The notes beneath the pieces were generated by a model. That model was not told the origin of the DNA. It made no database searches and saw only the letters and a program-made list of their open reading frames with translations. A stretch of DNA of 64,000 nt, taken from IMG/VR virus record IMGVR_UViG_3300035208_003115; one strand, 5' to 3'. Position numbers and translations under genes: made by a program. The stretch comes from a virus (lineage: Duplodnaviria; Caudoviricetes). Shown piece by piece: positions 1 through 64,000 of the stretch (positions within the stretch are counted from its first letter, which is position 1; each line of letters begins with the position of its first letter).

Positions 1-373
1 AAACAATGATCGTATTCGACGAGACAGGAATTTTCAATGCTAATGATCCGGAAGCCAAAAAGATTGTTAAAAAGATCAAGAAGGCTAAGCGTACTTATCG
101 GGTCGATTTAAAGACTCTTAAAAAGCGGATCATGGGGAAGGCGTAGGCTTGCTCGTCCTACCGCTAGGCTTTAAGAAAAGTCCCCAAGGGAACTAAAATG
201 AGACGATTCCTTATCCAATTAGTAGACTCGTGCCCATTCGGCCTTATAATTCCATTTCTTATTATAGGCCTACTATTAGCTCTTTTATCTTTGTGAGCGC
301 GATACTATAGGATTGACATATTTATTATATTATGGCAATATAAAATAACTTTGAAGAGAGGCAGGAAGAGACC

Positions 374-958
374 ATGGCTAATTTGATAAAGAATAGGCAG
401 TTCCCGTTATACACCAAGGCAGGAGCGGCTCAGTTTAAGCTACAAAAGATTCGCGACTATATGTGTGATCATCGAAGCGATAACCTGCACACTGCGGACT
501 GCAAGTATACGGAAGGATGGTGGCTTTTTGTCGATGCTGCCAAGGCTAAGACGGGTGCTGATCGGCAGTATGATTGGGATAAGAAGATTGTTCTTCGGCT
601 TGGACTTCCTGACATCGGTGTATTCCTAAACGGTTTCCGTGTTGGTTTCCGCGGAAAGAATCCTCGTAGGCCAGATGAGGAGTTGAAGTTTAATATTTAC
701 CATGATCCCAACAAGGGCGGGGCAGGCGAGGGACAGACGTCTAAGGGGATGTCTATTACCCCGGGCAAAGAATATGGCTATATTATTAACTTTAACCAGA
801 GTATAAGAAATGGTAGCGAGACCGAGAAGCGTGACGTCATGGTCTCTGTTACCGATGAGCAGATGGTTATCCTTCGTGTTTTGTTGGAACAAGCAACAAT
901 TTTAATTGCAGGCTTCTTTGATGACGGGCCTTTGCCTGAACCAACAAAGAGAGTCTAA
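374..958 (+). CDS. Whirly-like ssDNA-binding protein
   Basis: RQYDWDKK and HDPNKGGAGEG..K motifs, plus an N-terminal YTKAGAA, match plant Whirly motifs as I recall them (RQYDW, HDPxKG..EG, KGKAAL). Confidence 0.65.
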   Translation: MANLIKNRQFPLYTKAGAAQFKLQKIRDYMCDHRSDNLHTADCKYTEGWWLFVDAAKAKTGADRQYDWDKKIVLRLGLPDIGVFLNGFRVGFRGKNPRRPDEELKFNIYHDPNKGGAGEGQTSKGMSITPGKEYGYIINFNQSIRNGSETEKRDVMVSVTDEQMVILRVLLEQATILIAGFFDDGPLPEPTKRV

Positions 959-959
959 T

Positions 960-1259
960 ATGATTTCCCCCACTGAAGTCAAGATGCCGAATGACAAGAA
1001 AAATCTTTATATTCCATTGATGACTAATGATGGGGTAAATTGGACGGCCCTAGAGCCTTCGTTTGTTTTGCCCGCTGCGAAGTCTAGGCTTCGTAGCGCT
1101 CTTCCTGATGTCTGGCAACAGATGGCAGTTCCTGACAAATATAGGGACGTGCGTTGTGGTCTTGCCATTGTTAAGCTACAAGATATAGAGTCCTCTGCTT
1201 ATTTCTTAGAATTTACACCAGATGATTTTCTTAATGACAAAATTACTTCTGATGGTTAG
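960..1259 (+). CDS. hypothetical protein
   Basis: ORF 906..1259; ATG at 960 follows the upstream stop and is the more likely start. Confidence 0.6.
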   Translation: MISPTEVKMPNDKKNLYIPLMTNDGVNWTALEPSFVLPAAKSRLRSALPDVWQQMAVPDKYRDVRCGLAIVKLQDIESSAYFLEFTPDDFLNDKITSDG

Positions 1260-1294
1260 TAGTTGTTAGAATAGAACTACCATAGGAGTTATTA

Positions 1295-1579
1295 ATGCCC
1301 CACTATAAGACCATCGGAAAAGTTATTCAACCTCCCTTCCAAGTTGAGGGTCATCACGGGTGCCCGTTCTGTGGAAGTATAGAATTACAAAAACCTTCTA
1401 GTTCTGTTCACAATATTCCGTTTCCCGATGGACCTGTAACTATGGATAATTCTCAATTTCCTTCCTACTCATCGTATTATTGCATTACATGTGGAAGATC
1501 ATCTGAAGTTCCAGTGTTTGTTCCCGATAATTCTGGTATGACACCCGAAGGTCAAGGTACTTTTAATGCAGGCTTTTAA
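1295..1579 (+). CDS. small Zn-ribbon protein
   Basis: CPFCG...CITCG; RBS AGGAG upstream. Confidence 0.6.
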   Translation: MPHYKTIGKVIQPPFQVEGHHGCPFCGSIELQKPSSSVHNIPFPDGPVTMDNSQFPSYSSYYCITCGRSSEVPVFVPDNSGMTPEGQGTFNAGF

Positions 1580-1955
1580 AACTACTATCCATATCTTGGT
1601 CCCAGTAATCCAAGGATGGAGAAGTAAGCCATTTACTCAGTATCTGCAATGGTATATCGATAATGCAGATAAAGAAGCTAAGAAACCATCTATAGAAGAG
1701 ACTAGTCGGAAGCAGCTGTTGAGAATTTTAAAAGACTTGCATGATCAGATTATTACGGAGACCACTGAAAAGATATTCAAGGATGCTAAGCTTGCTCCCC
1801 CTTATTCCTTCACTCAAGTTAGGCTAAGTAAAGCTGCCACAAATAGCTCTAATACCGATGAATATATAGTTTCTGGAATTGGAGATCCTCAATCTCTGGT
1901 TGATTGGTTAAAATTAAATAAGTTTTCCATAGAAGTTAGACGCTTTAACATCTAA
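1566..1955 (+). CDS. hypothetical protein
   Basis: ORF packed in operon. Confidence 0.55.
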   Translation: MQAFKTTIHILVPVIQGWRSKPFTQYLQWYIDNADKEAKKPSIEETSRKQLLRILKDLHDQIITETTEKIFKDAKLAPPYSFTQVRLSKAATNSSNTDEYIVSGIGDPQSLVDWLKLNKFSIEVRRFNI

Positions 1956-1989
1956 GCTATCTTTCTATCCAAAGGCCCGGAGGCCATTC

Positions 1990-4900
1990 ATGTCAACCGG
2001 CGTAGATATTTCTATCTCTAAACCCGCTATTCCGACTATCAAAGATACTCTTATAGTCTTAGATAAGGCTCTTCCTAAGATTTATGAAAGTAAAACCGTA
2101 GATGCTACCATCTACAAATCCACTGGTGAAGTCATCTTTTCGTTGAAGAATGTCGAAGCCCCAGTTCAATGGAATCAAGTTTCTATTAATATTGCCGCGG
2201 AGAAGTATTTCGCGAAGGGTGAAAACCCAGAAACTTCTGTCTATACAATGGTTAATCGTGTCGCTTCAGAAATTGGTTCTTCAGCTGTTCTTAATAAATA
2301 TATAGAAACAGACACCCAAGAGTTATTTGTAGACGTATTGAGTCGCCTATTACTCGGTCAGTACTATTGCTTTAACTCACCCGTTTGGTTTAACGTAGGA
2401 GTTCATAAGAACCCGCGTATCTCTGCTTGTTTTATTCTCGGAATCGAGGATAACATGCAGTCTATTCTTGAGAATGCTAAAACAGAAGGGATGATTTATA
2501 AATATGGGTCAGGTTCGGGAGTTAATTACTCGCCTTTACGAGGGCGTAAAGAACGTCTTAGTCACGGTGGCGTATCTAGTGGTGTTATGTCTTTTGTTGA
2601 TATTGGGGATGCTGTTGCTGGGTCTATTAAGTCCGGGGGGCGCACCCGCCGGGCTGCCAAGATGGTCATTCTCGATGTCGATCATCCGGATATTGAGGAA
2701 TTCGTTTCCTCTAAAATCAAAGAAGAAAAGAAGGCCAAGGTCCTAATTGATGCTGGTTATAGTTCTGAGTTTGATGACGAGCATGGAGCCTATGCGACTA
2801 TTCGATTCCAGAATGCAAATCATTCTGTCCGGGTTACTGATGACTTCATGAATGCTGTCGATAAAGGGTCTCAGTGGGCACTCATCGGCCGAGTTCCTTC
2901 AACCGAACCGAAGATGGTAGAAGCCAAGGATTTATTCCACGATATTGCTGCTGCAGCCTGGAGTTGCGGAGACCCGGGCCTACAATTCGATACTACGATT
3001 AATCGCTTTAATACTTTGTGGGCAACAGCTCGTATTAACGGATCAAATCCGTGTGTGGTAGGGAGAACGCTGATTGCGACCGGAGATGGTTATAAGAGAA
3101 TAGATTCTCTTGTGGGTAGAACTCTTACGGTCTTAGGTGGAGATGGACACTTCCACCGCGTAGACAAAGTATTTAAGACGGGAACAAAGAGAGTATTTCG
3201 ACTTACGACTCGGGCGGGATATAGTCTTGACTTAACAGAGGACCATCCTGTTTTTACTACTAATCGGGGAGATATCCCCGCTGCCTTATTGAATAAGGAT
3301 GATTTTATCCAGTTGGGGATTCCTTTCTTCGGTTCAGATGAGCGTCTGGGAGAAAATCTTTCTTATGTTGCTGGTCTAGCTCTTGGAGATGGTTGTATTT
3401 GCAACGATAATTTAACCCTTACAATGCATCCAGTAGAAGAAGAACAAATTCTGAAGGAAGTAGCTTCTATTCTAAACGTCGAGAAGAAGCCGTATACTGA
3501 TACCTCTCCCCAAAGTCATTATAAAGATTCTACTCTCAGGCTAGGAACTTCGACAACAGGTCGAGTTACATGCGGGGTAAAAAAGCTTCTCAAGCATCTC
3601 TCCGAATATGTGATATTGGACGGAGGGTCCGAGAATAAGCTTTTAACAAATCAGGGACTGCTATTAAACAAGAAGTGTCTATCAGCTCTCCTTCGGGGGC
3701 TTTTTACTGCAGATGGAACCGTTGCGAATTATGACAATAAGAGTCAATATGTGTCTTTAGACCTTTGCTCTTACGGTTTATTGCAGCAGGTTCAGCTTTT
3801 ACTTCTACAGTATGGAATTAAATCGAAGCTTTATCAAAATCGTCGTGCATTACCTTTATCTGGCCCGATGGGCGCGATGCTACCAGATGGCAAGGGTGGA
3901 CAAAAATGGTATCCAGTTCAGCAGATGCACTCTCTACGCATTAGTAGAAGCTCTAGAATTTTATTCGAGCAGGAGATTGGCTTTGATTCAAAGAGCCCCA
4001 AAGCATTAGCTTTACATCTTTTAAATGAGAATAAAAATACTTATAAGGATTTTTTAGTTGATCCTGTGGCGTCTGTCGAGTTAGTTAGTACGGAAGATGT
4101 TTATGACCTAACAGAACCTGCTACTTCCCATTTTGTTGCCAATGGGATTGTTGTGCATAATTGTTCTGAATTTATGAGCATAGATAATAGTTCCTGTAAT
4201 CTTGCGTCCATCAATTTGATGAAGTTCCGAACACATGATGGTTTCGACTATAATTTATTTAATGCTGTGTGTTTCCTGGGAACAGTAGCTCTTGACATTC
4301 TGATATGTGACGCCAGCTATCCTACTCCTCTTATTGCCCAGAATGTGCAGAAGTATCGTCAGGTTGGTTTGGGTTATGCAAATCTGGGAGCTTTTGTTAT
4401 GTCCCGAGGACTCCCATATGATAGCGATGAGGCTAGACATTTGGCCGCAGGAATTACTGCTTGTATGACGGCTTCTAGCTGGCTCGCTTCTGTCGAAATG
4501 GCTAGAGTCTTAGGGCCATTCGATGAGTTCGAAAAGAACAAAGATGGGATGGAGAGTGTTTTAGCCGCCCATCTTACACAAGCCGCTAATCGATCTCTTA
4601 CAGATTGTCTTAAATCTCCAGGGTATCATGTTGCTCATAGTTTATTCCTCCAGGTTTTTGATGGTATGAAACAGTGCGGAATAAGGAACTCTTATCTTAC
4701 TAATCTTGCTCCTACCGGAACAATTGGTTTGCTTCTGGGATGCGATACAACGGGTATTGAACCGGAGTTAGCTCTCGTTAAGTATAAGAAACTAGTAGGT
4801 GGTGGCTTTGAAAAGTTTGTAAATCAAACTATACCCATTGCATTAGAAGAGCTGGGTTTTAACAAATCTGCAGTAACAAGCGCTTGTGCTTATATCCTTG

Positions 4901-5733
4901 AGCACGGAACAATCGCCGGTTGGGGAGAGTCGTTTATAGACCGGGGCGAGTTTCACAAAGTTTTTGCCACTTCTATAGACCCTAAGAATATTATTCATTG
5001 GTCTGGTCATATTAAAATGATGGTTGCGGTTCAACCGTTCTTATCGGGAGCAATCTCGAAGACTGTTAATATGCCGGCTGATGCAACCATCGAAGATGTT
5101 GAGCTGGCATACAAGATGGCCTGGAGAAGCGGTCTAAAGTCTATAGCTATCTACCGAGATGGGTGTAAAGGATCTCAACCCCTAAATCTTAGTGATAATA
5201 CCGGGGGTAGTAGTGCTACGAAGATAATGACACCACAGGTTGGGCGCACCAAACTTCCCACCGATAGACCTTCTACTACACATAAGTTTGCAATTGGAGG
5301 CCACGAGGGTTATATTACTGTAGGCATGTACGAAGACGGTAGACCGGGTGAGGTATTTATTACAGTTTCTAAGGAAGGTTCTTTTGTTGGCGGACTTCTA
5401 GATTCATTTGCAACGATGATATCTATCGCGTTACAATATGGAGCACCCATTCGTTTGATTGTTGATAAGCTAAAGGGGCACTCCTACGAACCACAGGGTA
5501 TAACCGATAATCCTAGTATTAGGTTTGCAAAGTCTTTATCAGATTATATCGGAAGATTCCTGGAACTACGGTTTATGAATCAGAAGGGAGATACAAAGAA
5601 GGAAGGAGATGAATCTATGGGCACTATTCTATCGATGCATACTCCTCCGTGTCCAGAGTGTGGAGGATTAACGGCACAATCTGGAAGCTGTCATGTATGC
5701 CAGAGTTGTGGAACAACAACGGGCTGTAGTTAA
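1990..5733 (+). CDS. nrdJ: class II (B12-dependent) ribonucleotide reductase, intein-containing, with C-terminal TSCPD/Zn-ribbon
   Basis: FNSPVWFN, SACF, GGRTRRAAKM, NPC-SE (split by intein), APTGTI, GAISKTVN, C-terminal CPECG..C..CG. Confidence 0.95.
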   Translation: MSTGVDISISKPAIPTIKDTLIVLDKALPKIYESKTVDATIYKSTGEVIFSLKNVEAPVQWNQVSINIAAEKYFAKGENPETSVYTMVNRVASEIGSSAVLNKYIETDTQELFVDVLSRLLLGQYYCFNSPVWFNVGVHKNPRISACFILGIEDNMQSILENAKTEGMIYKYGSGSGVNYSPLRGRKERLSHGGVSSGVMSFVDIGDAVAGSIKSGGRTRRAAKMVILDVDHPDIEEFVSSKIKEEKKAKVLIDAGYSSEFDDEHGAYATIRFQNANHSVRVTDDFMNAVDKGSQWALIGRVPSTEPKMVEAKDLFHDIAAAAWSCGDPGLQFDTTINRFNTLWATARINGSNPCVVGRTLIATGDGYKRIDSLVGRTLTVLGGDGHFHRVDKVFKTGTKRVFRLTTRAGYSLDLTEDHPVFTTNRGDIPAALLNKDDFIQLGIPFFGSDERLGENLSYVAGLALGDGCICNDNLTLTMHPVEEEQILKEVASILNVEKKPYTDTSPQSHYKDSTLRLGTSTTGRVTCGVKKLLKHLSEYVILDGGSENKLLTNQGLLLNKKCLSALLRGLFTADGTVANYDNKSQYVSLDLCSYGLLQQVQLLLLQYGIKSKLYQNRRALPLSGPMGAMLPDGKGGQKWYPVQQMHSLRISRSSRILFEQEIGFDSKSPKALALHLLNENKNTYKDFLVDPVASVELVSTEDVYDLTEPATSHFVANGIVVHNCSEFMSIDNSSCNLASINLMKFRTHDGFDYNLFNAVCFLGTVALDILICDASYPTPLIAQNVQKYRQVGLGYANLGAFVMSRGLPYDSDEARHLAAGITACMTASSWLASVEMARVLGPFDEFEKNKDGMESVLAAHLTQAANRSLTDCLKSPGYHVAHSLFLQVFDGMKQCGIRNSYLTNLAPTGTIGLLLGCDTTGIEPELALVKYKKLVGGGFEKFVNQTIPIALEELGFNKSAVTSACAYILEHGTIAGWGESFIDRGEFHKVFATSIDPKNIIHWSGHIKMMVAVQPFLSGAISKTVNMPADATIEDVELAYKMAWRSGLKSIAIYRDGCKGSQPLNLSDNTGGSSATKIMTPQVGRTKLPTDRPSTTHKFAIGGHEGYITVGMYEDGRPGEVFITVSKEGSFVGGLLDSFATMISIALQYGAPIRLIVDKLKGHSYEPQGITDNPSIRFAKSLSDYIGRFLELRFMNQKGDTKKEGDESMGTILSMHTPPCPECGGLTAQSGSCHVCQSCGTTTGCS
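3052..4161 (+). mobile_element. 370-aa intein with LAGLIDADG homing endonuclease at the RNR catalytic NP/CxE site
   Basis: starts CVVGRT, block B LTEDHP, VAGLALGDG and LRGLFTADG, ends VVHN followed by Cys. Confidence 0.95.
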
Positions 5734-5753
5734 GCTACAACAAGGAGATAGTA

Positions 5754-7055
5754 ATGAGTTCTAAAAAGAAGCAGGAAACGCATCCGATGACAGATAAAAA
5801 GCATAGTTTGACTGATCTATATGCTTCAGATATTGCCGCAACAGCTAAGGCGACGGGACATAACCCCTGGGACATTCCTTGGAATGTATATATCAAGAAT
5901 TCAACGCACAAGGGTAAGTCTCACGGATTGCTTAACCAATTCATAGCGTCCAATCTTTGGTCTACTATTCGTCAGACATATTTCCCGGTTCCTAAAGATG
6001 CGGTAGCTTCTGTCGAGCTTAAGATTTTTCGGCAGGGAAGAGATACTCTTCGCAGACAGGTTGCACTAGGGGAATATCAGCTCAGTGCATTGGCCGACTT
6101 AGCAACTAAGTTCCAGCCCGTTTTAGTTAAACCCTATGTTCCAAAGCACAAGGAGTCATTGGCTAGAGCTGTTGTTGTCGAAGAAAGCGACTGGCATATC
6201 GGCGCGAATCTGAATCCCGAAGAGGGATGCGAAAAGTTTGGACCACTCGAGGAGGCTCGGGCAGTTGCTAAATTGACCGAGGCAATTATTTCCTATAAGA
6301 AGGACCATCGAGACCAATCTAGATTGATTCTGGCTTTAGTTGGAGACTTCATTGAGAATTTTCTTCATGGGGTTGCTCAGTCAGAGTTCATCCCTATCCA
6401 GGTAATTCGAGTCACGGATCTTCTTTCCCAGCACATTCAGCATTGTGCCATGAATTATCCTCAGGTTGATATTTATTGTGCTCCCGGTAATCATGACCGA
6501 GATATCCTGGTTCATCCCAAACGAGCAGTTCGCATGAAGAGTAGGGCAAGCTGGGCAACTTGTATCTATGGTAATTTACAGAACATGTTTAAGAATGTTC
6601 CGAATGTTAAGTTCCATATTACCGAGAAGCCTTGGCTTGAGTTTGAGCTATTTGGAACTCGATACTACGGGGGACATGGAGACAACTTCTTAACCATGCC
6701 GAATCCCGGTAAGAGTCTTGATACTAGGTCTATTTACCACCAGATTCTGAAAATCAATAATGCTGAGTCTCAGAAGGGTCTTAAGCCTTATCGAGTTTAT
6801 ATGACGGGCCACATTCATACTGGTGGAGTTCTGTTTATTGATGACGGGTGCCGTCTTATTACTAATGCCCCACTCATCCCTCCTGATATGTTTGCTAAGT
6901 CGGTCGGGATTCACTCTGCCGTTCGGGGGCAGATGATGTTCGAGGCAACTCCCGAATATCCTGTCGGAGACATTCGGCTGATTGATGTCCGCGGTTCCGA
7001 GAGTGATTCAAAATTGGATAGCATTATTAAGGTGAATCCAATCTTTTCGAAATAG
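5754..7055 (+). CDS. calcineurin-like metallophosphoesterase
   Basis: SDWH, GD, GNHD, HGD, GHIH motifs. Confidence 0.85.
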   Translation: MSSKKKQETHPMTDKKHSLTDLYASDIAATAKATGHNPWDIPWNVYIKNSTHKGKSHGLLNQFIASNLWSTIRQTYFPVPKDAVASVELKIFRQGRDTLRRQVALGEYQLSALADLATKFQPVLVKPYVPKHKESLARAVVVEESDWHIGANLNPEEGCEKFGPLEEARAVAKLTEAIISYKKDHRDQSRLILALVGDFIENFLHGVAQSEFIPIQVIRVTDLLSQHIQHCAMNYPQVDIYCAPGNHDRDILVHPKRAVRMKSRASWATCIYGNLQNMFKNVPNVKFHITEKPWLEFELFGTRYYGGHGDNFLTMPNPGKSLDTRSIYHQILKINNAESQKGLKPYRVYMTGHIHTGGVLFIDDGCRLITNAPLIPPDMFAKSVGIHSAVRGQMMFEATPEYPVGDIRLIDVRGSESDSKLDSIIKVNPIFSK

Positions 7056-7682
7056 GTGTTCCCCGTAAGGGGATTAAGTAGGAACCAGATGTTTCGTCTG
7101 GTGGTTGTTCCTACACCACAGATATCAGAAAAAGCTGATATCTGTCCGGAAGACATTAGAGGTAATCTTTCTCTATGATTCTGGGTGCAGCGACGCCGGC
7201 CGCCGAGGAGCTGGGCACGCAGAGTTCCTCTTCAGAAACTGCAGTATTACATGCATTTCTAGCGGGCCCAGGATAGAGACCCGGAGACCGGATCTCAGCG
7301 AGCTGATCATGTACATTAGGCGAATGTTTGGAGAAGAAAGAGTAAGTTCCGGAACTGAGGTACTACGTACTTTCAATAGGAATGAACTTTGGATTCTCTG
7401 GGTTTAACCCAAGGGCATTCGGGAATGTGTAATTACACATTGCCGTATGCTTTTGGAACTTGAGGTAGTAGCACTAGACGTTTCGTCTAGTGAGACGGGC
7501 AGTAACCTATGTCTTAATCAAAACAGCAACATAACGCTGTGGAGAAGCGCTACGCGAAAGCGTAGGCAACTAGGTTCAGTCAAAGCAAAAGATAGTAAGG
7601 GTGAGCTGTAGAGAACTACAGAGTTGGTATTAGTTACCCACCGGGAACCCAAACCCCTCAGCTTACATAATACCGAGGGCTT
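7056..7682 (+). ncRNA. putative large structured non-coding RNA upstream of the RT
   Basis: about 630 nt intergenic with more than 10 hairpins, e.g. 7060-7073 (GTAA loop), 7078-7114, 7118-7145 (11 bp), 7205-7230, 7276-7296, 7424-7441, 7472-7492, 7550-7565 (GAAA loop), 7606-7621. Confidence 0.7.
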
Positions 7683-8618
7683 ATGAACTACCATCAGTTC
7701 TTTATTCGTAAACCTTCTGGCGGATTCCGCAGAATTAACGCTCCCGATGAAGAGCTAAAGGCTTATAGCCTAGAGCTTCTTTTCCTTCTGGAAGAAGAAC
7801 TTCAGCGTATTAACTGGTGGTCTAAATCGGGTCAACATATATATTCTTATCGTAAAGGGTATTCTTGTAAGACTTTGGCCGAAGATATTTGTTGTTTTAC
7901 TAAAGATACTTTACTTTACGATCTCTATTCAATGGATATAAAAGATTACTTTGGGTCTATAACTAGAGATATGTATAATGATTCGGTCGCTGCACTCTAT
8001 AACCAAGGATGTAATCTTCCCCTTTCGTTTTGGGATAAGGTTTGGGATGCCTCATGTATCGGCCCGGGTAAGATAAAATCTATAGCTCAAGGCAATCCCT
8101 TGAGTCCTATCATCTCCAATATAGTTGGTTGGGTCTTTGTAGATATGCCTATGGTTAATGGGCTTCTACCAGATATCATTTCTCAGACGGCATACTATAG
8201 GTATTCCGATAATATCTTTATAGTAGCTAAGAGGAGAGATGGATATTCTCGGGCATCAGTGATGGATAGAATTGGCAAATTTCTATGCGGCCGAATAACA
8301 GACCATCTAATGTTTAAGGTTGATGTTCGAAGCAACCGCCAGGAAAATACCGTCTTGGGAATTAGATTGGGTATGAGGCCTCAGCTCAAGAATAAAAAGT
8401 GGCTGAGATCGGTCTTTTATAGAGTTCATACCCGCGGGCCCTCAATGTTGAAAGATAAAGATATACTAAAAGAGTTTGGGCGGATGTCTTATCCCAAGCT
8501 AATAGAGACTGTTCAAGGTCTAAGCGCCTATGCAATTTCTATTGACCCGTCTATGGAAAGATATATACTAGATAATAAACCGATGGAAACGATAGGAGTT
8601 TCTCATGGCAATAAGTAA
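7683..8618 (+). CDS. retron-like reverse transcriptase with non-canonical YSDN motif
   Basis: Y..F.IRKPSGGFRRINAP..ELK, MDIKDYFGSI, QGNPLSPIISN, YRYSDNIFI, VLG at the retron VTG position. Confidence 0.9.
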   Translation: MNYHQFFIRKPSGGFRRINAPDEELKAYSLELLFLLEEELQRINWWSKSGQHIYSYRKGYSCKTLAEDICCFTKDTLLYDLYSMDIKDYFGSITRDMYNDSVAALYNQGCNLPLSFWDKVWDASCIGPGKIKSIAQGNPLSPIISNIVGWVFVDMPMVNGLLPDIISQTAYYRYSDNIFIVAKRRDGYSRASVMDRIGKFLCGRITDHLMFKVDVRSNRQENTVLGIRLGMRPQLKNKKWLRSVFYRVHTRGPSMLKDKDILKEFGRMSYPKLIETVQGLSAYAISIDPSMERYILDNKPMETIGVSHGNK

Positions 8619-8769
8619 TATCCGCAATTCATGGTTACGTAAGATTATCTGTGTCACGTTTTACCTTCCGTTCCTAGTTGTTATTGTTTTGTTTGGAGCT
8701 GTAAGAGGCTTAGCCGAAGCAGTGGCCCAATATAATGGTGCTGTTGCCGGTGCATGGAAAGGTAACTAA
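8605..8769 (+). CDS. 54-aa single-pass membrane protein (below the ORF track cut-off)
   Basis: ATG at 8605 with AGGAG RBS, overlaps RT stop; hydrophobic IICVTFYLPFLVVIVLFGAV. Confidence 0.6.
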   Translation: MAISNIRNSWLRKIICVTFYLPFLVVIVLFGAVRGLAEAVAQYNGAVAGAWKGN

Positions 8770-8813
8770 TTTGATTTATGACTTTCTATGTTCGGGAGTA
8801 GATAGGATCGATC

Positions 8814-9659
8814 ATGCCTAAAATTAAAGATATTGAAATCTACGACCAGAAGAAGAATCTGAAGATTGATCTGATGTTTAAGAAGGAAGTTATAACCTTC
8901 CAAGCTAGGATCGTGTCTCATCTAAACCGCATATATGAACTTGATTTGGCATTTGAGTCTTCATTGCCAACTGATTCTAAGGGAACTCCTCATCTATTCG
9001 GCCCTCATGGCTATATGCTTACAGTTACAGATAGTGAAGTAGATCGAGTTGATGCCACTGAGCACGAAGGTATCTATAAGTTCTTTATGGTAACGGGCCA
9101 GAATGCTCCACCGAAGGAAGTTTTGGCAGCACTTCAGTCTAGAGTTGAGGAGCTAAAACTTTCTGATGGGATGCCGTGTAATGGAGCCTTTACTCCAAGT
9201 AGTTTCTATGATGTCATGTTCAAGATGGAAACTCTTGATTATGATGCACAGTATTTGACGGATGAATTGTTTGATTTTATTAAAAAGGGAATGAAGAAAT
9301 ATGGGATGGGAGATAAGACGACAGTCAAGCCTTATTTTCCTCTTGCATATGTAAATGTCGCTTACCTTATGGGTAAAATATATGGGGAGGCGTTCGCGGC
9401 CGCTCTCGTAAACCATCCTGCTACTGACTTTCTTGCTTTCGTATGGCTTAGCGGATACGCAATGCAATCGTCTCTTAAAAAGTCTGGGGTTTCAGTAGAA
9501 TCTACATTAACGCCAGTATCTCCCGAGAAGATTGAAGAATTAAGAGAAAAGTATCTAGAGTTTATGAAGAAATTGGCGCATCATTTTGAAGAGCATCAGT
9601 CTAGTGATGAGAAATATATGCCGGAGGACGAGGATGACGATGACCAAACAACCGGATAA
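8814..9659 (+). CDS. hypothetical protein with acidic tail
   Basis: 281-aa ORF with RBS. Confidence 0.65.
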   Translation: MPKIKDIEIYDQKKNLKIDLMFKKEVITFQARIVSHLNRIYELDLAFESSLPTDSKGTPHLFGPHGYMLTVTDSEVDRVDATEHEGIYKFFMVTGQNAPPKEVLAALQSRVEELKLSDGMPCNGAFTPSSFYDVMFKMETLDYDAQYLTDELFDFIKKGMKKYGMGDKTTVKPYFPLAYVNVAYLMGKIYGEAFAAALVNHPATDFLAFVWLSGYAMQSSLKKSGVSVESTLTPVSPEKIEELREKYLEFMKKLAHHFEEHQSSDEKYMPEDEDDDDQTTG

Positions 9660-10098
9660 AAAGTTCGAAGGGATTATAACTGCTGAAGTGTTAAAAAGCA
9701 CCAATAGCAAGACCCCTCAATTAGAAAGAGAGTATCAGAGCTTCTATGAATTTCTAAAATCTCGTGAGCCCTTACTGGTCGAAGATGTGCGTGTTCGCGG
9801 GAATGAAGCGAGAGACCACTTCCGTCGCTCTGGAGTTAGTGGACGTCTTCTTGATGAACTAACTGACGCCCTTAAGACATTCTATATCCGTGGAGTTATG
9901 GTTTACAGAGATGCAATCTCTGAGTTTGACGCTCAAAAGTTGCGTGAAATCTATGGGCAGGACTATGAAAGCTATCAGGACCAGCTCATTGAAGAAGGTC
10001 TCCGGCGTAAGGCGGAAGAGAAGGCCAATCAAGAAGATATCGAGTCTATTGAGCCCGAGAAGGAACCTCCGAAGGACTTAGACGATTTGATGGGGTAG
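9640..10098 (+). CDS. hypothetical protein
   Basis: ORF 9586..10098; start probably downstream of the track start. Confidence 0.55.
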   Translation: MTKQPDKKFEGIITAEVLKSTNSKTPQLEREYQSFYEFLKSREPLLVEDVRVRGNEARDHFRRSGVSGRLLDELTDALKTFYIRGVMVYRDAISEFDAQKLREIYGQDYESYQDQLIEEGLRRKAEEKANQEDIESIEPEKEPPKDLDDLMG

Positions 10099-10100
10099 AC

Positions 10101-10754
10101 ATGAGCTTTGAGCTAGGGATGGATGACCTCGTAGACGGCCTGTTTTATAGCGATATAGGGGCCAGATTTGAGAGTTTTTCTAAACCAAGTGTCTTGACAT
10201 GGTATTCGGATGAGACTCTTGGGAAGACACTACTGCTGGTATTACGAAACCTCAGTGACATCAACGGGTTGTGTAGCTATGTTGTTTGGCAGGTATTCGA
10301 TGTAATACCAACGTTTTTTCAGATATCGTCCCAGCCAGAGGGTCAGCCGGTGGCTCTTACGGCGAAGTACAAGCGGGCTTGTGTCATAACATACTGGAAG
10401 GGTAGGGAAGAAGATAGATTTAGGTTACCGGCGCTATCATATAACCCGATTAAAACGAATCTTTCTAATGAATCCGAGATTGTTCTTCCCCCAACGCATC
10501 GTCTCTTTAACTCTTCTCGTGATTTCGATAAGGCGATAGAGTCTTTATCGATATATTTAAAATCATTTTACCCGGCAGAAACAGGGTGGAGATTTGTCTA
10601 TGCAACTCCGCCAATGATAAGTAAGATGGCTGAGAATCAAGAGTTTCTAGAACTAATAACTGGATATATCAATGGAAACAGCAAAGGGAGTAACGAGTCA
10701 GGACATGGAGATGTCTCTGCAGGCAAGTGTGAGAAACCTGCAGTTGATTTATAA
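10101..10754 (+). CDS. hypothetical protein
   Basis: ORF in operon. Confidence 0.55.
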   Translation: MSFELGMDDLVDGLFYSDIGARFESFSKPSVLTWYSDETLGKTLLLVLRNLSDINGLCSYVVWQVFDVIPTFFQISSQPEGQPVALTAKYKRACVITYWKGREEDRFRLPALSYNPIKTNLSNESEIVLPPTHRLFNSSRDFDKAIESLSIYLKSFYPAETGWRFVYATPPMISKMAENQEFLELITGYINGNSKGSNESGHGDVSAGKCEKPAVDL

Positions 10755-10965
10755 GTATGCAGACAAGATAGATCCTGTTCCTGCTACTGTCCATCAACTT
10801 CTATGTAATATTTCCCGCATCACTCCCTATTTAGAGGGTTTGATTACAGTTATAAAACATAATGGGAATTACGAGTTACTCAAGAACTACCTTGAGCCTA
10901 TCGAAAAAGCGATAGAGGAAGTAAGGAAGGAAATAAAGAATGGAAACGAAAGTGAACGAACCTAA
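10672..10965 (+). CDS. hypothetical protein
   Basis: ORF in operon. Confidence 0.5.
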   Translation: METAKGVTSQDMEMSLQASVRNLQLIYKYADKIDPVPATVHQLLCNISRITPYLEGLITVIKHNGNYELLKNYLEPIEKAIEEVRKEIKNGNESERT

Positions 10966-12712
10966 AGCTCCCATAAATGACCAGCTGGATAAAGTTTTAA
11001 CCAGCTTGGCATGTAATTCCCGAATTCTTTATGTTGTGACTAGTGAAACTGCTCGTTTCTTACAGGAATTTCACGGTGTTCTCTGTGACCAAAGTCATTT
11101 CTTTACCTCTCGCCGACGTCAAGAGCTTTGGTATTGGTCTGCTGGTTTTGGTTTAAGGAAAATATCTGGGTATAAAGCCTACCGTCCTTCCAATCTTTCT
11201 ATCGCCGATGATGATGGCAGTGCGTTTGCTAGCTATGGCCCTAATGACGAGAACCTGATGAGAGAGACTTTGATTCCTTCCAATGCTCTCCTTCATGTTT
11301 ACAAGGAGTTGGGCAAGGTCCCTACGGGAAGCTCAGAGGCAAGTCGTAAGCCTCTTTATCGAACCATTATTTTGGGCGATTTTAATTATTTCGCCTCCTC
11401 TGACCCTCAGGCCGTAAGTATGCTGAAGGATATCATCGAGGACGAGGGTCTCCAAAAGCGTCTTCATCTCAACTTTATTATTCTTTCTGACCGCCAAGAG
11501 ATTCCAGCTCCTCTTAATCCTTATTGTGAAGTCATTGACTTCCATCTTCCAGATAGGGCTAAGACGAATGTCATTGTGCGTGATTTCATTCAGGCCTTCG
11601 AGAATAGTATTAAGAGAAAGAATCTTAGTGCTAAGACTAGCTACTCCGAGGATGAGATTAAAGAAATAGTTGATTCTCTTCTCGGATTGAGTGCGTATGA
11701 AATGACCGTTCAGATGGCTAAGGGTATCCGTGCCCCGGGGGCAGTTCTTGATCCTAAATTTCTGATGATGGCCAAGGAACAAATTGTTAAGAAGTCTGGC
11801 ATCTTAACCTTTATGCAGGGGAATACTTCGGGTAAAGATATTGGCGGGCTGAATGTTCTTAAGTCCTGGTTCTTACAAAGAAAATCTAGCTTCTCTGATA
11901 GTGCTCGGGCTTTTGGGTTAGAGCCTCCCAAGGGAGTTCTGCTTGTCGGTATCCCCGGGACGGGTAAGTCCTTGGCGGCCAAATGTCTAGGCCACGAGTG
12001 GGGTATGCCCATTCTTCACCTAGATGTCGGCAAGGTAATGAGTGGTTTAGTTGGTAGCTCTGAGTCTAAGATCCGTGAGGTCTTGGCTACGGCAGATGCT
12101 TGTGCTCCTTGTATTCTATTCGTTGATGAGATTGAAAAAAGTATGTCAGGGACCGAGAGTTCCAATTTCTCCGATGCTGGAACTACCGCTCGCGTGTTCA
12201 GCTCATTCCTTACTTGGCTTCAGGACCACAAGACAGAGGTCTTTGTTGTGGCTACTGCTAATAATATCAAGCAATTACCCCCTGAGCTAATGAGAAAGGG
12301 CCGTTTTGACGAAATCTTCTTCGTTGATTTGCCCGGCGATGATGAGCGGAAAGAAATCTTGGAGATTCATCTCGCTAAAAGAAAGCAGAATCCAGCAGAT
12401 TTTGATATGGATATGCTTTCTGACAAGAGTAAGGGCTTTAGTGGATCTGAAATTGAACAAGCTGTTAAAGACAGTATGTATGTGGCATTTGATAGCAAAG
12501 AAAAGAAGATTACAACACAGATTCTGATGAAAGAGATTGCCAAGAGCATTCCCCTAAGCGAGTCAATGAAAGATATGATTGATAAGGTTAGGGATTTGGC
12601 AGCAAAGGTCAGGTTTGCTTCTGATCTTTCTTTACATGCTGATTTAAATCCTCGGCGTGTAGATGCTCCCGTTCTAAGGCCGGATAGAAATGTTGACGAT
12701 TTAGTCGAATAG
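10940..12712 (+). CDS. Ycf46-like AAA+ ATPase
   Basis: DIGGL..LK.W, GIPGTGKS, LFVDEIEK, VATAN..QLPPELMRKGRFDEIFFVDLP. Confidence 0.9.
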   Translation: METKVNEPKAPINDQLDKVLTSLACNSRILYVVTSETARFLQEFHGVLCDQSHFFTSRRRQELWYWSAGFGLRKISGYKAYRPSNLSIADDDGSAFASYGPNDENLMRETLIPSNALLHVYKELGKVPTGSSEASRKPLYRTIILGDFNYFASSDPQAVSMLKDIIEDEGLQKRLHLNFIILSDRQEIPAPLNPYCEVIDFHLPDRAKTNVIVRDFIQAFENSIKRKNLSAKTSYSEDEIKEIVDSLLGLSAYEMTVQMAKGIRAPGAVLDPKFLMMAKEQIVKKSGILTFMQGNTSGKDIGGLNVLKSWFLQRKSSFSDSARAFGLEPPKGVLLVGIPGTGKSLAAKCLGHEWGMPILHLDVGKVMSGLVGSSESKIREVLATADACAPCILFVDEIEKSMSGTESSNFSDAGTTARVFSSFLTWLQDHKTEVFVVATANNIKQLPPELMRKGRFDEIFFVDLPGDDERKEILEIHLAKRKQNPADFDMDMLSDKSKGFSGSEIEQAVKDSMYVAFDSKEKKITTQILMKEIAKSIPLSESMKDMIDKVRDLAAKVRFASDLSLHADLNPRRVDAPVLRPDRNVDDLVE

Positions 12713-12720
12713 GAGTTATA

Positions 12721-13053
12721 ATGGAGAACAAAGAAGAGCTTCAGGTAACAGTTCATCAAGAGGGTGAGGCGGAGAATACATCTACTCGCTACGTTAATAC
12801 TCAATCATTTACTATCCGGGTCTTAGATAGGGATAACGGAGAGATTGAAGAACATGACGCTTCTCTCGTTTTCGAGGAAGTGGTAATGGCTTGTGATGAT
12901 ATAAATGATTGGCCAAGATGTAATATTGTTGAGATAGATGTTGATTCTATAGAAGATGAGAAGTTAGCAGAGATAGTTAAGGGAAAAATAGAGAAGTGGG
13001 CTAGGGCAAACGGGATACATATCCCTAGTAAAGTACCTACAGTTAAGGTATAG
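12721..13053 (+). CDS. hypothetical acidic protein
   Basis: ORF with RBS. Confidence 0.55.
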   Translation: MENKEELQVTVHQEGEAENTSTRYVNTQSFTIRVLDRDNGEIEEHDASLVFEEVVMACDDINDWPRCNIVEIDVDSIEDEKLAEIVKGKIEKWARANGIHIPSKVPTVKV

Positions 13054-13075
13054 TGTCAGCTTAAAGGAGAATACA

Positions 13076-13468
13076 TTGAGTCACATGGCGAATATTAAAA
13101 CAAAGTGCACTGACCTTGACCTCTTGAAAGAGGTTCTGAAGGAGATGGGCTTTGATGTCGAGAAGACCGGTGGCGTTGTCCGAGCTATGGACGGCAAAGA
13201 GACATCAACGATTGCCAAGGTTAAGAATCATAGCTTTGGGGTCAAGGCCAATAAAGAAAAGGATGGTTCGACGAACTATTCTTTGGCCGGAGAGTTCTGG
13301 AGAACCAACTGGTATGGAAAAGAAGACCAGCTTGCCAGCCATGTTAATCGCGAGTATGCCTTCAAGAAAGTCGTGAAGGAAACCAAGGCTCGTGGTTTTG
13401 CAATGAAGCCCGGCTCTCTCAAAGTAAACAAAGATGGTTCTAAAGTCTTTGTTATGCAGAAAATCTAA
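13076..13468 (+). CDS. DUF1257/Ycf35-like protein
   Basis: MSH..IKT...D..LL..L.EMG N-terminus, next to Ycf46-like AAA. Confidence 0.7.
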   Translation: MSHMANIKTKCTDLDLLKEVLKEMGFDVEKTGGVVRAMDGKETSTIAKVKNHSFGVKANKEKDGSTNYSLAGEFWRTNWYGKEDQLASHVNREYAFKKVVKETKARGFAMKPGSLKVNKDGSKVFVMQKI

Positions 13469-13479
13469 GGAGATTTGCA

Positions 13480-13671
13480 ATGAAGATGATCGAAATCAAA
13501 ATCGATGCAGAGGGCAATATTTCTGAAGAGAGTAAGGGCTTTACGGGTAAATCCTGCAATGAAGTTCAAGAAGTTATGGCTCGCATAGGTATTATTACGG
13601 GCGTAACTCCGACAGCTGAAGCTCATAAGAAGGCGGAGAAGCCCGCTTACAATGAGTTGCATCGAGGATAA
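13480..13671 (+). CDS. DUF2997-like protein
   Basis: I.I.ID.EG.I..E.KGF.G.SC pattern; usual neighbour of DUF1257. Confidence 0.7.
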   Translation: MKMIEIKIDAEGNISEESKGFTGKSCNEVQEVMARIGIITGVTPTAEAHKKAEKPAYNELHRG

Positions 13672-14989
13672 TTTCTCGGTGGAATCTTTTGAAAAGTTCT
13701 TAACTAGAGCCAGAACTAGTCCAAGTTTTAAACCTTCAAAGCCCTTAACGGATAGCTATATGCCCGATGGATTTTCAATAAAGAAATATATCCAAGATTC
13801 CGGTCTCGGTGCAGGATCTTCTTTCTACTCTCGTGAAATTGACGAGTATGTTGGTTTTCCATTTATTGCCCATATAGTACAGCATGGATTCTCTAATGTC
13901 TTTCGAAAGACTTGGTTTTGTAAAAAGTCTGTTGACTTTAAATCTCTTACTCGGGCTCCCTTCGAACTTGTTATTCGGTCTACTCAAGAAGATTTCCCGC
14001 GTGATGCCAGGACATCAGAAAAACAATGTGAGTGGATATTTCTGCTCTATAAAACTATAAATGAAGTTGCGATTCCTATTCACCTTCAGATTAAATCTTC
14101 CTCTATTGCATTTATGATGGCATATAAAGAAGTAGACCTCGGATTAAAGAAAGAAATCGAAGATAAGCTTCTAGAGATTTTCCCTATTGATGTAGAGGGA
14201 GAACCAGATTCTATCCCTGTCGCTTTTTGGGTTCTGGGAAGTGACGGCCCCTATTCTACCTCCAGAGATATCGATGCCGGGAAGTACGAACAAATTAGAA
14301 TGAACTATGAGTCTAAGACTATCAACTTTCTTGATAAGTTAAATTCTTTTGTTCCAACTCGTGGCGGCCAGATGTTACTATTCTCTGGTATTCCCGGCAC
14401 AGGTAAAACCTATGCTCTACGCAGTCTTTTTCAGTCATGGAGATCGTGGGCCAACTTCCATTATATTGTTGATCCTCTTACTTTGTTTGGAGGATCTCCT
14501 GAATATCTAATGAAGATTATTCTTGGAGCTGCAACAGGCGGGAAACGCTATTCTCCGTGGGTTGATGACGACGACGATGATGATGACAACAAGGAAGAAA
14601 AGTGGCGCGTCCTCTTAATGGAGGATGTCGGTGAGCTTATTTCTTCTTCAGCAAAAGAAGAAGTGGGTCAAGGACTATCCCAGTTGCTTAACGTAACTGA
14701 TGGGTTATTGGGACAGGGTCTTAAAATTCTATTATTAATGACAACAAATGAGAAGTTGGGTGATTTGCACCCTGCAATTTGTCGCCCAGGCCGATGTGCA
14801 TATCATCATGAGTTTGGCAAACTAAGTCCAAAAGAGTGTAAAGCTTGGCTTTCTGTTCATAAGGCAGAAGAGAAATTCGATGATAAATTTCACACTATCG
14901 CCGAGCTTTATGCTATGGTGCATAATGATACGAATCAAGGCCAGTTCGGCGAGTCAAAGAAGAAGCCGATGGGGTTTATGCCCGGATAA
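13652..14989 (+). CDS. AAA ATPase
   Basis: GIPGTGKT, LLMED, LLNVTDGLLGQG, TTNE...LHPAICRPGR. Confidence 0.85.
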   Translation: MSCIEDNFSVESFEKFLTRARTSPSFKPSKPLTDSYMPDGFSIKKYIQDSGLGAGSSFYSREIDEYVGFPFIAHIVQHGFSNVFRKTWFCKKSVDFKSLTRAPFELVIRSTQEDFPRDARTSEKQCEWIFLLYKTINEVAIPIHLQIKSSSIAFMMAYKEVDLGLKKEIEDKLLEIFPIDVEGEPDSIPVAFWVLGSDGPYSTSRDIDAGKYEQIRMNYESKTINFLDKLNSFVPTRGGQMLLFSGIPGTGKTYALRSLFQSWRSWANFHYIVDPLTLFGGSPEYLMKIILGAATGGKRYSPWVDDDDDDDDNKEEKWRVLLMEDVGELISSSAKEEVGQGLSQLLNVTDGLLGQGLKILLLMTTNEKLGDLHPAICRPGRCAYHHEFGKLSPKECKAWLSVHKAEEKFDDKFHTIAELYAMVHNDTNQGQFGESKKKPMGFMPG

Positions 14990-14992
14990 GAA

Positions 14993-15856
14993 ATGAAACT
15001 GACTATGAAACTAACTTGGATTCTAGAGAAGTCTCTATTCCCGGTAGATATAGAATTAGATAATCTTAAGAGAGAAGTTCTTGCTCAGGGTCACGACGTA
15101 GAGGTAATCTCCTGGAGTCCATTTAATCAATTAGAAGATATCGCACTGAAGTATAACGATAGCTGTACTGTTTTTCACGGTTCTATTGAGACAGCGGATA
15201 GATTCCATAGGAATATTGCTTCGGTGCCAGGAGCCTATTTTGATAGTTCTGCTTATTTCTGTTCTAATTATTATCCAGGAATCAAGTCTTTTATTTTAAA
15301 TCGTGATTCCTTGTGGGTTCCTGCAGGTCTTCTTCTACCTTACTTCTCCACGAGGGGAATTCCCCAAGATGGACTCTTCTTCCGCTCTGATTCTGGTAAG
15401 AAGTATTTTAATGCACGAGTTGTTTTCCCTGATGAGTTTGCTTTATTTGCCCAGGAGGTAACGCACTCTTGCCAAGATAACCAAATGGTTATGTTTAGTA
15501 GACCCAAGATGGTTGATGCGGAGTATCGAATTCTTTACGTCGATGGCAGGGCCATTACCGGTAGCAGATATCACATTCGCAATGAGCTTAATATATCTCC
15601 AGATGTTCCTCAGGAAATATATAACTTTGCCGAAGTGGTTGGGGAAGAGGCCCAAAAGAATTGTCCGTTCGTAATAAGAGATGGGGTTGCGTTCATGGAT
15701 ATTGGAGTTATTGATGGCCTAAAAAAAGTAGTAGAAATCTCTGCTTTTTCTTGCGCCGGACTATATGCTTGTGATATCAAGAAGGTAGTAGAGAGTGTAA
15801 GCAAGAACGCCCTAGAAGTAGGACGAAAAGAATATGAGAAAGATCCAATCTTATGA
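14993..15856 (+). CDS. ATP-grasp domain protein (DUF4343-like)
   Basis: F.RSDSG.K.F, EYR......ITGSRY, MDIG, VVEI..FSCAGLYACD. Confidence 0.7.
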   Translation: MKLTMKLTWILEKSLFPVDIELDNLKREVLAQGHDVEVISWSPFNQLEDIALKYNDSCTVFHGSIETADRFHRNIASVPGAYFDSSAYFCSNYYPGIKSFILNRDSLWVPAGLLLPYFSTRGIPQDGLFFRSDSGKKYFNARVVFPDEFALFAQEVTHSCQDNQMVMFSRPKMVDAEYRILYVDGRAITGSRYHIRNELNISPDVPQEIYNFAEVVGEEAQKNCPFVIRDGVAFMDIGVIDGLKKVVEISAFSCAGLYACDIKKVVESVSKNALEVGRKEYEKDPIL

Positions 15857-18800
15857 GTGATGATTTTTGTAATATCCATCTTCATACTGATGGCAGCGTT
15901 ATGGATAGTCCGGCTACCATAGATGAAGTGTTGGATACCATTAAGGAAAAGGGCCAGCCTGGAGCAGCCCTAACCGACCATGGTTCTATGGTTAATATTG
16001 TTGACTGGCACCGTGGATGTAAGGCTCGTGATTTAAAGCCTATTCTTGGTGTCGAAGCTTATGTTTCTTATACCGGAATAGCTGACAAAGAATCTGTTAA
16101 AGCAGCTAAAGCCGATTCCGCGTTAGCTATTGAGTCGGGCAATCTAGGCATAAGTCATCTTGTTTTGCTGGCTAAAAACTATAAGGGCTACCAGAACTTG
16201 TGTAGACTTAGTGCAATAGCCCATACAGATGGATATTATTATCAGCCCCGAATAGATTATGAGGTTCTCGAGAAGCATAAAGAAGGTCTAATTGTCTCCT
16301 CGGCCTGCATGTTTGGTGATTTCTCTAAGATGGTCAACTCGGGGGACTATACTAGGGCTCAGAAGTTTGCAGGCAAGATGAAAGAGGTTTTTGGAGATGA
16401 CTTTTATATTGAGCTTCAGAACCATGGATTTGAGGCCCAGGGACGGATTGTTCCTCACGCTCTTCGTATTGCTCGGGAAGTAGGAGTACAAACCGTTGTT
16501 AGCCAAGATGTGCACTATGCTCGTCCTAACGACTGGAAATTTCAAGATGCTCTTTTTTGTATTGGAACCAAAAAGAGATATGAGGATGGCGATAGACGAA
16601 CTGCTTGTCGTGAGATGTATATAAAGACGCGAAAGCAAATGGAAGCTATGATGTCCGGGCTTCGTGTTCCTAAAGACTCATTCGACACCACGTTGGATAT
16701 TTTATCTAAGGTGGAAGACTATGTTATTACCCCACAAGACTACTTGCTTCCTAGTCTATTCGGCGATGCTCAGAAGTCGAAGGACACTCTCCGGACAATT
16801 TGTCGCAAGGGGTGGAAAGAACTTATTGGGCCCAAGGTCAAGGGGAGCAAAGAACTTACGAACCTTTATAAAGAAAGAATCGAGTACGAGCTAAGGGTTA
16901 TAGGCGCTGCTGGGTTTAGTGATTATTTTCTTATCGTGCTTGATTTTATTCGTTGGGCAAAAGATCATGGGATTAAGGTTGGTCCTGGTCGTGGGAGTGC
17001 CGTTGGTTGTCTCGTCGCGTATGTTACAGGTATTACTGCTCTAGATCCTGTTAAATATAATCTACTCTTTGAAAGATTTCTAGTTGAAGGACGACCATCT
17101 CTCCCGGATATTGATGTTGACGTTGAAGATAGAGACGCAGTAATCCAGTATCTTTATGAGCGATATGGTCGGGACAAAGTTGCTCCCATTATTAATAGAA
17201 CTGCTGTTACGGCTAAGGCAGCCCTTATTAAGGTTGCTTCTATACTCGGTGATTTCAAACTCGGGGAAAATCTTAGCAAGCTAATTATTACAAAGCGTGG
17301 GGATACTCCGTCTTTTGAAGATGCCCATAAGAATATCCCCGCTTTAGCTATTCATAAGAAGGACAATCCTCTTTTATTTGAATTAGCAGAAGGTCTAGAA
17401 GGAACTATTACCCACTTGGCTGGTCATGCTTCTGGGGTTGTCGTTTCTAGTCTTCCTATTACAGACGTCGCTCCTCTTCATCAATCTAAGAAGACGGTCT
17501 ATATTGCTTATGATAAAGCTCAGTTAGACTATGTGAAACTAGTTAAACTCGATATTCTCGGGCTTGATACTTTGCGAGCTGTTTCGGAAACAGTTCGTCT
17601 TATTAAGGAAAGACACGGAATAGATATAGACCTTCAGGCTCTTATTGATGAACCTTCCGACCCCGCAGCCTATAAGACTCTTCAGGCGTTAGACTGTATG
17701 GGAATATTTCAGTTTGAAGGAAATGCTGTTCGTGGAGTATTAAAGCAAGTCCAAGCTTCTACCATCCATGATATAGCTGCGATTAATGCTATAGCTCGAC
17801 CCGGGCCATTAGATGCTGGTATTGATCGGATGTATGCAAGGAGGAAGCGAGGATACGACCCCGTTTCTTATGCTCTCCCCGTTCTCGAAACTATTCTAGG
17901 ACAAACATATGGTCTTATGATTTATCAGGAACAGGTTATGGAAATTGCCCGTGTTCTTGCTGATTACAATGTTATCGAGCGAGACCAAATCCGTAAGGCA
18001 ATGTCGGATAAGGATGAGAAGAAAATCGAAATCCAGCGCGAACGATTTATGTCGGGAGCGGAGAAGAAAGGCTATCCTTCAAATATTGTTAGCTCCATCT
18101 TCGAAAATATTAAGCTCTTTGGTGGATATGGTTTTAACAAAAGCCACGCTTATGGTTATGGCATTTTGGTTTATCTTACTGCGTGGTTAAAAGCTTATTA
18201 CCCTCTTGAGTTTATCGTTGCCTGCTTAAATACAATGTTAACCAAAAGGACTAAGCCCAAAATTGAAGATGTAGCCATGATGGTCATGGACATTGAAAAG
18301 CATGGCTTTAGTCTTGCTCCTCCATCTGCGGTCAATTCCTCCGGCTTATTTAGCATATCTAATACCCTTGACAAAAACAATAATCCTATTGTATACTATG
18401 CCTTGGGTGCTATAAAGAGTATATCCCCCACCGGTATGGATACATGGTTAGAGATGCGACCCTTTAAGAATCTTGACGATGCTGTTCTTAAAGCTCTTCA
18501 GAGTAAGGTTGGGTCAGATGATATTAAGGTATTAGCTGCAGTAGGAGCATTCTCGGATCTTGCTCCTAATCAAGAATATGTAGTCGAGTCTATGGAGGCT
18601 CGGATTGCTGCAGCAAAGAAGGTTATGGCAAGAGAGAAGAGGCGTGAGAAGAAAGCTGTAGATACTTCTAACGAGCCTTCTCTGTTCGACATGGCGTTCT
18701 CTCCGAAAGAACTAGTATTAGACATGGGTGATGGAGAAAAGCTAAAAGTACCGTCAAAGTTAGATGCTATTAGTCATATCAAGAACGAGCTCGAGTATAT

Positions 18801-19251
18801 CGGGTTCGCTTTGACAGGTTCATTGCTTGATCCATACGAAACACATGTTCGCAGTCGGGCCAATATGGTCACCTCTCACTTTGCTACAGAGGTAGTAAAT
18901 GGAGAACAGAACTGCCACGTTGCAGGTGTTATTACCCACTTACGAAAAAGAATTGATAGGCATGGAAATCCCTATTGCTTCTTGACTATGTCGGATGGCA
19001 GGACCGACATTAGGGTTGCTGTCTTTTTCCATGTTTACTCTCATTTTCAGGAGAGTACATGGAAAGCTGGCAAGGGAATTGTAGTGGACGGTCGGAAAGA
19101 CGACGATGCATTAATTGCATCGGATGTCACATTCCTTCGTAGGGATACCGACCTCAATGCAAAAAAGAAAGCCGAAGCTCAAGCCACTAAAGCGGAAAAA
19201 GCCAAAAAGCGGGAACCAGTTCCCACCCAACAAAATCTCGGTGAAACTTAA
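15853..19251 (+). CDS. dnaE: DNA polymerase III alpha subunit
   Basis: PHP HLHT..S, TDHG; GPGRGS; PDIDVD; KLDILGL; FNKSHA; C-terminal OB fold. Confidence 0.97.
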   Translation: MSDDFCNIHLHTDGSVMDSPATIDEVLDTIKEKGQPGAALTDHGSMVNIVDWHRGCKARDLKPILGVEAYVSYTGIADKESVKAAKADSALAIESGNLGISHLVLLAKNYKGYQNLCRLSAIAHTDGYYYQPRIDYEVLEKHKEGLIVSSACMFGDFSKMVNSGDYTRAQKFAGKMKEVFGDDFYIELQNHGFEAQGRIVPHALRIAREVGVQTVVSQDVHYARPNDWKFQDALFCIGTKKRYEDGDRRTACREMYIKTRKQMEAMMSGLRVPKDSFDTTLDILSKVEDYVITPQDYLLPSLFGDAQKSKDTLRTICRKGWKELIGPKVKGSKELTNLYKERIEYELRVIGAAGFSDYFLIVLDFIRWAKDHGIKVGPGRGSAVGCLVAYVTGITALDPVKYNLLFERFLVEGRPSLPDIDVDVEDRDAVIQYLYERYGRDKVAPIINRTAVTAKAALIKVASILGDFKLGENLSKLIITKRGDTPSFEDAHKNIPALAIHKKDNPLLFELAEGLEGTITHLAGHASGVVVSSLPITDVAPLHQSKKTVYIAYDKAQLDYVKLVKLDILGLDTLRAVSETVRLIKERHGIDIDLQALIDEPSDPAAYKTLQALDCMGIFQFEGNAVRGVLKQVQASTIHDIAAINAIARPGPLDAGIDRMYARRKRGYDPVSYALPVLETILGQTYGLMIYQEQVMEIARVLADYNVIERDQIRKAMSDKDEKKIEIQRERFMSGAEKKGYPSNIVSSIFENIKLFGGYGFNKSHAYGYGILVYLTAWLKAYYPLEFIVACLNTMLTKRTKPKIEDVAMMVMDIEKHGFSLAPPSAVNSSGLFSISNTLDKNNNPIVYYALGAIKSISPTGMDTWLEMRPFKNLDDAVLKALQSKVGSDDIKVLAAVGAFSDLAPNQEYVVESMEARIAAAKKVMAREKRREKKAVDTSNEPSLFDMAFSPKELVLDMGDGEKLKVPSKLDAISHIKNELEYIGFALTGSLLDPYETHVRSRANMVTSHFATEVVNGEQNCHVAGVITHLRKRIDRHGNPYCFLTMSDGRTDIRVAVFFHVYSHFQESTWKAGKGIVVDGRKDDDALIASDVTFLRRDTDLNAKKKAEAQATKAEKAKKREPVPTQQNLGET

Positions 19252-20062
19252 TCCGAAGAAGATCCGGGATTTTGAAATATGTGCCAATGTCGGGCTGGTT
19301 CATCGGGTAGCTCAACGATTTAAGAATCGTTGTAACAACACATCTATTTCCTACCTGGACCTCGTTCAAGAGGGGGTCATTGGTCTTATAATAGCTCATT
19401 CCAGATTTAATCCAAAGAGAAACGTCAGGTTTAGTACTTACGCTAATTATTGGATTGAAGCTAAGATACGGCGTTTCCTAGATAGACATACGAGTACGAT
19501 GCATGTTACGTATTCGGCATCTGCCATTTACAATACTTTAGTAAAGAAGTATAGAAGTGGCAGGGATGGAACGACGATGGACATGATAAAGAATGTCCAG
19601 GCCGATTATGCTACGGGAGATCTAACATATAGAAACTATATCCGGTATATAAGTATCCTATTGGCCAAATCACCGGAGAGGCATAATCATGTGCCCATCG
19701 ATATGCCTGTAACATTTTCAGGTTCATCAGGAGAAATGACATTTCTTTCAGATAATGGCCCGTTAGCTAATCTTGTTAATAAAGCTACCCTTCAGCAACC
19801 TGAAACAGAGCGTGATTTAAGCCTAAAATCACTGATAGAAAGAATGTTAAATAGACTTGACAAAGAGGAGCAGAATATTGTTATAATGTATTATGGGTTG
19901 AGTGGAAACGAACCTCATACCTATGAGAAGCTGGCGGAAAAGATTAAGTGCTCTAAGCAGCGTATCCACCAGCAACATAAGAAGATAGTAGTAAAGCTAA
20001 GAAATTACTTGAAAGAAATAGGGCAGAGTGATAAGATTGATCCGCGAGAGTTCTTAGAGTAG
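19241..20062 (+). CDS. sigma70-family RNA polymerase sigma factor
   Basis: DLVQEGVIGL..A..RF.P....FSTYA.YWI (region 2); region 4 HTH at C-terminus; likely GTG start at 19241. Confidence 0.9.
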   Translation: MKLNPKKIRDFEICANVGLVHRVAQRFKNRCNNTSISYLDLVQEGVIGLIIAHSRFNPKRNVRFSTYANYWIEAKIRRFLDRHTSTMHVTYSASAIYNTLVKKYRSGRDGTTMDMIKNVQADYATGDLTYRNYIRYISILLAKSPERHNHVPIDMPVTFSGSSGEMTFLSDNGPLANLVNKATLQQPETERDLSLKSLIERMLNRLDKEEQNIVIMYYGLSGNEPHTYEKLAEKIKCSKQRIHQQHKKIVVKLRNYLKEIGQSDKIDPREFLE

Positions 20063-20076
20063 TCCCTCCAATATAC

Positions 20077-20210
20077 AGGAGAAAGCCGTGATACAGGTAT
20101 CGTATCTACAACATACCTTGCGAGATTGTCCGAGTCACCCCCGACTCGGGAGGTCCGGCTATGTCCTGTCCCCCGAACGAAATTGGCGACCACAATTTAC
20201 TGTGGGCCAA
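20077..20210. ncRNA. candidate structured RNA of unknown type
   Basis: CAGGA/TCCTG and AGCCG/CGGCT closing stem with AGGTAT/ATACCT and CCGAGTC/GACTCGG arms; TTGGC..GCCAA hairpin follows. Confidence 0.4.
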
Positions 20211-20305
20211 CGAATTAGAAGTAAACAGTAATATAACCAACAAAACGTCAAACAACTTAAACAGCAGAATAAGTAGAATCTTTAGGCATTATTGCAAGTT
20301 TACGC

Positions 20306-20382
20306 GGGCATGTAGCTCAATTGGTCAGAGCGCTACCTTGATAAGGTAGAGGTTGGTGGTTCGAGTCCACCCTTGCCCACCA
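20306..20382 (+). tRNA. tRNA-Ile(GAT)
   Basis: cloverleaf, ctacc-ttGATaa-ggtag, CCA. Confidence 0.95.
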
Positions 20383-20398
20383 ATTTAGGAGGAAGTAG

Positions 20399-20674
20399 AT
20401 GTCACGCTCGAGGCGGAAAACACCTATCTGTGCGGTGACAACGGCTCGTTCTGAAAAGAAGTTCAAGCATCTTTGTAATAAAGTCTTTCGGGCAAAGCAG
20501 CGTCGGCTCTTGCGTCTTTTACACGAAGAGCTAGAGTCTGAAATGGATATTAAATTGCCACGAAGATTAAGAGATGTTGTTGAACCATGGGCAGGTGACA
20601 AAGATGGAAAGCATTATTTCGCATACATGAAGGAAAAGTATCCGAAAATCTATGCGAAGTATATGAGAAAGTAA
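20399..20674 (+). CDS. basic hypothetical protein
   Basis: ORF with AGGAGG RBS. Confidence 0.65.
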   Translation: MSRSRRKTPICAVTTARSEKKFKHLCNKVFRAKQRRLLRLLHEELESEMDIKLPRRLRDVVEPWAGDKDGKHYFAYMKEKYPKIYAKYMRK

Positions 20675-20676
20675 CT

Positions 20677-20750
20677 GGGTCTGAAGCTTTAAAGTGAAGC
20701 CTGCGGCTTTTAACCGCAATAAGAGGGGGCAGTACCCTCCAGACCCACCA
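20677..20750 (+). tRNA. tRNA-Lys(TTT), T-loop GGCAGTA
   Basis: tgcgg-ctTTTaa-ccgca, CCA. Confidence 0.85.
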
Positions 20751-20772
20751 TGATTTTCACATGAGCGAGGGT

Positions 20773-20826
20773 GCTAGGTGTAAGTCGGGGAAGCTGACCG
20801 GGAGCAGCGCCGGCTACCTAGCACCA
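20773..20826 (+). ncRNA. CCA-ended tRNA-like minihelix without D or anticodon arm
   Basis: GCTAGGT/ACCTAGC + ACCA; inner AGTCGG/CCGGCT and GCTG/CAGC. Confidence 0.5.
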
Positions 20827-20852
20827 TGGAATGTAAAGGATTAAGGTTATAC

Positions 20853-20929
20853 GCTCTCTTAGTTCAGTGGTCCAGAACGCTTGCTTTACATGCAAGATGT
20901 CGCAGGTTCGAATCCTGCAGAGAGCACCA
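20853..20929 (+). tRNA. tRNA-Val(TAC)
   Basis: cttgc-ttTACat-gcaag, CCA. Confidence 0.95.
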
Positions 20930-20931
20930 AA

Positions 20932-21059
20932 TTGAGGCCGTTTAGTGAAAAGGTTAGTGGCTCAGTTGGCAGAGCGCCCGCCCAAAAAGCGGGTTGATGT
21001 GGGTTCGAGTCCCACCTAACTATTGCCTTTAGTGGGCAATCACTAAAACCATCCCTCAA
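20932..21059 (+). ncRNA. tRNA-like cloverleaf (AAA at the anticodon position, no CCA) inside a longer closing stem
   Basis: cloverleaf 20952-21021; flanks TTTAGTGA/TCACTAAA and TTGAGG/CCTCAA pair. Confidence 0.55.
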
Positions 21060-21071
21060 ATTGAGGCAAGT

Positions 21072-21145
21072 GGGTCTAAAGCATTGTAGCGATGCAGTCG
21101 GCTCTTAACCGACAGAGCTCGGGGCAGTACCGGGTAGGCCCACCA
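21072..21145 (+). tRNA. tRNA-Lys(CTT), T-loop GGCAGTA
   Basis: gtcgg-ctCTTaa-ccgac, CCA. Confidence 0.85.
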
Positions 21146-21166
21146 ATTTAGAACTAGGAAGCTACG

Positions 21167-22231
21167 ATGAAGTCAAAGAAATTATACAAGAAGACGTCTG
21201 TTGGAGACTTACAATACTGGCAGATTGAGGTTAAGGGCGCAGAAATAATCACCTACTATGGTAAAGTGGGTGGAACCGAGATGGAGACTCACGATGTAGT
21301 TCGTGAAGCTAAATCTCAGGATACGATTGAGAAGCAAGCTGTGTCTGAAGCTGAGTCACAGTTTAAAGCCAAAGTAAAGAAGGGCTACGTTCTTGAGATA
21401 GATAGAGCTCAGGGCGGAGAGACCAATCATACGGGCGGTTGGTTTCCAATGTTGGCTCATAAGTTTCGGGACCATGGACATAAGATAGTTTATCCGGCGT
21501 ATGTTCAGCCCAAGCTTGATGGGTACCGATGTGTTAGTGATCCGGATCAGACATTGTGGACACGTACTCGTAAGCCTCATTTGGGTGTTCCCCATATTGC
21601 GGCGGCATTACCAGAGGGAGTTCGGCTTGATGGTGAGCTTTATAACCACAAGTACAAGGATAACTTCGAACGTATCTCACATCTGGTAAATCAGAAGTTA
21701 GAGGCAGCTGATGGGCATGAGGTAGTTCAGTACCACGTGTATGATGTGAATATGCCCGGCTCTTTTGAAGAGAGGCATACATGGTTAAGAGCTAACCTTC
21801 CGAAAGGATTGCCTTTCGTTTTGGTGGAAACCAAGAAGGTTAACGACGAAGACGAGTTGATGGAAGCTTTCGAGTATTATCGCTCGAAGGGATATGAAGG
21901 GGCGATGGTAAGGAATGCGGCAGCACCCTATGAAATGAAGCGCTCCTATAATCTGTTGAAGATAAAGGAGTTCGACGATGCTGAGTTCAAGATTGTGGGG
22001 ATTGAGGAGGGCCGAGGCAGATTGATGGGGCATGTCGGTGCCTTCATCTGCGAGACTTCTAATGGGACTCGGTTCAATGCTAAGATGATCGGCGAGACAT
22101 CTAAGCTCAAGGAATACTTTGACAATTATAAACTCTGGGAAGGTAAGTCCCTAACGGTTCAGTATCAGGGTCTTACTACCAAGAATAAAGTGCCTCGATT
22201 TCCCAGAGGAATAAGATTTAGAGAGGACTAG
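21167..22231 (+). CDS. ATP-dependent DNA ligase with WGR-like N-terminus
   Basis: QPKLDGYR, LDGELY, YEGAMVR, LLKIKEF.DAEF, PRFP. Confidence 0.93.
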   Translation: MKSKKLYKKTSVGDLQYWQIEVKGAEIITYYGKVGGTEMETHDVVREAKSQDTIEKQAVSEAESQFKAKVKKGYVLEIDRAQGGETNHTGGWFPMLAHKFRDHGHKIVYPAYVQPKLDGYRCVSDPDQTLWTRTRKPHLGVPHIAAALPEGVRLDGELYNHKYKDNFERISHLVNQKLEAADGHEVVQYHVYDVNMPGSFEERHTWLRANLPKGLPFVLVETKKVNDEDELMEAFEYYRSKGYEGAMVRNAAAPYEMKRSYNLLKIKEFDDAEFKIVGIEEGRGRLMGHVGAFICETSNGTRFNAKMIGETSKLKEYFDNYKLWEGKSLTVQYQGLTTKNKVPRFPRGIRFRED

Positions 22232-22235
22232 GTAA

Positions 22236-22403
22236 ACCCAAGCTCTAGACCCGAGAGGGTGGATAGAGTTCCTACGGCCCATGTGGCGTTGCTTCTCGTT
22301 AGCCGGAGATCGATACGGCAGGAAACGGTAGGATGTAAGCGGTGCGGGTAGGAATGGATTCCCGCCTAGAGCGAACGGGTACTAAGCGCATTACAGTGCG
22401 CTT
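22236..22403 (+). ncRNA. candidate multi-branch structured RNA
   Basis: GCTCTAG/CTAGAGC, ACCC-GAGA-GGGT, TCCTAC/GTAGGA, GCGGG/CCCGC, AAGCGCAT/GTGCGCTT. Confidence 0.5.
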
Positions 22404-22445
22404 TAAGAAGAGTTTAACGAGTTAATGCGCAATAGAATGCGCAAT

Positions 22446-22534
22446 GCGCTTATGGTGAAATGCAGACACGCAGGACTAAGGATCCTGTGGGGGTAAAGTC
22501 CCCCGTGAAGGTGCAAATCCTTCTAGGCGCACCA
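22446..22534 (+). tRNA. tRNA-Leu(AAG), A34
   Basis: cagga-ctAAGga-tcctg, long V arm, A73, CCA. Confidence 0.9.
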
Positions 22535-22539
22535 TACGT

Positions 22540-22626
22540 TCCAGGGTAGGCTAATGGCAAGTCGGCGGCCTGTTAAGTCGCTGGGCCGTAAGGCCCTTCT
22601 AGGTTCGAGTCCTAGTCCTGGAGCCA
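22540..22626 (+). tRNA. tRNA-Asn(GTT) with long variable arm
   Basis: gcggc-ctGTTaa-gtcgc; V arm GGGCC-GTAA-GGCCC; G73, CCA. Confidence 0.88.
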
Positions 22627-22659
22627 TTAAGATAATGCGGAGAACAGTACAGATAAGAT

Positions 22660-22735
22660 TGCGCGTTAGTTTAGCTGGCAAAACGCTCGGCTCTGAACCG
22701 AGAGAGGCTACGTTCGAACCGTAGACGCGCAACCA
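22660..22735 (+). tRNA. tRNA-Gln(CTG)
   Basis: ctcgg-ctCTGaa-ccgag, CCA. Confidence 0.9.
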
Positions 22736-22740
22736 TTTAA

Positions 22741-22770
22741 GGATGGGTTCGAATCCCTGTCCTAGAACCA
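22741..22770 (+). pseudogene. 3' tRNA fragment (T arm, acceptor, CCA)
   Basis: GGGTTCGAATCCC..TCCTAGAACCA with no 5' half visible. Confidence 0.55.
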
Positions 22771-22784
22771 TTAAGAAGGTGAAC

Positions 22785-23201
22785 ATGAGATACGAGTGTA
22801 CAGAAGGAAATCATAATAAGTACTGGGAATATGAGGAACCAATCCGGCATGGGTCTTCATGGGGCGTTAGAGTTACTTGGGGTAAAATTGGAACCGTAGG
22901 TGGAACCCAAGAGAAGATTTTCGAATCCTTAAATGCTGCAGAAGACTTTATTACTGATAAGATTTATGAGAAGGAGACGAAGGGGTATCGAGAGGTTTCT
23001 CAACAATCTACAAGACACGAATCGAATTGTACTTGTTCTATCCATACAGATATCTGGGATATAGGAACTGCGGAGGAAGTGGGTAAAAAGGCAAAAGGTA
23101 AGACAGCCTCTCCTAAGTCTAAAAGGGAGAAGGAAGGAATTGACGTAATCGACTTTGATTTAATTGCTGAGCCAGTTAAGAAGAAAGTGTCAAAGAAATA
23201 A
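22785..23201 (+). CDS. WGR domain protein
   Basis: NKYWE....VTWGKIGT.G...K.F.....A......I.EK..KGY. Confidence 0.8.
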   Translation: MRYECTEGNHNKYWEYEEPIRHGSSWGVRVTWGKIGTVGGTQEKIFESLNAAEDFITDKIYEKETKGYREVSQQSTRHESNCTCSIHTDIWDIGTAEEVGKKAKGKTASPKSKREKEGIDVIDFDLIAEPVKKKVSKK

Positions 23202-23202
23202 T

Positions 23203-23276
23203 CGGAGATAAGTGTTACGGTAGCACACGTGCTTTGGGAGCATGTAGCGCAGGTTCAACTCCTGCATTTCCGACCA
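23203..23276 (+). tRNA. tRNA-Pro(TGG)
   Basis: cgtgc-ttTGGga-gcatg, CCA. Confidence 0.9.
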
Positions 23277-23279
23277 ATA

Positions 23280-23437
23280 CTCCTGCAAGTGTTAGTGGCT
23301 GGTGTCACGGAGTAGTAACGAGAAGGACTCAGCATGTAGTTCAGCAAGTAGAACGCTCGGTTCGGGACCGAGAGGCCGCAGGGGCGGAGCCTGCCATGCT
23401 GACCAATTAGGAAGTTCAACTCTTCCGCGGGAGACCA
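23280..23437 (+). pseudogene. split tRNA remnant (5' from 23280, 3' 23410-23437) bracketing tRNA-Pro(CGG)
   Basis: CTCCTGC pairs with GCGGGAG-ACCA; T arm GGAAG-TTCAACT-CTTCC. Confidence 0.6.
23330..23405 (+). tRNA. tRNA-Pro(CGG)
   Basis: ctcgg-ttCGGga-ccgag, atypical T loop, CCA. Confidence 0.85.
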
Positions 23438-23452
23438 TTTTAAGGAGCTAAA

Positions 23453-23695
23453 ATGCAATTTAGAAAGAAGCCAGTTGTAGTCGAAGCAGTTCAGCTTACC
23501 TCTGCGATGCTTGACGGAATCGAGTCACTTCCAGGGGGTGTCTTTCGTAATTCGGAACGTAACTTCGGCGTTGTAACTCTTGAAGGAGTTATGACGGGTA
23601 ATGCTGGCGATTGGCTAATCACTGGGGTAAAAGGCGAGAAGTATATCTGTCGAAGAGATATCTTTGAACAGACATACGAAAGAGTATTGGTATAG
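23453..23695 (+). CDS. conserved phage protein (PGDYG-like)
   Basis: FRKKPVVVEAVQ...TLEG.M....GDW.I.GVKGE.Y.C..DIF..TY. Confidence 0.75.
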   Translation: MQFRKKPVVVEAVQLTSAMLDGIESLPGGVFRNSERNFGVVTLEGVMTGNAGDWLITGVKGEKYICRRDIFEQTYERVLV

Positions 23696-23697
23696 TT

Positions 23698-23730
23698 GTC
23701 GCGTTCGTCTATCGGTAAGGACACCGCGCT
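23698..23730 (+). pseudogene. 5' half of disrupted tRNA-Glu(TTC)
   Basis: GTCGCGT acceptor, D arm, CCGCG-CT; complements the 3' half at 24324-24365. Confidence 0.85.
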
Positions 23731-23731
23731 G

Positions 23732-23760
23732 TTGACATAATATTCTATATGTGCTATAAT
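23732..23760 (+). promoter_or_regulatory. consensus sigma70 promoter for the HNH cassette
   Basis: TTGACA-17 nt-TATAAT. Confidence 0.9.
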
Positions 23761-23778
23761 CCATAAAAGGAGAATAGC

Positions 23779-24258
23779 ATGATCTCAAAGTTGAACAAGT
23801 TAACTGATGTGCAATTTGTGGGTCTTGTAAGCAAGTGTAACTCAATTGCCGAGGTGGTTTCAAAGCTCGGTTATGCTGTTACTGGTTCTGGACACACGAA
23901 GGTAAGAGATAGAATTCAACTTCTTGGCCTTTATGATTCTTTGATTAAGAGAACTAATCTACTCCGAGGTAGATGTCTTCGATTGGCTAACAGAATCTCG
24001 GATAAAGAGTTTCTTGTGAAGGGCGTAAGAAGACATAACTCATGTCTTAGAAAAAGGTTAATACTACTCGGGATACCTTATTGCTGTTCTGGGTGTGGAC
24101 TTGAGGCTAAGTGGAATGGCAAGGTTTTATCCCTTCAAATCGATCATATCGATGGAGATAGGGACAATAATACAAAAGAGAATTTGCGTTTTATGTGTCC
24201 GAACTGTCATTCCCAGACACCGACGTTTAGTGGGAAGAATAATAAAAGACCGCATTAG
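23779..24258 (+). CDS. HNH homing endonuclease
   Basis: CSGCG..W....L.LQIDHIDGD..NN..ENLRFMCPNCHSQT. Confidence 0.92.
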   Translation: MISKLNKLTDVQFVGLVSKCNSIAEVVSKLGYAVTGSGHTKVRDRIQLLGLYDSLIKRTNLLRGRCLRLANRISDKEFLVKGVRRHNSCLRKRLILLGIPYCCSGCGLEAKWNGKVLSLQIDHIDGDRDNNTKENLRFMCPNCHSQTPTFSGKNNKRPH

Positions 24259-24322
24259 AACATGGGTAGTTCGCCTCCCTTTCAAGGAGGAAAAACGAGT
24301 TCGAGCCTCGTATGCGGTACCA
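24249..24322 (+). tRNA. tRNA-Glu(TTC), replacement copy
   Basis: cctcc-ctTTCaa-ggagg, CCA; contains the HNH stop codon. Confidence 0.88.
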
Positions 24323-24323
24323 A

Positions 24324-24365
24324 TTCAACGCGGAGAGGGGAGTTCAATTCTCCCACGCGATACCA
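24324..24365 (+). pseudogene. 3' half of disrupted tRNA-Glu(TTC)
   Basis: TTC-AA-CGCGG, T arm, ACGCGAT-ACCA. Confidence 0.85.
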
Positions 24366-24378
24366 TTAAGGAGTTAAG

Positions 24379-24570
24379 ATGAAGTGTACTTATTGTGAAA
24401 ATGAAGCAGTAATGGAATTAACAAATCTTAAGAATAAAGTAACAAAGAGATTTTGCAAGGGGCACTTTGGGGAGTTCATCACGGATGGGCAATCCAGGGT
24501 TCAAGAACAGTTCTTGGATGTAACAATGGGTCCAAGAGTTGATGCTCACGGAAACCGTGTTCAGCATTAA
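24379..24570 (+). CDS. small Cys/His protein
   Basis: CxxC...CxxH, RBS. Confidence 0.55.
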   Translation: MKCTYCENEAVMELTNLKNKVTKRFCKGHFGEFITDGQSRVQEQFLDVTMGPRVDAHGNRVQH

Positions 24571-24574
24571 ATAC

Positions 24575-24648
24575 ACGACAATGGTGTAACAGTAGCATCA
24601 CGGACTCCAAACCCGTGGGCGAACGTGCAAATCGTTCTTGTCGTGCCA
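24575..24648 (+). tRNA. tRNA-Trp(CCA)
   Basis: acgga-ctCCAaa-cccgt, G73, CCA. Confidence 0.85.
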
Positions 24649-24653
24649 ATTAT

Positions 24654-24729
24654 GGGCGAGTAGGCCAACGGCAGAGTCAGCGCGCTCAGAACGCGTCCAG
24701 TGCGGGTTCGAATCCCGCTTCGCCCACCA
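24654..24729 (+). tRNA. tRNA-Leu(CAG) lacking a long variable arm
   Basis: gcgcg-ctCAGaa-cgcgt, 5-nt variable loop, CCA. Confidence 0.85.
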
Positions 24730-24746
24730 AATTAAGGAGAACTAGA

Positions 24747-25049
24747 GTGAAGAAATCTGATAAAGGTTTTACTGTAATTGAACTTATAATTCCTATTGCT
24801 ATCATTGGTATTTTGATAGCTGTAGCAACTGACCGGTGGCTTTCAGGCCAGGAAAAGTATTATCAGATTCAGCTTTCTAATGGTACAGTTGTAGCTACAA
24901 AAGGATATACTAAATCCTACTGTGGTCTCAATTTTAAGTCTCTTATGACTGGCGCAGAATATCATTGTATTCAGAATGCGAAAGTCGTAGAGATAAAACC
25001 TGGAGAAGCAAATGAGATTGGAGAGAAATCGTCTACTGCATCAAAATAA
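24747..25049 (+). CDS. type IV prepilin-like protein
   Basis: GTG start with AGGAG; KG/FTVIELIIPIAIIGILIAVA class III signal. Confidence 0.8.
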   Translation: MKKSDKGFTVIELIIPIAIIGILIAVATDRWLSGQEKYYQIQLSNGTVVATKGYTKSYCGLNFKSLMTGAEYHCIQNAKVVEIKPGEANEIGEKSSTASK

Positions 25050-25050
25050 T

Positions 25051-25127
25051 ACCTGTATAGCTTAGCGGTCCAAAGCGTCTCCCTGTCACGGAGAAGATCG
25101 CCGGTTCAAATCCGGTTGCAGGTGCCA
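25051..25127 (+). tRNA. tRNA-Asp(GTC)
   Basis: tctcc-ctGTCac-ggaga, CCA. Confidence 0.92.
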
Positions 25128-25130
25128 TAT

Positions 25131-25217
25131 GGAAGGGTAAACTCGTACGGAGCGAGGAAGCATCCCATGGGATGAACTGCCACGGCTCAGTTGGTTCGAC
25201 TCCAACACCTTCCACTA
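25131..25217 (+). pseudogene. degenerate tRNA-like sequence
   Basis: GGAAGG/CCTTCC, intact T arm, collapsed anticodon loop, ends ACTA. Confidence 0.55.
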
Positions 25218-25231
25218 ATTAAGGAGCTAAG

Positions 25232-25471
25232 ATGCCACGGTCTAAGTTAGTTATTGCGTCTTTGGTAGCCCAAAAATTCGGTCAACACCTCAAGAAATTG
25301 AGGGATAAGAGGAAGCTATCCCAGTACAAGTTGGCCGCAAAGATCAAAATGCACCCGATGATGATCAACCATTATGAGAAGGGAAGACGTCAGCCAACCC
25401 TTGGATCAATTATCAGATTGGCGGAGGGATTGGGTGTTCCCCCCGCCGACCTATTGAAGTATGAAAAGTAA
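25232..25471 (+). CDS. XRE-family HTH regulator
   Basis: LKKLR....LSQ..LA......I..YEKG.RQP. Confidence 0.9.
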   Translation: MPRSKLVIASLVAQKFGQHLKKLRDKRKLSQYKLAAKIKMHPMMINHYEKGRRQPTLGSIIRLAEGLGVPPADLLKYEK

Positions 25472-25473
25472 GT

Positions 25474-25550
25474 GCCCTCTTCGTTCAATTGAACAGGACC
25501 CGCGGCTACGAACCGCGAGATGGTGGGTTTGAGTCCCCCGGAGGGTACCA
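25474..25550 (+). tRNA. tRNA-Arg(ACG)
   Basis: cgcgg-ctACGaa-ccgcg, CCA. Confidence 0.9.
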
Positions 25551-25553
25551 TAT

Positions 25554-25627
25554 ACCAAGGTCGGCCAAATACTAGGCTTCCAGACGTCAGTCTGGCGATG
25601 CAGGTGAGATCCCTGCCCTTGGTACCA
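25554..25627 (+). tRNA. atypical tRNA with 6-nt anticodon loop CGTCAG (identity unclear)
   Basis: ACCAAGG/CCTTGGT, ccaga/tctgg, CCA. Confidence 0.55.
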
Positions 25628-25632
25628 TTAAG

Positions 25633-25707
25633 GCTGGGATAGCTTAAGTAGTAGAGCGCTGCCTTGGTAAGGCTGATATCCGAGTGCAAGTCTCGGTCCT
25701 AGCTCCA
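25633..25707 (+). tRNA. tRNA-Thr(GGT)
   Basis: loop ttGGTaa, CCA. Confidence 0.85.
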
Positions 25708-25710
25708 GTT

Positions 25711-25785
25711 GCCCTCAAAGCATAGACAGCGATGCAGGGGTTTTGTAAACCTCAGAGCTCGGCGCACATCCGGGTGAGGGCTCCA
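25711..25785 (+). tRNA. tRNA-Thr(TGT)
   Basis: ggggt-ttTGTaa-acctc, atypical T loop, CCA. Confidence 0.85.
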
Positions 25786-25971
25786 TTAAGGAGAACAGAT
25801 GTACTTTTCACATTACTTCGAAGGTATCGGTTGGGACTTTGTTATAGATATCTTCGCCAATCAGTCAGCCGTTAAGTTTACTTGGAAGCCAAAGTTTTTC
25901 TGGGAGAAGGATCATCGCGGGGTTCACTGGTTTACGTGTTGTTGCTGTATTGAAAGATAAGGAGAAATAAG

Positions 25972-26280
25972 ATGTTGAAATGGGATACGAAGTTAGAAAA
26001 TTGGCTTATAAAGCAGATAGATCAATGGTCCGTCAATGGCGAAGCAGATAAGATCGGTGATTTAATTGGATATTTGCGGGATAAGCTGTGCTCTGCTCAA
26101 ATTCCCGAAGAGTCTGATAATTCTCCCTACGAGCATTTTGAAAATGGTTTTAATCTCGGGGCTGAAAACTGGGATAAGAAGTTCATCGCCATCGAGTTTG
26201 AGGAAGATATTTTTATCTTTGAGATGTCAGCTAAAGAAGTGAAGAATAAAGTTACTACCTGGATTAAGAGCCGCCCGTAG
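25972..26280 (+). CDS. hypothetical protein
   Basis: RBS; stop lies inside the next tRNA. Confidence 0.6.
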   Translation: MLKWDTKLENWLIKQIDQWSVNGEADKIGDLIGYLRDKLCSAQIPEESDNSPYEHFENGFNLGAENWDKKFIAIEFEEDIFIFEMSAKEVKNKVTTWIKSRP

Positions 26281-26353
26281 CCAGGCCACTCTCCGGAGGT
26301 GGTAGCTGTAGCTGGAGCTGCGAACGCAGGTTCAAATCCTGCCGGGCGGGCCA
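26271..26353 (+). tRNA. tRNA-Arg(CCG), rearranged D arm
   Basis: CCGCCCG/CGGGCGG, ccact-ctCCGga-ggtgg, T arm, CCA. Confidence 0.75.
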
Positions 26354-26367
26354 TATAAGGAGCTAAG

Positions 26368-26655
26368 ATGAGTCGTTTCAACGTAGAAGTTAAGCTTCTT
26401 CATGCCGGTCAACCAAGACCATATGCCGATTCCCGGCGCGAAGCAGAACTAATCTTTAAGAATTGGTGGGACTCTACAACCGGCGAACGTGAAGGAAACT
26501 GGGATCCAGAAGAAGAGCTAGTCCGACAACTAACAAAACTTCTAGTTGCTGACTTTAAGGAAAAGCCAGTCTGGCACGAGAATCGTCTCCAAAAGATTGA
26601 GAAGCTAGGGGTGGGCAGATGGTTAGTTGAAGTTATAGAGCCCTTCTGCGATTAA
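26368..26655 (+). CDS. hypothetical protein
   Basis: RBS AGGAG. Confidence 0.6.
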   Translation: MSRFNVEVKLLHAGQPRPYADSRREAELIFKNWWDSTTGEREGNWDPEEELVRQLTKLLVADFKEKPVWHENRLQKIEKLGVGRWLVEVIEPFCD

Positions 26656-26656
26656 C

Positions 26657-26739
26657 GTCCCTGTAGCCGAAGGCGTTTCCTAAACGCTTAAACGTAAAGG
26701 GAGCTGAAAATGTTGGTTCGAATCCAACCAGGGATACCA
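26657..26739 (+). tRNA. tRNA-Arg(CCT), rearranged D arm
   Basis: GTCCCTG/CAGGGAT, ggcgt-ttCCTaa-acgct, T arm, CCA. Confidence 0.75.
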
Positions 26740-26896
26740 TTATGGGACATAAGAGACGAGGGAAATTGTTTGGTCTAAGGCGGAAGGGCATACTCTGGGA
26801 CCATAATTGGGATGGCGGGAAGGTAGATCGTTTTGATAAGTTCTGGAAGAGATATTGGAGTCGCTGGTTAAGACGCCAGGGAAATAAGGAGCTGGG

Positions 26897-27370
26897 ATGA
26901 AGAGATTGGTGTTAATTTTGCTGCTTATTGCCAGTCCTGCGTGGACAATTAGTCCCGGATGGATACATATAGATAGAAGGGAATTAACCCTTAGGTATAC
27001 GGAAGGTGACCAAGCCTGGATTTTCCCCGTATGTATAGGTCGAAAAGGAACTCAAGACAAGGCAACATGTACCCCGGCCGGGGAATACCGTATTATTTAT
27101 AAGAAAAAGAATCCATGGTATCGCAATGTAGGAGAAGATGCCGAGTGGGTTCCTCCATATAATCAGGATAAACGTAATAAATATGGGACGAGAATTATGG
27201 GGCTAGATTATAGGCGGACAGAATCTTCCCGCCGCATGGCTATTCACGGGACTAATGAACCCGAGTTAATTCCCGGCTATTATAGCGCTATGTGTATTAG
27301 ACTTAGAAATGAGGATGTTGAGTTTTTATACAATAAAGTTGAAAATGGGTGTCGGGTTATTATAGAATAG
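26897..27370 (+). CDS. L,D-transpeptidase (YkuD family) with signal peptide
   Basis: TPAGEY.I..K..NP.W, AIHGTN..L....S.MCIRL.NEDVE.LY. Confidence 0.9.
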   Translation: MKRLVLILLLIASPAWTISPGWIHIDRRELTLRYTEGDQAWIFPVCIGRKGTQDKATCTPAGEYRIIYKKKNPWYRNVGEDAEWVPPYNQDKRNKYGTRIMGLDYRRTESSRRMAIHGTNEPELIPGYYSAMCIRLRNEDVEFLYNKVENGCRVIIE

Positions 27371-27386
27371 ACTATAAGTTCTATGT

Positions 27387-27468
27387 GCCCCAGTAGCCGG
27401 GCCGAGCTTCTACCTCGGTACCCGTAGTGGAGCTGGAATCAGGGGTTCAAATCCCTTCTGGGGTACCA
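27387..27468 (+). tRNA. tRNA-Arg(TCT), rearranged D arm
   Basis: GCCCCAG/CTGGGGT, ccgag-ctTCTac-ctcgg, T arm, CCA. Confidence 0.75.
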
Positions 27469-27485
27469 ATTTTAAAGGAGCTAAG

Positions 27486-27821
27486 ATGAAGAAATTCGAA
27501 GTAACCAAGGAGCATATCAAATTACTAAAGGAGATGTATGTATCTTGGTGGGACTGTGAGTTTGGGGCTCCCGCTATTGATCCCAAAAGACCTTATGGTA
27601 ATCGCGATGTTCTTCGGGATCTTGCCGAGACTGTATATGGGGCAAAAAATCTCAGATATAGTCGAGACGGAGAACTCCCTGAGTCGATAGAGATAAAGCT
27701 TTGTGACATTCACACAGAGATGAAGACAGTCTTACAGATACTAGTTAATAACTGTAGAATTAGCCCTGGGATGTACTGGACGAAAGATGATTCAGAAAGA
27801 GTTTGGGTAAGAGAGAAGTAA
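27486..27821 (+). CDS. hypothetical phage protein
   Basis: RBS; DPKRPYGN motif. Confidence 0.65.
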   Translation: MKKFEVTKEHIKLLKEMYVSWWDCEFGAPAIDPKRPYGNRDVLRDLAETVYGAKNLRYSRDGELPESIEIKLCDIHTEMKTVLQILVNNCRISPGMYWTKDDSERVWVREK

Positions 27822-27837
27822 AAGTAATCGAGTATAC

Positions 27838-27913
27838 GAGCCCTTCGTCTAAATGCTAAGGACGCCCGCCATAAGGCGGAGAAATGTTAGTTCGCAACTA
27901 GCAGGGCTCACCG
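27838..27913 (+). pseudogene. atypical tRNA with CAT-containing short loop, ending CCG
   Basis: GAGCCCT/AGGGCTC, D and T arms present. Confidence 0.55.
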
Positions 27914-27915
27914 AA

Positions 27916-28003
27916 GGAAGGGTGAACATGGGTACGTTAACCCCGCTCGAAACGGGACGGCCCCTTAAAAGGTTTACAGGTTCGAGTCCTGTCCCTTCCG
28001 CCA
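27916..28003 (+). tRNA. tRNA-Ser(CGA)
   Basis: loop ctCGAaa, V arm, G73, CCA. Confidence 0.88.
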
Positions 28004-28026
28004 TTGAGGAGTTATCAGCTGGACTA

Positions 28027-28114
28027 GGAAGGTTGACGGAACGGTAACGTGCCCGCTTGGAAAGCGGGAGCCTGGGTTAAACCGGAGCAAGTTCAACTCT
28101 TGCACCTTCCGCCA
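28027..28114 (+). tRNA. tRNA-Ser(GGA)
   Basis: cccgc-ttGGAaa-gcggg, V arm, CCA. Confidence 0.92.
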
Positions 28115-28174
28115 TTATGATTGCAAATACTATCATTAAGTGATAGGATATGCAAACGGAATAAAGGAACTAAA

Positions 28175-28414
28175 ATGTTAGTTAGCATTGTTCGTTGCCC
28201 GATGTCACATGCTGAATGGATAGTAGATGTACCGGCAATCCCTCAGCCCGGCGATGACATTCAGATGTGGGATCCTGGAGATCTAGCGCTTACAGGTGTG
28301 CCCGGGGGAAAGAATAAAACTATTAATCTTCAGGTTGAGTCAGTGATGTGGGTAGGACCACTGGAGCGCATGCCCCTCTCTTTGCATCCTACGATTCATT
28401 GTAGGGAGAAATAA
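28175..28414 (+). CDS. hypothetical protein
   Basis: ORF 28121..28414; ATG after AAGGA at 28175. Confidence 0.5.
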   Translation: MLVSIVRCPMSHAEWIVDVPAIPQPGDDIQMWDPGDLALTGVPGGKNKTINLQVESVMWVGPLERMPLSLHPTIHCREK

Positions 28415-28857
28415 TGATCTATGTAAAGATTGAGCTTTGGCCTTTCGGCGATAGAAATCAGCGCAAGACTTTAGGCGAGATGGTTATTGCCAACGATAGC
28501 TCAGGGTCTGCCACCAAGGGTAACTACAAGGTCTGGCACAAGACTGACCCAGAGAAGCTTTTAGATAATACTCAAAATCCTGGAGAGAGTTTATTGCTCC
28601 GATCTTGGCTCGGGGAAATGAAGCCCGATAGAGTAGAGGACTATCCTCGGAAGGCTGTAACAATCTGGCACTTGATTCGTAGGGCGATTGAAGCTGCTGG
28701 GTTTACCGGGAAGAAGCCATCCCTAAAAGAGATGGTAGTTGATGAAATGCTTAAACAGATATCTGTTCTGGTCAGCCCTGAGGCTGAAGAAGCACTTAAG
28801 AACGCTCATGTTTGTAAAAAGAATGGCGGATGTAAAAACGGAGAATGTGATAGGTGA
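28414..28857 (+). CDS. hypothetical protein
   Basis: ORF, translationally coupled. Confidence 0.6.
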   Translation: MIYVKIELWPFGDRNQRKTLGEMVIANDSSGSATKGNYKVWHKTDPEKLLDNTQNPGESLLLRSWLGEMKPDRVEDYPRKAVTIWHLIRRAIEAAGFTGKKPSLKEMVVDEMLKQISVLVSPEAEEALKNAHVCKKNGGCKNGECDR

Positions 28858-28934
28858 GCTCTCTTAGCTCAGCTGGTCAGAGCGCCTGCATGACATGCAG
28901 GAGGTCGCTGGTTCGAGCCCAGCAGAGAGCACCA
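28858..28934 (+). tRNA. tRNA-Val(GAC)
   Basis: cctgc-atGACat-gcagg, CCA. Confidence 0.93.
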
Positions 28935-28958
28935 TTCAGGCAATAAAATAAGCAGTAT

Positions 28959-29045
28959 GGATGGATCGCATAGCGGCAATTGCGGCGGGCTGTAGACCCG
29001 CTGGCCGTAAGGTCTACGTTGGTTCGAGTCCAACTCCATCCACCA
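28959..29045 (+). tRNA. tRNA-Tyr(GTA)
   Basis: gcggg-ctGTAga-cccgc, V arm, CCA. Confidence 0.93.
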
Positions 29046-29059
29046 TTTAGGAGATTGAA

Positions 29060-29284
29060 ATGGTCATGATGAAAACCGTAGATAACGTCTTATTCCTTCA
29101 TAAGGGTGAGACTATTGATGATTTGAAGATGATAGATAGGTGTCGGGCGAATATAATCATTGACTCAAATGGTCTAGTGCTTAAGAATAGGTATGGATAT
29201 GCTATTCCAGAGGTTGAGCTTAAGTTAAAGAAGCTACTACGGAAGCTGGGCAGGCCGGTAATGCGTCTCCTTGCTAAGGAGTAG
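29060..29284 (+). CDS. hypothetical protein overlapping tRNA-Ser(GCT)
   Basis: RBS AGGAG. Confidence 0.5.
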   Translation: MVMMKTVDNVLFLHKGETIDDLKMIDRCRANIIIDSNGLVLKNRYGYAIPEVELKLKKLLRKLGRPVMRLLAKE

Positions 29285-29328
29285 CCCGGGTAAAACTGGA
29301 GTAGGTTCAATTCCTACAGCTTCCGCCA
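29241..29328 (+). tRNA. tRNA-Ser(GCT)
   Basis: ctcc-ttGCTaa-ggag, V arm, G73, CCA. Confidence 0.88.
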
Positions 29329-29333
29329 TTAAT

Positions 29334-29407
29334 GTCCAGTTGGTCTAGAGGTTGGGCCTGGGCCTGCAAAGCCCAAGAGACTAGTTCGAGTCTAGTACTG
29401 GACTCCA
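29334..29407 (+). tRNA. tRNA-Cys(GCA)
   Basis: tgggc-ctGCAaa-gccca, U73, CCA. Confidence 0.92.
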
Positions 29408-29411
29408 AATT

Positions 29412-29645
29412 ATGGCATCACGAAAGATTTACCAACTTGAAGCTGAGGGAACCGATGTTCTTGCGGGCAGATGGTTTCCAATCACTGGCATTCAGGGGAG
29501 CTATAGCTACTGCCTAGGAGCTCTTTATATGGCGGATAGCTATTACCCTTGCCCTGCATATAGGATTCGTGATATATTTACTGGGGAGATTAAAGATCAG
29601 ACTCGGGGGCGAAGTGGAGTTAGTACAGGATTACAGACGTTCTAA
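29412..29645 (+). CDS. hypothetical protein
   Basis: ORF between tRNAs. Confidence 0.45.
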   Translation: MASRKIYQLEAEGTDVLAGRWFPITGIQGSYSYCLGALYMADSYYPCPAYRIRDIFTGEIKDQTRGRSGVSTGLQTF

Positions 29646-29647
29646 GT

Positions 29648-29682
29648 GGATCTGTGGCGTACTAGTGTGCGCGCCGCGCTGA
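29648..29682 (+). pseudogene. 5' half of a disrupted tRNA, probably Phe
   Basis: GGATCTG-TG-GCGT..GCGC-G-CCGCG-CT-GA, truncated in the anticodon just before the HNH promoter. Confidence 0.7.
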
Positions 29683-29713
29683 CTTCCGGGCGGACTTATG
29701 ATATAATAAAGAT

Positions 29714-30175
29714 ATGAAGAAGCCAACGTGGGAACCTAGCGAATTGATTGTAGCTGTTCGTACATCTAGAACTGTTTCGGATGTTTTGCGCAAACTTGGC
29801 CTGAAGGTTAGGCCTGGAAACTATACAACTATTCACAAGTATGTGAATAAGTTAGGAATAGACACTAGTCACTTTTTGGGATGTGCTCATGGAACGTCAG
29901 TTCCTGGCAATAAGCTTTCTACAGATTCAATTCTAAGAAAAGGGTCCTATTACCATAGTTCGGACTTAGGACCAAGGCTTATTAAAGAAGGGCTATTAAA
30001 TCCTGTCTGTTCTATTTGTGGTCTTAATAGTAATTGGAATGGCAAGAGCCTTAGATTAGTTCTAGATCACATTAATGGGACGCATACAGATAATCGTTTA
30101 TCTAATCTTCGACTTTTGTGCCCTAATTGCAATAGTCAAACAGATACATTTTGTAGAAGAAAAACGGACAGGTAG
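29714..30175 (+). CDS. HNH homing endonuclease
   Basis: CSICG..W....L.L.LDHING...DN.LSNLRLLCPNC.SQT; TATAAT at 29702. Confidence 0.92.
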   Translation: MKKPTWEPSELIVAVRTSRTVSDVLRKLGLKVRPGNYTTIHKYVNKLGIDTSHFLGCAHGTSVPGNKLSTDSILRKGSYYHSSDLGPRLIKEGLLNPVCSICGLNSNWNGKSLRLVLDHINGTHTDNRLSNLRLLCPNCNSQTDTFCRRKTDR

Positions 30176-30240
30176 CTCAATGGTAGAGCGGAGGTTTGAA
30201 GCGCCTCGCGTTGGGGGTCCGATTCCCTCCCTGTCCACCA
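30166..30240 (+). tRNA. tRNA-Phe(GAA), replacement copy
   Basis: gaggt-ttGAAgc-gcctc, CCA; contains the HNH stop codon. Confidence 0.88.
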
Positions 30241-30245
30241 TATAG

Positions 30246-30319
30246 GCGGGATTGGTTTAATGGTAGGACGGGACGCTTCCAACGTCCAGGTGTCGGTTCA
30301 ATTCCGTCATCCCGCTCCA
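30246..30319 (+). tRNA. tRNA-Gly(TCC)
   Basis: ggacg-ctTCCaa-cgtcc, U73, CCA. Confidence 0.93.
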
Positions 30320-30369
30320 TTTGAGGTTAGAATATGTCAAGTTTTTTAGCAAGAAAACTTGACTAGTTT

Positions 30370-30443
30370 GCGGGTTGGGTGTGGTAGTAGCATATGACAT
30401 TGCCAATGTTAAGGTACCGGAGCGTAACCGGTAACCCGCTCCA
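30370..30443 (+). tRNA. tRNA-Gly(GCC)
   Basis: tgaca-ttGCCaa-tgtta, atypical T loop, CCA. Confidence 0.82.
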
Positions 30444-30445
30444 AT

Positions 30446-30532
30446 CCCCTGGTGGTGGAATGTAGACGCGCGAGGCTCAAGCCCTCGTGGCTCGAAAGAG
30501 TCGTGTAGGTTCGAATCCTACCCGGGGGACCA
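30446..30532 (+). tRNA. tRNA-Leu(CAA)
   Basis: cgagg-ctCAAgc-cctcg, V arm, CCA. Confidence 0.9.
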
Positions 30533-30544
30533 ACTGAGGAACTT

Positions 30545-30949
30545 ATGAAATCTACTAAGGGTTTTGCAATTGAAATACAGGATAGTCTTGGTCTTAGTCA
30601 TCGTAGACAAGCTGAGGAGTTTGCTACCTGGTTTATAGGAGAGGTTACTGTCCGAAGTAATTGGAATCATTTGACCTGTGGCGGTCCGAGGCCTAGCGAT
30701 GATAAACATTGGCCTTTACAGCGTGGAGTTTATGGTCACGAAATCGGACACTCAGGTCTTGTATTCCGCAGAGCATGTAAGAACCAACGCATCTTTCAGA
30801 TCGTAAAAGCGGATGAGTTAGTATTGGCCGATTCTGGTTACACCTGTAAGTGCCCTTGCATTATGCATAGAGGCGGGCAGAAAGTAATCAATAAGTATGG
30901 CGATACAAGGTGCTCTAGGTTTTATACAACTGGAGTTCTAAAAGGATAG
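30545..30949 (+). CDS. hypothetical protein
   Basis: RBS GAGG. Confidence 0.5.
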   Translation: MKSTKGFAIEIQDSLGLSHRRQAEEFATWFIGEVTVRSNWNHLTCGGPRPSDDKHWPLQRGVYGHEIGHSGLVFRRACKNQRIFQIVKADELVLADSGYTCKCPCIMHRGGQKVINKYGDTRCSRFYTTGVLKG

Positions 30950-30976
30950 GGAAGTGGGGAGGCCGGTGCCTCGAGC
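30950..30976 (+). pseudogene. 5' half of disrupted tRNA-Ile(TAT)-like gene
   Basis: GGAAGTG pairs with CGCTTCC-ACCA (31543-31553); D arm GAGGC-CGGT-GCCTC. Confidence 0.7.
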
Positions 30977-31353
30977 TATAAATTATAGTGGGGATAATGT
31001 AGCTCCATATGGCAATTAGCGCATAGGAGTTTACATTTGAGACTTTCTTTTAAAAGTTCTTCTTTATTTCGGTTCATCAATGAATCGAGTCCTAGAGTAA
31101 ATCGCTTCTCTTTCGGGTCTTCATGATGGAAGGAAAGGGCAGATGCGTTTTTAGAATACCCACATATTTCGCATTTCCCTCCTTTATTTTGGATTAAGAA
31201 CTTTCGCATATCTATTCCTCTTTGCGCAGAAGTTCTTAAATAGTTTGGTTGAGAGTGATAGAAATGTTGACGACATTTGTCAGAGCAGTATTTCTTGCTC
31301 GGGTTGGGAGTTTCAAAAACTTTCTTACAGTCTGGACATGTTTTAGTATTCAT
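30976..31353 (-). CDS. HNH endonuclease with N-terminal Zn finger
   Basis: CPDC...YCSDKC; KCEICGY....AL.FHH.DP..K...KC.LLCANCH.E.H. Confidence 0.88.
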   Translation of the reverse strand: MNTKTCPDCKKVFETPNPSKKYCSDKCRQHFYHSQPNYLRTSAQRGIDMRKFLIQNKGGKCEICGYSKNASALSFHHEDPKEKRFTLGLDSLMNRNKEELLKESLKCKLLCANCHMELHYPHYNL

Positions 31354-31398
31354 GATAGGATTATAACATAGGTGTTTATATTTTTAAATATAAACAAT

Positions 31399-31490
31399 GG
31401 CCCCGTGGTCTAATGGTAAGACGAACGGTTTATACCCGTTGAGCCCTGGACTGGGGCGCAATCTCGGTTCGAATCCGGGCGGGGCTACCA
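31399..31490 (+). tRNA. tRNA-Ile(TAT) with long variable arm, replacement copy
   Basis: aacgg-ttTATac-ccgtt, V arm GCCCT-GGACT-GGGGC, CCA. Confidence 0.85.
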
Positions 31491-31491
31491 A

Positions 31492-31553
31492 TTTATAAAC
31501 GGTTGCCCTAGATTGGGGCCTAGATCCAGGATCGACACCTGGCGCTTCCACCA
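31492..31553 (+). pseudogene. 3' half of disrupted tRNA-Ile(TAT)-like gene
   Basis: TT-TAT-AA-ACGGTT, V arm GCCCT-AGATT-GGGGC, T arm CCAGG/CCTGG, ACCA. Confidence 0.75.
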
Positions 31554-31566
31554 AAATGAGGACGTA

Positions 31567-31881
31567 ATGAGTTTAGAGAAGAAGAATATTAGAGAGCAGT
31601 TTCGCAGGGAAGTTTTAATGCGCGATGGTCTCAAGTGTCGAATATGTGGCTTCTCTGATGGATCTTTTGATGCTCATCACATAACTCCTCGGGAAGATAT
31701 GCCTAATGGTGGATATGTTAAAGAGAATGGGATAACCTTATGCCCCGATTGCCATATTAAGGCTGAGGTTTCGGCCAAAGGAGAGATGGCGATTATTGGC
31801 TGGTGCCCCAAGGAACTTTACGATTTAATAAATTCTAGTTATGAGAAAGCCGTTGAGGCTTCAAATAAAATGCAGATGTAA
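31567..31881 (+). CDS. HNH endonuclease
   Basis: RD..KCRICG....AHHI......ENGITLCPDCH. Confidence 0.85.
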   Translation: MSLEKKNIREQFRREVLMRDGLKCRICGFSDGSFDAHHITPREDMPNGGYVKENGITLCPDCHIKAEVSAKGEMAIIGWCPKELYDLINSSYEKAVEASNKMQM

Positions 31882-31914
31882 GGCTCGTCTAATGGTTAGG
31901 GCGCTGGGTTGTGG
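31878..31914 (+). pseudogene. 5' half of disrupted tRNA-His(GTG)
   Basis: GTAAGGC-TC-GTCT-AATGGTT-AGGGC..CTGGG-TT-GTG-G, then AT-rich sequence. Confidence 0.7.
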
Positions 31915-31983
31915 TAATTTTTATGATTTCTTCAACGGTTAGAGAAACCATAAATAATAAATCAATTGAGGTAGTGCTTGTAT

Positions 31984-32058
31984 GGTAACTATAGTTTAGT
32001 GGAAGAACGGTAGGTTGTGGACCTATTCGCCGGAGTTCGATTCTCCGTAGTTACCCCA
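31984..32058 (+). tRNA. tRNA-His(GTG)
   Basis: G-1:C73, gtagg-ttGTGga-cctat, CCA. Confidence 0.92.
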
Positions 32059-32071
32059 TTAAGGAGTTGTT

Positions 32072-32449
32072 GTGGATCGTCCTAAATATGTAAATAAGTT
32101 TATAGAGTTGGCGAAAAAAGTTTCCCGTAATGGGATTCATCATCGCTATCTGGTTGGTGCTGTCCTGGTAAAAAATGGTCAACCCATTGCTTGGGGTTCC
32201 AATAATAATAAGACACATACCCTTATGATGGGGCAAACTCTTCATGCAGAGATCTCCTGCTTAATCGGTAAGAGATATCGTGACCTACATAACACGACAA
32301 TGTTTGTAGCAAGAACATCAAAGAAACACAATATCGTGGGTATGGCTCGCCCATGCCCTACTTGCCGTAGTATACTTACTAGCTTTGGAATCAAAGATGT
32401 ATATTTTACGGGCGAGAAAGGTATTGTAGATTACCTGAAATTGTGCTAG
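32072..32449 (+). CDS. Zn-dependent nucleoside/nucleotide deaminase (CDA/TadA superfamily)
   Basis: VGAVLVKNG, HAE, PCPTC. Confidence 0.88.
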   Translation: MDRPKYVNKFIELAKKVSRNGIHHRYLVGAVLVKNGQPIAWGSNNNKTHTLMMGQTLHAEISCLIGKRYRDLHNTTMFVARTSKKHNIVGMARPCPTCRSILTSFGIKDVYFTGEKGIVDYLKLC

Positions 32450-32472
32450 ATTAACCGAGCTAGGAGAGAACT

Positions 32473-32985
32473 ATGCCAATAGATTATTCCGCAGTTATAG
32501 AAGAGTTCATGAAATATGAGCTCGATCCAGCAAGACTCAAAGAATCAAATATTTATGGAAAGCTCCTAATGGTTCGCGAGAACATGGATCTTTCCTCTAC
32601 CGCTAGAGCCAAAGCCGCAGATGGTTTTGTCGCTGGAGCGATTGCTGTTATCGCTACCAAGGCTGGAACATGTAAATATTGGGAACGTAAGCTTAAGGAA
32701 GAAGTTAAACATCTGCGGATCGGGAAACGCATTCATTATAAAACAGTTCTACCCGACGGCATTGCCCGGATGAGTAAACAGTATAATGACTGGCTTGACG
32801 AACAGGTTAGTGCCGACGCTGAAGTAATTGAGTGCGAGAAGAAACAAGCTTTGGCGGAGTCTTCGAGAGCCTATTGGGAATTTTTATTAGAGGCTCTTAA
32901 GGAAATGGGTAAGCGCATTGATTCTGCCGGGATGCTGACCGCTGTTGAAGAGAAAAGAAACCCTCCGGTAGGACTCGGTAGCTAA
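32473..32985 (+). CDS. helical protein, possibly a UvsY-like recombination mediator
   Basis: coiled-coil pattern, upstream of recA; weak. Confidence 0.35.
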   Translation: MPIDYSAVIEEFMKYELDPARLKESNIYGKLLMVRENMDLSSTARAKAADGFVAGAIAVIATKAGTCKYWERKLKEEVKHLRIGKRIHYKTVLPDGIARMSKQYNDWLDEQVSADAEVIECEKKQALAESSRAYWEFLLEALKEMGKRIDSAGMLTAVEEKRNPPVGLGS

Positions 32986-33233
32986 TGCCTAACTTCAATT
33001 TTGAATGTAATAATAAGAAATGTGCCCATCAGTTTGATGAGATATTTCTTACTTTCAAGGACTATGAAGAACAGGGCCCTCCCAAATGTCCGAAATGCGG
33101 GAAAGATTCAACTCGTATTTACTGGATGATAAACGGAGAGTCAATGAATATTAGATATAAGGGCCTTCCTATGGGGGATGGTCCTTCTGCTGGGATTACA
33201 AGTCTAAGCAGTAGATATCCAAAGGGGAGATAA
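32985..33233 (+). CDS. FmdB-family Zn ribbon protein
   Basis: MP.F.FEC..C.HQF......CPKCG. Confidence 0.8.
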   Translation: MPNFNFECNNKKCAHQFDEIFLTFKDYEEQGPPKCPKCGKDSTRIYWMINGESMNIRYKGLPMGDGPSAGITSLSSRYPKGR

Positions 33234-33664
33234 TGACAGATAAGAACTATGAAATAATGGAGTTCCGCATTGTCGATAGGATGGAAGGAGTGGATCCCGC
33301 TCTTCTTAGCGATCCCTATTTCATGTTTAAACTGCTCTTGGAGGCAGCAGAACTTGCTGAAATGATCCCCCTAAATGCTAATATGCAGTTTTATCCTCGT
33401 GATCCCGAGAATCCACAATTTTTGGGGATATCTTATTATCTCACTGTATCAGCTTCCCACCTTGATATTCATACATACTCCAAAGAGGGTTTCTGTACTT
33501 TAACCGTAGCGGTCTGTAAGGAGATTGACAATGCCAGAAAAGCCTACGAGCACATCCGGGGAGCTCTTAAGCCAGCTCACTGCGAGCCAGTTGAGACAGC
33601 TCCAGAAAGACGTATCTCAGCTAACCCCCCTAAATCGAGACCTAAAAAGAGACGAAAAAGCTAG
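33233..33664 (+). CDS. S-adenosylmethionine decarboxylase-like proenzyme
   Basis: GIS...VSASHLDIHTY.KEG....V.VC resembles ESHxSIHTWPE. Confidence 0.65.
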   Translation: MTDKNYEIMEFRIVDRMEGVDPALLSDPYFMFKLLLEAAELAEMIPLNANMQFYPRDPENPQFLGISYYLTVSASHLDIHTYSKEGFCTLTVAVCKEIDNARKAYEHIRGALKPAHCEPVETAPERRISANPPKSRPKKRRKS

Positions 33665-34163
33665 ACAGGAATCTCTTAGGCTCTATGATGAATTTAAGGC
33701 TGGGTATGAGAAGGCCTTAGAGCAACATTCAATCGGATGTGTCGAGGATACGTTCGGAAATATAAACGTAGAAATTCCCGTTGAAAAGATTGATTCGCTC
33801 AAGGCTGCTCTTCAGAATCTTTGCGAGGAAACTTTATCAGAGTTTTTGCACCTATTGGTTCCTCTTGATACTGCCGAGTACTATAAAGGGGTAGAGAATC
33901 GTTTATTCGATATTAAGAAGAGACTACAGAATAGGCCTCTAACTATTGATGCGCTCCCAACTATTGCTTTTGATATAGCAACAAAAGGAGCGAATCCTGC
34001 TGTTTTAGAAGAATTCCAGTCTCTTTATAAGAGAGGAGTCGCCGAGGCGATAGAAGCTACGATTAAGGATATGGGTTCTTTCAATGAAACTATTGAACTT
34101 AGAAATGCGATGTTGACTTCTCTCATAAATTTAGGTACTATACAGTCTCAAGAAACCTGCTAG
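33525..34163 (+). CDS. hypothetical protein
   Basis: ORF; true start uncertain. Confidence 0.5.
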   Translation: MTMPEKPTSTSGELLSQLTASQLRQLQKDVSQLTPLNRDLKRDEKARQESLRLYDEFKAGYEKALEQHSIGCVEDTFGNINVEIPVEKIDSLKAALQNLCEETLSEFLHLLVPLDTAEYYKGVENRLFDIKKRLQNRPLTIDALPTIAFDIATKGANPAVLEEFQSLYKRGVAEAIEATIKDMGSFNETIELRNAMLTSLINLGTIQSQETC

Positions 34164-34174
34164 GAGGAAGTTAG

Positions 34175-35308
34175 ATGCCACGTGGAAGAAAGAAAAAGGA
34201 AGTAACGGAAGTTTTACAAACCGTAGGAACGCGGAATAAATCAAACGTTGTAAGTTCAGATGCTATGCGCGATCAGTTAGAGAAATCTGTTCTCAAAGAG
34301 TATGCACATCTCTTCAGCACCATGCCAGATAGACGGGATAATCTTTTTAAGCTAGATATCCCTGGCTTCAATTATATTCTTGGTGGTGGTCTTCCCCGCG
34401 GTCAAATCATTCATATCTATGGTCCCGAGGGAACCGGGAAAACTACACTAGCCATGCATATCATGGCGTCAATTCAAAAACAGGGAGGACGTGTTTATTG
34501 TCTCGACTCCGAAAACTCTATGGACTGCAATGTTGCTAAAAATATTGGCGTCAATGTCGATGAGGTTCGTTATTTAAAAGAGATGCCCAATGGGGAAACT
34601 GCTCTCGATATTGGAGAGAAGGCTATCCGAGCCAATTTATGCGACTGTTTAATCTTTGATTCGGTCGCGGCCTTAGTTCCCGAAGCAGTTAAAGAAGGGT
34701 CTAATCTCGATAAACATATCGGTGATAAAGCACGTATGATTTCTCAGGGCCTCGACAAGTTAAATAATGCCACGGTAAATTCTAATGCTGTTATCGTTTT
34801 TGTTAATCAGCTTCGAGCTAATATTAGTAAGATGCCGAATGCGCGGCAGTGGATTACGCCGGGAGGCAAGGCTTTACCGTTTTATGCTAATGTTAATATT
34901 CACGTTAGCAGGGTGGCTCCACTGAAAGAGGGCGAGAAAGTTATTGGTCAACAGGTAAAGTTAAAGGTAGAGAAGAATAAGATAGCTCCCCCAATGAGAG
35001 AGGTTATTTGTAACCTCATTTTCGGGCAGGGGTTCCGTAAGGATATGGATCTTATTTTATCTGCTAAGGATGCAGGGATTATCAAACAGAAGGGTAGTTG
35101 GATTGAATACAACGGAGAATCAATCGGTCAGGGATTGAACTCCGCAGTTGAATATGCAAAGACGCATGAGAACTTTCTACAAGAGCTGGAGGATAAATTA
35201 TATGGGGACATACCCGTTGCCACAGAACCAGAAACTGTTGCCAGTGAGGCCAACAACAGTTCTGAAGTTCAAAAACCTGAATCCGGAGACATCAGCGCAG
35301 ACGCTTAG
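34175..35308 (+). CDS. recA: RecA recombinase
   Basis: GGLPRG, GPEGTGKTT, DSVAALVP, NQLR, TPGGKAL.FYA, KNKIAPP. Confidence 0.95.
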   Translation: MPRGRKKKEVTEVLQTVGTRNKSNVVSSDAMRDQLEKSVLKEYAHLFSTMPDRRDNLFKLDIPGFNYILGGGLPRGQIIHIYGPEGTGKTTLAMHIMASIQKQGGRVYCLDSENSMDCNVAKNIGVNVDEVRYLKEMPNGETALDIGEKAIRANLCDCLIFDSVAALVPEAVKEGSNLDKHIGDKARMISQGLDKLNNATVNSNAVIVFVNQLRANISKMPNARQWITPGGKALPFYANVNIHVSRVAPLKEGEKVIGQQVKLKVEKNKIAPPMREVICNLIFGQGFRKDMDLILSAKDAGIIKQKGSWIEYNGESIGQGLNSAVEYAKTHENFLQELEDKLYGDIPVATEPETVASEANNSSEVQKPESGDISADA

Positions 35309-35513
35309 TGTTGAAAGAGTATCACTAGTTGAAAGCTTGGGAAATCAGATAGAGGGGCTTCAAAGTGAGATTAGTAGCAAGAAGGAGTGGATTGCTTTCC
35401 ATCAGACTTTGATGGAGAAGCAAGAGTTAGAGCTGGGGATTATGATTGATGCTCTTAATGAATTAGAAAATAGTGCTCATATCCTCAAGCACATCCAAGG
35501 GAGACCATTTTAA
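35148..35513 (+). CDS. hypothetical coiled-coil protein
   Basis: ORF; start uncertain. Confidence 0.4.
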   Translation: MNMQRRMRTFYKSWRINYMGTYPLPQNQKLLPVRPTTVLKFKNLNPETSAQTLSVERVSLVESLGNQIEGLQSEISSKKEWIAFHQTLMEKQELELGIMIDALNELENSAHILKHIQGRPF

Positions 35514-36016
35514 TGAGTAAGACAACAGCTGACCAAGCCAAGGAAGCGTTAGATACCTTTAATGATCTGAAGAAAGATATCGATAAAATTAAAGATAGCG
35601 TAGATACCGCTATGAACGAAGCGTCTGCTGCCACTAAGAAGTTTGAGGGAGCTACTACTGCGGTCAAAGAAATGACACAGGCTATTATGCTCCATGAGAT
35701 GTCTCTTCGTAAGCTCTATATGGGGTATACCGCCCAGTCAATTCTCTCAGATGCTCTGATTCGCTACATGGCAGGATATGAGAAGGGCGACTATCTCAAA
35801 GAGATGGAGAAGGTAGCCGAGAAGGGTGGGGATGTTCAGTTGGCCGACATGGAGATTAAGAACAAGGATTTCGATGTTCGTCGGCTGTCAGACATCGCTC
35901 AGGAAATTGCAGATGCCCAGGCTAAAGCTACCGAAGATGCCAAGAAGATGAGGGATCTTTCTGAGTCTACAATTGTTGCACCAGACGGTAAACCAGTTCT
36001 GCGCGTAGTTAAGTAA
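35513..36016 (+). CDS. hypothetical coiled-coil protein
   Basis: GGAG RBS, coupled. Confidence 0.6.
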   Translation: MSKTTADQAKEALDTFNDLKKDIDKIKDSVDTAMNEASAATKKFEGATTAVKEMTQAIMLHEMSLRKLYMGYTAQSILSDALIRYMAGYEKGDYLKEMEKVAEKGGDVQLADMEIKNKDFDVRRLSDIAQEIADAQAKATEDAKKMRDLSESTIVAPDGKPVLRVVK

Positions 36017-36043
36017 TCCTCCTAGCAGGGATTTGGTCGCTGG

Positions 36044-36739
36044 TTGTCCAACGAGTGGAATGCGCAGACTACTGGTTCGGAGAGCCAACGACCCTCTTTG
36101 AGGAACTATATGGATATCCAGGAATTAGAAATCGCAATAAAGAAGATTCTAGATAGTGAGTCAAACACTGTCGATTTATTTGGGCATCCCTCTACCATGA
36201 TAGACTCGGATCGGTTTTGGAGTTGTGCCCAATCTATTGCTTTTCGGGTAACAGAATTGCTAGCAAGGCAGAAAGCGTATTCTTCCCCTATAGTTTCAAC
36301 TATAAATGGAACGCTAGTTTCTTTAATCCCTGTAACGATCAGAGAATTAACCGTATCTAGAGAAGTCTCCAGGCTAGGATTCCTAGACACGAATGTGAAT
36401 ATAGCTATATCGACAGCTTTATCTGGTCCGAATCTCACGATTTTAGAAAAGCTAGCAGGAGAGCTCAGCCGCAATGAGAAGCAGACAGACACAATGCTAG
36501 CTTTAATCCCAAAGACGGAGACGTCTAAATGCGGATTATCTTCTCCCAGCCCTGATGGTCCCTCCAGATCCACAGACACTTCTGGCAATTTTCAGGAACC
36601 CGCTGACAATCTATTTGATCAAAGGCCTCTCTATAGACAAGTCCAGGAGAGGGTTGAGAGATCTTCTTTTTTCGCTGATCGCGCTGATTATCAGGGGACT
36701 TCCGATTACAGGAATTATCCTTATGACGGATACCCTTAG
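36044..36739 (+). CDS. hypothetical protein, 3' end overlaps convergent gene
   Basis: ORF; start may be the ATG at 36110. Confidence 0.45.
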   Translation: MSNEWNAQTTGSESQRPSLRNYMDIQELEIAIKKILDSESNTVDLFGHPSTMIDSDRFWSCAQSIAFRVTELLARQKAYSSPIVSTINGTLVSLIPVTIRELTVSREVSRLGFLDTNVNIAISTALSGPNLTILEKLAGELSRNEKQTDTMLALIPKTETSKCGLSSPSPDGPSRSTDTSGNFQEPADNLFDQRPLYRQVQERVERSSFFADRADYQGTSDYRNYPYDGYP

Positions 36740-36908
36740 TCTTTTCTCTTTTGCACTGAATCAATAATATCTTCTCTTTATTCCACGCAACAATATCAAA
36801 TACTCCATGAGAACCCGAAGCTCGGATACAGTTATAACCTTCTTCTTTTAGCTCCGTCATTGCTTTATACTCTGTATTTCTTCCTCTTATATAATTTGGA
36901 TTAGGCAT
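36525..36908 (-). CDS. Hjc-like PD-(D/E)XK Holliday junction resolvase
   Basis: G...E......L...GY..IRASGS.G..DIVA......LIQCK. Confidence 0.8.
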   Translation of the reverse strand: MPNPNYIRGRNTEYKAMTELKEEGYNCIRASGSHGVFDIVAWNKEKILLIQCKREKTKGIRHKDNSCNRKSPDNQRDQRKKKISQPSPGLVYREAFDQIDCQRVPENCQKCLWIWRDHQGWEKIIRI

Positions 36909-37356
36909 ATGAGTCAAACCCCATAAAGGTATTCCCGGGTTTGGGATTTTCAGGGCCGGGGATATCATTCGCGTTCCGCATTTTCTTCTTGGCGGACTGG
37001 AGCTGGTCAGCAACCTTTCTTGTGGGGTCCTTTGGACTCATATCTTTCTGGATTGGGATCTGCAGGTCAGTAGAAGCATTTGGATATAGAGCTTGGAATT
37101 CTTCCTTTACAATATCCGTACAGTCTTTATGCTCTTTATTAAATCTTTCCTCGTCATTGTGTTCATGAGGAATCGCAGTTAATACATAGCTCTGAGCAAC
37201 TGATTTCCCATCTGCCTGTAAGTCAATCGCTACAGAAATCTTTACACCGGTTTGGTTTTTGATAATATAGCCACATAGTCTGTCAATTATATTGCTAATA
37301 GCCAACATTTCTGGGAATGGTTCTCCCTCATAATCTTCTGGTTCTAAAGTCTGCAT
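36901..37356 (-). CDS. hypothetical protein
   Basis: ORF with RBS. Confidence 0.55.
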   Translation of the reverse strand: MQTLEPEDYEGEPFPEMLAISNIIDRLCGYIIKNQTGVKISVAIDLQADGKSVAQSYVLTAIPHEHNDEERFNKEHKDCTDIVKEEFQALYPNASTDLQIPIQKDMSPKDPTRKVADQLQSAKKKMRNANDIPGPENPKPGNTFMGFDSYA

Positions 37357-37382
37357 ATTAGTTCCTTATGCATATTGGCTCC

Positions 37383-37766
37383 TTATAGTGATGCTAATAT
37401 TTTCCTTGCGATTGAGTCTGTATCAAGTTTATCATAATACCATATTTCAATGATTTGCCATCCTTGTTCTACGCACAATCTTCTCTTGAGAGCATCTCGC
37501 TTTAGCTGAACCTCAAAGGCATGTTTGGCCTTTTCTTTATCGCCATCAAATGCAACCGGTCCATCATGTTGTTCCCCATGACATTCAATAGCCATCTTGA
37601 GATCCAAGATAAACCAGTCAATATGGAACGGAGTTTTGGGAATAGGATATTCTTGATAGGAGCGGAGAGCACGAAGAATGGGGTGTGTGCGTAGGGCATT
37701 CCCTACAGCTCGGTGAAGCTTAGAGGCGCTTTTTCTATAACTGAATTTATGTCTTTTATAACTCAT
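37383..37766 (-). CDS. DUF559/Vsr-like endonuclease
   Basis: QEY....HID.F.....AIECHGEQH...RD..KR..C...G..IIEIWY. Confidence 0.8.
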   Translation of the reverse strand: MSYKRHKFSYRKSASKLHRAVGNALRTHPILRALRSYQEYPIPKTPFHIDWFILDLKMAIECHGEQHDGPVAFDGDKEKAKHAFEVQLKRDALKRRLCVEQGWQIIEIWYYDKLDTDSIARKILASL

Positions 37767-37782
37767 GTCTCACCTAGAAAGG

Positions 37783-37817
37783 AATCCGCTGACTCCCTAA
37801 AAGGAACCAGCGGATCC
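37783..37817. terminator. intergenic hairpin, possible terminator
   Basis: ATCCGCTG...CAGCGGAT inverted repeat. Confidence 0.4.
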
Positions 37818-37850
37818 ATCCTAGCATATTCCTACTTAAAGTTCAATCAA

Positions 37851-38123
37851 TTAGAAGTCAAAGACGTCTAATAGAGCGACTCCAGAGGCAGAAACCGTCC
37901 CATCATCGTTATATAGAGTCGCCTTGGCGTCCTCTAGATTAAAGGTGTGACCACTCTCCTGCGGACAATAGTACTGCCGCATTCCATAGTTAACCTTCGA
38001 AGAGGCTCCGACTGGCCCGAGAGGTGATAGTTCAATCTTCTTCTCTTCTGGGTGAAGGGGGCACTCTACGGCCCAGGATACTGGGACTTTTGTGTGCTTA
38101 AGATAACTAATCCGCTTACGCAT
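37851..38123 (-). CDS. hypothetical Zn-binding protein
   Basis: CPLH...C....H; RBS AGGAG. Confidence 0.55.
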   Translation of the reverse strand: MRKRISYLKHTKVPVSWAVECPLHPEEKKIELSPLGPVGASSKVNYGMRQYYCPQESGHTFNLEDAKATLYNDDGTVSASGVALLDVFDF

Positions 38124-38145
38124 TTATAATACTCCTTTTGACCGA

Positions 38146-38484
38146 TTAGAGTGCTTGAGCTGTGGTATCGAATGGATAAGCAACTCCATCCAATCCGGAA
38201 GCGGGAGCGCCATCAGCAAGTAGAACTTTCGGATACATATAGCCCCGCTGGCTAGATTCATCCCAGTATTGCGAACCGTGCTGAGTTGTCATAGTAGAAC
38301 CACTCGTCAGCGCGATGTTTTCATTGTTGTGCAAATTAACATTCTTGCTCGCAGTATACGGATCCTCGTAGTAGTGCATTTGAGGTAGGCCCGGATAGTT
38401 TGGGTTGTCCGTAATTACTGCGTGCACTGGAGTTCCAGTAGGAAGAGCAGCGAAAGCTGGTCCCCAACCGATATCGTAACCCAT
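38146..38484 (-). CDS. hypothetical protein
   Basis: RBS AGGAG. Confidence 0.6.
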   Translation of the reverse strand: MGYDIGWGPAFAALPTGTPVHAVITDNPNYPGLPQMHYYEDPYTASKNVNLHNNENIALTSGSTMTTQHGSQYWDESSQRGYMYPKVLLADGAPASGLDGVAYPFDTTAQAL

Positions 38485-38501
38485 TGATGTGCTCCTTTAA
38501 T

Positions 38502-38975
38502 TTATAGAAACTGACTGAACGGATCGATGTCAGTGGGATGAATATAATCCCCTCTCATTAGACCCGCTAAACCACTTGGCAATGAAGACTTCTGGGGAAT
38601 TGGTTTTACGAAGAAAGCGTGGCACGTATTACAGACCCAATAGGTCTCGTACTCGTTGACATCCCCGTAATAAGTAATAGTATCAATTCCCATTGAACCC
38701 TCATTCGCATACGGACGTTGGAAGGTCCACTGTAGACCTGATGGTGCAGGACGGAAGTACCCACTAGGATTAGAGTTCCATGTGGGCCGGCTAATACCGG
38801 ACACTTCAATCACACCATCATCGTTCACCGGTCCCATGGGCTGTGTTAAACCGTTGGGATTGAACTTATTTCTATAGGCCGGGTAGCTGATATCGCTACT
38901 ATCACATTCCGGACAGGCCTTTAGAAGGTCTATAGGAACCCCGTTCACGTAAGTCCTGAGCCTATATTCGCTCAT
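38502..38975 (-). CDS. hypothetical Zn-ribbon protein
   Basis: CPEC...CNTC. Confidence 0.6.
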   Translation of the reverse strand: MSEYRLRTYVNGVPIDLLKACPECDSSDISYPAYRNKFNPNGLTQPMGPVNDDGVIEVSGISRPTWNSNPSGYFRPAPSGLQWTFQRPYANEGSMGIDTITYYGDVNEYETYWVCNTCHAFFVKPIPQKSSLPSGLAGLMRGDYIHPTDIDPFSQFL

Positions 38976-39138
38976 TTATATACTCCATTCTGGGGTTCTT
39001 TATTACCGCTACACCTATATTCTAACAACTCTAGGTAACGCGATTCCAATATATGTCAACAAAATAATAACATTACTTATAAGCCATAACACGAATAGTG
39101 CTATAGTGCACCTACAGTGTTATTATGCTCTCATTGTG

Positions 39139-39846
39139 CTAATTTGTCTCGGGAGTATACTGATAAATAAAGCCCGAGGGCTGAAGTTTGGCGACCTTCT
39201 TCCAGTCCATTTCGGCTTTAGATGCTATGAATCCATAGGGTAAAAGATGGGTTTTGACCCAGGCAATCCACTCGGGAGTCGCCGTGAGGGGAACCTCAAG
39301 CGCAGAGATGAATCCAAACCTTTCATCATCTAGATTTGGACGAGGATATGCCGGCGTAGCTTCTACGACATGGAGCTTATCGGCTACCCTATAGAGCTTA
39401 CTACGAACCAGCGTATATTCGGCCCAATTACCCTGATCAACAAAGACTACGTGGCACTTGGTATCCTTAGCTATTCTAAGAGCTAGCTCTCCTGTTTTCC
39501 CGTAGTAGTCCAGAACCCTATGATATTTAGGTTTTGCTTGCTCTATTGTCGCATGAATCCATTTAAGAATATCTAGATGTTTCATGTGAGTATGGTCACA
39601 TAGCCCATATAGTGGTTCGTCTGAGCCATTTCCCGCCGATGATATTTCTGCAATAACCTGTGGTTCTGTATCTCCCGTGAACTGAGATAGTGCCTGAATT
39701 GCTGGTCTTAGAATTTGAAATACGGCGCGGCCGGCGCTAGCTTCCGAGATTCCTATGAATTTCATCCAGTCTTTGCACTCCGGGAGGTTCATCCTCCACT
39801 CTGTTAGCTGGGCCATATTCTGTGGGACTACTCTTCTGATGGGCAT
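39139..39846 (-). CDS. SAM-methyltransferase-like protein
   Basis: RVLDYYGKTG motif I-like. Confidence 0.5.
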   Translation of the reverse strand: MPIRRVVPQNMAQLTEWRMNLPECKDWMKFIGISEASAGRAVFQILRPAIQALSQFTGDTEPQVIAEISSAGNGSDEPLYGLCDHTHMKHLDILKWIHATIEQAKPKYHRVLDYYGKTGELALRIAKDTKCHVVFVDQGNWAEYTLVRSKLYRVADKLHVVEATPAYPRPNLDDERFGFISALEVPLTATPEWIAWVKTHLLPYGFIASKAEMDWKKVAKLQPSGFIYQYTPETN

Positions 39847-39954
39847 TTTTTACTCGCTTGAATCGTTTTACCATTGGGGGTTAACTAACTAGTTAATCCC
39901 TTATTTAGTTCCTAGTTATAACTTATACCCTATCGGGTATAAATAATTATGGTC

Positions 39955-40617
39955 TCATTGTATTGATTCTTTTCCCGTTTCTGTGTAGGCATTTGTCCTT
40001 GTAATTTTGCAGTATGTCATGATGCAGGGATTAACAGAACTATCTTCTATCCCAATAATCTCCATCTTATACTCGTTAGAGGAAATAGTTTCAAGCTTTT
40101 CTTTAACCGCCATTTTAACTCCTGGGCATCGTCTCCACCCATAGTCATGTAGTAAGATTACTCCTCCCACAACAAGTCGAGGCCAGAAGAAATCTAGTCC
40201 GTCTTTTGTGGCCCGATATATATCCGCATCAAGATGAACGAGGCTAAATTGTCTTTTCATCATATCTTCTGTAGCAGATAGGGGGAAGATGCCTTTGATT
40301 ATTTTGACATTCGGGGCATCACTCATATAATTAAGAACATCTTCATAGGGGTAGGCAAAGTCTCCCTTCGCGTGTCCACCTTGATCTTGTTCGCTTATGG
40401 GAATACCCTCGAATGTGTCAAGACTCCATACGGTTTTCTTATCATTTGATACGGCAAGCATTTTGCTCATCCCGCCACGGAATATTCCTAGCTCAGCGAT
40501 ATCCCCAGGAATTTCTATTAATTCTCTCGCACAATCAAAAACAGTTTGGGCGTTCTCTTTAGATAGAGCAGTCCGACTATGAAATCCTGTTTTCCACAAC
40601 TCTTCAAACGTATACAT
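39955..40617 (-). CDS. TylF/MycF-family O-methyltransferase
   Basis: GDIAELG.FRGG, DTFEG.P, VHLDAD.Y, GG...HDY. Confidence 0.9.
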   Translation of the reverse strand: MYTFEELWKTGFHSRTALSKENAQTVFDCARELIEIPGDIAELGIFRGGMSKMLAVSNDKKTVWSLDTFEGIPISEQDQGGHAKGDFAYPYEDVLNYMSDAPNVKIIKGIFPLSATEDMMKRQFSLVHLDADIYRATKDGLDFFWPRLVVGGVILLHDYGWRRCPGVKMAVKEKLETISSNEYKMEIIGIEDSSVNPCIMTYCKITRTNAYTETGKESIQ

Positions 40618-40618
40618 A

Positions 40619-41689
40619 CTACTCCTTAATGGTCGAGGATAGATAATCTCTAAGCTTGTTGGAATTGCGAGGCAGATTTATGGCCGTGGCTGAAGGATAG
40701 GCATTGGTAGGCGTAAAGTCGTTTATGAGTATCCGCCGTGCATGTTTTAAGCCGAACAGTATATTGTCATAGGAGAATCCTAGTATTTTTAGATGACGTT
40801 CGGTTATTACTCTTGCCCTACTGGGGCGTGATGTTGTAAGGATTATTTCAATCTTTCCAGTGTTACGCAATTCATTAAGATATGATATATTATCTTTTAG
40901 GCCGGGAGTAGAGCCCCAGGATTTCCCAATATACTCAGATGAGTTTTCCACGAGAACACCATCTATATCGACAAAGAGAGTCGCGAACTCAGAGCGGTAT
41001 CTGTCCCAGTCCTTTATCGTTCCCCAGTCTAAGTAGTTCTTAGCAGGATTATTTCTAAAACGGATTCCATCCAAGAGCATCTTATAGATGATATGGGATA
41101 TATATAGATCTTTATTTTCTTTTGCTAGGCCATCATAGTGTTCGAGATAATCGTTTGCCTCTGCAAAGCTATATGCCCCACAGCAAAATGAAGTGCTTAA
41201 TATCTTTTTCTCTGCAATTCCCGTGATAGAACCGTCGTGCCCTAGCGTGATATAACTCTTGTTTCGGGGATCAATCAAACCCGTTTGTTCTAATTGATAA
41301 GTTGCTATCCAGTTACCGGGCGATATATTGACTTCAAACTGATTATCACAATCTTTGATTATGATAGGTCCCCTAATATGACCTCTCCGGATTCCTAGCG
41401 CGACTGTATCGGGCTGACAATGAGTATCTTCTGGTTTTATAGCAACGAGCGTAATCCTTTTGCCGGGGGCTACTTTTTTAAGCTGGCGCGGTAGACTCTC
41501 TCCATACTCGTTTGCGAATTCCGCTAAAGTAGTAATACAGATAGCAGATATCTTTGATAAATCGAGAGTTCTGATACTTTCCATTAACATAGTATTCCCA
41601 TTGGGATGAGTCAGAGTCCATTTGGGACGGACATTAGGAAAGCGACTTGATGCTCCCGCTATCGGAAGAATTAATGTTGGCTTGCGCAT
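40619..41689 (-). CDS. nucleotidyltransferase fused to HAD phosphatase
   Basis: IP.AG.SSRF...PK; KDCD; C-terminal DIDGVL, TSR, IND. Confidence 0.8.
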   Translation of the reverse strand: MRKPTLILPIAGASSRFPNVRPKWTLTHPNGNTMLMESIRTLDLSKISAICITTLAEFANEYGESLPRQLKKVAPGKRITLVAIKPEDTHCQPDTVALGIRRGHIRGPIIIKDCDNQFEVNISPGNWIATYQLEQTGLIDPRNKSYITLGHDGSITGIAEKKILSTSFCCGAYSFAEANDYLEHYDGLAKENKDLYISHIIYKMLLDGIRFRNNPAKNYLDWGTIKDWDRYRSEFATLFVDIDGVLVENSSEYIGKSWGSTPGLKDNISYLNELRNTGKIEIILTTSRPSRARVITERHLKILGFSYDNILFGLKHARRILINDFTPTNAYPSATAINLPRNSNKLRDYLSSTIKE

Positions 41690-42495
41690 ATCTGAGCTCC
41701 CTTGTATCTATCTCGAAGGACGTTTAGTTCTTCGTCTGTTTTTATATAGGGGACGATTCGTAATAGATTTATTGCTTGGATTAAATCCTGATAACGTTTA
41801 TAGTCCTCAGAAAACATGAATCTTTCATTCAGTATGTTATCTAAATATCGAAGAGCAATATTTATCTGAACGTGGTCAAATGGTTTTCTATATTTTAATA
41901 GAAACCATTTATGGAATGTGTCTTGTCTTAGTTTCGTCATATCTATAACTGGAGCCTCTATATAGCTGTCAAGCGGATCCAATAACCAGACAATATTATT
42001 TTTATCATCAATAACCATATTCGCCAGTGTTAAGTCTCCATGACAAATCCCAACCTTAAGTATAAGAGGAGTATCAATTAGCTCATAAAGGGGGCGCGTA
42101 TCAAACCCCATCCGCCTACATGTCGGTGAAATAGCATCTAGCTTAGTCTTTATTTTTCCACTAACATCCTCTGGATAACTTAGTTCTTGATTGCTTTCTA
42201 TAAAGGTAGCTAATGATTCCGCTAGCCAATTTATCTGTTTCCGATTTGTTGTTTGCAGAAACTCAATTGCATCTTTCCCAAATAGAAAGGGCAGTTTGTA
42301 GCTAGCACTCTTCTCCCGGCATTGAAAAGAATATGGCTTCGGGAGTTGGACGCCTCCCGCCGATCTCCCAGCGAGTAACTGGATCTTTTTATGCTGAGCC
42401 TTAAGTCTATCTGGTTGCCCTGAATGCTTTATAATATATCCATCATGACATATGAGTCTTGCTCCGGAACCAGGCAAGAAGGGTAGTTGATTCAT
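41671..42495 (-). CDS. APH/choline-kinase-like phosphotransferase
   Basis: CHGDLTLANM, LLDP, D..KLRQD. Confidence 0.8.
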   Translation of the reverse strand: MNQLPFLPGSGARLICHDGYIIKHSGQPDRLKAQHKKIQLLAGRSAGGVQLPKPYSFQCREKSASYKLPFLFGKDAIEFLQTTNRKQINWLAESLATFIESNQELSYPEDVSGKIKTKLDAISPTCRRMGFDTRPLYELIDTPLILKVGICHGDLTLANMVIDDKNNIVWLLDPLDSYIEAPVIDMTKLRQDTFHKWFLLKYRKPFDHVQINIALRYLDNILNERFMFSEDYKRYQDLIQAINLLRIVPYIKTDEELNVLRDRYKGAQICASQH

Positions 42496-42505
42496 TTCGG
42501 AAGTC

Positions 42506-43162
42506 CTAGATAAACTTCTCGCCGTTGAGAGCGTATAGAAGAGGTTGTTTAAAGTCAAGCTTGACACCGTTACGAGTTGCTAATTTATAGATGGTTTCCT
42601 CGGGATTTTCGGAAGATCCATAAATTTGGCTTACGCGGGCCATATCCTTGGTGTCCCATACTTTAAGGGCTGTTGGCAAATCGCTAATAGCGAACTGGTC
42701 ATTCATGCCTTTATAAACACAGACCGACGGCATAGTATATACGCCGGGCTTCATCCATTGCCCTATATCGTCTATTTTAATATCCAAATCAGGTCTCGAC
42801 AAAATAACCCCATCATATGGGATAGTAGTATCAGCGATTATCTCCAATCCAACCCTGGTTGACCAAAACTGTTTATAATTATTTTCCGGTTTCCATCTGG
42901 TTCCCGGTATTTTAACAACACGACAAAGTGTTGTTAGTCTACTTAGGGCCAGTTCTTTACTTGGTTCATTTAGTATTATTAGATTAAGCCAGGGATTAGA
43001 TTCCAAAAGAAGATGGCTATGCAGATGCTTCCATGTAATAAAATAGGCATCAACTTCATGCCCCATGGAGAGAAGATTATCCCGGTGTTCTTTTATCCGT
43101 CTATCGACATCCTCGAGCGAAGGACGGATGGGACCCCTCCATAGTACCCCATATCGAGCCAC
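42506..43162 (-). CDS. putative glycosyltransferase-like protein
   Basis: YD.VILSRPDL, NDQFA motifs. Confidence 0.5.
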   Translation of the reverse strand: MARYGVLWRGPIRPSLEDVDRRIKEHRDNLLSMGHEVDAYFITWKHLHSHLLLESNPWLNLIILNEPSKELALSRLTTLCRVVKIPGTRWKPENNYKQFWSTRVGLEIIADTTIPYDGVILSRPDLDIKIDDIGQWMKPGVYTMPSVCVYKGMNDQFAISDLPTALKVWDTKDMARVSQIYGSSENPEETIYKLATRNGVKLDFKQPLLYALNGEKFI

Positions 43163-44208
43163 TAAATGGCTCCTATCTGCTTAAAGAATTGAAGACAAAG
43201 TTTGATATGCTCATTCCTCTTTACTTCCCAGCGCTTCCGTATGTCCGACGGAACTTTGGCCGAATTAATATTCGCGTCTTCGTCTATATATTTTAGTTCT
43301 TTATTAGTAAGGATAAAGTTTAAAAGACTGGGATCGTTTGCTCCTCTTTTTACACTTTGATCCCACATTTGGTATATTTCGCGAGGAGTGGGACTAATTG
43401 GGTTAATACGGGCGACTACATCTATAGTAAAACCTGGAATAAGACTTTTCTTGGGACCTGCTTTTTTATTTGGGTCATCGTTCATCCTGTCAAACCACCA
43501 CTGCTTATCCTTATTATCATACTGCAGGACATACATGAGGGGAGTATTTCCTCGCTCTAGATGATGGCCGACATATCGTTTCATATTATTTACTCGAACG
43601 ATATACATTTTCCTATCGCCCCAACCTGAGTGCCAGACCATTGCCTCCTCTACTATTACCTCTGCTTCAGGTTGTAGTTTCTTAACAGCTTCTGTTATAA
43701 AAAGACCAACATCTTCCGTCTTGCCATAACGATTAAACATGCGGTCCCAGCCAGCGCTACCTTTTTCTCCGACCCGGGGCAATTGGACTATTGATGTTTG
43801 GGCTAGACAAATCGACTTTGCGACATATTCGGCAAAGTCTTCATCTGACTCTCCATTATGTCCGTAGTGGTGAAGGATATTAAGTAGTAACTGATAGTCT
43901 GAGAAGAACGTGGATTCGTAGAGTTTGCGGATTAAAGTAAGGCGCATATCTGCCCCACTTATAATGATATTCTTTAGCCCTTCTTTTTTAGCTAAATCTG
44001 ATTGTTTATTATGTTGGGTATGAATCTTCTCAACAGATAATACAATAGATTGAGGAAATTCCCGAGCGATATTGCGAGCGAATATTCCTATATCGCTTCC
44101 CCAGTCAATACATGAGAATGAGCGGTCTGTAGGGAAAACTGAGTGGAACGCCCCATATCTTACATCTGTGTTCTCTTTGTTTTGATAATCTGCCACAATC
44201 AACCCCAC
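43162..44208 (-). CDS. SAM-methyltransferase-like protein
   Basis: CIDWGSDIG.F, LNILHHY. Confidence 0.6.
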   Translation of the reverse strand: MGLIVADYQNKENTDVRYGAFHSVFPTDRSFSCIDWGSDIGIFARNIAREFPQSIVLSVEKIHTQHNKQSDLAKKEGLKNIIISGADMRLTLIRKLYESTFFSDYQLLLNILHHYGHNGESDEDFAEYVAKSICLAQTSIVQLPRVGEKGSAGWDRMFNRYGKTEDVGLFITEAVKKLQPEAEVIVEEAMVWHSGWGDRKMYIVRVNNMKRYVGHHLERGNTPLMYVLQYDNKDKQWWFDRMNDDPNKKAGPKKSLIPGFTIDVVARINPISPTPREIYQMWDQSVKRGANDPSLLNFILTNKELKYIDEDANINSAKVPSDIRKRWEVKRNEHIKLCLQFFKQIGAI

Positions 44209-44220
44209 ATATGTTAGATT

Positions 44221-44934
44221 TTAGTTATCATTTTTCTCTATATAAATCTGATTAGAGGAAACATTACATGAGCCGGCCCAAAATGTATTGAGCTGGTTCT
44301 CCGTATGCCATTCTTTACTCGGAACCCAAGAGCCAAGTTCGGCTCCTATATTCTGAGTACGTCCGAGTCGTGGTCTTACCTCGCTTCTTTCGCCTCGGGT
44401 AAAATGATTAACAGTAGTATCCCATGAAGCTCGTTTGCCTTCGTGGTCCCACTGGGCGCTCATATCTGTCCAGCGATTCTGCCAGGTTCCCCAGCCCCAT
44501 GGAGTAAACCACTTGGTCCTATAGACTGTGCTGAATAAAGAAGAATCTACAGTCTCTTTGTTATAGCCACAGACATTCATAATATCCGTGTCGTCAGCAT
44601 ATTTATCCCGAGCCCACTCCATAAATTCGAGAAAGTCTTTGGCCGGGACTACGTCATCTTCTAGAATTATAACAAAGTCGGACTCTTTAAACCCATGGTC
44701 TAGAGATGCGTGGACATTACGATTGCATCCAAGACGCATGGGATTTATGTGGAGAGTTTTATTTAGACCAGAGATTTTATCTATGGCATCTATTACTTCG
44801 GGGAACCCTGGCTCTGCGTGGATAAATATTTTATACTTCTCTATCCCATAGCAACTCTTCATTCCCTCGAGAACGGCCCGGGTATAACCGGGACGCCGAT
44901 AAACAGGCATTACTATGACTTTTTCGTATCGCAT
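44221..44934 (-). CDS. GT-A glycosyltransferase
   Basis: VYRRP, ILEDD, WGWGTW..RW, R.QNIG. Confidence 0.85.
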   Translation of the reverse strand: MRYEKVIVMPVYRRPGYTRAVLEGMKSCYGIEKYKIFIHAEPGFPEVIDAIDKISGLNKTLHINPMRLGCNRNVHASLDHGFKESDFVIILEDDVVPAKDFLEFMEWARDKYADDTDIMNVCGYNKETVDSSLFSTVYRTKWFTPWGWGTWQNRWTDMSAQWDHEGKRASWDTTVNHFTRGERSEVRPRLGRTQNIGAELGSWVPSKEWHTENQLNTFWAGSCNVSSNQIYIEKNDN

Positions 44935-44948
44935 TTAAATTCCTTGAG

Positions 44949-45239
44949 TTAGACCTGTTCAGGATTGTCTCGATAAAGTCTATATTTCCCGAGCTTCAAT
45001 ACTAGGTGCTTCTCTACACCCGGAGAAATCATCTCCTGTTTGTCTACCAGACGAGACATAGCCCAACCGCCTTCCGGCGTTGAAGGACAGTATTCTTCAG
45101 TAGAAGAGGAGATATGAAAAGATGCGATTTCAGTATTCTGATCATTGCTAACCGAGATTACTTCACAATCAGGTGGAAGCCCCAACCATTTGGCCAGAGC
45201 TTCATAGGTCATCCGGAAGATGGCGCGATGTTTAGGCAT
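44949..45239 (-). CDS. hypothetical protein
   Basis: ATG after AGGAG at the vWA gene end. Confidence 0.5.
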   Translation of the reverse strand: MPKHRAIFRMTYEALAKWLGLPPDCEVISVSNDQNTEIASFHISSSTEEYCPSTPEGGWAMSRLVDKQEMISPGVEKHLVLKLGKYRLYRDNPEQV

Positions 45240-45903
45240 TGCTATCTCCTCCTGTATTACTATCTGTAAAAAACTCAGTATTTCTATCGAGGGCCTGGGC
45301 ACAATTCATGCTTCTTACCGAAGACATGCTACGAGATAATAGGGTATATGTTTCGCTAATTCCCTTACTAGTTGCATCATAGTTTAGTGTGGATCCGGCA
45401 TAGCCACTAATTCCACCAATGCCTACAGATCCAGCTTCAGAGAAGGAATCGATATTGGCTCCCATGAATACGAATCGCCACATAGCTGTCTGGCATTCTT
45501 CAACTAGTTTCTTGAGATCATCTTTCTTAATCTCGCGACTTGAGTTTTCCTCGCCGTCAGTAATGACAACTGCAACAATCCGACCCGGGCGACTATCTTC
45601 GGGCATGGAATTGACATATTCCTTGGTCTCTTGGATTGCCTTATGCAGGCCGTCCAGAAGAGCCGTTCCACCTCTCGGGGAATAGGTCAGGTCATTCAGT
45701 TTGGGGACATTAGCAAGAGGAACTCCGTTGAAGTCTACTTGGTATTCATGGTCAAACTGGACCAGTGTCATAGTGGCCTTGCCTGGAAGCTTCTGTTGTT
45801 CTTCAAGAAAGTGATTAAATCCACCGATTGTATCTTTGGCTAGGGATGACATCGATCCCGAGCGGTCAATGACAACTGTAATATGTGTATAGTTCTGATC
45901 CAT
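45232..45903 (-). CDS. vWA domain protein
   Basis: DRSGSM, TALLD, ITDGEENSS. Confidence 0.9.
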   Translation of the reverse strand: MDQNYTHITVVIDRSGSMSSLAKDTIGGFNHFLEEQQKLPGKATMTLVQFDHEYQVDFNGVPLANVPKLNDLTYSPRGGTALLDGLHKAIQETKEYVNSMPEDSRPGRIVAVVITDGEENSSREIKKDDLKKLVEECQTAMWRFVFMGANIDSFSEAGSVGIGGISGYAGSTLNYDATSKGISETYTLLSRSMSSVRSMNCAQALDRNTEFFTDSNTGGDSNA

Positions 45904-46397
45904 TATTTCTCTCCCTTAGTTAGATCCGCTTCTTCTGCAGCCTCGGCCATTTTTTCTTTTAGATCATCTGCCAACTTGACGGGGACCTCTCTGATTCCTT
46001 GAATCTTTTTCATAAGTTCCTCATTCATTGGAGCTAGCTCTACGACAATACAGTCTTCTTCTGTCATGGCAATATTCTGCCGGCTATCCATGATGGGAAC
46101 ATAGGCGGGACTTTTCATTTTCTTTCCATCTGCTCCCGTTACTTCCTTACCTGCTTCTGGGTTCTTGGTCATAACAAGAGACCTAATAGAACCGGTTAGG
46201 CCATGGGGCCCCGTTACAGACATCTTTACTTCTACGACTCCATTAAGACTCTCTCCCGTGTTGGCATCGAAGATTTGAACGTCCGGTCCCTTAACGCCTG
46301 TTTTTCCGGGGTTGGCCCAGATCCCTGTCATAATTGTATTCCCTTCAGGGGTCTTGTTTCCCGACTCAACGAGATAAGTAATTACGACTCTACGCAT
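45903..46397 (-). CDS. hypothetical protein
   Basis: ORF, coupled. Confidence 0.6.
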   Translation of the reverse strand: MRRVVITYLVESGNKTPEGNTIMTGIWANPGKTGVKGPDVQIFDANTGESLNGVVEVKMSVTGPHGLTGSIRSLVMTKNPEAGKEVTGADGKKMKSPAYVPIMDSRQNIAMTEEDCIVVELAPMNEELMKKIQGIREVPVKLADDLKEKMAEAAEEADLTKGEK

Positions 46398-46511
46398 TGT
46401 AGTTATCCTTTAATCAATTTTAAGACAGAAGAATATGGATAGGAAGTACTGAATGGTGATATCTCAGAGGTTAGCACGCAATTTCCTAGCACGTATTCTT
46501 ACAGCCTCAAT

Positions 46512-46590
46512 TGGTGGAGCGCCTGGGAATTGAACCCAGCTGGTATTCTCATTGCAAGTGAGACGACCACCCCATGCAGTCCCGCGCCCC
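46512..46590 (-). tRNA. tRNA-Ala(TGC)
   Basis: G3:U70, tctca-ctTGCaa-tgaga, CCA. Confidence 0.88.
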
Positions 46591-46591
46591 A

Positions 46592-46665
46592 TGGAGCCCA
46601 CTGACGGTACTGCCCCGTCATCTCCACTTTACGAAAGTGGTGCATCTCTTCAATGCTTAGCAGGC
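46592..46665 (-). tRNA. tRNA-Thr(CGT)
   Basis: ccact-ttCGTaa-agtgg, T loop GGCAGTA, CCA. Confidence 0.82.
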
Positions 46666-46794
46666 TTACGACAGTGCCAAGGGAATTACTTGCGAAACTT
46701 GTTCAGGAAGCTACGGGTCTTGGCCGTCCACGTGGCTCCCCATCTGGCCCAGCTTGCTGCGCCAGCAGCAAACGTTATTGCTAGGATGATGAGG

Positions 46795-47718
46795 TTAGTC
46801 AACATGAATGGTCTCCTTGATTACTTCTAGTACCTTCTCTGGGATTATAGCAATATTGCACGGGTTGTTCAACTGGCAATGTGTAAAGCATGGAACAGGT
46901 CTACATACTGCTTCCTTGGGCCTAACTGGCTCTACATACCTCACAGATGGCCCAATTGGCCCCACAAACGGCCCTTTCTGACCCGATTCTTGCGCACAGC
47001 CCATGGTGGCCCCCATGACTATAACAGAGGGCAAATTGACTGATTCAGCCAGATATGAGGGCCCGCTATCAACACCTACATAGAACTTGGCTCTCTCTAG
47101 AACCGCTGCTGTTTCTTGGTACACTGTTTTACCACAGAGGTCTATTGTCCCGGGTACACGCTTGTCAGATCCGATGCCTATCTGAACTACTTCTATACCC
47201 ATGGACTTCTTTATCATGGATACTAATTTTGTGAAGTGCTGAATGGGCCAGTCTTTACTTGCGACTCGAGAGGTGGTATGGATAACGGCATAAGTATTAT
47301 TAGGAATAATGGGGGATATATTTTTTCTGGCCTCGTCGCCTATATTAAAGCGGATATGTTTATCTTTAATGGGAGTGGTTAATAGACCCGTCCTAGATGC
47401 GTACCAGTCAATCATATGAGAGTTACGAGTCTCAGGAGTGTGATGCCACATTGTATCGTAGTGGTTGGCCCTGGCCATCCGGGCTATGTGGTCAGATTGT
47501 TTCCCGCGGAGATATTGATATACATCGGGGTAAGAACCGCCATCATATAGAACGATATCATTGATCTCGGGGTTCCCCGCCAGTAGACCTTTATAGACCT
47601 TATTTGTGTGAAATCGAATTTGAACATCGGGGTATTGTCTTTTTATTTCAGAGATAATAGGGGTTGTCATTAAGACGTCTCCCATCGTCTGAAATAATAC
47701 TAGATCGAATATTTTCAT
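46795..47718 (-). CDS. GT9 (heptosyltransferase-like) glycosyltransferase
   Basis: MGDVL.TTP, KDWP, DLCGKT, GVDSG. Confidence 0.88.
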   Translation of the reverse strand: MKIFDLVLFQTMGDVLMTTPIISEIKRQYPDVQIRFHTNKVYKGLLAGNPEINDIVLYDGGSYPDVYQYLRGKQSDHIARMARANHYDTMWHHTPETRNSHMIDWYASRTGLLTTPIKDKHIRFNIGDEARKNISPIIPNNTYAVIHTTSRVASKDWPIQHFTKLVSMIKKSMGIEVVQIGIGSDKRVPGTIDLCGKTVYQETAAVLERAKFYVGVDSGPSYLAESVNLPSVIVMGATMGCAQESGQKGPFVGPIGPSVRYVEPVRPKEAVCRPVPCFTHCQLNNPCNIAIIPEKVLEVIKETIHVD

Positions 47719-48851
47719 TTCCAGTCCTCTAATATATCCACTGTTCTAGTTGCGACCTTGGAGGCAATATTATGCCACTCGTATGGTTGCATATCAATGG
47801 CTGCTTTTTCTCCTAGCTTTTCCATCTCTTTGGGATGTTCGTAGGCCCAGCGCATTTGCCTTCGAAGGTCTCCAATGTCTGCATTCCACCACTCATGACC
47901 AGATTGAACGGGCTCTCTTAAAAGCCAGGGAACATCTGAAACGGGAATTTGCCGACACTTAACGAGAAGACCATTTGTTTCATTCATATAGGAACGATGA
48001 CCCGATGCATCTGTCATTATTGTCGGTACCCCACAGGCCATAGACTGCATAGTACCATAACTCCACCCCTCTCCTCGAGTAGGGAGAACATAGCAATTAG
48101 AAGCACGATGAAGAGATGCGATTTCATCATTTGTCATACTGTCTCCGAGGAATAGTAAATGAGCAGTTGACTTGTTGGCTGTTCTATATTTTATAATTAC
48201 GTCTTTAATCATTCTTTTGGATCTCTCGAAGTCCCCGCCGGAGTATGCCTTTAAGACAAGTGTAACGTTGTCCCTAGCTGAGAACTCTTGGAAATATGCG
48301 TTTAGGAGAAGATCTGGGCCTTTACTTGTTTTGTAGTCCATAATACTAAGGAATACAAACTCCTTCCTGCCTATAATTTTTGCAGGACTAATATTCGGGT
48401 TATATCTTTGTAGATTAACTCCTAGTGGAATTACCTGAATCTTTTTTTCGGGCAATCCTCCTTTGACGAAGGCTTGTTTTCCCCATTCTGTTGGAACCCA
48501 TATCTCATCTAATGGGACTTGTTTCTCTATCAACTGCCAGACATATGGGCACCGATCGGTCTCATATATGGTAGCGCAAATATTCGGAACACCCTGCTTT
48601 CGTTCTACGATTCTAGATGGTGGCATATGATTAATATAGATATGGTCATCCGGAAGAGTTGTTCGTTCCATTTCTTGGAGCTTAGTTAGTTGCATATTAG
48701 AGAATACATTTGAGATAGAAGACCAGTTATCCAGAGGGGTTAGTCTCGTCGGGACACCGATGTCATATAGTGCGAGCGACAACTCTCTAACGACTAGAGC
48801 TATTCCAGAGATGTCTTTATACGGTCCATAGATTTCTATTCCAAATGACAT
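47715..48851 (-). CDS. GT4 glycosyltransferase
   Basis: KG.D.LL.AY..EF, LPTRGEGW....QSMACG.P. Confidence 0.88.
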   Translation of the reverse strand: MSFGIEIYGPYKDISGIALVVRELSLALYDIGVPTRLTPLDNWSSISNVFSNMQLTKLQEMERTTLPDDHIYINHMPPSRIVERKQGVPNICATIYETDRCPYVWQLIEKQVPLDEIWVPTEWGKQAFVKGGLPEKKIQVIPLGVNLQRYNPNISPAKIIGRKEFVFLSIMDYKTSKGPDLLLNAYFQEFSARDNVTLVLKAYSGGDFERSKRMIKDVIIKYRTANKSTAHLLFLGDSMTNDEIASLHRASNCYVLPTRGEGWSYGTMQSMACGVPTIMTDASGHRSYMNETNGLLVKCRQIPVSDVPWLLREPVQSGHEWWNADIGDLRRQMRWAYEHPKEMEKLGEKAAIDMQPYEWHNIASKVATRTVDILEDWK

Positions 48852-49807
48852 TATCGATCTCCCAGATCGTGGTCTATCATCATTTGAATCAGTTTTTCAA
48901 ATGTGATAGTAGGTTTCCATCCTAGCAATTTTCTAGCATCTGAGGAGTCTCCACACAGAAGGTCTACTTCAGCCGGGCGAACAAAGCGATTATCCCGCCT
49001 TATGTATTCTCTCCAGTCTAAGCCCACATATCTAAATGCAATTTCAATTAGTTCTTGGACTGTATGGGTTTCACCCGTAGCGAATACCCATTCCCGTGGC
49101 TCATGGTGTTGCATCGCCATATACATACCTAGGGCATAGTCTTTTGAATAGCCCCAGTCTCTTTTGGCGTTAGTGTTTCCTAGGACCAGTTCTGTTTGTG
49201 CGCCATGCTTAATATTAGCGACGGCTTTAGTAATCTTTCGGGTAACAAAGTTCTCTCCTCGGCGAGGAGATTCATTATTAAAGCAGATGGCCGAGATACC
49301 GAAGAGATTATAGGATTCGCGATAGTTAATAGTAGTCCAGTGGCCGAATAACTTGGATATTCCGTAAGGACTCCTTGGATAGAATGGAGTCTTTTCGTTC
49401 TGGGGAGTTTCAGCTACTTTGCCAAACATCTCAGAAGTAGAAGCCGTAAGGAATTTTGACTTGAAGTCTGAGTTACGAATGGCCTCGAGTAGTCTAAGAA
49501 CTCCTAATCCTGAGATATCTGCAGTTGTAATAGGCTCATTGAAACTCACATGAACATGAGATTGAGCCCCTAGGTTATAGACCTCATGGGGCCTAATTGA
49601 TCTGAGAATTCTATCTAGGGAGGATTGATCCGTGAGATCTCCCTGGACAAGTTCTATGTTAGAAAGGATGGACTCTATTCTACTCGTATTGGGTGTAGAG
49701 GTGCGGCGCACGAGACCATATACTTTATATCCTTTTTCTAGTAGGACTTCAGCCAGGTATGAGCCTGTCTGACCGGTGATTCCGGTGATAAGAGCTTTCT
49801 GTTCCAT
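48851..49807 (-). CDS. gmd: GDP-mannose 4,6-dehydratase
   Basis: ALITGITGQ.GSYLAE, PRSPYG.SK, ESPRRGE.FVTRKI, RDWG, RPAEV. Confidence 0.96.
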   Translation of the reverse strand: MEQKALITGITGQTGSYLAEVLLEKGYKVYGLVRRTSTPNTSRIESILSNIELVQGDLTDQSSLDRILRSIRPHEVYNLGAQSHVHVSFNEPITTADISGLGVLRLLEAIRNSDFKSKFLTASTSEMFGKVAETPQNEKTPFYPRSPYGISKLFGHWTTINYRESYNLFGISAICFNNESPRRGENFVTRKITKAVANIKHGAQTELVLGNTNAKRDWGYSKDYALGMYMAMQHHEPREWVFATGETHTVQELIEIAFRYVGLDWREYIRRDNRFVRPAEVDLLCGDSSDARKLLGWKPTITFEKLIQMMIDHDLGDR

Positions 49808-51048
49808 TATACTTCCTCGGGTCTAATTCTTATGTTAGTTGTTTCAGTATCGATATTATCAAATAAGTTTTCCCACTTTTTAATAATTGGTGCCCAGTCG
49901 AACTTCTTGGCGAATTCTTGGGCATTACGTCCTAGCTCAGTCCGCATAGCTTTATTCATAGCTAGTTTATCCATTGTTTCTTTAAGATGTTTGACATCAA
50001 CGATAGCTCTTCGGATGTGAGAACCGGCTTCAACAAGAAATGACGCGACCTTAATTAGCCCCCCACCTTTTGATTGACCAATAAATTCTGGTCCAATAGT
50101 ATACGCCGGAACAATGTTTGGGATGCCCGCGGCCATTGACTCAATAATTGGTATACCGAATCCTTCACCCCAGGCAGTATTAACATGAACATCCATACAT
50201 CCGTAGATTAGACGAAGAACAGGAGGAGGGACTCCGCGGTTAGGATGGAGGTCGGGAGTCACATAAACCCTATCTGATATCCCGAATTCCAAACCCAGTC
50301 GGCTTAGTAACCACCCTTGATCTTGGTTGCAAGCATGAATTAGAAGTCTTGACTTAGGATGAGTCTTTATGTGCTCCGAGAACGCTTCATACAGGGCGGG
50401 GATATTTTTGCGAGGCTGGTTTCTTGCTACCATTCCGAATACTACTACATCATCAGATCCAAACATTTCTATTCTTTTTTGTGATCTAACTTCTTCCGGA
50501 AGGGGACTAGACCAAAGCCCAAAGTCAATTCCATGATATATCATTTCGATATCTCTATTGAGGGCCATTCCAGCAACTCGTTGACCGAATTGGCTAAAGG
50601 TTAATGGCGTGTCGATATATTGTAGGAAATTTTTCCACTTGTCGGGAACAGGCATTCCGTCGATAGGAACATAAGAAACCAAATGATGGTTTTTAAGATT
50701 GGGGTGCTCTAGAATCCAATCGACCATATAGATGTCCCCGAAGTAGACAACAATATCTGGCTTGAAGTCTTCGAGAATAGCATCTATAGTCTTTCCGCCA
50801 TTCTTATCTTTCATTGTCTTGTCTTCTTTAGAAAGACTAGTGTGATATAGCTTGAATGGGAAGTTTGAAGACCGAAGACCCTCATATGGATAGGTTGGTT
50901 CTTTGGCGGGAGGCTCGAACCACCCCTGGCATGCTATCTCATATTTTTTGGTAGCAGCCAGACGTAGTAAAATGTCGTGCGTAATTACTCCATAGCCAGT
51001 ATGAATGGATGGAGTTTGAGAACACCACAGAATTCTTTTTTTAGTCAT
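49807..51048 (-). CDS. GT4 glycosyltransferase
   Basis: ARNQPRKN, GEGFGIP.IESMA.G.P. Confidence 0.88.
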   Translation of the reverse strand: MTKKRILWCSQTPSIHTGYGVITHDILLRLAATKKYEIACQGWFEPPAKEPTYPYEGLRSSNFPFKLYHTSLSKEDKTMKDKNGGKTIDAILEDFKPDIVVYFGDIYMVDWILEHPNLKNHHLVSYVPIDGMPVPDKWKNFLQYIDTPLTFSQFGQRVAGMALNRDIEMIYHGIDFGLWSSPLPEEVRSQKRIEMFGSDDVVVFGMVARNQPRKNIPALYEAFSEHIKTHPKSRLLIHACNQDQGWLLSRLGLEFGISDRVYVTPDLHPNRGVPPPVLRLIYGCMDVHVNTAWGEGFGIPIIESMAAGIPNIVPAYTIGPEFIGQSKGGGLIKVASFLVEAGSHIRRAIVDVKHLKETMDKLAMNKAMRTELGRNAQEFAKKFDWAPIIKKWENLFDNIDTETTNIRIRPEEV

Positions 51049-51071
51049 TACGAATAGTCCTATTGCGAAGA

Positions 51072-51293
51072 TTACTGATTATTTAGGTGACGGATTAAAT
51101 TAATAAGAGAGGCCGTTGAACCCTTACCAAAGTCTTCTGGTTTTATTTCAACTGTCTCAGTTTCGCCTTCATCAGTTGGAGTTATCTGTCCGGTTATATT
51201 CCCGTCTTTTCCAATGACGAGGATATTTCCCGCTTCATCAGCGATGTACTTGACCTTATCAGTTTTTGGATCTCTAAAACGCATCTGTCCCAT
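51072..51293 (-). CDS. hypothetical protein
   Basis: ORF with GAGG RBS. Confidence 0.5.
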   Translation of the reverse strand: MGQMRFRDPKTDKVKYIADEAGNILVIGKDGNITGQITPTDEGETETVEIKPEDFGKGSTASLINLIRHLNNQ

Positions 51294-51318
51294 ACTGAAC
51301 CTCGTGCTTTTATTATAA

Positions 51319-52131
51319 CTAGTTTTTCTTTTCTATCCACTTACCCTTATTACACCTCGATTTATAGTCGCAGTTGTGGCACTTATATCCTATATCTGGG
51401 AAGTAGATGTCTTGTTCTATAGCCTTACATACCGAATTTACTATAGCTTCAAGCTGTATTTCTTGTTCATCATTCCTGTGGGTCGTATAGAACTGATTAT
51501 TAACATTCTCTAATACGAAGAAGCCTAACTCAGCCTTAGCTTCACCCTTCTTGAAGTTAGCCTTAGGATACATTCTCTCGAGAAAGTCTCCTATGAATTT
51601 CCGGTAGGCAACCATCTCGAGACTATTATAGCCATACATCTTAGACGCTTCGTAGCTAGACGGGCATAATTTGATCCCCATAAGCCTAGTCTGATCTGTC
51701 GTCGTATATGTGAGAAGATCAATCTTCCCCGTCAATGTGTGCTGTCCCAGTTGTATTGAATATGGATAGTCTATGCCAGTTAGAGATAGTGGGTTTTTGG
51801 AGAAGTACTTGTGAAGATGAAGCAGATTAAGCCATCCGTCATTACCTAGAGATTGTCGAGTTTTTCGACCGGATCCAGAAAAGTCTAAGGCGACATCTAG
51901 ATCGAGTTGGGGATACCAAATATTTTGCCAGGAGTCTTGAAGATATTTTATATCAGGGAGTGATCTCGATCCATACCACTCTTTGAAGAAGTTTATGGCA
52001 GTTACATAGAGGCAGGTCTTCCAGTGCTCTATAGCTTTAATCTGAAGAGTTGGAGCATCCAGCTTATATTTGAAGCGGTAGTAGAAGGGACAGCGAATAT
52101 AAGTAAGAAGTTCCGTAATACTTAGTTCCAT
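51319..52131 (-). CDS. PD-(D/E)XK nuclease-like protein (Cas4/AddB-like)
   Basis: S...L..Y..CP..Y; GKID; C..C.Y...C. Confidence 0.75.
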   Translation of the reverse strand: MELSITELLTYIRCPFYYRFKYKLDAPTLQIKAIEHWKTCLYVTAINFFKEWYGSRSLPDIKYLQDSWQNIWYPQLDLDVALDFSGSGRKTRQSLGNDGWLNLLHLHKYFSKNPLSLTGIDYPYSIQLGQHTLTGKIDLLTYTTTDQTRLMGIKLCPSSYEASKMYGYNSLEMVAYRKFIGDFLERMYPKANFKKGEAKAELGFFVLENVNNQFYTTHRNDEQEIQLEAIVNSVCKAIEQDIYFPDIGYKCHNCDYKSRCNKGKWIEKKN

Positions 52132-52490
52132 TATTTCTTTACTTTCTTTTCTAGCATTGCCTGTTTAAGGATGGCTTTGGTCGCTTCGGTTTCGACCTTG
52201 GTTGTGAGGATGCAATAAGCGAGATGTTGCGCGGAGGTTAGCCCATAGGAATTGGCGGCGTAAACTAGTTTAGCCCATAGCTCATCGTCGGTGATGTCAT
52301 TGTAGCCTGCAATATATTTCCCCAAAGCTTCTGTTGCGAAGACTTCAGTTATATGGATACGACCGGTGGTGATATCCATTACAACCATAAATTTATCACC
52401 GCGAGACTCTAATAGCCCAAGCGCTAAGCCTAGACTATTAGGTCCCACTAGTGCAGGTTCTTTATTAAGAAGCTTAAAGTGCTCTGCCAT
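52131..52490 (-). CDS. hypothetical protein
   Basis: ORF, coupled. Confidence 0.55.
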   Translation of the reverse strand: MAEHFKLLNKEPALVGPNSLGLALGLLESRGDKFMVVMDITTGRIHITEVFATEALGKYIAGYNDITDDELWAKLVYAANSYGLTSAQHLAYCILTTKVETEATKAILKQAMLEKKVKK

Positions 52491-52496
52491 TACGAA

Positions 52497-52742
52497 TTAT
52501 ACGTTCGTATCGGTCTTAGCCGGGACAACATTGATGGCCTGAAAGCCACCCTTGCCATCGCCCATTTCGAAGGTAACTTCTTGACCTTCTACTAGAGTGC
52601 GATATCCCGGCATGTTAATATTGCTGTGGTGGACAAAGATATCCCCGCTTTTCCCATCGGCCCTTGGAGCCTCAGGAAGGATGAATCCATATCCTTTTGC
52701 AGCGTTGAACCACTTGATTGTACCTTTTAATTGCTCGCTCAT
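52497..52742 (-). CDS. cold-shock domain protein
   Basis: G.IKWFN..KGYGFI, DIFVH.S.I...GYRTL.EGQ.V. Confidence 0.93.
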   Translation of the reverse strand: MSEQLKGTIKWFNAAKGYGFILPEAPRADGKSGDIFVHHSNINMPGYRTLVEGQEVTFEMGDGKGGFQAINVVPAKTDTNV

Positions 52743-52760
52743 TGCTTTATATTCCTCTTG

Positions 52761-55214
52761 TTATTTATTTTGCCCGAGCTTTCCCATTGTCCCCTGGCCC
52801 TTTGTGGGGTCAGGCTTCATAAGAGAGACCGCGTGGCTTGCAGGACATTCCTGAAACTTACCAATTGTAGGGCGGAAGTAGAAGTATAGACTATCAGCGA
52901 AGACAGCCTGTTTGTTCTTCCCAACTTTCACCGAAATAATCGGATCTCGTTCCTCAGTAGTTCCTTGCTGATTTATTGTAACAAGCTTACTTCTTTCTGG
53001 CCCAATGTCTTTTAATTCGTTATATACGTGCATAATTACGGACAGGTCGTATTCCATCTGGGCAGTTTCAGAAAGGTCACTATTTTCAGGCCTTTGTCCA
53101 ATTGGAAGCTTGGTATACTCCATGGTTGCGAGCATGGCTACCCAATACTTCTCAGATAGGTTCTTAATTAGACCCGACATCTTTTTAAAGCGGATACGCT
53201 CATCCCATTCAGCGAAGTCCTGTGCTTTATGAAAGTTATCGAAGACTGTGAGGAACTTACTCTTGGGATGTCTTTCTTTATAATACTTAATCATTGTCTC
53301 GGTATAGCCTAGGGTGGTTCCGTGAGTAGAATCCTTTACAACAAGCTTCCCGCTCAGGAGTAAATCTTTAATGCTCTTTTTCCCCATCTCCCACTTTTCT
53401 TGAAGAACTCTTGCCTCTTTAGGATTCTTCCCATTGATATATCTCATTGGGTTGGTAACGAAATTCATTGGTAGTTCTTGATCTATGGCTACCAGACGAG
53501 CTAGAACCGTATCTCTATTGTCGTCAGTAGAATGGAACAAGACAACCGTATTGTTATTTAGATTTTTCGCTACGTTCCAGGCGATTGAAGATACGAAAGA
53601 GGACTTGCCATGATTGGGTTTGCCTCCGATACCAACCGCCCTCCCTTCTTGAAAGCCATTGATTGCTTCGTCTAGGGCTTTCCATCCTACGGGGATACCA
53701 ACAATATGATCCATACGGTGTTTCCAGTTTTCGGTCATTGCATCGAAAGCTTCAACCGTTTCTACTGCTCCCACACTATCCATTGAATCTGCTGCCTGGA
53801 ATTGCTCAATCATATCCCGATACGAACCAAAGATTTCTTTGGCGGCCGCAGGATTCTTACGTAGTTCTTTAATGGCTTGGTTGGCAATAGAGCGGATGCG
53901 TTCGCTGTTCTTAAACTCTTCTAGGCGACCGATCCTATCTACTTCGCTTTGGATTGCAATAAGTCTTACACCCGTATTATCGGCGAGTTCTTTAATCATC
54001 TTCTCTCTGCGGATGATGTTGGGCTCGGTAATGATAAGAGGAATCATTTTCTCGGCTATCTCTTCAGAAGAGGTCGCAGAATCGAAGTGGGTAATTCTCC
54101 ACTGGAAGCAGGACATCTTTTGTAGACCTTCCCAGAGTTCTCTCGCGTTAGTCGGAAGTGCTACTTTTAGATAATCGTCAGGGTCTAGTCCTTCGGGCAA
54201 CTGAACTATATCAACTTGAAGTTGCTGATTAGCGATAACATTATCGAGGATTCTTTCTACGGCTAGCTGTCCTCCGTTATCATTATCCAAACAGAGGATA
54301 ACTTTGCTAATTCCGCTTCTTAGAATAAGCTGGACATGTTCGGCTGTTAGGGACGTTCCTCCAATCGCTACAACGTTGTGTATTCCCTTTTCGTGCATAG
54401 TGATAGCGTCGGCATATCCCTCGACGACTATAAGCCCCTTCTCTCTTGAGGGGGTCTTGGCTAAGTGAAAACCATAGAGGATTTCTCTCTTCCGATATAT
54501 GGGACAGTCTTGCGAGGTATTGATATACTTGCTCTGGTGGGTTGTTGGGTCTGTTTCATGCTTCATATCTCTGGCCGAAAACCCAACGGGAGTCCCGCGC
54601 TCATCACAGATGGTAAAGATGAATGTATTCTCGTTGAACATATCCGGGCGGTATAGGCCAGACTTTCTTAGGGTCTGGTCAGAGACTCCACGGTTCTTTA
54701 GGTCATTAATGAATTTATTAAAGCTTTCGACTATCCCTACCCCGAACTTCTCTCCGATAGATATATCCCAGTTTCTATTTTTGAACAGTTCATCATAGCG
54801 GGCTTCATTATGTTTGTTGCGGGAACAACGGATAAGGATGTATGCTTCCTGATAAGCCTGATAGATTTCGGCTAGAGCTTGTTGCTCTGGTGTCATTTCT
54901 AATTCAGGAGGCTGAATTCCAAACTGTTCACATAGTTTCTTAACTGTTACATTAAGGAAACCTGGGCCAGATTGAGGTAGACCCTCGAGCATATTTGCGG
55001 CGTGGAATATGTTCCCGGATAGACCGCATCCATGGCAGTGAAAGACTGGGTCATTCGGAACGATGTTACAGCTGGGGGTAGAGTCCTCATGCGCAGGATT
55101 TATACATTTGAATTTGCCATTTGGAGCTATCTCAACCTTCTGGGATTTTAGATATTCATAGAGCTTCTCTTGTAGTGTTTCTAGACAAATACCTAGCGAT
55201 GGGTTCTCTAACAT
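52761..55214 (-). CDS. DnaG-type primase / DnaB-type helicase fusion
   Basis: CHC2 Zn finger, KYINT, TOPRIM VEGYAD and DND, Walker A GKPNHGKS. Confidence 0.9.
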   Translation of the reverse strand: MLENPSLGICLETLQEKLYEYLKSQKVEIAPNGKFKCINPAHEDSTPSCNIVPNDPVFHCHGCGLSGNIFHAANMLEGLPQSGPGFLNVTVKKLCEQFGIQPPELEMTPEQQALAEIYQAYQEAYILIRCSRNKHNEARYDELFKNRNWDISIGEKFGVGIVESFNKFINDLKNRGVSDQTLRKSGLYRPDMFNENTFIFTICDERGTPVGFSARDMKHETDPTTHQSKYINTSQDCPIYRKREILYGFHLAKTPSREKGLIVVEGYADAITMHEKGIHNVVAIGGTSLTAEHVQLILRSGISKVILCLDNDNGGQLAVERILDNVIANQQLQVDIVQLPEGLDPDDYLKVALPTNARELWEGLQKMSCFQWRITHFDSATSSEEIAEKMIPLIITEPNIIRREKMIKELADNTGVRLIAIQSEVDRIGRLEEFKNSERIRSIANQAIKELRKNPAAAKEIFGSYRDMIEQFQAADSMDSVGAVETVEAFDAMTENWKHRMDHIVGIPVGWKALDEAINGFQEGRAVGIGGKPNHGKSSFVSSIAWNVAKNLNNNTVVLFHSTDDNRDTVLARLVAIDQELPMNFVTNPMRYINGKNPKEARVLQEKWEMGKKSIKDLLLSGKLVVKDSTHGTTLGYTETMIKYYKERHPKSKFLTVFDNFHKAQDFAEWDERIRFKKMSGLIKNLSEKYWVAMLATMEYTKLPIGQRPENSDLSETAQMEYDLSVIMHVYNELKDIGPERSKLVTINQQGTTEERDPIISVKVGKNKQAVFADSLYFYFRPTIGKFQECPASHAVSLMKPDPTKGQGTMGKLGQNK

Positions 55215-55255
55215 TTTGATTGACTCCTCTTGAGTAGTTCTCGACCTTCATTAGA

Positions 55256-55326
55256 ACTATATCCGTACTCAAGACACTTGTCAAAACATAATTAGTATTG
55301 ACAATTACGCATACAACCAGTAGTAT
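55256..55326. promoter_or_regulatory. divergent sigma70-like promoters
   Basis: minus: TTGACA(55284-55279)-17-TATAGT; plus: TTGACA(55298-55303)-17-TAGTAT. Confidence 0.6.
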
Positions 55327-55357
55327 AGTCTCGAGACTTCAGAACAAAGGGGTTGAC

Positions 55358-56314
55358 ATGGCCGTCAAAAGAATTGCACCGCAGGGTATCCTCGCAAAGA
55401 TCGATCAGCATATCACTAACCCGCCCAATTTCGATACTCGTCAGAGACACTTCTATCCTACTCAGGCTTCCTGTATAGACGATGATGGAAATGTTCATGG
55501 CTCTTGCCTCCGCAAAGTTGGCTTTGACATCTTTAGCATAGGAAAGTCTAATCCATTCAAGGCTGATACCTATTATACATTTGCTATGGGTCACCATGTC
55601 GAAGACATGCTTGTCAATTGGCTGAAAGAGATGGGTCTATTTGTTGCTCGGAATGTTAAATTCTTTAACTCTGATTTCTTTGTTTCAGGTGAATTAGATA
55701 TTATCGTCCGCGAATCCCCGGGTTCTAAGACTCTTATTGGGGTTGAATCTAAGTCATCTCATGGTCCATTCTTTAGAACAGAGGTTATTACCGGAAGAGC
55801 GGGACAACCTCCCAAGCCTAAAGATGAACACGTTATGCAGGTTATGCTATACTTGGATAACTTTAATCTTCCTTATTTCGTTCTCATCTATATCGGCCGT
55901 GATTCCTTCGATAGGACAGAGTATACTATCCGTTTAGTTGAAGATAAGAATGGGGATCAGTATCCAGAGATTTCTCGTCCGGACGGATCTTTTTATATTG
56001 ATAAAAGATTCGGTATGGCGAATATCTATAACCGCTATAAGGATATGATGCGCTACATGAAGACCGGAGTTCTTCCTCCCCGGGATTACACCCCTCTTAT
56101 GACTCAGGAAGAGATGGAAGCGGGTGTTGCTTCTGGGAAGATTACCAAGTCCAAGCTTAAGAAGTTCGAGGCTGGTGAGATTCTAACAGCGGATTGGCAG
56201 TGCAGATATTGCGATTTTAAAGACTTATGTCGCGGGATGGAAGCGGGAGAAGTGAAGAACTTTGTTGAGAGATTTAACAACAAGGAATTCAAGGTAAAGG
56301 AATATGATAAATAA
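55358..56314 (+). CDS. Cas4-like PD-(D/E)XK exonuclease
   Basis: C.RK; G...E; SGELD; ESKS; Q..LY; CRYCDFK.LC. Confidence 0.8.
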   Translation: MAVKRIAPQGILAKIDQHITNPPNFDTRQRHFYPTQASCIDDDGNVHGSCLRKVGFDIFSIGKSNPFKADTYYTFAMGHHVEDMLVNWLKEMGLFVARNVKFFNSDFFVSGELDIIVRESPGSKTLIGVESKSSHGPFFRTEVITGRAGQPPKPKDEHVMQVMLYLDNFNLPYFVLIYIGRDSFDRTEYTIRLVEDKNGDQYPEISRPDGSFYIDKRFGMANIYNRYKDMMRYMKTGVLPPRDYTPLMTQEEMEAGVASGKITKSKLKKFEAGEILTADWQCRYCDFKDLCRGMEAGEVKNFVERFNNKEFKVKEYDK

Positions 56315-56505
56315 TGGAATGTCCCAGATGTCGCTTCGAGATGACCGAAAAGGAATATAATTGGAGCAGAAGAGATGGTTTAAATAATTCCCTTGCCGGT
56401 ATTATTCATATCCCTGCCATATATTTCAGGTGTAAGAACTGCTTTCATGAGGTTCATCGTAATTCAAGCCATGTTATTTCAGAGGCGAGATTTAAATGGC
56501 ATTAG
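56314..56505 (+). CDS. small Zn-ribbon protein
   Basis: CPRC...CKNC. Confidence 0.5.
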   Translation: MECPRCRFEMTEKEYNWSRRDGLNNSLAGIIHIPAIYFRCKNCFHEVHRNSSHVISEARFKWH

Positions 56506-57107
56506 AAGCCTATCCCAACTCTTAGATATACTTTCATATTCTTTACATCCCAGAGGTTTTTAATGTCGGGAGTAATGACTTCTGCCCCTGTCCATAGAGG
56601 GCCGAATGTCTGAGCATCTATCCAGATGCCTGCAGACTGAAAGCCCGAGCTACTAAGAATACCCATTACCCTACGAATTTCTCGCTTAACAATCTCCGTC
56701 TTCTTAAGTCTCTCAATCTCTGTAGTCGCTTCAACCAGACGAGTTGTTAGTGTGTCTATAATTTGTTTTGACTTTTCATCTTGAATAGCAACATTTCTCT
56801 TATGTGTGATAGAGGTTCTATAGACAGCTTTGCCCTGTCCGTCAAGGGCCAAAGCACCATTAGGAAGGATAATCGGTTCGATAATCTTAACCGTATCTTC
56901 TGTGTAGTTTTTCTTGTAGCTACTATACTCGTTTTGGATCGTTTCTTTATCTTGCTCGAGTTGAGTAACTTTTGTCTTGAGAGAGTCACGTTCTTCCACA
57001 ACCTTCTTATACGTAGGCATACCAATATAAACTACGCTTAGAATGATTGCTAATAATGCGATTCCCACTCCCACTTTTCCCTTATTCATCGACAGCCATT
57101 GCTTCAT
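56502..57107 (-). CDS. membrane-anchored coiled-coil protein, spanin-like
   Basis: N-terminal TM plus coiled coil, downstream of endolysin and holin-like genes. Confidence 0.45.
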   Translation of the reverse strand: MKQWLSMNKGKVGVGIALLAIILSVVYIGMPTYKKVVEERDSLKTKVTQLEQDKETIQNEYSSYKKNYTEDTVKIIEPIILPNGALALDGQGKAVYRTSITHKRNVAIQDEKSKQIIDTLTTRLVEATTEIERLKKTEIVKREIRRVMGILSSSGFQSAGIWIDAQTFGPLWTGAEVITPDIKNLWDVKNMKVYLRVGIGF

Positions 57108-57119
57108 TTCAATTACTCC

Positions 57120-57485
57120 TTATTTATCTACGCTAGGATCAATGACAGATGCTGCGGTTAGCGTCTTGCCCTTATTGCCGGCCAGCCAAGCAGCTAGAGC
57201 TTCCATGATAGGACCTACATGTTTTCTCATACACCAGTTCATCCATGCAAGCGCCATTATCCCAACAACTGCGATGACGGCGACATCAGATACGAGCTTG
57301 CCTTTATCCAGAAGCTTCCAGGTCATCCAAGTTGTTATCCAAACAAAGACAGAAGCTTTAGATGGAAGGTCAACACAGATAAGCATCCCGATTCTATGGA
57401 ATAGGACGGTCCACCAATGAGTCCCAGGGTCTCCATATACAGGTTCGTAATGATTAAAGTTTTCGATACGCTCTCTCTCAGTCAT
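57120..57485 (-). CDS. holin-like membrane protein
   Basis: two hydrophobic segments, next to endolysin. Confidence 0.5.
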   Translation of the reverse strand: MTERERIENFNHYEPVYGDPGTHWWTVLFHRIGMLICVDLPSKASVFVWITTWMTWKLLDKGKLVSDVAVIAVVGIMALAWMNWCMRKHVGPIMEALAAWLAGNKGKTLTAASVIDPSVDK

Positions 57486-57487
57486 GG

Positions 57488-57955
57488 TTATTGACCGTCG
57501 AGTTCGTAGTGAGGCATGTCCCAGTCATCGCCATTTTGGAGTTCAAAGTCTCTATTCCAATCGCCACCCCAACGAATGGGGATCCCAAGAACTAGAGCCA
57601 TTCCTCGGACGACACCCGCAAAGTGAGCTGTGCTGGCATACTCTCTGGCCTTCTTAAGCTCTTCGGGGTTTAGACCTTTAAGATCCGGCCATCTTACGTT
57701 CGGCTTGTCCGCATACCAGCGCATAACATCTGCGGCCAATGATGGTTGTTTATTATGCTTAGATTGAGGATACCTGAGCTTGGAGTTACCAGCATTAAAT
57801 GCTGCGTCTTGTTCTGCTTGGCCTCTGTGACCGCACAGAACGGTGCAATCAATATGCTTGATTACTTCGTTGAATAATCTCTGGATTTCGGGATGAGCGC
57901 CGGAAAGATTATTAATAGACCTGTTTCCAAACTTGGGCATGATATCTCCTATCAC
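57488..57955 (-). CDS. M15-family peptidase endolysin
   Basis: GHR...EQ, SKH....LAAD, IRWGGDW, D.PH.EL. Confidence 0.9.
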   Translation of the reverse strand: MIGDIMPKFGNRSINNLSGAHPEIQRLFNEVIKHIDCTVLCGHRGQAEQDAAFNAGNSKLRYPQSKHNKQPSLAADVMRWYADKPNVRWPDLKGLNPEELKKAREYASTAHFAGVVRGMALVLGIPIRWGGDWNRDFELQNGDDWDMPHYELDGQ

Positions 57956-58141
57956 TATATTTCATTCTCTATTCCATTATAACGGTAAATGCGGTTGAGG
58001 AGATCGAGCACAACGGAATTAACTTTATCGGGATCTTTAATATTGACAAGGGATTCTAACGCTCTGACGACATCTAAGATAGAAAGTTTACCCATTGGGC
58101 AACTCCTGTTGAGGTTTATAGCGCTTCCGCGGCCCTCCTTT

Positions 58142-58561
58142 CTATTTAGATATTTGGCTGATTACTTCCATCACTTTTTCTGGGGAGATAAAGGCATCGG
58201 GGTTGTACGGTTCAGATTCCCACGTATCAAATTGATTCTTCCGCATATACATTCTACCCTTAATTAGATTGATATTCTCCTTGTGACCAAAAATAAGAGG
58301 ATCAGATGTCCCCCATAATACTATAGCTTTTACTTTAATATCCCAGCAAAAGTGTTGAAGAAAACTGTCACAACATATTACGTGTTTGGCTTCTTTAAGT
58401 AGCTTCTCCAGTTTATCTAGGGGCTCCTTGACTACTTCAACGACTTCGTAGTCCACAGAGAGAAGCTTGAATAGCTCCTCCCAGTAAGGGTATTCCTTAG
58501 CGCTATGATTTCCATTGCGCAGTGGCCGGACGCCCCTTGAGTAGACTACTAGAGGCTTCAT
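58142..58561 (-). CDS. GT9 C-terminal-like domain protein
   Basis: K.YPYW, CDSFLQH, IVLWG.SDP..FG. Confidence 0.7.
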   Translation of the reverse strand: MKPLVVYSRGVRPLRNGNHSAKEYPYWEELFKLLSVDYEVVEVVKEPLDKLEKLLKEAKHVICCDSFLQHFCWDIKVKAIVLWGTSDPLIFGHKENINLIKGRMYMRKNQFDTWESEPYNPDAFISPEKVMEVISQISK

Positions 58562-59556
58562 ATTTCTACCCCATAGAGTTCAGCATATGCGTACTTGATT
58601 TCTTTGTCTTTCCATCCCTTATCAATGCAGTATTTAAATATATTATGTCTATCGGGGTTACACAGCTTTTGACCTTCAGCGAGACTTATACAATTCTCTC
58701 CCGGGAATAGTTCCGGATAGCATACGGCCAATACTACGTCCTTATACTTTTCTTTTATCTTAGGCAGTATTGATCGGAAAACTATATGGTCTCCCATCCC
58801 CGAGTCTAGATAACAAATCTTGTGTCCTTCGTATTCTCGGAGTGTTTCCCTATAGGCTATTTCGTCTCGGTCCCAATCTTCTTTCTGTCCGGAAGCTCTA
58901 ATCCCTCCCGTAGAAGCTCTGAAGTGATATGTGACAGCCGCTGGATCAACTATCAGCTTATACCCCTTTCTATATATCCCATAGGTGTGAAGGGTCTCTT
59001 CCCGGTGAGCGACGCAGCTTAAGCTAAGATCGAACTCTTGTATTCCTTTACGATAGAGATATGAACTATATAAATGTTCTACTTCTTTAATATCTGAATT
59101 GGGCCAATAGAACCATTGGCAATTACCATTATCAATATTTTTAATTGTATTAGGAGGAAAGTCTTGTTTGATTGTCCCCGGCGGTATAACTAGTCCGGCT
59201 ACAGCACCAACGCCATTCAGCATACGTAACTCTAGTATTTGGAGAACGGTAGGTTCAGCTACCTCGTCATCATCTATTCTCCATACGAGGTCAGTTGCCT
59301 TATCCTGAATCATCTGGTGGCCCCAGTGTTGACCACGGCCCAACCCATAGATAACTTCGAACTCAATTCGCTTAGTGTTGATTAAATCAAATAGATGCTG
59401 ATAGATGGGAGTCTCTCGCATCTCTATACGCGTGGACGAATCGTCATAGATGATGATTTTATCTGGTGTTCGAGTCTGGTTAATGACAGACATTAAAGCC
59501 ATGGGAAGTTGGTCATATCTATCTTTAGTACAGATGTCTACAGTTATATGCGCCAT
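58558..59556 (-). CDS. GT2 glycosyltransferase with C-terminal GT9-like N domain
   Basis: CTKDR, IYDD, RIDDD, REET; GMGDHI. Confidence 0.75.
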   Translation of the reverse strand: MAHITVDICTKDRYDQLPMALMSVINQTRTPDKIIIYDDSSTRIEMRETPIYQHLFDLINTKRIEFEVIYGLGRGQHWGHQMIQDKATDLVWRIDDDEVAEPTVLQILELRMLNGVGAVAGLVIPPGTIKQDFPPNTIKNIDNGNCQWFYWPNSDIKEVEHLYSSYLYRKGIQEFDLSLSCVAHREETLHTYGIYRKGYKLIVDPAAVTYHFRASTGGIRASGQKEDWDRDEIAYRETLREYEGHKICYLDSGMGDHIVFRSILPKIKEKYKDVVLAVCYPELFPGENCISLAEGQKLCNPDRHNIFKYCIDKGWKDKEIKYAYAELYGVEI

Positions 59557-61709
59557 TAGTTGTCCTTGTAGACATAATCGCTATACTTCGTTTCTAGATT
59601 GTCGAAGATAAAGCGAGGAACTGATTCTTCCGTTATTGCCACGAACTGATACTCTATCGGCCTATCATAAAGATCTTTGCCAGCTTTGACTATTTCCTGT
59701 ATCCTATTCCTATCTTTGAACTTGTCTAGATTAAGATCTTGGTGGGCTGTAGATTCAATCTTACGAATGATTCCCTCCACTCCTCCAAAATAGGAGAAGT
59801 GCCAGCCTCCGTTAGAAAGTGTTTGTATATTTTTATCATAATCTTGAAAGTAGCGAGCATCGCAAGGGGTCATTGTTTTCATTATACCCCAAGGCAAGAT
59901 TCGAGCCCAATCCCACTTATCTTTGGCCTGGAGGTTTAGGTTATAGTAAAAAAGATCCATTGAGAATACATTAATACCAGTAGCAGGATTATACCTGCGG
60001 ACAGCATCTGCTTTTGGAATTTCGTCGGCATCACTTATTATAATAATATCCTCGTCTTTGCACCTATCGGCAAGAGCGGTTTTAAGGTGATCTCTTTGCC
60101 GACGTTCTATATACCAGGACTTATCAGTTAAATTTTTCATCTTATCAAGTTCGGGATAATTATCTAGAACAACGTGGATGATTTTATTCAGGTATTTTTT
60201 AAATCGCTCTTCATTAAGTTTAAAGTATAGAGGCTTAGGAATAACTCCGTGAGTTAGTGTAGCTTCACAAATGACGAAGTAGTCTACTACATCCCATAAC
60301 TCTTCTAGCCTTGCTTCTAGAAGATCGAATTCATTATAAAATGGGAAACAATCGTATATCTTTCCCTTATTCGTAGAGATGGATTTGATATCTCTCTTAT
60401 TGCAAAACCAGATTGTTGTAAATTCTCCAACATAGAAGAGGTTGAATTTCTCCTCGACAGCCCTCTGCACTCCCTCCCATGCTCCTAAATCATGACCGCA
60501 GAAGAGGGTATCGTCTCCGACCAATCGAGACCAGGCATCTATATCTGCGCACACTCCCTCGTACGTGTGATCGGCATCTATAAAAATCATATCGGGCTTA
60601 ACGCCCTTTTCGAGCAGTAAGTCGGAAGCGTTCTTTGAGTTCATTCGTAGCGGAATGATCTTACCTTGCTGGATAAGATCTAGGTTGTTCTGCATAAACT
60701 CATAGAAGGCATGATCTCCATCTTTCCATCTAGCCGAGACATGATTGGTATCTTGCTCAATTGGTGTTCCTGCCCACGTGTCAACGCAGTAGATAACTCC
60801 GCCTTCCATTAGATTATCGCCTAGAACTCTAGAGGATTTGCCATGCCAGGAGCCTATTTCTACAATAACCTTTCTTTTCCTAGCTTCTTTGCCGAGCCAG
60901 TATAACTCTCCGTCATTCATAAAGCCGTCGCATTGGGACGCCCGGGATATATCAACCGGATTATAGCGTTGTTTTAGTATCGCATCATTGCGAGCCATTA
61001 GTTCGGCCCATCCTGGATGGTTCTTAAATGTTTCATTGCCAGCATGATACATCGGATAATCACTAACCATGCGTTTCTGATTTTGATCTAAATATTCAAA
61101 TGCCGTTGGGAGAGATACTGTTTTGAAGCCTGCGTCCTGGGCCCGAGCACAGTAGTCCACATCTTCATCGAAGCCTGGTGAGAATATTTCATCTAGATAA
61201 CCAATAGTATCAATTACCTTACGTTTAATACATGCACAGAAGAAGATTAGGAATTGACGGTTAGCCGGCGCGTTATAAGAAAGCATGGGCCCAGTGATGC
61301 CTACGGATTCATCCGTTTCAAAAGGCTTTAGTAAATCGTTGAGCCATTTATTGTGGCCCTGGCCTAGGTCGAGGATTTGCACATCATTATTAAGGGGGAT
61401 GATATACTCGCCCGTAGCTATCTTCATGCCCTCGTTGGTAGCCCTAGTATAGCCGAGTCCTTCGTCGAACCAGAGTAGTTTGAATGGAGAAGGGCTTATA
61501 GCGTGTCCAGAGTCATCGGGGTCATCGATGCCCCGTAACCGATATTCTAGACTCTCAACATATTCTCGGGTGTTATCAGTGCAACCATTGGCGACAATAA
61601 TTACTTCGACATCGGTAAGGTCTGTATATTTTATGATGGATTCTAAGCAGGGCTTAAGTAGATCTGAGCAGTGGTTAAAACTAGGAATCACTATGCTAAT
61701 TTTTGGCAT
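59556..61709 (-). CDS. GT2 + methyltransferase + GT17-like fusion
   Basis: start MPKISIVIP; NND, EDVD; VEIGSW.GKS, FIDADHTY; YDCF.FYNE..LL, ISDADEIP, GWHFSY. Confidence 0.85.
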   Translation of the reverse strand: MPKISIVIPSFNHCSDLLKPCLESIIKYTDLTDVEVIIVANGCTDNTREYVESLEYRLRGIDDPDDSGHAISPSPFKLLWFDEGLGYTRATNEGMKIATGEYIIPLNNDVQILDLGQGHNKWLNDLLKPFETDESVGITGPMLSYNAPANRQFLIFFCACIKRKVIDTIGYLDEIFSPGFDEDVDYCARAQDAGFKTVSLPTAFEYLDQNQKRMVSDYPMYHAGNETFKNHPGWAELMARNDAILKQRYNPVDISRASQCDGFMNDGELYWLGKEARKRKVIVEIGSWHGKSSRVLGDNLMEGGVIYCVDTWAGTPIEQDTNHVSARWKDGDHAFYEFMQNNLDLIQQGKIIPLRMNSKNASDLLLEKGVKPDMIFIDADHTYEGVCADIDAWSRLVGDDTLFCGHDLGAWEGVQRAVEEKFNLFYVGEFTTIWFCNKRDIKSISTNKGKIYDCFPFYNEFDLLEARLEELWDVVDYFVICEATLTHGVIPKPLYFKLNEERFKKYLNKIIHVVLDNYPELDKMKNLTDKSWYIERRQRDHLKTALADRCKDEDIIIISDADEIPKADAVRRYNPATGINVFSMDLFYYNLNLQAKDKWDWARILPWGIMKTMTPCDARYFQDYDKNIQTLSNGGWHFSYFGGVEGIIRKIESTAHQDLNLDKFKDRNRIQEIVKAGKDLYDRPIEYQFVAITEESVPRFIFDNLETKYSDYVYKDN

Positions 61710-62238
61710 AATAGAAGTATACCTTTCTAACCCAAAGTTTAAATGCTTCTTGAGTCCTTGAGCCCTTTGCCCAGTTGCAACTGCCACAACATGCCACAAC
61801 ATTTCCGACTATATATCCTTTAGAGCTATCTATTCTATCAATACCGCTACCAATAAATGTGCCGTTTTTGATGCTATTCTTATAGATATTGCTAGGAGGT
61901 TGATTACAATAGAAGCAGTTTTGAGAGACTAGTGCTCTAAAATCACTCTTTGTTAGTGAGAACTCTATTCCTCTTGTTCGTGCAGCGCACTTAATCTTGC
62001 TCAAGGCCTGATTAAAGGCTGCTTCTCCTAAAGGAAGTTTTCTATTAGAACCTTCGTATTTCAAACACCCACACGACTTGGTATGGCCTCTATTTATCTC
62101 GTGCGAATTGGTTATTCTTATTTTTCCACAGTCGCACTTACACTCCCATAAAGCAAAGCCATTATAATTTCCTGGTAGTCTTTTGACTATTGTTAATTTA
62201 GAGATCTTACGTCCAGTCAGGTCTTTGAATCTAGGCAT
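61696..62238 (-). CDS. HNH-type homing endonuclease
   Basis: DLTG.K..KL, WECKCDCG, SCGC, C.YC, GIDRIDS..GY..GNVV.CC..CN..K. Confidence 0.85.
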   Translation of the reverse strand: MPRFKDLTGRKISKLTIVKRLPGNYNGFALWECKCDCGKIRITNSHEINRGHTKSCGCLKYEGSNRKLPLGEAAFNQALSKIKCAARTRGIEFSLTKSDFRALVSQNCFYCNQPPSNIYKNSIKNGTFIGSGIDRIDSSKGYIVGNVVACCGSCNWAKGSRTQEAFKLWVRKVYFYYAKN

Positions 62239-62240
62239 GT

Positions 62241-62297
62241 TTAGGATCTTACCGGACAGTGATTATAGGTGGGAATGACAATAGAGCATTTGGGCAA
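62241..62297 (-). pseudogene. orphaned former N-terminus of the GT2 fusion gene
   Basis: TTG start with GGAGG RBS: MPKCSIVIPTYNHC-PVRS* versus current MPKISIVIPSFNHC. Confidence 0.8.
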
Positions 62298-62458
62298 GAC
62301 GATTCCTCCCCCCGCATAGATAAAGCATATAGACAAATTGATACAATATTTATGTAGGGTTAAATCTATATAATTATAGTGCAACTATTAGGCTTATTTC
62401 CGATACTGTAGTTACTACATACGCCAGAAGTTGAGTAGATCGAATGGTCATTTATCCC

Positions 62459-64000
62459 TTAGTACGAATACCTTACCTCCATTCCCCCAATGTATAGTGA
62501 TTTGGCTGAATCCGCCAGTGTTCTAACCATCGCCGATAGCCCCCAATCCACGTCGTTACTTGGGTAGGTAGCTGTTACTCTCGTAGGGGTTCCATCGTCC
62601 AGTCTGAACCATACACTGCTCCCCGGATGTATGTCTTTAACTATCTCTAGTCTGTGCTCTCCCGTGTCTATGGCTACGCCCGTATCAGTTACTGTAGGAG
62701 ATCCTGTCGCGTTATCGTTAACAAATTTAAAATTAGAATCGCTGGCCGATGTGTCAGCCCTCAACGCCATGTAATCTAATGAAGGCGTTGCGCTCGCCAT
62801 TGGCGTACTTGGAAACATCCCTGCCCAAAATCTTATGTTTGTCGTGCTACCGAGCTTGAACTTAATCGCAACCCTCCACGTGTAGGATGAATTGCAGGAA
62901 TCAAATCCTGTTTCGTAACTTCCTGCATCGTCATTAGTCGTTGCTGGCGTAGTATATAGCACGAAAGATCCCTCGGACGCCGAGTTAGCTTGCCCCACTG
63001 AGTTAACGTCTGTTAAGTCTACACCCGACGGTACCATGGCTCCGTTACTCGGATTCGCAAACCAAGCTTGAAACCCGCCCAGACCTCCTGAAGCCGTCCC
63101 CACACCTTGCCCCGGGAAAAATGCTTTATTTTGCCGTGGGGTTGCTTCTTTAGCATAAACATTCTCTGGAAGCTTAGCCGTCATGGAGCAATTCCCCATG
63201 GTAACTATTTGGCCTCCATTACCCGTTATAGCATACTCCGCTGAACCCGTTAAAAATACGCAGCTTATCATAACTCCCGTACTTCCTGTATAGCCCACGC
63301 ATCTGTCTGAACTGCTGCTTGCTACGAAGTTGCATCCATAGGCCGAGCCATTTCCCCAAATATTGACGCACGACCCGCTACTTCCAGACTGCTCTATCGT
63401 GCAAGAAGCAAAAAATCCGCCATTTACCGCGTTTATAGGAACTCCCCCGTTATAAGTATGGTCTGACTTTATATACGAGTTAATGAATGTGCCGCCGTTT
63501 ATGTTAATAAACGTGTAGCTTTTTGACCAGAACTCGCAACCTTCTATATAACAGCCTGAATTCGCAGCATTTGCCGCGTACGATCCTCCTGCCCCTCCGT
63601 CTACTGTACAATTCTTCATAAACCCGTATATATCGTTTATCATGCGCCCGTCGTACCAATGCATCGTTGTCGAGTGCAAATAGCAGTTAAACATTTTTCC
63701 GTACATGTTCACCATCATGTACTGAGCATGCTCTGCGGATGTTGAGGAAATATCGCAATCCCTCAAGGTCATATTTGTTGTTACATCTCCTGTGCATCGT
63801 CTCGTAGATGTAAGTCGGCAGTGAGTTAATACTACATCCGCACATGTCGTGCAACTAAAAGCGCAATCCGTCAGTCCGGATGTCCCTGTCTGATCTATCG
63901 TTAGATTTGTAAACTTATTCTCCGCCGCAGCCTGAGTTATAGATACCGTAGGGGTAGACGAGGATGTTATTATAACATCGCCTTGTCCTCCGCCGATAAA
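62459..64000 (-). CDS. right-handed beta-helix protein, tail fibre/spike-like (5' end outside window)
   Basis: frame stays open to the window edge; G/N/C/S-rich repeats. Confidence 0.6.
   Translation of the reverse strand, partial: FIGGGQGDVIITSSSTPTVSITQAAAENKFTNLTIDQTGTSGLTDCAFSCTTCADVVLTHCRLTSTRRCTGDVTTNMTLRDCDISSTSAEHAQYMMVNMYGKMFNCYLHSTTMHWYDGRMINDIYGFMKNCTVDGGAGGSYAANAANSGCYIEGCEFWSKSYTFININGGTFINSYIKSDHTYNGGVPINAVNGGFFASCTIEQSGSSGSCVNIWGNGSAYGCNFVASSSSDRCVGYTGSTGVMISCVFLTGSAEYAITGNGGQIVTMGNCSMTAKLPENVYAKEATPRQNKAFFPGQGVGTASGGLGGFQAWFANPSNGAMVPSGVDLTDVNSVGQANSASEGSFVLYTTPATTNDDAGSYETGFDSCNSSYTWRVAIKFKLGSTTNIRFWAGMFPSTPMASATPSLDYMALRADTSASDSNFKFVNDNATGSPTVTDTGVAIDTGEHRLEIVKDIHPGSSVWFRLDDGTPTRVTATYPSNDVDWGLSAMVRTLADSAKSLYIGGMEVRYSY

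Follow-up and report, generated by a model that had tools for sequence, protein, structure and literature searches.

HNH endonuclease cassettes carrying a promoter and a spare tRNA are nested in same-anticodon tRNA genes of a phage tRNA array

Introduction

In intronless homing, exemplified by SegF and SegE of phage T4, a nuclease gene lies beside a resistant allele of its target and spreads by break repair with co-conversion. SegE is described alongside SegB, a free-standing GIY-YIG homing endonuclease encoded in the T4 tRNA cluster that cuts tRNA genes and whose homing replaces markers of the recipient tRNA region and disseminates the tRNA genes around it (PMC2330249). The tRNA region of T5 encodes F-TflIV (hegA) and other F-Tfl HNH endonucleases, and F-TflIV is described as site-specific (Akulenko et al. 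2004, as cited in PMC2330249 and PMC10644984). The F-TflIV gene is intergenic and lies directly after two tRNA genes; it splits no tRNA, and no tRNA abuts it downstream.

Nuclease genes are also found within tRNA genes; the tRNA-fMet group I intron carries I-Ssp6803I. A preprint outlines group I introns that encode homing endonucleases and interrupt the anticodon loops of bacterial and phage tRNAs (bioRxiv 10.1101/2020.01.27.920355). In archaeal split and permuted tRNAs, the halves are encoded at separate loci; their leaders are complementary, and a dedicated endonuclease acts in their trans-splicing (PMC3218864).

Here, we analyzed a 64,000-nucleotide stretch of DNA (the window) from a virus of the Caudoviricetes, in whose tRNA array HNH cassettes with a promoter and a spare tRNA are nested in resident genes for tRNAs with that same anticodon. 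The locus resembles that of SegB in that a nuclease gene lies in a phage tRNA cluster and conserved tRNA-gene DNA is, here putatively, recognized (PMC2330249). However, SegB is a GIY-YIG rather than an HNH enzyme, its target is a T-loop motif rather than the anticodon arm, its gene is intergenic, and no broken tRNA halves around a nuclease and a same-anticodon tRNA are described for it (PMC2330249). In contrast to homing of the SegF/SegE type, the whole unit sits here inside the presumed sensitive allele, so that target, nuclease, and resistant allele would all be visible in one genome. Anticodon-loop insertion and a nuclease gene within the insert are shared with the group I introns, but a promoter and an entire tRNA lie within the present insert, and function would be kept by replacement and not by splicing. 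As in the archaeal split tRNAs, the tRNA gene is cut in two at the anticodon loop, whereas the phage halves flank a putatively mobile insert and some of them appear to be decaying.

Results

The array is rich in odd, degenerate tRNA-like genes. The features considered here are collected in Table 1.

Table 1. Broken tRNA genes, nuclease genes, promoter-like sites, and intact tRNAs, in order of position in the window
Feature	Position	Strand	Remarks
Pro-like candidate remnant around tRNA-Pro(CGG) (23330-23405), no nuclease	23279..23437	+	Pieces 23279-23329 and 23406-23437
Old tRNA-Glu(TTC) 5' half, ends at U33	23698..23730	+	Perfect cloverleaf when rejoined with 24324-24365
Cassette 1 promoter, sigma-70 type, TTGACA-17-TATAAT	23732..23760	+	12/12 match with TG; no better site in 20-33 kb
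HNH1 endonuclease gene, 159 aa	23779..24258	+	Pfam HNH, 27.4 bits; phrog_10822, E 3e-39
Cargo tRNA-Glu(TTC), intact	24249..24322	+	ARAGORN; Rfam, 59.5 bits
Old tRNA-Glu 3' half, anticodon TTC to CCA	24324..24365	+	Rejoined cloverleaf
Broken-tRNA 5' half ending CCGCG-CT-GA (anticodon GA?)	29648..29682	+	Folded by hand
Cassette 2 promoter-like site, across junction	29679..29707	+	10/12 match with TG; -10 box ends 6 nt before ATG
HNH2 endonuclease gene, 153 aa	29714..30175	+	phrog_10822, E 3e-47; HNH1 homologue
Cargo tRNA-Phe(GAA)	30166..30240	+	HNH2 stop TAG at positions 8-10; ARAGORN; Rfam, 61 bits
Old long-arm tRNA(TAT) 5' fragment, acceptor and D arm	30950..30975	+	7/7 acceptor pairing with 31541-31547
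HNH3 endonuclease gene, 125 aa, antisense to array	30976..31353	-	phrog_2255, E 7e-23
HNH3 promoter-like site, extended -10	31360..31388	-	10/12 match with TG; ends 6 nt before ATG
Cargo tRNA(TAT), long variable arm	31399..31490	+	ARAGORN; Rfam, 56.2 bits
Old tRNA(TAT) 3' part: loop TTTATAA, stem, long variable arm, T arm, acceptor, CCA	31491..31553	+	
HNH4 endonuclease gene, 104 aa	31567..31881	+	Pfam HNH, 37.1 bits; gene called at same place in L204
Old tRNA-His 5' half, through anticodon GTG and G37	31878..31914	+	26/38 identity to 5' part of new tRNA-His
Intact tRNA-His(GTG), 70 nt past His fragment	31985..32058	+	ARAGORN; Rfam, 60.7 bits

The first cassette interrupts a tRNA-Glu gene. When rejoined, the two halves form a 75-nt cloverleaf that ARAGORN calls as tRNA-Glu(ttc), and the break falls between U33 and position 34, within the anticodon loop. 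The insert (23731-24323; 593 bp) holds a consensus promoter, the HNH1 gene, and an intact tRNA-Glu(TTC), and the old gene resumes one base past the CCA of this cargo tRNA. Old and cargo genes differ in their anticodon stems; for Glu, this is seen at an overall identity of 48/75. The TAG stop codon of HNH1 occupies positions 8 to 10 of the cargo tRNA, giving a 10-nt overlap, and HNH2 overlaps its cargo tRNA-Phe in the same way, so that the stop codons lie within the cargo tRNAs as originally predicted for both cassettes.

Both parts of the old gene are also present in the Ile(TAT) cassette. The acceptor pairing between 30950-30975 and 31491-31553 includes one G-U pair, ARAGORN calls the rejoined halves as tRNA(tat) at several junction choices, and RNAfold returns a class II cloverleaf. 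About 4 to 5 nt of the anticodon stem are absent or are shared with the ACCA end of the cargo. The old 3' half finds its best match in the cargo tRNA(TAT). HNH3 belongs to a different family (phrog_2255) from HNH1 and HNH2 (phrog_10822).

The gene broken in front of HNH2 is represented by a 5' half in which the acceptor reads GGATCTG, the D stem GCGT/GCGC, and the anticodon stem CCGCG. Its identity as tRNA-Phe is not established because the anticodon is incomplete; a search for its 3' half found none, and Infernal made no Rfam call on the fragment. Both this gene and the broken tRNA-Glu gene end in CCGCGCT, a heptamer that occurs in the array at these two breaks only.

A tRNA-His fragment precedes an intact tRNA-His(GTG), and the matching portion of the two takes in GGTTGTGG. 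The fragment is without a 3' half and received no Rfam (Infernal) call. It had been described as a case with no nuclease left, which is true of the insert alone, because HNH4 lies directly upstream and its TAA stop codon sits within the acceptor stem of the fragment. At the Pro-like locus, a clear T arm and 3' acceptor strand (23409-23437) are accompanied by a complementary heptamer (23279-23285). The rejoined form, for which RNAfold gives a four-way junction whose anticodon arm is abnormal, was rejected as a tRNA: its middle is not tRNA-like, and ARAGORN does not accept it.

Complete nesting is therefore seen in two of five cases (Glu and Ile(TAT)), and the four cases and Pro-like fifth of the original prediction need qualifying, as Phe and His retain 5' halves only and the Pro-like case is weak. 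The predicted anatomy, with an HNH gene and a same-anticodon tRNA inside a tRNA gene broken at or beside the anticodon loop, is supported, and a promoter belongs to it as well. The proposed sharing of the anticodon between old and cargo tRNA holds for Glu, Ile, and His, while the Phe fragment is compatible with it.

All four nucleases match HNH-endonuclease PHROGs (best E values of 3e-39, 3e-47, 7e-23, and 2e-10 for HNH1 to HNH4), and the top PHROG match of HNH4 is phrog_24030, annotated as RNA ligase (E 7e-14). Relative to the curated cut-off of Pfam PF01844 (HNH; 21.4 bits), HNH1 and HNH4 score above and HNH2 just under (21.2 bits); HNH3 has no match in Pfam. The alignment of HNH1 and HNH2 (36% identity; E 2e-24) contains C-x2-C ... 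D-H-I ... N ... C-P-N-C-H/N, a catalytic His/Asn motif with Cys pairs, and both proteins carry the predicted catalytic motif of HNH (His-Me finger) endonucleases. Residues 74 to 154 of HNH1 are 40% identical to T5 F-TflIV (E 1e-11), with the catalytic half alone aligning. HNH1, HNH2, and HNH3 are each directly preceded by one of the three best promoter-like sites of the array. A search for group I and II introns in 19-34 kb (Rfam, E up to 1) found none, all matches being tRNAs. Because no intron family was found there and promoter-like sites lie directly upstream, these three HNH genes appear to be free-standing, outside introns and with their own expression signals.

Known architectures were considered for the inserts and rejected. 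The insertion is in an anticodon loop, as for a group I intron, but the same search found no ribozyme core. For an archaeal-type split tRNA, a promoter follows the 5' half and the end of the cargo tRNA precedes the 3' half, and no complementary leaders were seen. For an integrase-type tRNA island, an integrase is lacking from the 593-bp insert, the halves do not overlap, and the old gene stays unrestored.

The broken-tRNA layout is not an assembly artefact, since contigs from other assemblies (two or three samples) carry the identical sequence (100% identity over 13779-25105 and 25078-36175). An empty, uninterrupted allele was searched for in viral and metagenome contigs, and none was found; the nearest relative, with a ligase identity of just 67%, has no tRNA array. 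Besides Glu, an intron-tolerant scan gave one match without reuse of intact tRNA parts, a poor structure within coding DNA.

Relatives of HNH1 and HNH2 were surveyed at 80 loci in viral contigs. tRNAs were present at 71 of these, and at 31 of the 80 a tRNA starts between -38 and +19 nt from the HNH stop codon, with the same 10-nt overlap in five of the 31; the association of this family with tRNA genes is strong. For HNH3, seven of eight relative loci have tRNAs within 2.5 kb. An unrelated contig (L185) contains two further nested cassettes, Leu-type TAA/TAA and GA?/GAG, and the layout thus recurs outside this genome. In another contig (L174), an HNH gene alone splits a tRNA anticodon arm without cargo. 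In crAss-like phages (for example, Bohxovirus, GenBank record PV686213), a longer relative lies in an anticodon-loop insert of ~977 nt without a cargo tRNA, and these inserts may be of the group I intron kind. Flanking tRNA halves accompany just 2 of the 31 tRNA-linked relatives (L185 and L174), which makes the nested state the exception. HNHs of 76% identity have different downstream tRNAs, so that nuclease and downstream tRNA form no obligate unit. We found no published description of halves around a nuclease and a same-anticodon tRNA; the concept is that of intronless homing and is less isolated than supposed.

Discussion

We consider it likely that the cassettes are free-standing HNH homing endonucleases with a linked, probably resistant target allele, integrated in the sensitive allele by a form of intronless homing. 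Each would be an autonomous unit with its own promoter, a nuclease gene, and a tRNA gene abutting it without a spacer. The target would most likely be DNA of the anticodon arm; insertion at the anticodon loop here, and of relatives in anticodon arms or loops, points to a cleavage site near that loop, and the nested layout probably marks where the HNH enzymes cut. The CCGCGCT shared by the Glu and GA? breaks suggests that recognition is not anticodon-specific, in which case matching anticodons may reflect selection and not nuclease specificity. By the logic of intronless homing, the linked tRNA would be a same-anticodon allele that probably goes uncut because its anticodon stem differs, a difference compatible with resistance. 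Break repair would have put the unit into the sensitive resident tRNA gene itself and left its two halves on either side as scars; these could double as homology arms for further homing into similar tRNA genes. The cargo tRNA would go on decoding, so that the cost of insertion would be small, and older events would decay, with the Ile halves a few bases short and Phe and His down to a 5' half. We infer this repair route and order of events from the arrangement of the parts.

Ordinary intronless homing with accidental co-conversion, in which the tRNA is the donor's neighbor and not selected cargo and imprecise repair leaves the halves behind without a further role, seems unlikely to us. It would sit well with SegB taking neighboring tRNA genes along, with the differing downstream tRNAs of the 76%-identity relatives, and with the absence of halves from most relatives. 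However, nuclease gene and tRNA are fused without a spacer in many lineages, and wherever a judgment is possible, here and in L185, broken gene and cargo have the same anticodon.

We give little credence to a noncausal nuclease, with fragments left by array shuffling (duplication, illegitimate recombination, and deletion) and HNH genes piling up in a permissive, nonessential region. The ends of the Glu insert, which lie within the anticodon loop, are exactly those of the promoter and the tRNA; the nested layout recurs with the same HNH family in L185; same-anticodon pairing is seen four to six times; and CCGCGCT marks the HNH1 and HNH2 breaks. These points stand against what shuffling would explain readily, namely, the many odd or degenerate tRNA-like genes, the Pro-like and His inserts without a nuclease, and the location of most HNH relatives between intact tRNAs.

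Breaks made by the anticodon nuclease PrrC lie between U33 and position 34 and are resealed by T4 repair enzymes. That the outer tRNA is still made at the RNA level, by removal of the insert as an intron without a ribozyme or by joining of the halves (processing of the cargo by RNase P and 3' trimming, for instance, could free the 3' half for ligation), is very improbable: the Glu halves are undamaged and broken at exactly this point, the 3' half begins one base after the CCA of the cargo, and a ligase gene lies within the array, but Rfam detects no ribozyme, no complementarity of insert ends or leader sequences is visible by eye, the array ligase has DNA-ligase domains and its relatives do not lie beside tRNA arrays, the other cassettes lack bases or whole halves, as scars would, and rescue is needless with a same-anticodon cargo.

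Beyond homing into a sensitive allele, we tentatively raise the possibility, which we think somewhat doubtful, that the cassettes are mobile elements of a class of their own, a self-contained gene drive that cuts and replaces tRNA genes, in which the nuclease recognizes anticodon-arm DNA, the halves serve as portable homology arms, and the linked tRNA, through its altered anticodon stem, provides both immunity to the nuclease and decoding. If so, the homology arms would allow homing into any phage with a similar tRNA gene, syntenic or not. Such cassettes would then be a main cause of the turnover of isoacceptors in phage tRNA arrays, and the resulting isoacceptor changes would matter for escape from host anticodon nucleases.

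A tRNA array with four HNH endonuclease genes

The window carries a plus-strand phage tRNA array at 20.3-32.1 kb, in which ARAGORN called 24 tRNAs and Rfam five further ones; several additional cloverleaf-like genes were recognized by eye. Small ORFs are scattered between the tRNAs, and four of them encode HNH endonucleases (HNH1 to HNH4), of which HNH1 and HNH2 are homologous (36% identity). No deposited phage was a near match to the window. Contigs from other assemblies (two or three samples) were 100% identical over 13779-25105 and 25078-36175, showing that the arrangement is not an assembly artefact. Contigs from two other assemblies ended at 24278, within the intact tRNA-Glu next to HNH1, and that of a third stopped at 25105, within tRNA-Asp; these ends may reflect population variants or k-mers common to other tRNA genes. 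The G+C content of the HNH genes is 0.37-0.41 versus 0.434 for the window, a difference too small to argue for foreign origin, and this argument was rejected.

Nuclease genes and fragments of broken tRNA genes in the array
Feature	Position	Strand	Family or content
Glu 5' half	23698-23730		
HNH1	23779-24258		phrog_10822
Glu 3' half	24324-24365		
Phe 5' half	29648-29682		
HNH2	29714-30175		phrog_10822
Ile(TAT) 5' fragment	30950-30975		acceptor and D arm
HNH3	30976-31353	minus	phrog_2255
Ile(TAT) 3' part	31491-31553		loop TTTATAA, stem, long variable arm, T arm, acceptor, CCA
HNH4	31567-31881		generic HNH
His 5' half	31878-31914		

Several other features of the array were observed. Four tRNA-like genes escaped ARAGORN (21087-21160, 25710-25786, 30370-30443, and 24575-24648, with anticodons CTT, TGT, GCC, and CCA, respectively), two of which were called by Rfam (40.9 and 48.5 bits). 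The first three can be folded by eye into cloverleaves, whose T loops (GGCAGTA, CGCACAT, and AGCGTAA) are nonstandard. Three tRNA-like stretches without a normal D arm have the odd layout GTAGCC ... GGAGCTG in common; Rfam called 26657-26739 and 27387-27468 weakly as tRNA (34-35 bits) and made no call for 26271-26353. Size class and anticodon are mismatched at 24654-24729 (76 nt, Leu anticodon CAG), 22540-22626 (87 nt, Asn anticodon GTT), and 31399-31490 (92 nt, TAT). A long-arm tRNA(TAT) is also present in two viral loci (L137 and L170) and in cyanophage S-CRM01 (L206 1638-1727), where it lies downstream of an HNH gene and overlaps it by 10 nt. The array also encodes a WGR-domain ATP-dependent DNA ligase (21167-22231) and a second, separate protein with a WGR domain (22743-23201). 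Ligase relatives in other phages adjoin no tRNA arrays, and in a synteny comparison, neither these nor the relatives of ORF 23453-23695 were accompanied by the array. The small ORF at 24738-25049 has a type IV pilin-like N terminus (a hydrophobic segment after KGFT), and the same gene in another locus (L201) has a recorded, weak Pfam N_methyl match.

tRNA genes split by nuclease genes and same-anticodon tRNAs

The original prediction described five tRNA genes in the array as split by inserts holding an HNH gene and/or an intact tRNA with the same anticodon (the cargo tRNA). We found complete evidence for two, Glu and Ile(TAT); only one half remains in the Phe and His cases, and the Pro-like case is weak, with clear T-arm and acceptor strands and no credible anticodon arm.

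The two Glu halves, when joined, form a 75-nt cloverleaf with all stems intact and the loop CT-TTC-AA, identified by ARAGORN as tRNA-Glu(ttc). Intron-tolerant ARAGORN recovered the same pair from the whole window; its remaining matches borrowed parts of intact tRNAs, with the sole exception of a poor structure within coding DNA. The insert of 593 bp begins one base ahead of a perfect TTGACA-17-TATAAT, the top promoter-like site in 13 kb; a ribosome-binding site, HNH1, and an intact tRNA-Glu(ttc) follow, and the insert ends one base past the CCA of that tRNA. Old and new tRNA-Glu are identical at 48 of 75 positions; they have the loop in common and differ in their anticodon stems (CCGCG versus CCTCC). 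No intron family was detected in 19-34 kb (Rfam, E up to 1), and no pairing between the two ends of the insert was seen by eye.

The acceptor stem of the Ile(TAT) halves pairs 7/7, and the rejoined halves gave one tRNA(tat) in ARAGORN at several junction choices and a class-II cloverleaf in RNAfold. The anticodon stem is short by four or five bases, unless these are shared with the terminal ACCA of the cargo. The insert comprises the antisense HNH3, with an extended -10 promoter-like site of its own, and the 92-nt tRNA(tat), which the old 3' half matches best.

The remaining Phe half folds correctly by hand and terminates in CCGCG-CT-GA, so that its anticodon reads GA? and GAA is unproven. Its 3' half was absent from 20-34 kb: when the 5' half was joined to every position, ARAGORN returned only chimeras with intact tRNAs, and a search for the acceptor-strand complement was too permissive for use. 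The remaining His half aligns collinearly with the new tRNA-His, with 26/38 identities that include GGTTGTGG. Neither 5' fragment was called as a tRNA by Rfam/Infernal with truncated-hit detection. The His case had been thought to have no nuclease left; HNH4 lies directly upstream, with its stop codon within the acceptor stem of the old fragment, and the old tRNA-His may once itself have been a tRNA abutting a nuclease gene.

As predicted, the nuclease stop codon lies inside the cargo tRNA in the Glu and Phe cases: both HNH1 and HNH2 end in a TAG at tRNA positions 8-10. Of the promoter-like sites in the array, the three best are immediately 5' of HNH1, HNH3, and HNH2, suggesting that these genes are autonomous units and not passengers of array transcription. 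The HNH1 leader is 18 nt long and contains AAGGAG. The -10 boxes of HNH2 and HNH3 end 6 nt 5' of the ATG (29702-29716; 31351-31365, minus strand), and their mRNAs may therefore be leaderless. The motif CCGCGCT (the 5' strand of the anticodon stem plus C32 U33) occurs in only two copies in the array, one at each break of the two tRNAs into which the homologous HNH1 and HNH2 inserted.

Relatives of the nucleases lie among tRNA genes

ARAGORN was run within 2.5 kb of 80 viral-contig relatives of HNH1/HNH2, and tRNAs were found at 71 of these loci. At 31 of the 80, a tRNA on the same strand begins near the end of the HNH stop codon (from 38 nt upstream to 19 nt downstream of it); at five of them the overlap is exactly 10 nt, as in the window. 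The nested state is rare in this family. Its full layout occurs twice in a single contig (L185). There, 2401-2433 and 3030-3072 form a 74-nt cloverleaf with anticodon TAA that encloses an HNH gene and a 74-nt tRNA(TAA), while 422-459 and about 1400-1448 enclose an HNH gene, a tRNA-Leu(GAG) overlapping the HNH stop, and a small ORF. In another locus (L174), a tRNA whose acceptor strands pair 7/7 is split by an HNH gene without cargo.

In crAss-like contigs (L111-L125) and the GenBank Bohxovirus PV686213 (L191 1441-2491), an unannotated tRNA is split in the anticodon loop by an insert of ~977 nt, which encodes a 300-aa HNH1 relative and has a conserved noncoding 3' part. We regard a group I core in this part as a lead; Rfam Intron_gpI scored 10.5 bits (E 2.6), and nothing reached the gathering score. 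A named site-specific endonuclease from the tRNA region of T5, F-TflIV (hegA), aligns with HNH1 over the catalytic half. tRNA genes also surround the relatives of HNH3, which, like HNH3 itself, are often on the opposite strand; the exact HNH3 sequence had no database record. Two phage isolates, S-CRM01 (g201) and Escherichia phage EcSzw_1, have a tight HNH-tRNA unit.

Two HNHs that are 76% identical (L153 and L161) have different downstream tRNAs (Gln and Tyr) but a tRNA(TAA) upstream in both. A 56% relative of these two lies within the split tRNA(TAA) of L185, and the intact L161 tRNA and the broken L185 gene have CAGTTGACTTAA in common. In a nearest-neighbour test of HNHs and downstream tRNAs, 10 of 34 pairs had the same amino acid versus 4.4 expected, a result given little weight because the rows are not independent.

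A candidate homing mechanism

Judged from sequence, the nucleases are probably free-standing homing endonucleases that target anticodon-arm DNA of tRNA genes, each beside an allele that shares the anticodon and differs in the stem, an arrangement that follows the principle of intronless homing. Where relatives are syntenic, the unit would spread through gene conversion without a scar, which fits the many relatives between intact tRNAs. In the window and L185, it would have integrated in the sensitive gene itself, leaving both halves; with these as homology arms, it could then home into any similar tRNA gene. The intact halves of Glu, the slightly damaged halves of Ile, and the single fragments of Phe and His may be scars of different ages. 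Since the stop codon lies inside the cargo tRNA, RNase P processing of that tRNA would strip it from the nuclease mRNA. The part of the predicted interpretation that holds is its anatomy, which recurs in L185, and the tie of the nuclease family to tRNAs; target, resistance, and integration are put forward here as a model. Exact rejoined Glu junction patterns, representing the empty allele, were unmatched in viral and metagenome contigs, as was the Leu-type junction pattern of L185 in viral contigs.

The different tRNAs downstream of 76% identical nucleases, the rarity of the nested state in the family, and the negative search for an empty allele count against this mechanism. Plain co-conversion, with no selection on the cargo, is an unlikely alternative, and shuffling of the array independent of the nuclease seems slightly less likely again. 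CCGCGCT at both the Glu and the GA? breaks argues against anticodon-specific recognition, and matching anticodons may thus reflect selection on survivors and not nuclease specificity. Rejoining of the halves at the RNA level is very improbable, because a ribozyme is absent, the halves of the other cassettes have decayed, and the same-anticodon cargo makes rescue redundant.

The layout belongs with intronless homing and tRNA-cluster endonucleases, both known. SegB cleaves tRNA genes at a T-loop motif and causes the tRNA genes around it to spread, and for the T5 enzymes, ORFs in the tRNA gene cluster, transcript processing was proposed to lower nuclease expression (PMC2330249). Links between homing endonucleases and tRNA arrays have been noted in cyanobacteria and phages (PMC8421152), and group I introns are found in tRNA anticodon loops (bioRxiv 10.1101/2020.01.27.920355). 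In openly accessible full text, we encountered no description of a tRNA gene interrupted by a nuclease gene together with a same-anticodon tRNA.

Homing endonucleases are known from phage tRNA clusters; to our knowledge, their targets are mostly unmapped. In these cassettes, the nuclease is adjacent to both its putative target and the allele that is probably resistant, such that each cassette predicts a directly testable cleavage site and resistant sequence, and S-CRM01 and Escherichia phage EcSzw_1 are possible laboratory models. If the proposed mechanism is true, a selfish nuclease invades a useful noncoding gene without an intron by supplying a replacement. This would provide a concrete mechanism by which phage tRNAs turn over fast and take on odd shapes, with a bearing on escape from tRNA-cutting host defences.

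Follow-up and report, generated by a model that had tools for sequence, protein, structure and literature searches.

In a 64,000-nt stretch of DNA from a virus of the Caudoviricetes (IMG/VR record IMGVR_UViG_3300035208_003115; we will call the whole stretch the window), a tRNA-Glu(UUC) gene is broken in its anticodon loop by a compact insert, which encodes an HNH endonuclease and a second tRNA-Glu(UUC) (Table 1). The insert is likely to be a homing-endonuclease cassette that moved at the DNA level together with a rescue tRNA-Glu, the two halves of the old gene being left behind as relics. This reading is reached by analogy with nuclease relatives that are 34–43% identical, and the case has to rest on them because no empty-site allele or diverged relative of the tRNA-Glu locus was found in the collections searched.

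Table 1. Coordinates of the features at the interrupted tRNA-Glu locus of the window.
Feature	Coordinates	Strand	Evidence and remarks
Old tRNA-Glu(UUC), 5' half, positions 1–33, ends at U33	23698..23730	+	Sequence reading, ARAGORN join, strict test
Sigma-70-type promoter, TTGACA-17-TATAAT, TG ahead of the -10 hexamer	23732..23760	+	12/12 consensus matches
Shine-Dalgarno sequence, AAAAGGAG	23765..23772	+	6 nt ahead of ATG; sequence reading
HNH homing-type endonuclease, 159 aa	23779..24258	+	ORF, Pfam, phrog_10822, family alignment, AF2
Cargo (replacement) tRNA-Glu(UUC), 74 nt with CCA	24249..24322	+	ARAGORN; Rfam 59.5 bits
Old tRNA-Glu(UUC), 3' half, positions 34–76	24324..24365	+	Sequence reading, ARAGORN join, Rfam

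The 5' half of the old gene (33 nt) comprises the 5' acceptor strand, the D arm, the 5' strand of the anticodon stem, C32 and U33, and the 3' half (42 nt) continues with TTC, AA, the 3' strand of the anticodon stem, the variable loop, the T arm, the 3' acceptor strand and ACCA. Joined to each other (23698–23730 to 24324–24365, 75 nt), the halves are called as tRNA-Glu(ttc) by ARAGORN, with 7/7 pairs in the acceptor stem (one of them G-U), 5/5 in the anticodon stem, a D arm, a TTCAATT T-loop and ACCA, and the minimum free energy structure is a perfect cloverleaf at -27.8 kcal/mol. All 12 base pairs that connect one half to the other are intact, and the D arm in the 5' half is of the typical bacterial Glu type (U11-A24, U13-G22). 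The break lies between U33 and U34 and its position is unambiguous, because the insert begins with G where T34 would be expected and finishes with A where T33 would be expected. The original prediction, that the two segments make up a full tRNA-Glu(TTC) split exactly between U33 and the anticodon, has therefore held in both parts: the ARAGORN call, the cloverleaf fold and a strict join test support the former, and the unambiguous insert ends the latter.

The strict test was applied since ARAGORN proved lenient, accepting 26 of ~128,000 window positions as a 5' partner of the old 3' half (~2 in 10,000). We required 7/7 acceptor and 5/5 anticodon-stem pairs, Watson-Crick in at least 10 cases, and a junction within the anticodon loop; the tRNA-Glu locus passes, while none of 80 decoy pairings of unrelated flanks does so (8.4 million joins). 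The intron mode of ARAGORN returned mostly chimeras of adjoining intact tRNAs with the intron misplaced, and as it was unreliable here a join-and-test scan was written instead. Taken alone, the 3' half scores 17.2 bits in Rfam as a 5'-truncated tRNA and the 5' half is not detected by Rfam, even in truncated mode; over the 3.5 kb upstream of the 3' acceptor strand, GTCGCGT at 23698 is its sole 7/7 partner. No trace of decay is seen in the old halves, which is compatible with a very recent event and equally with retained function.

The insert is 593 nt long (23731–24323) and all its bases are assigned to promoter, UTR, ORF or tRNA; the description of it in the original prediction as a perfect promoter, an RBS, an HNH gene and a new tRNA-Glu(TTC) held in every part. 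The anatomy of the locus and the possession of its own expression signals are in this sense shown. The promoter begins 2 nt past U33 of the old 5' half, the Shine-Dalgarno core of the HNH gene is GGAG, and a single A separates the 3' end of the cargo tRNA from the old 3' half. The TAG stop of the HNH gene is at the same time U8-A9-G10 of the cargo tRNA-Glu, so the two genes overlap by 10 nt. The same 10-nt overlap is found between the paralogous HNH gene at 29714–30175 and a tRNA-Phe(GAA), in Gordonia phage Norvs (with tRNA-Asn) and in 5/80 surveyed family loci. Processing of the cargo tRNA by RNase P would take off the stop codon of the nuclease and may in this way hold its expression low. 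This is inferred and no more than a possibility; low nuclease expression via tRNA processing was proposed earlier for T4 segB (PMC2330249).

The window has no other intact tRNA-Glu than the cargo tRNA, which shares 63% identity with the old one. Both have the same 7-nt anticodon loop, while four of the ten anticodon-stem positions and most other stem positions differ. Within the central 17 nt (anticodon stem and loop) 13 positions of the cargo match the target, and immunity of the cargo gene to cutting is therefore not obvious from its sequence. U11-A24 and U13-G22 in the D arm are identity elements for E. coli GluRS. The cargo lacks both, and so its Glu identity can only be inferred from the anticodon, as is its charging with Glu.

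No group I or group II intron was found by Rfam at E<=1 in the 19–33 kb part of the window, or in the related loci, and there is no room for a ribozyme in the insert because all 593 nt are accounted for. The lack of a ribozyme is thus shown, in agreement with the absence of intron features reported in the original prediction, and neither of the results that would have refuted that prediction was obtained: the joined sequence does not fail as a tRNA (ARAGORN) and the insert is not a self-splicing intron (Rfam). A cofold of the junction flanks contained no bulge-helix-bulge, guide or extra helix beside the anticodon stem. Integration of the integrase type, with duplication of att, was also considered and is not supported: the insert encodes only the HNH protein and the tRNA, there is no second copy of either half, and the old gene stays broken.

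The HNH protein matches Pfam HNH (PF01844) with E=3.8e-6 (27.4 bits, cutoff 21.4) and phrog_10822 with E=3e-39. In an alignment of 16 family members it keeps all 15 invariant columns, with C103, C106, D122, H123, N135, C140-P-N-C143, S145 and Q146 among the invariant residues and H144 nearly invariant. The AF2 model (mean pLDDT 86) consists of a helical N-terminal domain and a beta-beta-alpha HNH core. The ORF is thus shown to be intact at the sequence level, with its zinc-binding cysteines and catalytic motif in place, and cleavage is inferred, as there are no cleavage data. The C-terminal half (residues 74–154) is 40% identical to F-TflIV (hegA) from the tRNA region of T5/BF23, which is annotated as a homing-like HNH endonuclease; the N-terminal half remained unaligned. 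Structure and sequence searches of the PDB with the HNH protein gave weak generic HNH matches only (I-HmuI E=0.36; McrA and Cap5 E>0.05).

Evidence for DNA-level insertion comes from relatives of the nuclease. The closest one, P0002 (43% identity), is encoded on a 185-kb contig at locus L100, where it sits in a tRNA-Phe gene broken after U33. The order there is the 5' half of tRNA-Phe up to U33, 15 nt, a new tRNA-Phe(GAA), the HNH gene and the 3' half of tRNA-Phe from A35. Two syntenic loci, L224 and L225, with flanks 69–96% identical to those of L100 and the same Leu-Phe-Pro-Tyr-Trp-Met order, contain an uninterrupted tRNA-Phe(GAA) that equals the joined halves of L100 plus G34. When L100 is compared with its empty site, tRNA and HNH gene together represent a single indel. 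L100 and a further locus, L101, are two strains with the same tRNA-Phe cassette. They do not differ at a single position over 864 nt (2643–3506), as against 3.3% difference in the gene upstream and as much as 13% on the downstream side; at 3.3%, about 28 differences would be expected in this tract, which runs from the intergenic region through the old 5' half, the cargo tRNA and the HNH gene into the old 3' half, most of which it includes. Such a pattern is the signature of recent gene conversion with the nuclease at its centre. L100 and L101 first differ by a T67 to C change in the acceptor strand of the relic, which leaves L101 with an A6-C67 mismatch. As this mismatch is uncompensated, the L101 relic is apparently not under selection.

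A second filled site is found in Enterococcus phage PEf771, whose family member (39% identity) has its own promoter and is inserted after T36 of tRNA-Lys(CTT), with a 1-nt ambiguity. In EFDG1 and other Schiekvirus genomes (~25) tRNA-Lys(CTT) is intact, with flanks 97–99% identical. The PEf771 insert is without a cargo tRNA; a tRNA-Lys(TTT) lies 135 nt downstream. With precise filled and empty sites, and with the conversion tract, it is shown for these relatives that DNA-level insertion into anticodon loops takes place in the family. Both phages of this comparison, PEf771 and EFDG1, infect Enterococcus and have been cultured.

Relatives at 32–43% identity are widespread in large phages, mostly within tRNA arrays: 15/16 close IMG/VR family loci lie inside such arrays, and among 80 further family loci 59 have a tRNA within 1.2 kb, while in 31 of the 80 a tRNA starts between -38 and +19 nt from the HNH stop. 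Most members are intergenic. The strict scan for split tRNAs identified two nested members among the 80 (L220 and L207), showing that clean flanking tRNA halves are rare and confined to a small minority of the family; no strict split tRNA was present at seven loci from cultured phages (S-CRM01, Francesca, ESa2, phage 113, phiPsa347, Bohxovirus and Norvs). L220 has the architecture of the window, with a 5' half, the HNH gene, a new tRNA(TAA) and a 3' half with TAA, and an intact allele of its split tRNA was not found. L207 is nested without a cargo tRNA. Wherever a nested member carries a cargo (three cases: Glu in the window, Phe at L100 and TAA at L220), the cargo anticodon is that of the interrupted gene. 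Anticodon agreement was not a criterion of the scan for nested cases, and the chance of agreement in all three is roughly (1/25)^3.

In the phage itself the insert lies in a tRNA array (~20.3–32.1 kb), with 24 ARAGORN calls on the + strand and further Rfam matches. These 12 kb hold four HNH genes, at 23779, 29714, 30976–31353 (minus strand) and 31513, of which those at 23779 and 29714 both belong to phrog_10822. Other tRNA pieces are scattered along the array: a fragment at 23410–23437 (T arm and 3' acceptor strand) directly 3' of tRNA-Pro(CGG), a His-like 5' piece at 31883–31915, and acceptor-pairing pieces at 30950 and 31491–31553 that flank the antisense HNH gene and a tRNA-Ile(TAT). A tRNA-like 5' piece also lies upstream of the HNH gene at 29714, and no 3' partner was found for it. 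All these other relic pieces are incomplete, with the partner half missing, which possibly reflects the decay expected of relics. The Glu case is perhaps the most recent, being the only clean split in the window.

Our searches for an empty tRNA-Glu site returned only occupied ones. The region 20779–25105 recurs with 100% identity in assemblies from groundwater and landfill, none of which lacks the insert, and exact look-ups of the HNH protein and two neighbouring small proteins led back to this phage only, in 100%-identical copies that all contain the insert. Since the three samples show 100% identity to one another, there are no markers by which co-conversion at the tRNA-Glu locus could be followed. 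Logan contigs from two DNA runs contained no joints and no variant, and are uninformative on rare empty-site molecules. Megablast of the region against GenBank phages gave no match, and neither the 22-mer across the joined halves nor a 24-mer from the old 3' half occurs in the viral, metagenome and genome contig collections. Relatives of the DNA ligase (best 67% identity) have no tRNA array at the corresponding site, and relatives of the PGDYG-like neighbour reach 54% identity at most. No relative shows an empty tRNA-Glu site, and for this reason the mechanism is argued from the nuclease relatives.

In the mechanism that we propose, a free-standing HNH cassette would have entered, as DNA, a tRNA-Glu(UUC) gene resident in the phage, at its anticodon loop. 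The cassette would be autonomous and compact, consisting of a consensus promoter, an RBS, the nuclease gene and a diverged tRNA-Glu(UUC) that overlaps the nuclease stop. During co-infection the nuclease would nick or cut a relative's old-type tRNA-Glu gene, still uninterrupted, within its anticodon arm or close by, and recombinational repair off the cassette-bearing genome would copy the cassette into the break. This cleavage specificity is inferred. So is the resistance of the occupied allele: the insert would divide the recognition site and so make the interrupted gene immune. Stem differences, in turn, are predicted to let the cargo gene escape cutting. By restoring the decoding of GAA and GAG the cargo would make the invasion cheap, and the two old halves, whose inactivity is also inferred, would be non-functional leftovers of a recent event.

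Of the alternatives, the one that survives best, although unlikely, is that the new tRNA-Glu and the HNH gene arrived in separate events, or that the nuclease stimulated a local rearrangement or amplification, with the tRNA as a passive neighbour. In its favour, homing nucleases of tRNA clusters drive co-conversion and even segmental amplification of nearby tRNA genes (SegB; PMC2330249, PMC13096335), the nested members in PEf771 and at L207 have no cargo tRNA, and the order of the two genes differs, with the HNH gene ahead of the tRNA in the window and the tRNA ahead of the HNH gene at L100. Against it, the cargo is nested in a broken gene in three independent cases and its anticodon matches each time, the tRNA and HNH gene of L100 form one indel relative to the empty site, the whole unit shared by L100 and L101 lies within one tract of zero divergence, and the HNH stop is placed inside the cargo tRNA, so that the two genes are not cleanly separable.

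Less likely still is a functional split or intron-containing tRNA, from which the 593-nt insert would be removed, or whose halves would be ligated, at the RNA level, in cis or in trans, for instance through processing nucleases and an RNA ligase, so that the old tRNA-Glu is still made. Several observations would agree with such rejoining. Both halves are pristine, with 12/12 pairs between them. The anticodon nuclease PrrC cuts tRNA-Lys at 33/34, and Pnk and Rnl1 of phage T4 reseal it; the break in the old gene is at this very position. The old 3' half starts one base past the 3' end of the cargo, so that tRNA maturation at the cargo 3' end could also release the 5' end of this half. There is also a precedent in nrdA of phage Aeh1, which is split by a nuclease gene and yet works (PMC2988022). 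However, Rfam detects no group I or II intron and there is no spare sequence for a ribozyme, the junction cofold has neither an extra helix nor a bulge-helix-bulge, and there is no 3'-end signal at U33, the promoter following 2 nt on. Furthermore, the insert brings a replacement tRNA with the same anticodon, superfluous if the split gene worked, the relic of L101 has an uncompensated A6-C67 mismatch, the other relic pieces of the window are without partners, and the filled and empty sites of the relatives differ by plain DNA indels. The original prediction had left splicing or half-joining at the RNA level open; without RNA data it is still not excluded, but the comparative evidence favours mobile insertion at the DNA level, and we regard the RNA-level alternative as very unlikely. 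That the flanks resemble tRNA halves by chance, and never belonged to one gene, is all but excluded: ARAGORN does accept ~2 in 10,000 random 5' partners and Rfam does not detect the 5' half alone, but the halves form 12/12 pairs, include a D arm of the Glu type and meet the insert precisely at either end, 0/80 decoy pairings pass the strict test that the tRNA-Glu locus passes, and an architecture of the same kind at L100 is proven by the intact allele.

Free-standing nucleases of phage tRNA clusters are already known, namely T4 SegB (PMC2330249; PMC13096335) and F-TflI, II and IV of T5, and HNH genes in mycobacteriophage tRNA arrays have been credited with tRNA diversity (PMC5966550, PMC6409571, both citing Pope 2014). 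F-TflIV (hegA) of T5/BF23 (Akulenko et al. 2004, cited in PMC2330249) is, like the nuclease described here, an HNH enzyme within a phage tRNA array; in contrast to it, hegA is intergenic (after tRNA-Ile2) and interrupts nothing, and no nested replacement tRNA has been described. T4 SegB is likewise free-standing in a tRNA array. It cuts within the tRNA genes of relatives and drives preferential inheritance and turnover of nearby tRNA genes, and tRNA processing sites overlap with the ends of its ORF (PMC2330249; PMC13096335). However, SegB has a GIY-YIG fold, is intergenic and co-converts its neighbours, without a broken tRNA gene and a substitute nested in it. Insertion of an intron-free nuclease gene into a functional gene, as seen here, also occurs with mobE in nrdA of Aeh1 ('genes in pieces') and in 'fractured genes' with split inteins (PMC2988022; PMC2677866), but there the pieces of the gene product come together again and remain functional, whereas in the window the function has probably been replaced by the second copy in the insert.

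Two kinds of interrupted tRNA gene share the site but not the apparatus. Bacterial tRNA genes can contain self-splicing group I introns of ~200–300 nt in the anticodon loop, as in cyanobacterial tRNA-Leu(UAA), tRNA-fMet and Azoarcus tRNA-Ile; the insert occupies the same site but has neither a detected ribozyme nor room for one. In the split and permuted tRNAs of Nanoarchaeum and other archaea (PMC2237900; PMC3218864) the halves are also parted at or near the anticodon loop, but they have complementary leaders and a bulge-helix-bulge that is cut by the splicing endonuclease. None of these is present in the window, where promoter and RBS are of the bacterial type.

The literature searched contained no description of a free-standing nuclease that occupies the anticodon loop of a tRNA gene, nor of one carrying a replacement gene with the same anticodon. 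There is, on balance, a slightly better than even case for a bolder reading, in which the cassette is a natural 'cleave-and-rescue' or 'home-and-rescue' gene drive on tRNA genes: members of this HNH family would invade the anticodon loops of phage tRNA genes while carrying a diverged tRNA with the same anticodon, presumably resistant to cleavage, although there are no cleavage data. Engineered Cas9 drives of the ClvR 'cleave-and-rescue' and 'home-and-rescue' types have reportedly been built in insects (Oberhofer, Ivy and Hay 2019; Kandul et al. 2021). The logic is shared: a site-specific nuclease destroying a useful gene is coupled to a recoded version of that gene which presumably resists cleavage. 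Unlike ClvR, the window cassette would be natural, phage-borne, protein-only and directed at a tRNA gene, for which biochemical proof is lacking.

Homing endonucleases normally spare their hosts by sitting between genes or by hiding in self-splicing introns and inteins. To break a gene and bring along a substitute copy, following the logic of cleave-and-rescue, would be a third solution. If true, it would help to explain the variability of phage tRNA arrays, the tRNA fragments in these arrays that gene finders overlook and the frequent HNH genes interspersed among phage tRNAs, and the family would be a source of nucleases with long natural recognition sites in tRNA genes. If the bolder reading also holds, a selfish drive turns over the tRNA alleles of phage arrays, and could in this way supply variants that evade host anticodon nucleases.

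The amino acid carried by the tRNA-Glu(UUC) nested in the insert (24249-24322) is uncertain, because it pairs A1-U72, C2-G71, A11-U24 and C13-G22, whereas the interrupted gene, unlike it, has a D arm of the bacterial Glu type (U11-A24, U13-G22). At L220, a nested case in another phage, the broken tRNA and the new one nested in it share the anticodon UAA, but both are class I tRNAs of 74-76 nt without a long variable arm. Such an arm is expected in bacterial tRNA-Leu.

Within the anticodon stem of the nested tRNA-Glu, at 24270-24278, a contig ends and another restarts in the Logan (SRR6484787) and ENA (ERZ27247350) assemblies, which possibly derive from one common sample, with an overlap of just 9 nt. 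The groundwater assembly is continuous here, and the break is likely to be a low-depth coverage gap, its cause not being established.

Other surveyed loci of the HNH family also contain tRNA sequences. Directly 3' of the HNH gene of L092 lies a 104-nt tRNA (3516-3619; Rfam 45.9 bits), undetected by ARAGORN, with a 7/7 acceptor stem and ~25 additional nt in the anticodon-loop region. In L087 an orphan tRNA 3' half (3677-3718; CTAAAGCGCC, T arm, CCA) directly adjoins the 3' side of an intact tRNA-Arg(CCT), so that the order, new tRNA then old 3' half, matches that in the window; a search for its 5' partner found none that was convincing.

Two further tRNA-like sequences occur in the window. One (25131-25214), directly 3' of tRNA-Asp, has a canonical T arm (GTTGG-TTCGACT-CCAAC), an acceptor GGAAGGG/ACCTTCC with 6/7 pairs and no CCA, and the palindrome ATCCCATGGGAT in the expected place of the anticodon arm; neither ARAGORN nor Rfam calls a tRNA there. 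The other (29641-29713), preceding the second phrog_10822 HNH gene, is a 5' piece (GGATCTG, D stem GCGT/GCGC, CCGCG-CT-GA); after it comes a TATAAT that resembles a promoter, though a weaker one. The 5' piece has the anticodon-stem strand CCGCG in common with the interrupted tRNA-Glu, and no matching 3' half was found within the window.

Near-consensus promoters precede the HNH genes of three family cassettes, listed below, and have in common an extended -10 element, TGTGCTATA(A/T)T; the phages are very different.

Promoters of family cassettes and tRNA pieces of L220
Feature	Coordinates	Source
Promoter 5' of HNH gene	window 23732-23760	groundwater phage
Promoter 5' of HNH gene	L137:1441-1490	Enterococcus phage PEf771
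Promoter 5' of HNH gene	L092:2963-2992	IMG/VR contig
Interrupted tRNA and nested replacement	L220:1401-1433, 1956-2029, 2030-2070

What the first reader, a model, noticed from the sequence alone, without database searches (positions are those of the whole stretch)
26271..27468. Three tRNA-Arg genes (CCG, CCT, TCT) with a shared rearranged cloverleaf
Seen: all have normal acceptor and T arms and CCA but no D arm before the anticodon arm. The shared layout is acceptor, TAGC, a short stem (CAG / CG / CGGG), anticodon arm, a 2-3 nt bulge, the complementary strand (CTG / CG / CCCG), TA..GGA, GCTG, 5 nt, T arm. TAGC can pair with GCTG, so a D-stem equivalent encloses the anticodon arm and a D-loop-like GGA sits 3' of it. 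The stems covary across the copies. Known: G18-G19 dock on the T loop and A20 is a major ArgRS identity element. Inference: a topologically rewired but functional tRNA-Arg class, perhaps evading host tRNA nucleases. Standard scanners would likely mis-call these.
Basis: partly seen in the sequence, partly recalled or inferred. Interest (0 to 1): 0.8.

Follow-up and report, generated by a model that had tools for sequence, protein, structure and literature searches.

The report
Rewired non-cloverleaf phage arginine tRNAs
Three genes in this phage's tRNA cluster are very probably working arginine tRNAs built on a non-cloverleaf plan: the anticodon arm sits inside the D-stem and the D-loop is a side bulge. 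Hundreds of phages share the plan, gene finders miss it, and I found no paper that describes it.

Summary
At 26271-26353 (CCG), 26657-26739 (CCT) and 27387-27468 (TCT) lie three tRNA-like genes with normal acceptor, anticodon and T arms and an encoded CCA, but no D hairpin. ARAGORN misses all three. Rfam's tRNA model finds two, weakly.

They belong to a large class, almost confined to phages. I collected 147 unique full-type copies from IMG/VR, and every one has an arginine anticodon. Covariation supports the odd stem at pairs 10-48, 11-47 and 13-37.

Two further results suggest the bulge acts as a true D-loop:
- Its third base covaries with the last linker base (A-U 109, G-C 18, G-G 4), as the canonical 15:48 tertiary pair does.
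- The base after GG is A in 172 of 172 arginine copies and U in 20 of 20 Ile or CAU copies with the same wiring.

Cultured phages carry unannotated copies, among them Pseudomonas PA11 and TC6, Caulobacter Ccr10, Vibrio D419 and Microbacterium Pumpernickel.

Expression, charging and the 3D fold are untested, and nuclease evasion has no evidence. This scan has already flagged the class on at least 63 other genomes. Six full-text searches and a review of non-canonical tRNAs turned up no description.

The parts
26271..26353 (+). Rewired tRNA-Arg(CCG), 80 nt plus CCA. Acceptor 26271-26277 / 26343-26349; closing helix H1 26278-26281 / 26317-26320; short stem 26282-26284 / 26306-26308; anticodon stem 26286-26290 / 26298-26302; anticodon 26293-26295; D-loop-like bulge 26309-26316 (UAGCUGGA); linker 26321-26325; T arm 26326-26342; discriminator G 26350.
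   Evidence: Sequence; class model R1 78.4 bits; missed by ARAGORN and by Rfam at its gathering threshold.
26657..26739 (+). Rewired tRNA-Arg(CCU). Anticodon 26679-26681; bulge 26695-26702 (UAAAGGGA); H1 26664-26667 / 26703-26706; linker 26707-26711; T arm 26712-26728; discriminator A 26736; CCA 26737-26739.
   Evidence: R1 89.1 bits; Rfam tRNA 34.7 bits with a forced alignment; no ARAGORN call.
27387..27468 (+). Rewired tRNA-Arg(UCU). Anticodon 27409-27411; 4-bp short stem 27398-27401 / 27421-27424; bulge 27425-27431 (UAGUGGA); H1 27394-27397 / 27432-27435; linker 27436-27440; T arm 27441-27457; discriminator A 27465; CCA 27466-27468.
   Evidence: R1 80.8 bits; Rfam tRNA 34.9 bits, with the D arm deleted and an 18-nt variable insert; no ARAGORN call.
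25474..25550 (+). Ordinary cloverleaf tRNA-Arg(ACG). It is the fourth member of the phage's arginine isoacceptor set. Together the four anticodons ACG, CCG, CCU and UCU read all six arginine codons.
   Evidence: ARAGORN; Rfam 33.5 bits; only 14.9 bits with R1.

Best explanation
These are three working arginine isoacceptor tRNAs of a phage-borne class with a non-cloverleaf secondary structure.

Structure. The 5' strand U8-A9-R10-Y11-C12-G13 runs straight from the acceptor stem into the anticodon arm. Its partner strand lies after the anticodon arm and is split in two (C-G, then Y-R-U-G) by an 8-nt bulge, U-A-R-N-N-G-G-A. The bulge keeps the canonical D-loop nucleotides A14, R15, G18, G19 and A20. 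A 5-nt linker then leads into a normal T arm.

Inferred mechanism. The bulge docks on the T loop through GG. Its R pairs with the last linker base, as in the 15:48 Levitt pair, so an L-shaped core forms despite the changed strand order. Host ArgRS reads the bulge A (A20) and C35. Host RNase P and the CCA machinery process the RNA. The tRNAs then read CGG, AGG and AGA, which make up 58% of arginine codons in this phage's genes.

Shown: the secondary structure by covariation, the 15:48-like covariation, the exclusive link to arginine anticodons, the A/U identity switch, and non-redundant isoacceptor sets. Inferred: expression, charging, ribosome use and the 3D fold.
For: Size of the class:
- Two scans of viral contigs gave 104 and more than 119 loci.
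- Model R1 scores the three window genes at 78-89 bits and every ordinary tRNA at 24 bits or less.
- 147 unique full-type copies all carry arginine anticodons: TCT 114, TCG 17, ACG 8, CCT 5, GCG 2, CCG 1.

Covariation on 131 sequences:
- 96.8% of cells are paired, against 66% in shuffles and 35-45% when partners are slid.
- Pair 10-48: GC 94, AU 32, CG 3, UA 1.
- Pair 11-47: CG 102, UA 13, AU 9, UG 4.
- Pair 13-37: GC 104, AU 19, CG 7, UA 1, none unpaired.
- With H1 left free in the search, the forms found were TAGC/GCTG 46, TAAC/GTTG 24, TAGT/ACTG 10, TAGA/TCTG 4 and others.

Tertiary signal: bulge base 3 against linker base 5 gives AU 109, GC 18, GG 4 and nothing else. Its mutual information of 0.70 bits ranks among the helix pairs and is the only strong non-helical signal.

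Identity: A follows GG in 172 of 172 arginine copies and U in 20 of 20 Ile(GAU, UAU) or CAU copies with the same wiring.

Function:
- In 38 of 38 loci with more than one rewired arginine gene, all anticodons differ.
- A cloverleaf tRNA-Arg with the same anticodon shares the locus in only 12 of 220 cases, although 78 have some cloverleaf tRNA-Arg nearby.
- In the window's ORFs, arginine codons are AGA 32%, AGG 15% and CGG 11%.
- Phage PA11 (49.6 kb, 44.8% GC, no annotated aaRS) has exactly one R1 hit (87.7 bits, 47672-47751, CCA encoded) and no ARAGORN tRNA. 37% of its arginine codons are AGA or AGG. PMC6209634 gives 66% GC for the host of its close relative TC6.
Against: - There are no expression, processing or aminoacylation data.
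- The proposed fold is not the thermodynamic optimum for any of the three genes: -31.4 against -39.1, -22.2 against -27.9 and -29.2 against -32.3 kcal/mol.
- U8, A9 and the closing U and G never vary, so two of the four H1 pairs are unproven. They may instead be tertiary contacts.
- Only one nucleotide separates GG from the next helix, where ordinary tRNAs have at least two. Whether a canonical elbow can form is therefore open.
- The related sequences share ancestry, so the shuffle controls overstate significance.
Confidence: 0.75

Rival explanations
1. They are tRNA-like decoys or anti-defence RNAs that are not used in translation. For example, they could act as baits for host tRNA-cleaving defence nucleases or as sponges for a host factor.
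For: The class is almost confined to phages: 22 pattern matches in one genome each of 185,579 species, of which 17 scored 72.7-93.3 bits with model R1. Most lie on MAG contigs and a few in Rhizobiales isolates. Phage tRNAs are known to counter tRNA-targeting defences (PMC10264068, PMC11464382).
Against: Anticodons are spread over all arginine codon families. They are always distinct within a locus and usually complement the cloverleaf arginine tRNAs beside them. The acceptor stem, discriminator and CCA are all kept, and A follows GG exactly as ArgRS identity would require. In PA11 the rewired gene is the only tRNA, and it matches codons that a 66% GC host rarely uses.
Confidence: 0.1
2. They are ordinary D-armless tRNAs with a long unstructured variable region, which is how Rfam's tRNA model aligns them. 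In that reading the UAGC/GCUG and short-stem pairings do not form.
For: The Rfam alignment of 27387-27465 deletes the D arm and inserts 18 nt after the anticodon arm. The proposed fold is not the MFE.
Against: Pairs 10-48, 11-47, 13-37 and, in two thirds of copies, 14-36 covary. There are almost no unpaired cells at the first three. The hairpin length is fixed at 27 nt, rarely 28.
Confidence: 0.05
3. They are precursors that are cut and re-ligated, for example by a phage RNA ligase, into a standard cloverleaf order.
For: Some carrier phages encode an RtcB-like ligase near the tRNA block (Microbacterium phage Pumpernickel). Permuted and split tRNA genes that are repaired at the RNA level exist in algae and archaea.
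Against: The 5' and 3' acceptor halves are already in the normal order. Restoring a cloverleaf would need two cuts and two joins inside the molecule. PA11-type phages have about 70 genes and no annotated RNA ligase. No bulge-helix-bulge or intron features are seen.
Confidence: 0.03
4. They are decaying pseudogenes or chance tRNA fragments in a recombining tRNA array.
For: The array holds other odd or broken tRNA-like pieces.
Against: There are 147 unique copies with the same fixed-length architecture. All helices show compensatory changes, and the copies occur in phages of Pseudomonas, Vibrio, Caulobacter and Microbacterium.
Confidence: 0.02

Closest known systems
Canonical class I bacterial and phage tRNA-Arg (Rfam RF00005), for example this phage's own tRNA-Arg(ACG) at 25474-25550
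   Same: 7-bp acceptor, discriminator and CCA. A 5-bp anticodon stem with a 7-nt loop, U33 and a purine at 37. A 5-nt segment before a normal T arm (UUCRANN loop). D-loop nucleotides A14, R15, G18, G19 and A20, and 15:48-type covariation.
   Different: There is no D hairpin. The strand after position 9 leads directly into the anticodon arm. The complementary strand and the D-loop nucleotides come after the anticodon arm, and the D-loop is a bulge inside that strand. About 8 nt are extra. R1 gives 78-89 bits for these genes against 24 or less for cloverleaf tRNAs.
D-arm-lacking mitochondrial tRNAs (mammalian mt-tRNA-Ser(AGY), nematode mt-tRNAs; reviewed in PMC7609411)
   Same: No D hairpin precedes the anticodon arm, and the anticodon helix is extended.
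   Different: The mitochondrial forms have lost the D-loop/T-loop interaction and work only with adapted mitochondrial factors. This class keeps GG, the 15:48-like pair and a full T loop, and it occurs in phages of ordinary bacteria.
Permuted tRNA genes of Cyanidioschyzon merolae and split or multi-intron archaeal tRNA genes
   Same: The order of tRNA segments in the gene departs from the cloverleaf order.
   Different: In those cases the mature tRNA is a normal cloverleaf after circularisation or splicing. Here the termini are in the normal order, the rearrangement is internal, and no processing signals are seen. The mature RNA is inferred to keep the rewired order.
Other non-canonical bacterial tRNAs: tRNA-Sec, tRNA-Pyl and allo-tRNAs (8/4 and 9/3; PMC5389517, PMC7609411)
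   Same: Natural tRNAs of bacteria and their phages that depart from the standard dimensions and are missed by gene finders.
   Different: Those tRNAs change stem lengths but keep the cloverleaf topology of four hairpin arms in the standard order. This class changes the topology itself.

Membership tests
tRNA, canonical cloverleaf (Rfam RF00005) | 7-bp acceptor stem, discriminator and 3' CCA | tested here: met
   All three genes. Acceptor pairs are 99% paired with compensatory changes at all 7 positions.
tRNA, canonical cloverleaf (Rfam RF00005) | T arm: 5-bp stem and a 7-nt UUCRANN loop | tested here: met
   99.1% paired, and 4 of 5 pairs covary.
tRNA, canonical cloverleaf (Rfam RF00005) | Anticodon arm: 5-bp stem and a 7-nt loop with U33 and a purine at 37 | tested here: met
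   Loops CUCCGGA, UUCCUAA and CUUCUAC. All 5 stem pairs covary.
tRNA, canonical cloverleaf (Rfam RF00005) | D hairpin (stem 10-13/22-25 closed by the D loop) between position 9 and the anticodon arm | tested here: not met
   Only 8 nt separate the acceptor from the anticodon stem. Rfam has to delete the D arm to align them.
tRNA, canonical cloverleaf (Rfam RF00005) | Score at or above the Rfam gathering threshold (29 bits) | tested here: inconclusive
   34.7 and 34.9 bits for two genes. The gene at 26271 is not reported even at E-value 1 or below.
tRNA, canonical cloverleaf (Rfam RF00005) | Tertiary core: R15:Y48 pair and G18-G19 for the T-loop contact | tested here: met
   Bulge base 3 against linker base 5 gives AU 109, GC 18, GG 4 and no other combination. 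GG is invariant. The physical contact itself is not testable here.
Rewired phage tRNA class (covariance model R1 built here) | High score with R1, clearly separated from cloverleaf tRNAs | tested here: met
   78.4, 89.1 and 80.8 bits, against 24 or less for the other tRNAs of the window. The three genes were among the 74 training sequences.
Rewired phage tRNA class (covariance model R1 built here) | Closing helix plus short stem enclosing a 27-nt anticodon hairpin, with a UAR..GGA bulge and a 5-nt linker | tested here: met
Bacterial tRNA-Arg identity set (ArgRS: A20, C35, position 36) | A at the position after G18-G19, and C35 | tested here: met
   GGA in all three genes and in 172 of 172 arginine-anticodon copies, against GGU in 20 of 20 non-arginine copies. 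All anticodons are NCG or YCU. That A20 is the ArgRS determinant comes from the literature (PMC9976931 is a review held by the library; I did not read it in detail).
Bacterial tRNA-Arg identity set (ArgRS: A20, C35, position 36) | Aminoacylation with arginine | not testable with these tools
   This needs an in vitro charging assay or an acid-urea northern blot.
D-armless mitochondrial-type tRNA | Loss of the D-loop/T-loop interaction elements | tested here: not met
   GG, A14-like and R15-like bases and the full T loop are all conserved.
Permuted tRNA gene (3' half upstream of 5' half) | Acceptor termini internal to the gene, joined by a processed linker | tested here: not met
   The acceptor 5' and 3' strands are at the ends of the gene in the normal order, followed by CCA.

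The most novel reading that the evidence does not exclude
A natural class of elongator tRNAs that is not a cloverleaf works with ordinary bacterial ArgRS, EF-Tu and ribosomes. Phages keep it because the rewired core escapes host tRNA-targeting defences, or host modification and quality-control enzymes, that read the D-arm or elbow. If so, the cloverleaf topology itself is dispensable for bacterial translation, and the rewired scaffold could serve as an orthogonal tRNA chassis.
Probability: 0.2. Interest if true: 0.92.

Novelty: new variant of a known kind. Interest (0 to 1): 0.8.

Why it matters
Every tRNA known to work in bacterial translation is a cloverleaf. Departures are limited to stem lengths (Sec, Pyl, allo-tRNAs) or to mitochondria with adapted machinery. 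If this class is charged and used, the order of strands in the tRNA core can change while the tertiary contacts are kept. That bears on how ArgRS, RNase P, EF-Tu, modification enzymes and the ribosome recognise tRNA.

There are practical consequences as well. Phage tRNA counts are underestimated: PA11 and TC6 are published as having no tRNA genes. Studies of codon usage against tRNA content are therefore biased for arginine and isoleucine. Annotation pipelines need a dedicated model. Cultured phages of Pseudomonas, Caulobacter, Vibrio and Microbacterium make the question directly testable.

Tried and rejected
- In-silico 'un-swapping'. I re-ordered the segments into cloverleaf order and ran ARAGORN. 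It called tRNA-Arg in 145 of 147 constructs, against 5 of 147 in native order. The controls passed equally: bulge reversed 147 of 147, stem strand reversed 142 of 147, and an alternative re-ordering 144 of 147. The test cannot tell the wiring models apart, and I do not use it as evidence.
- Single-sequence folding does not recover the proposed fold. This is uninformative rather than contrary, because covariation supports the fold.
- blastn of the 2-kb region against cultured phages found nothing.
- No whole genome is held for this window.
- Promoter-like hexamers end 19 nt upstream of 27387 and 24 nt upstream of 26271. Their number does not exceed the shuffled expectation, 4 found against 4.6.
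- Literature: six full-text searches and the review of non-canonical tRNAs (PMC7609411) gave no description of this layout. PMC10690425 lists a candidate viral structured RNA (DNAVirus_2961) that only sometimes overlaps ARAGORN tRNA-Arg calls. It could be this class, but no supplementary file was held to check.
- The local hairpin AGCU...AGCU in the gene at 26271, which could mimic a D arm after the anticodon arm, is absent from the other two genes and from the homologues. I rejected it.
Full report
**Observation.** The window carries a phage-type tRNA array: ARAGORN tRNAs on the + strand between 20.3 and 32.1 kb, and one more on the - strand at 46512-46590. None of these covers 26271-26353, 26657-26739 or 27387-27468. 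Each gene has:
- a 7-bp acceptor stem, a discriminator and an encoded CCA;
- a normal T arm;
- a normal anticodon stem-loop, with anticodons CCG, CCU and UCU;
- only eight nucleotides (UAGC plus the start of a short stem) between the acceptor and the anticodon stem.

After the anticodon arm come the complementary short strand, a bulge UAR-N(1-2)-GGA, GCUG, five nucleotides and the T arm. A pattern for this layout hits three times in the window and never in shuffles. Rfam's tRNA model reaches 34.7 and 34.9 bits on two genes, but only by deleting the D arm and inserting a long variable region. It misses the third gene.

**A large phage class.** A loose pattern scan of IMG/VR gave 104 loci. All 74 unique full matches carried arginine anticodons. 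I built a covariance model, R1, from the first set. It scores the three window genes at 78-89 bits and every ordinary tRNA of the window at 24 bits or less. Over 181 loci I collected 147 unique full-type copies: TCT 114, TCG 17, ACG 8, CCT 5, GCG 2, CCG 1. There are also shorter-helix arginine variants and about 20 copies with the same wiring but Ile (GAU, UAU) or CAU anticodons.

**Secondary structure.** These figures come from 131 aligned sequences.
- 96.8% of cells are paired, against 66% after shuffling and 35-45% when partners are slid.
- All acceptor and anticodon-stem pairs, and four of the five T-stem pairs, covary.
- For the unusual part, pair 10-48 is GC 94, AU 32, CG 3, UA 1.
- Pair 11-47 is CG 102, UA 13, AU 9, UG 4.
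- Pair 13-37 is GC 104, AU 19, CG 7, UA 1, with no unpaired cell.
- Pair 12-38 is always C-G.
- Pair 14-36 forms in two thirds of copies, with four main pair types.

With the helix unconstrained in the search, the forms found were TAGC/GCTG 46, TAAC/GTTG 24, TAGT/ACTG 10, TAGA/TCTG 4, TAAT/ATTG 3, TAAA/TTTG 2, TATC/GATG 1 and TACA/TGTG 1. U8, A9 and the closing U and G never vary. Their pairing is therefore unproven, and their invariance hints at tertiary roles.

The anticodon hairpin is 27 nt in 68 of 75 unique copies and 28 nt in the rest. Counted from the bulge, it gives about 9-10 stacked layers. That is my own count, and it matches the D-stem plus position 26 plus the anticodon stem of a normal tRNA.

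**The bulge behaves as a D-loop.** A scan of all column pairs for mutual information found only one strong non-helical signal. The third bulge base (R, in the position of R15) covaries with the last linker base (Y, in the position of Y48): A-U 119, G-C 24, G-G 4 and no other combination, at 0.70 bits. On the tool-made alignment the counts are AU 109, GC 18, other 4. This is the signature of the canonical Levitt pair.

Second, the base after GG is A in 172 of 172 arginine copies and U in 20 of 20 non-arginine copies of the same architecture. The apparent exceptions were parsing errors. A20 is the classical ArgRS identity element, which is established knowledge. Together these results argue that the tertiary core and the ArgRS determinants are kept while the strand order is changed.

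**Function (inferred).**
- The window's four arginine genes, cloverleaf ACG plus rewired CCG, CCU and UCU, form the minimal set that reads all six arginine codons.
- AGA, AGG and CGG make up 32%, 15% and 11% of arginine codons in 46 long ORFs of the window.
- In 38 of 38 loci with several rewired arginine genes, all anticodons differ.
- A cloverleaf tRNA-Arg with the same anticodon is nearby in only 12 of 220 cases, although 78 have some cloverleaf tRNA-Arg nearby.
- Cellular genomes almost lack the class. There were 22 pattern matches in one genome each of 185,579 species, and 17 of them scored 72.7-93.3 bits with R1. Most lie on MAG contigs and a few in Rhizobiales isolates.

**Cultured phages.** Unannotated copies are confirmed by R1 in five cultured phages.

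| Phage | Record and position | R1 bits | Anticodon |
|---|---|---|---|
| Pseudomonas PA11 | NC_007808, 47672-47751 | 87.7 | UCU |
| Pseudomonas TC6 | MG676466 | 87.7 | - |
| Pseudomonas vB_PaeM_Ty | OQ555403 | 92.9 | UCU |
| Caulobacter Ccr10 | KY555142, 51785-51864 | 79.9 | ACG |
| Vibrio D419 | OZ195672, 65929-66008 | 81.6 | ACG |
| Microbacterium Pumpernickel | NC_073468, 100456-100533 | 66.8 | UCU |

In Ccr10 the gene lies in a gap between annotated tRNAs. For D419, blastn matched about 286 Vibrio phage records, of which I checked one with R1. Pumpernickel carries a short-helix variant.

PA11 has 70 annotated CDSs, no annotated aaRS or RNA ligase, and no ARAGORN tRNA. Its GC content is 44.8%, and AGA plus AGG make up 37% of its arginine codons. 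The TC6 paper reports 'No intact tRNA genes' from tRNAscan-SE, and 45% GC against 66% for the host (PMC6209634). A single rewired tRNA-Arg(UCU) in a small AT-rich phage of a GC-rich host fits codon supplementation using the host ArgRS.

**How it may fold (inference only).** Two readings fit the data.
- Reading (a): the hairpin from C12 to G38 replaces the coaxial D-stem/anticodon-stem stack. The strand leaving its top continues as A14-R15-..-G18-G19-A20, just as strand 10-13 does in a cloverleaf. The closing helix is then an added element that ties the acceptor 5' strand and the linker to the top of that stack. This amounts to exchanging segments 10-21 and 22-43 of a cloverleaf.
- Reading (b): the closing helix is the D-stem proper, and the anticodon hairpin is inserted between positions 13 and 14.

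A difficulty for any canonical elbow is that only one nucleotide separates GG from the next helix. I could not discriminate between the readings. An ARAGORN 'un-swap' test passed its negative controls as well, so it is uninformative.

**Rivals.**
- Decoy or anti-defence RNA (0.10). Weakened by the complementary isoacceptor sets and by the retention of identity elements.
- Plain D-armless tRNA with an unstructured variable region (0.05). Contradicted by covariation.
- Cut-and-rejoin precursor (0.03). It would need two internal joins, and PA11 has no annotated ligase.
- Pseudogenes (0.02). Contradicted by conservation.

The anticodon loops, the usual target, look ordinary.

**Novelty.** This scan has already flagged the class on other DNA: 66 notes in at least 63 genomes, with follow-ups reaching the same reading.
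- covariation of the closing helix in a search that left it free;
- the 15:48-type tertiary covariation;
- the A/U identity switch;
- the non-redundancy statistics;
- named cultured phages with a published 'no tRNA' statement.

I found no paper describing the layout. Subscription literature is not covered. I classify it as a new variant of a known kind, namely tRNA.

**Surroundings.** The three genes are interleaved with small + strand ORFs. The ORF at 25972-26280 ends inside the first 10 nt of the first gene. The ORF at 26897-27370 is a YkuD L,D-transpeptidase domain protein, and the ORF at 25232-25471 is an HTH_3 protein. The other three ORFs scanned have no Pfam match.

Noticed in passing
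window 27838-27913 (+): tRNA-like element with acceptor, D-like and T-like arms (MFE z-score -4.1). Where the anticodon loop should be there is a 5-bp stem with a 4-nt loop (CCGCC-AUAA-GGCGG), and the 3' end reads ACCG. ARAGORN and Rfam at its gathering threshold both miss it; R1 gives 19.6 bits.
   Followed up: partly
window 25554-25627 (+): A second odd tRNA-like element ending in ACCA. It has a 6-bp stem and 4-nt loop in the anticodon position and an atypical T loop (MFE z-score -3.3). No finder calls it; R1 gives 15.4 bits.
   Followed up: partly
window 24575-24645 and 30370-30440 (+): Rfam tRNA hits (48.5 and 40.9 bits) that ARAGORN does not call. Both end in CCA and have weak D-arm regions.
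   Followed up: no
window 31399-31490 (+): tRNA-Ile(UAU) of 92 nt with a normal D arm and a variable region of about 21 nt. That is a class II-like length, unusual for isoleucine.
   Followed up: no
window 26355-26371 and 27474-27489: Nearly the same ribosome-binding context (AAGGAGCUAAGAUGA) begins a few bases after the CCA of the first and third rewired tRNAs. This suggests duplicated tRNA-plus-gene-start modules.
   Followed up: no
window 26897-27370 (+): A 157-aa YkuD L,D-transpeptidase domain protein (Pfam E-value 2.5e-23) is encoded in the middle of the tRNA array.
   Followed up: partly
L014:9652-9731, L034:4102-4190, L057:8601-8678, L099:2525-2601 and 2702-2778, L102, L126, L134, L152, L164 (IMG/VR loci): The same rewired architecture with Ile (GAU, UAU) and CAU anticodons. 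These copies have GGU instead of GGA in the bulge, often a shorter closing helix, and sometimes an extra variable hairpin (about 90 nt in total).
   Followed up: partly
L206 (Pseudomonas phage PA11, NC_007808) 47246-47751: The annotated HNH endonuclease CDS (47246-47698) overlaps the first 27 nt of the unannotated rewired tRNA-Arg(UCU) at 47672-47751.
   Followed up: no
L210 (Vibrio phage D419, OZ195672) 65929-66008: The record's tRNA numbering jumps from TRNA_0009 to TRNA_0011 at the place where the rewired tRNA-Arg(ACG) lies. A call may have been made there and then dropped during annotation.
   Followed up: no
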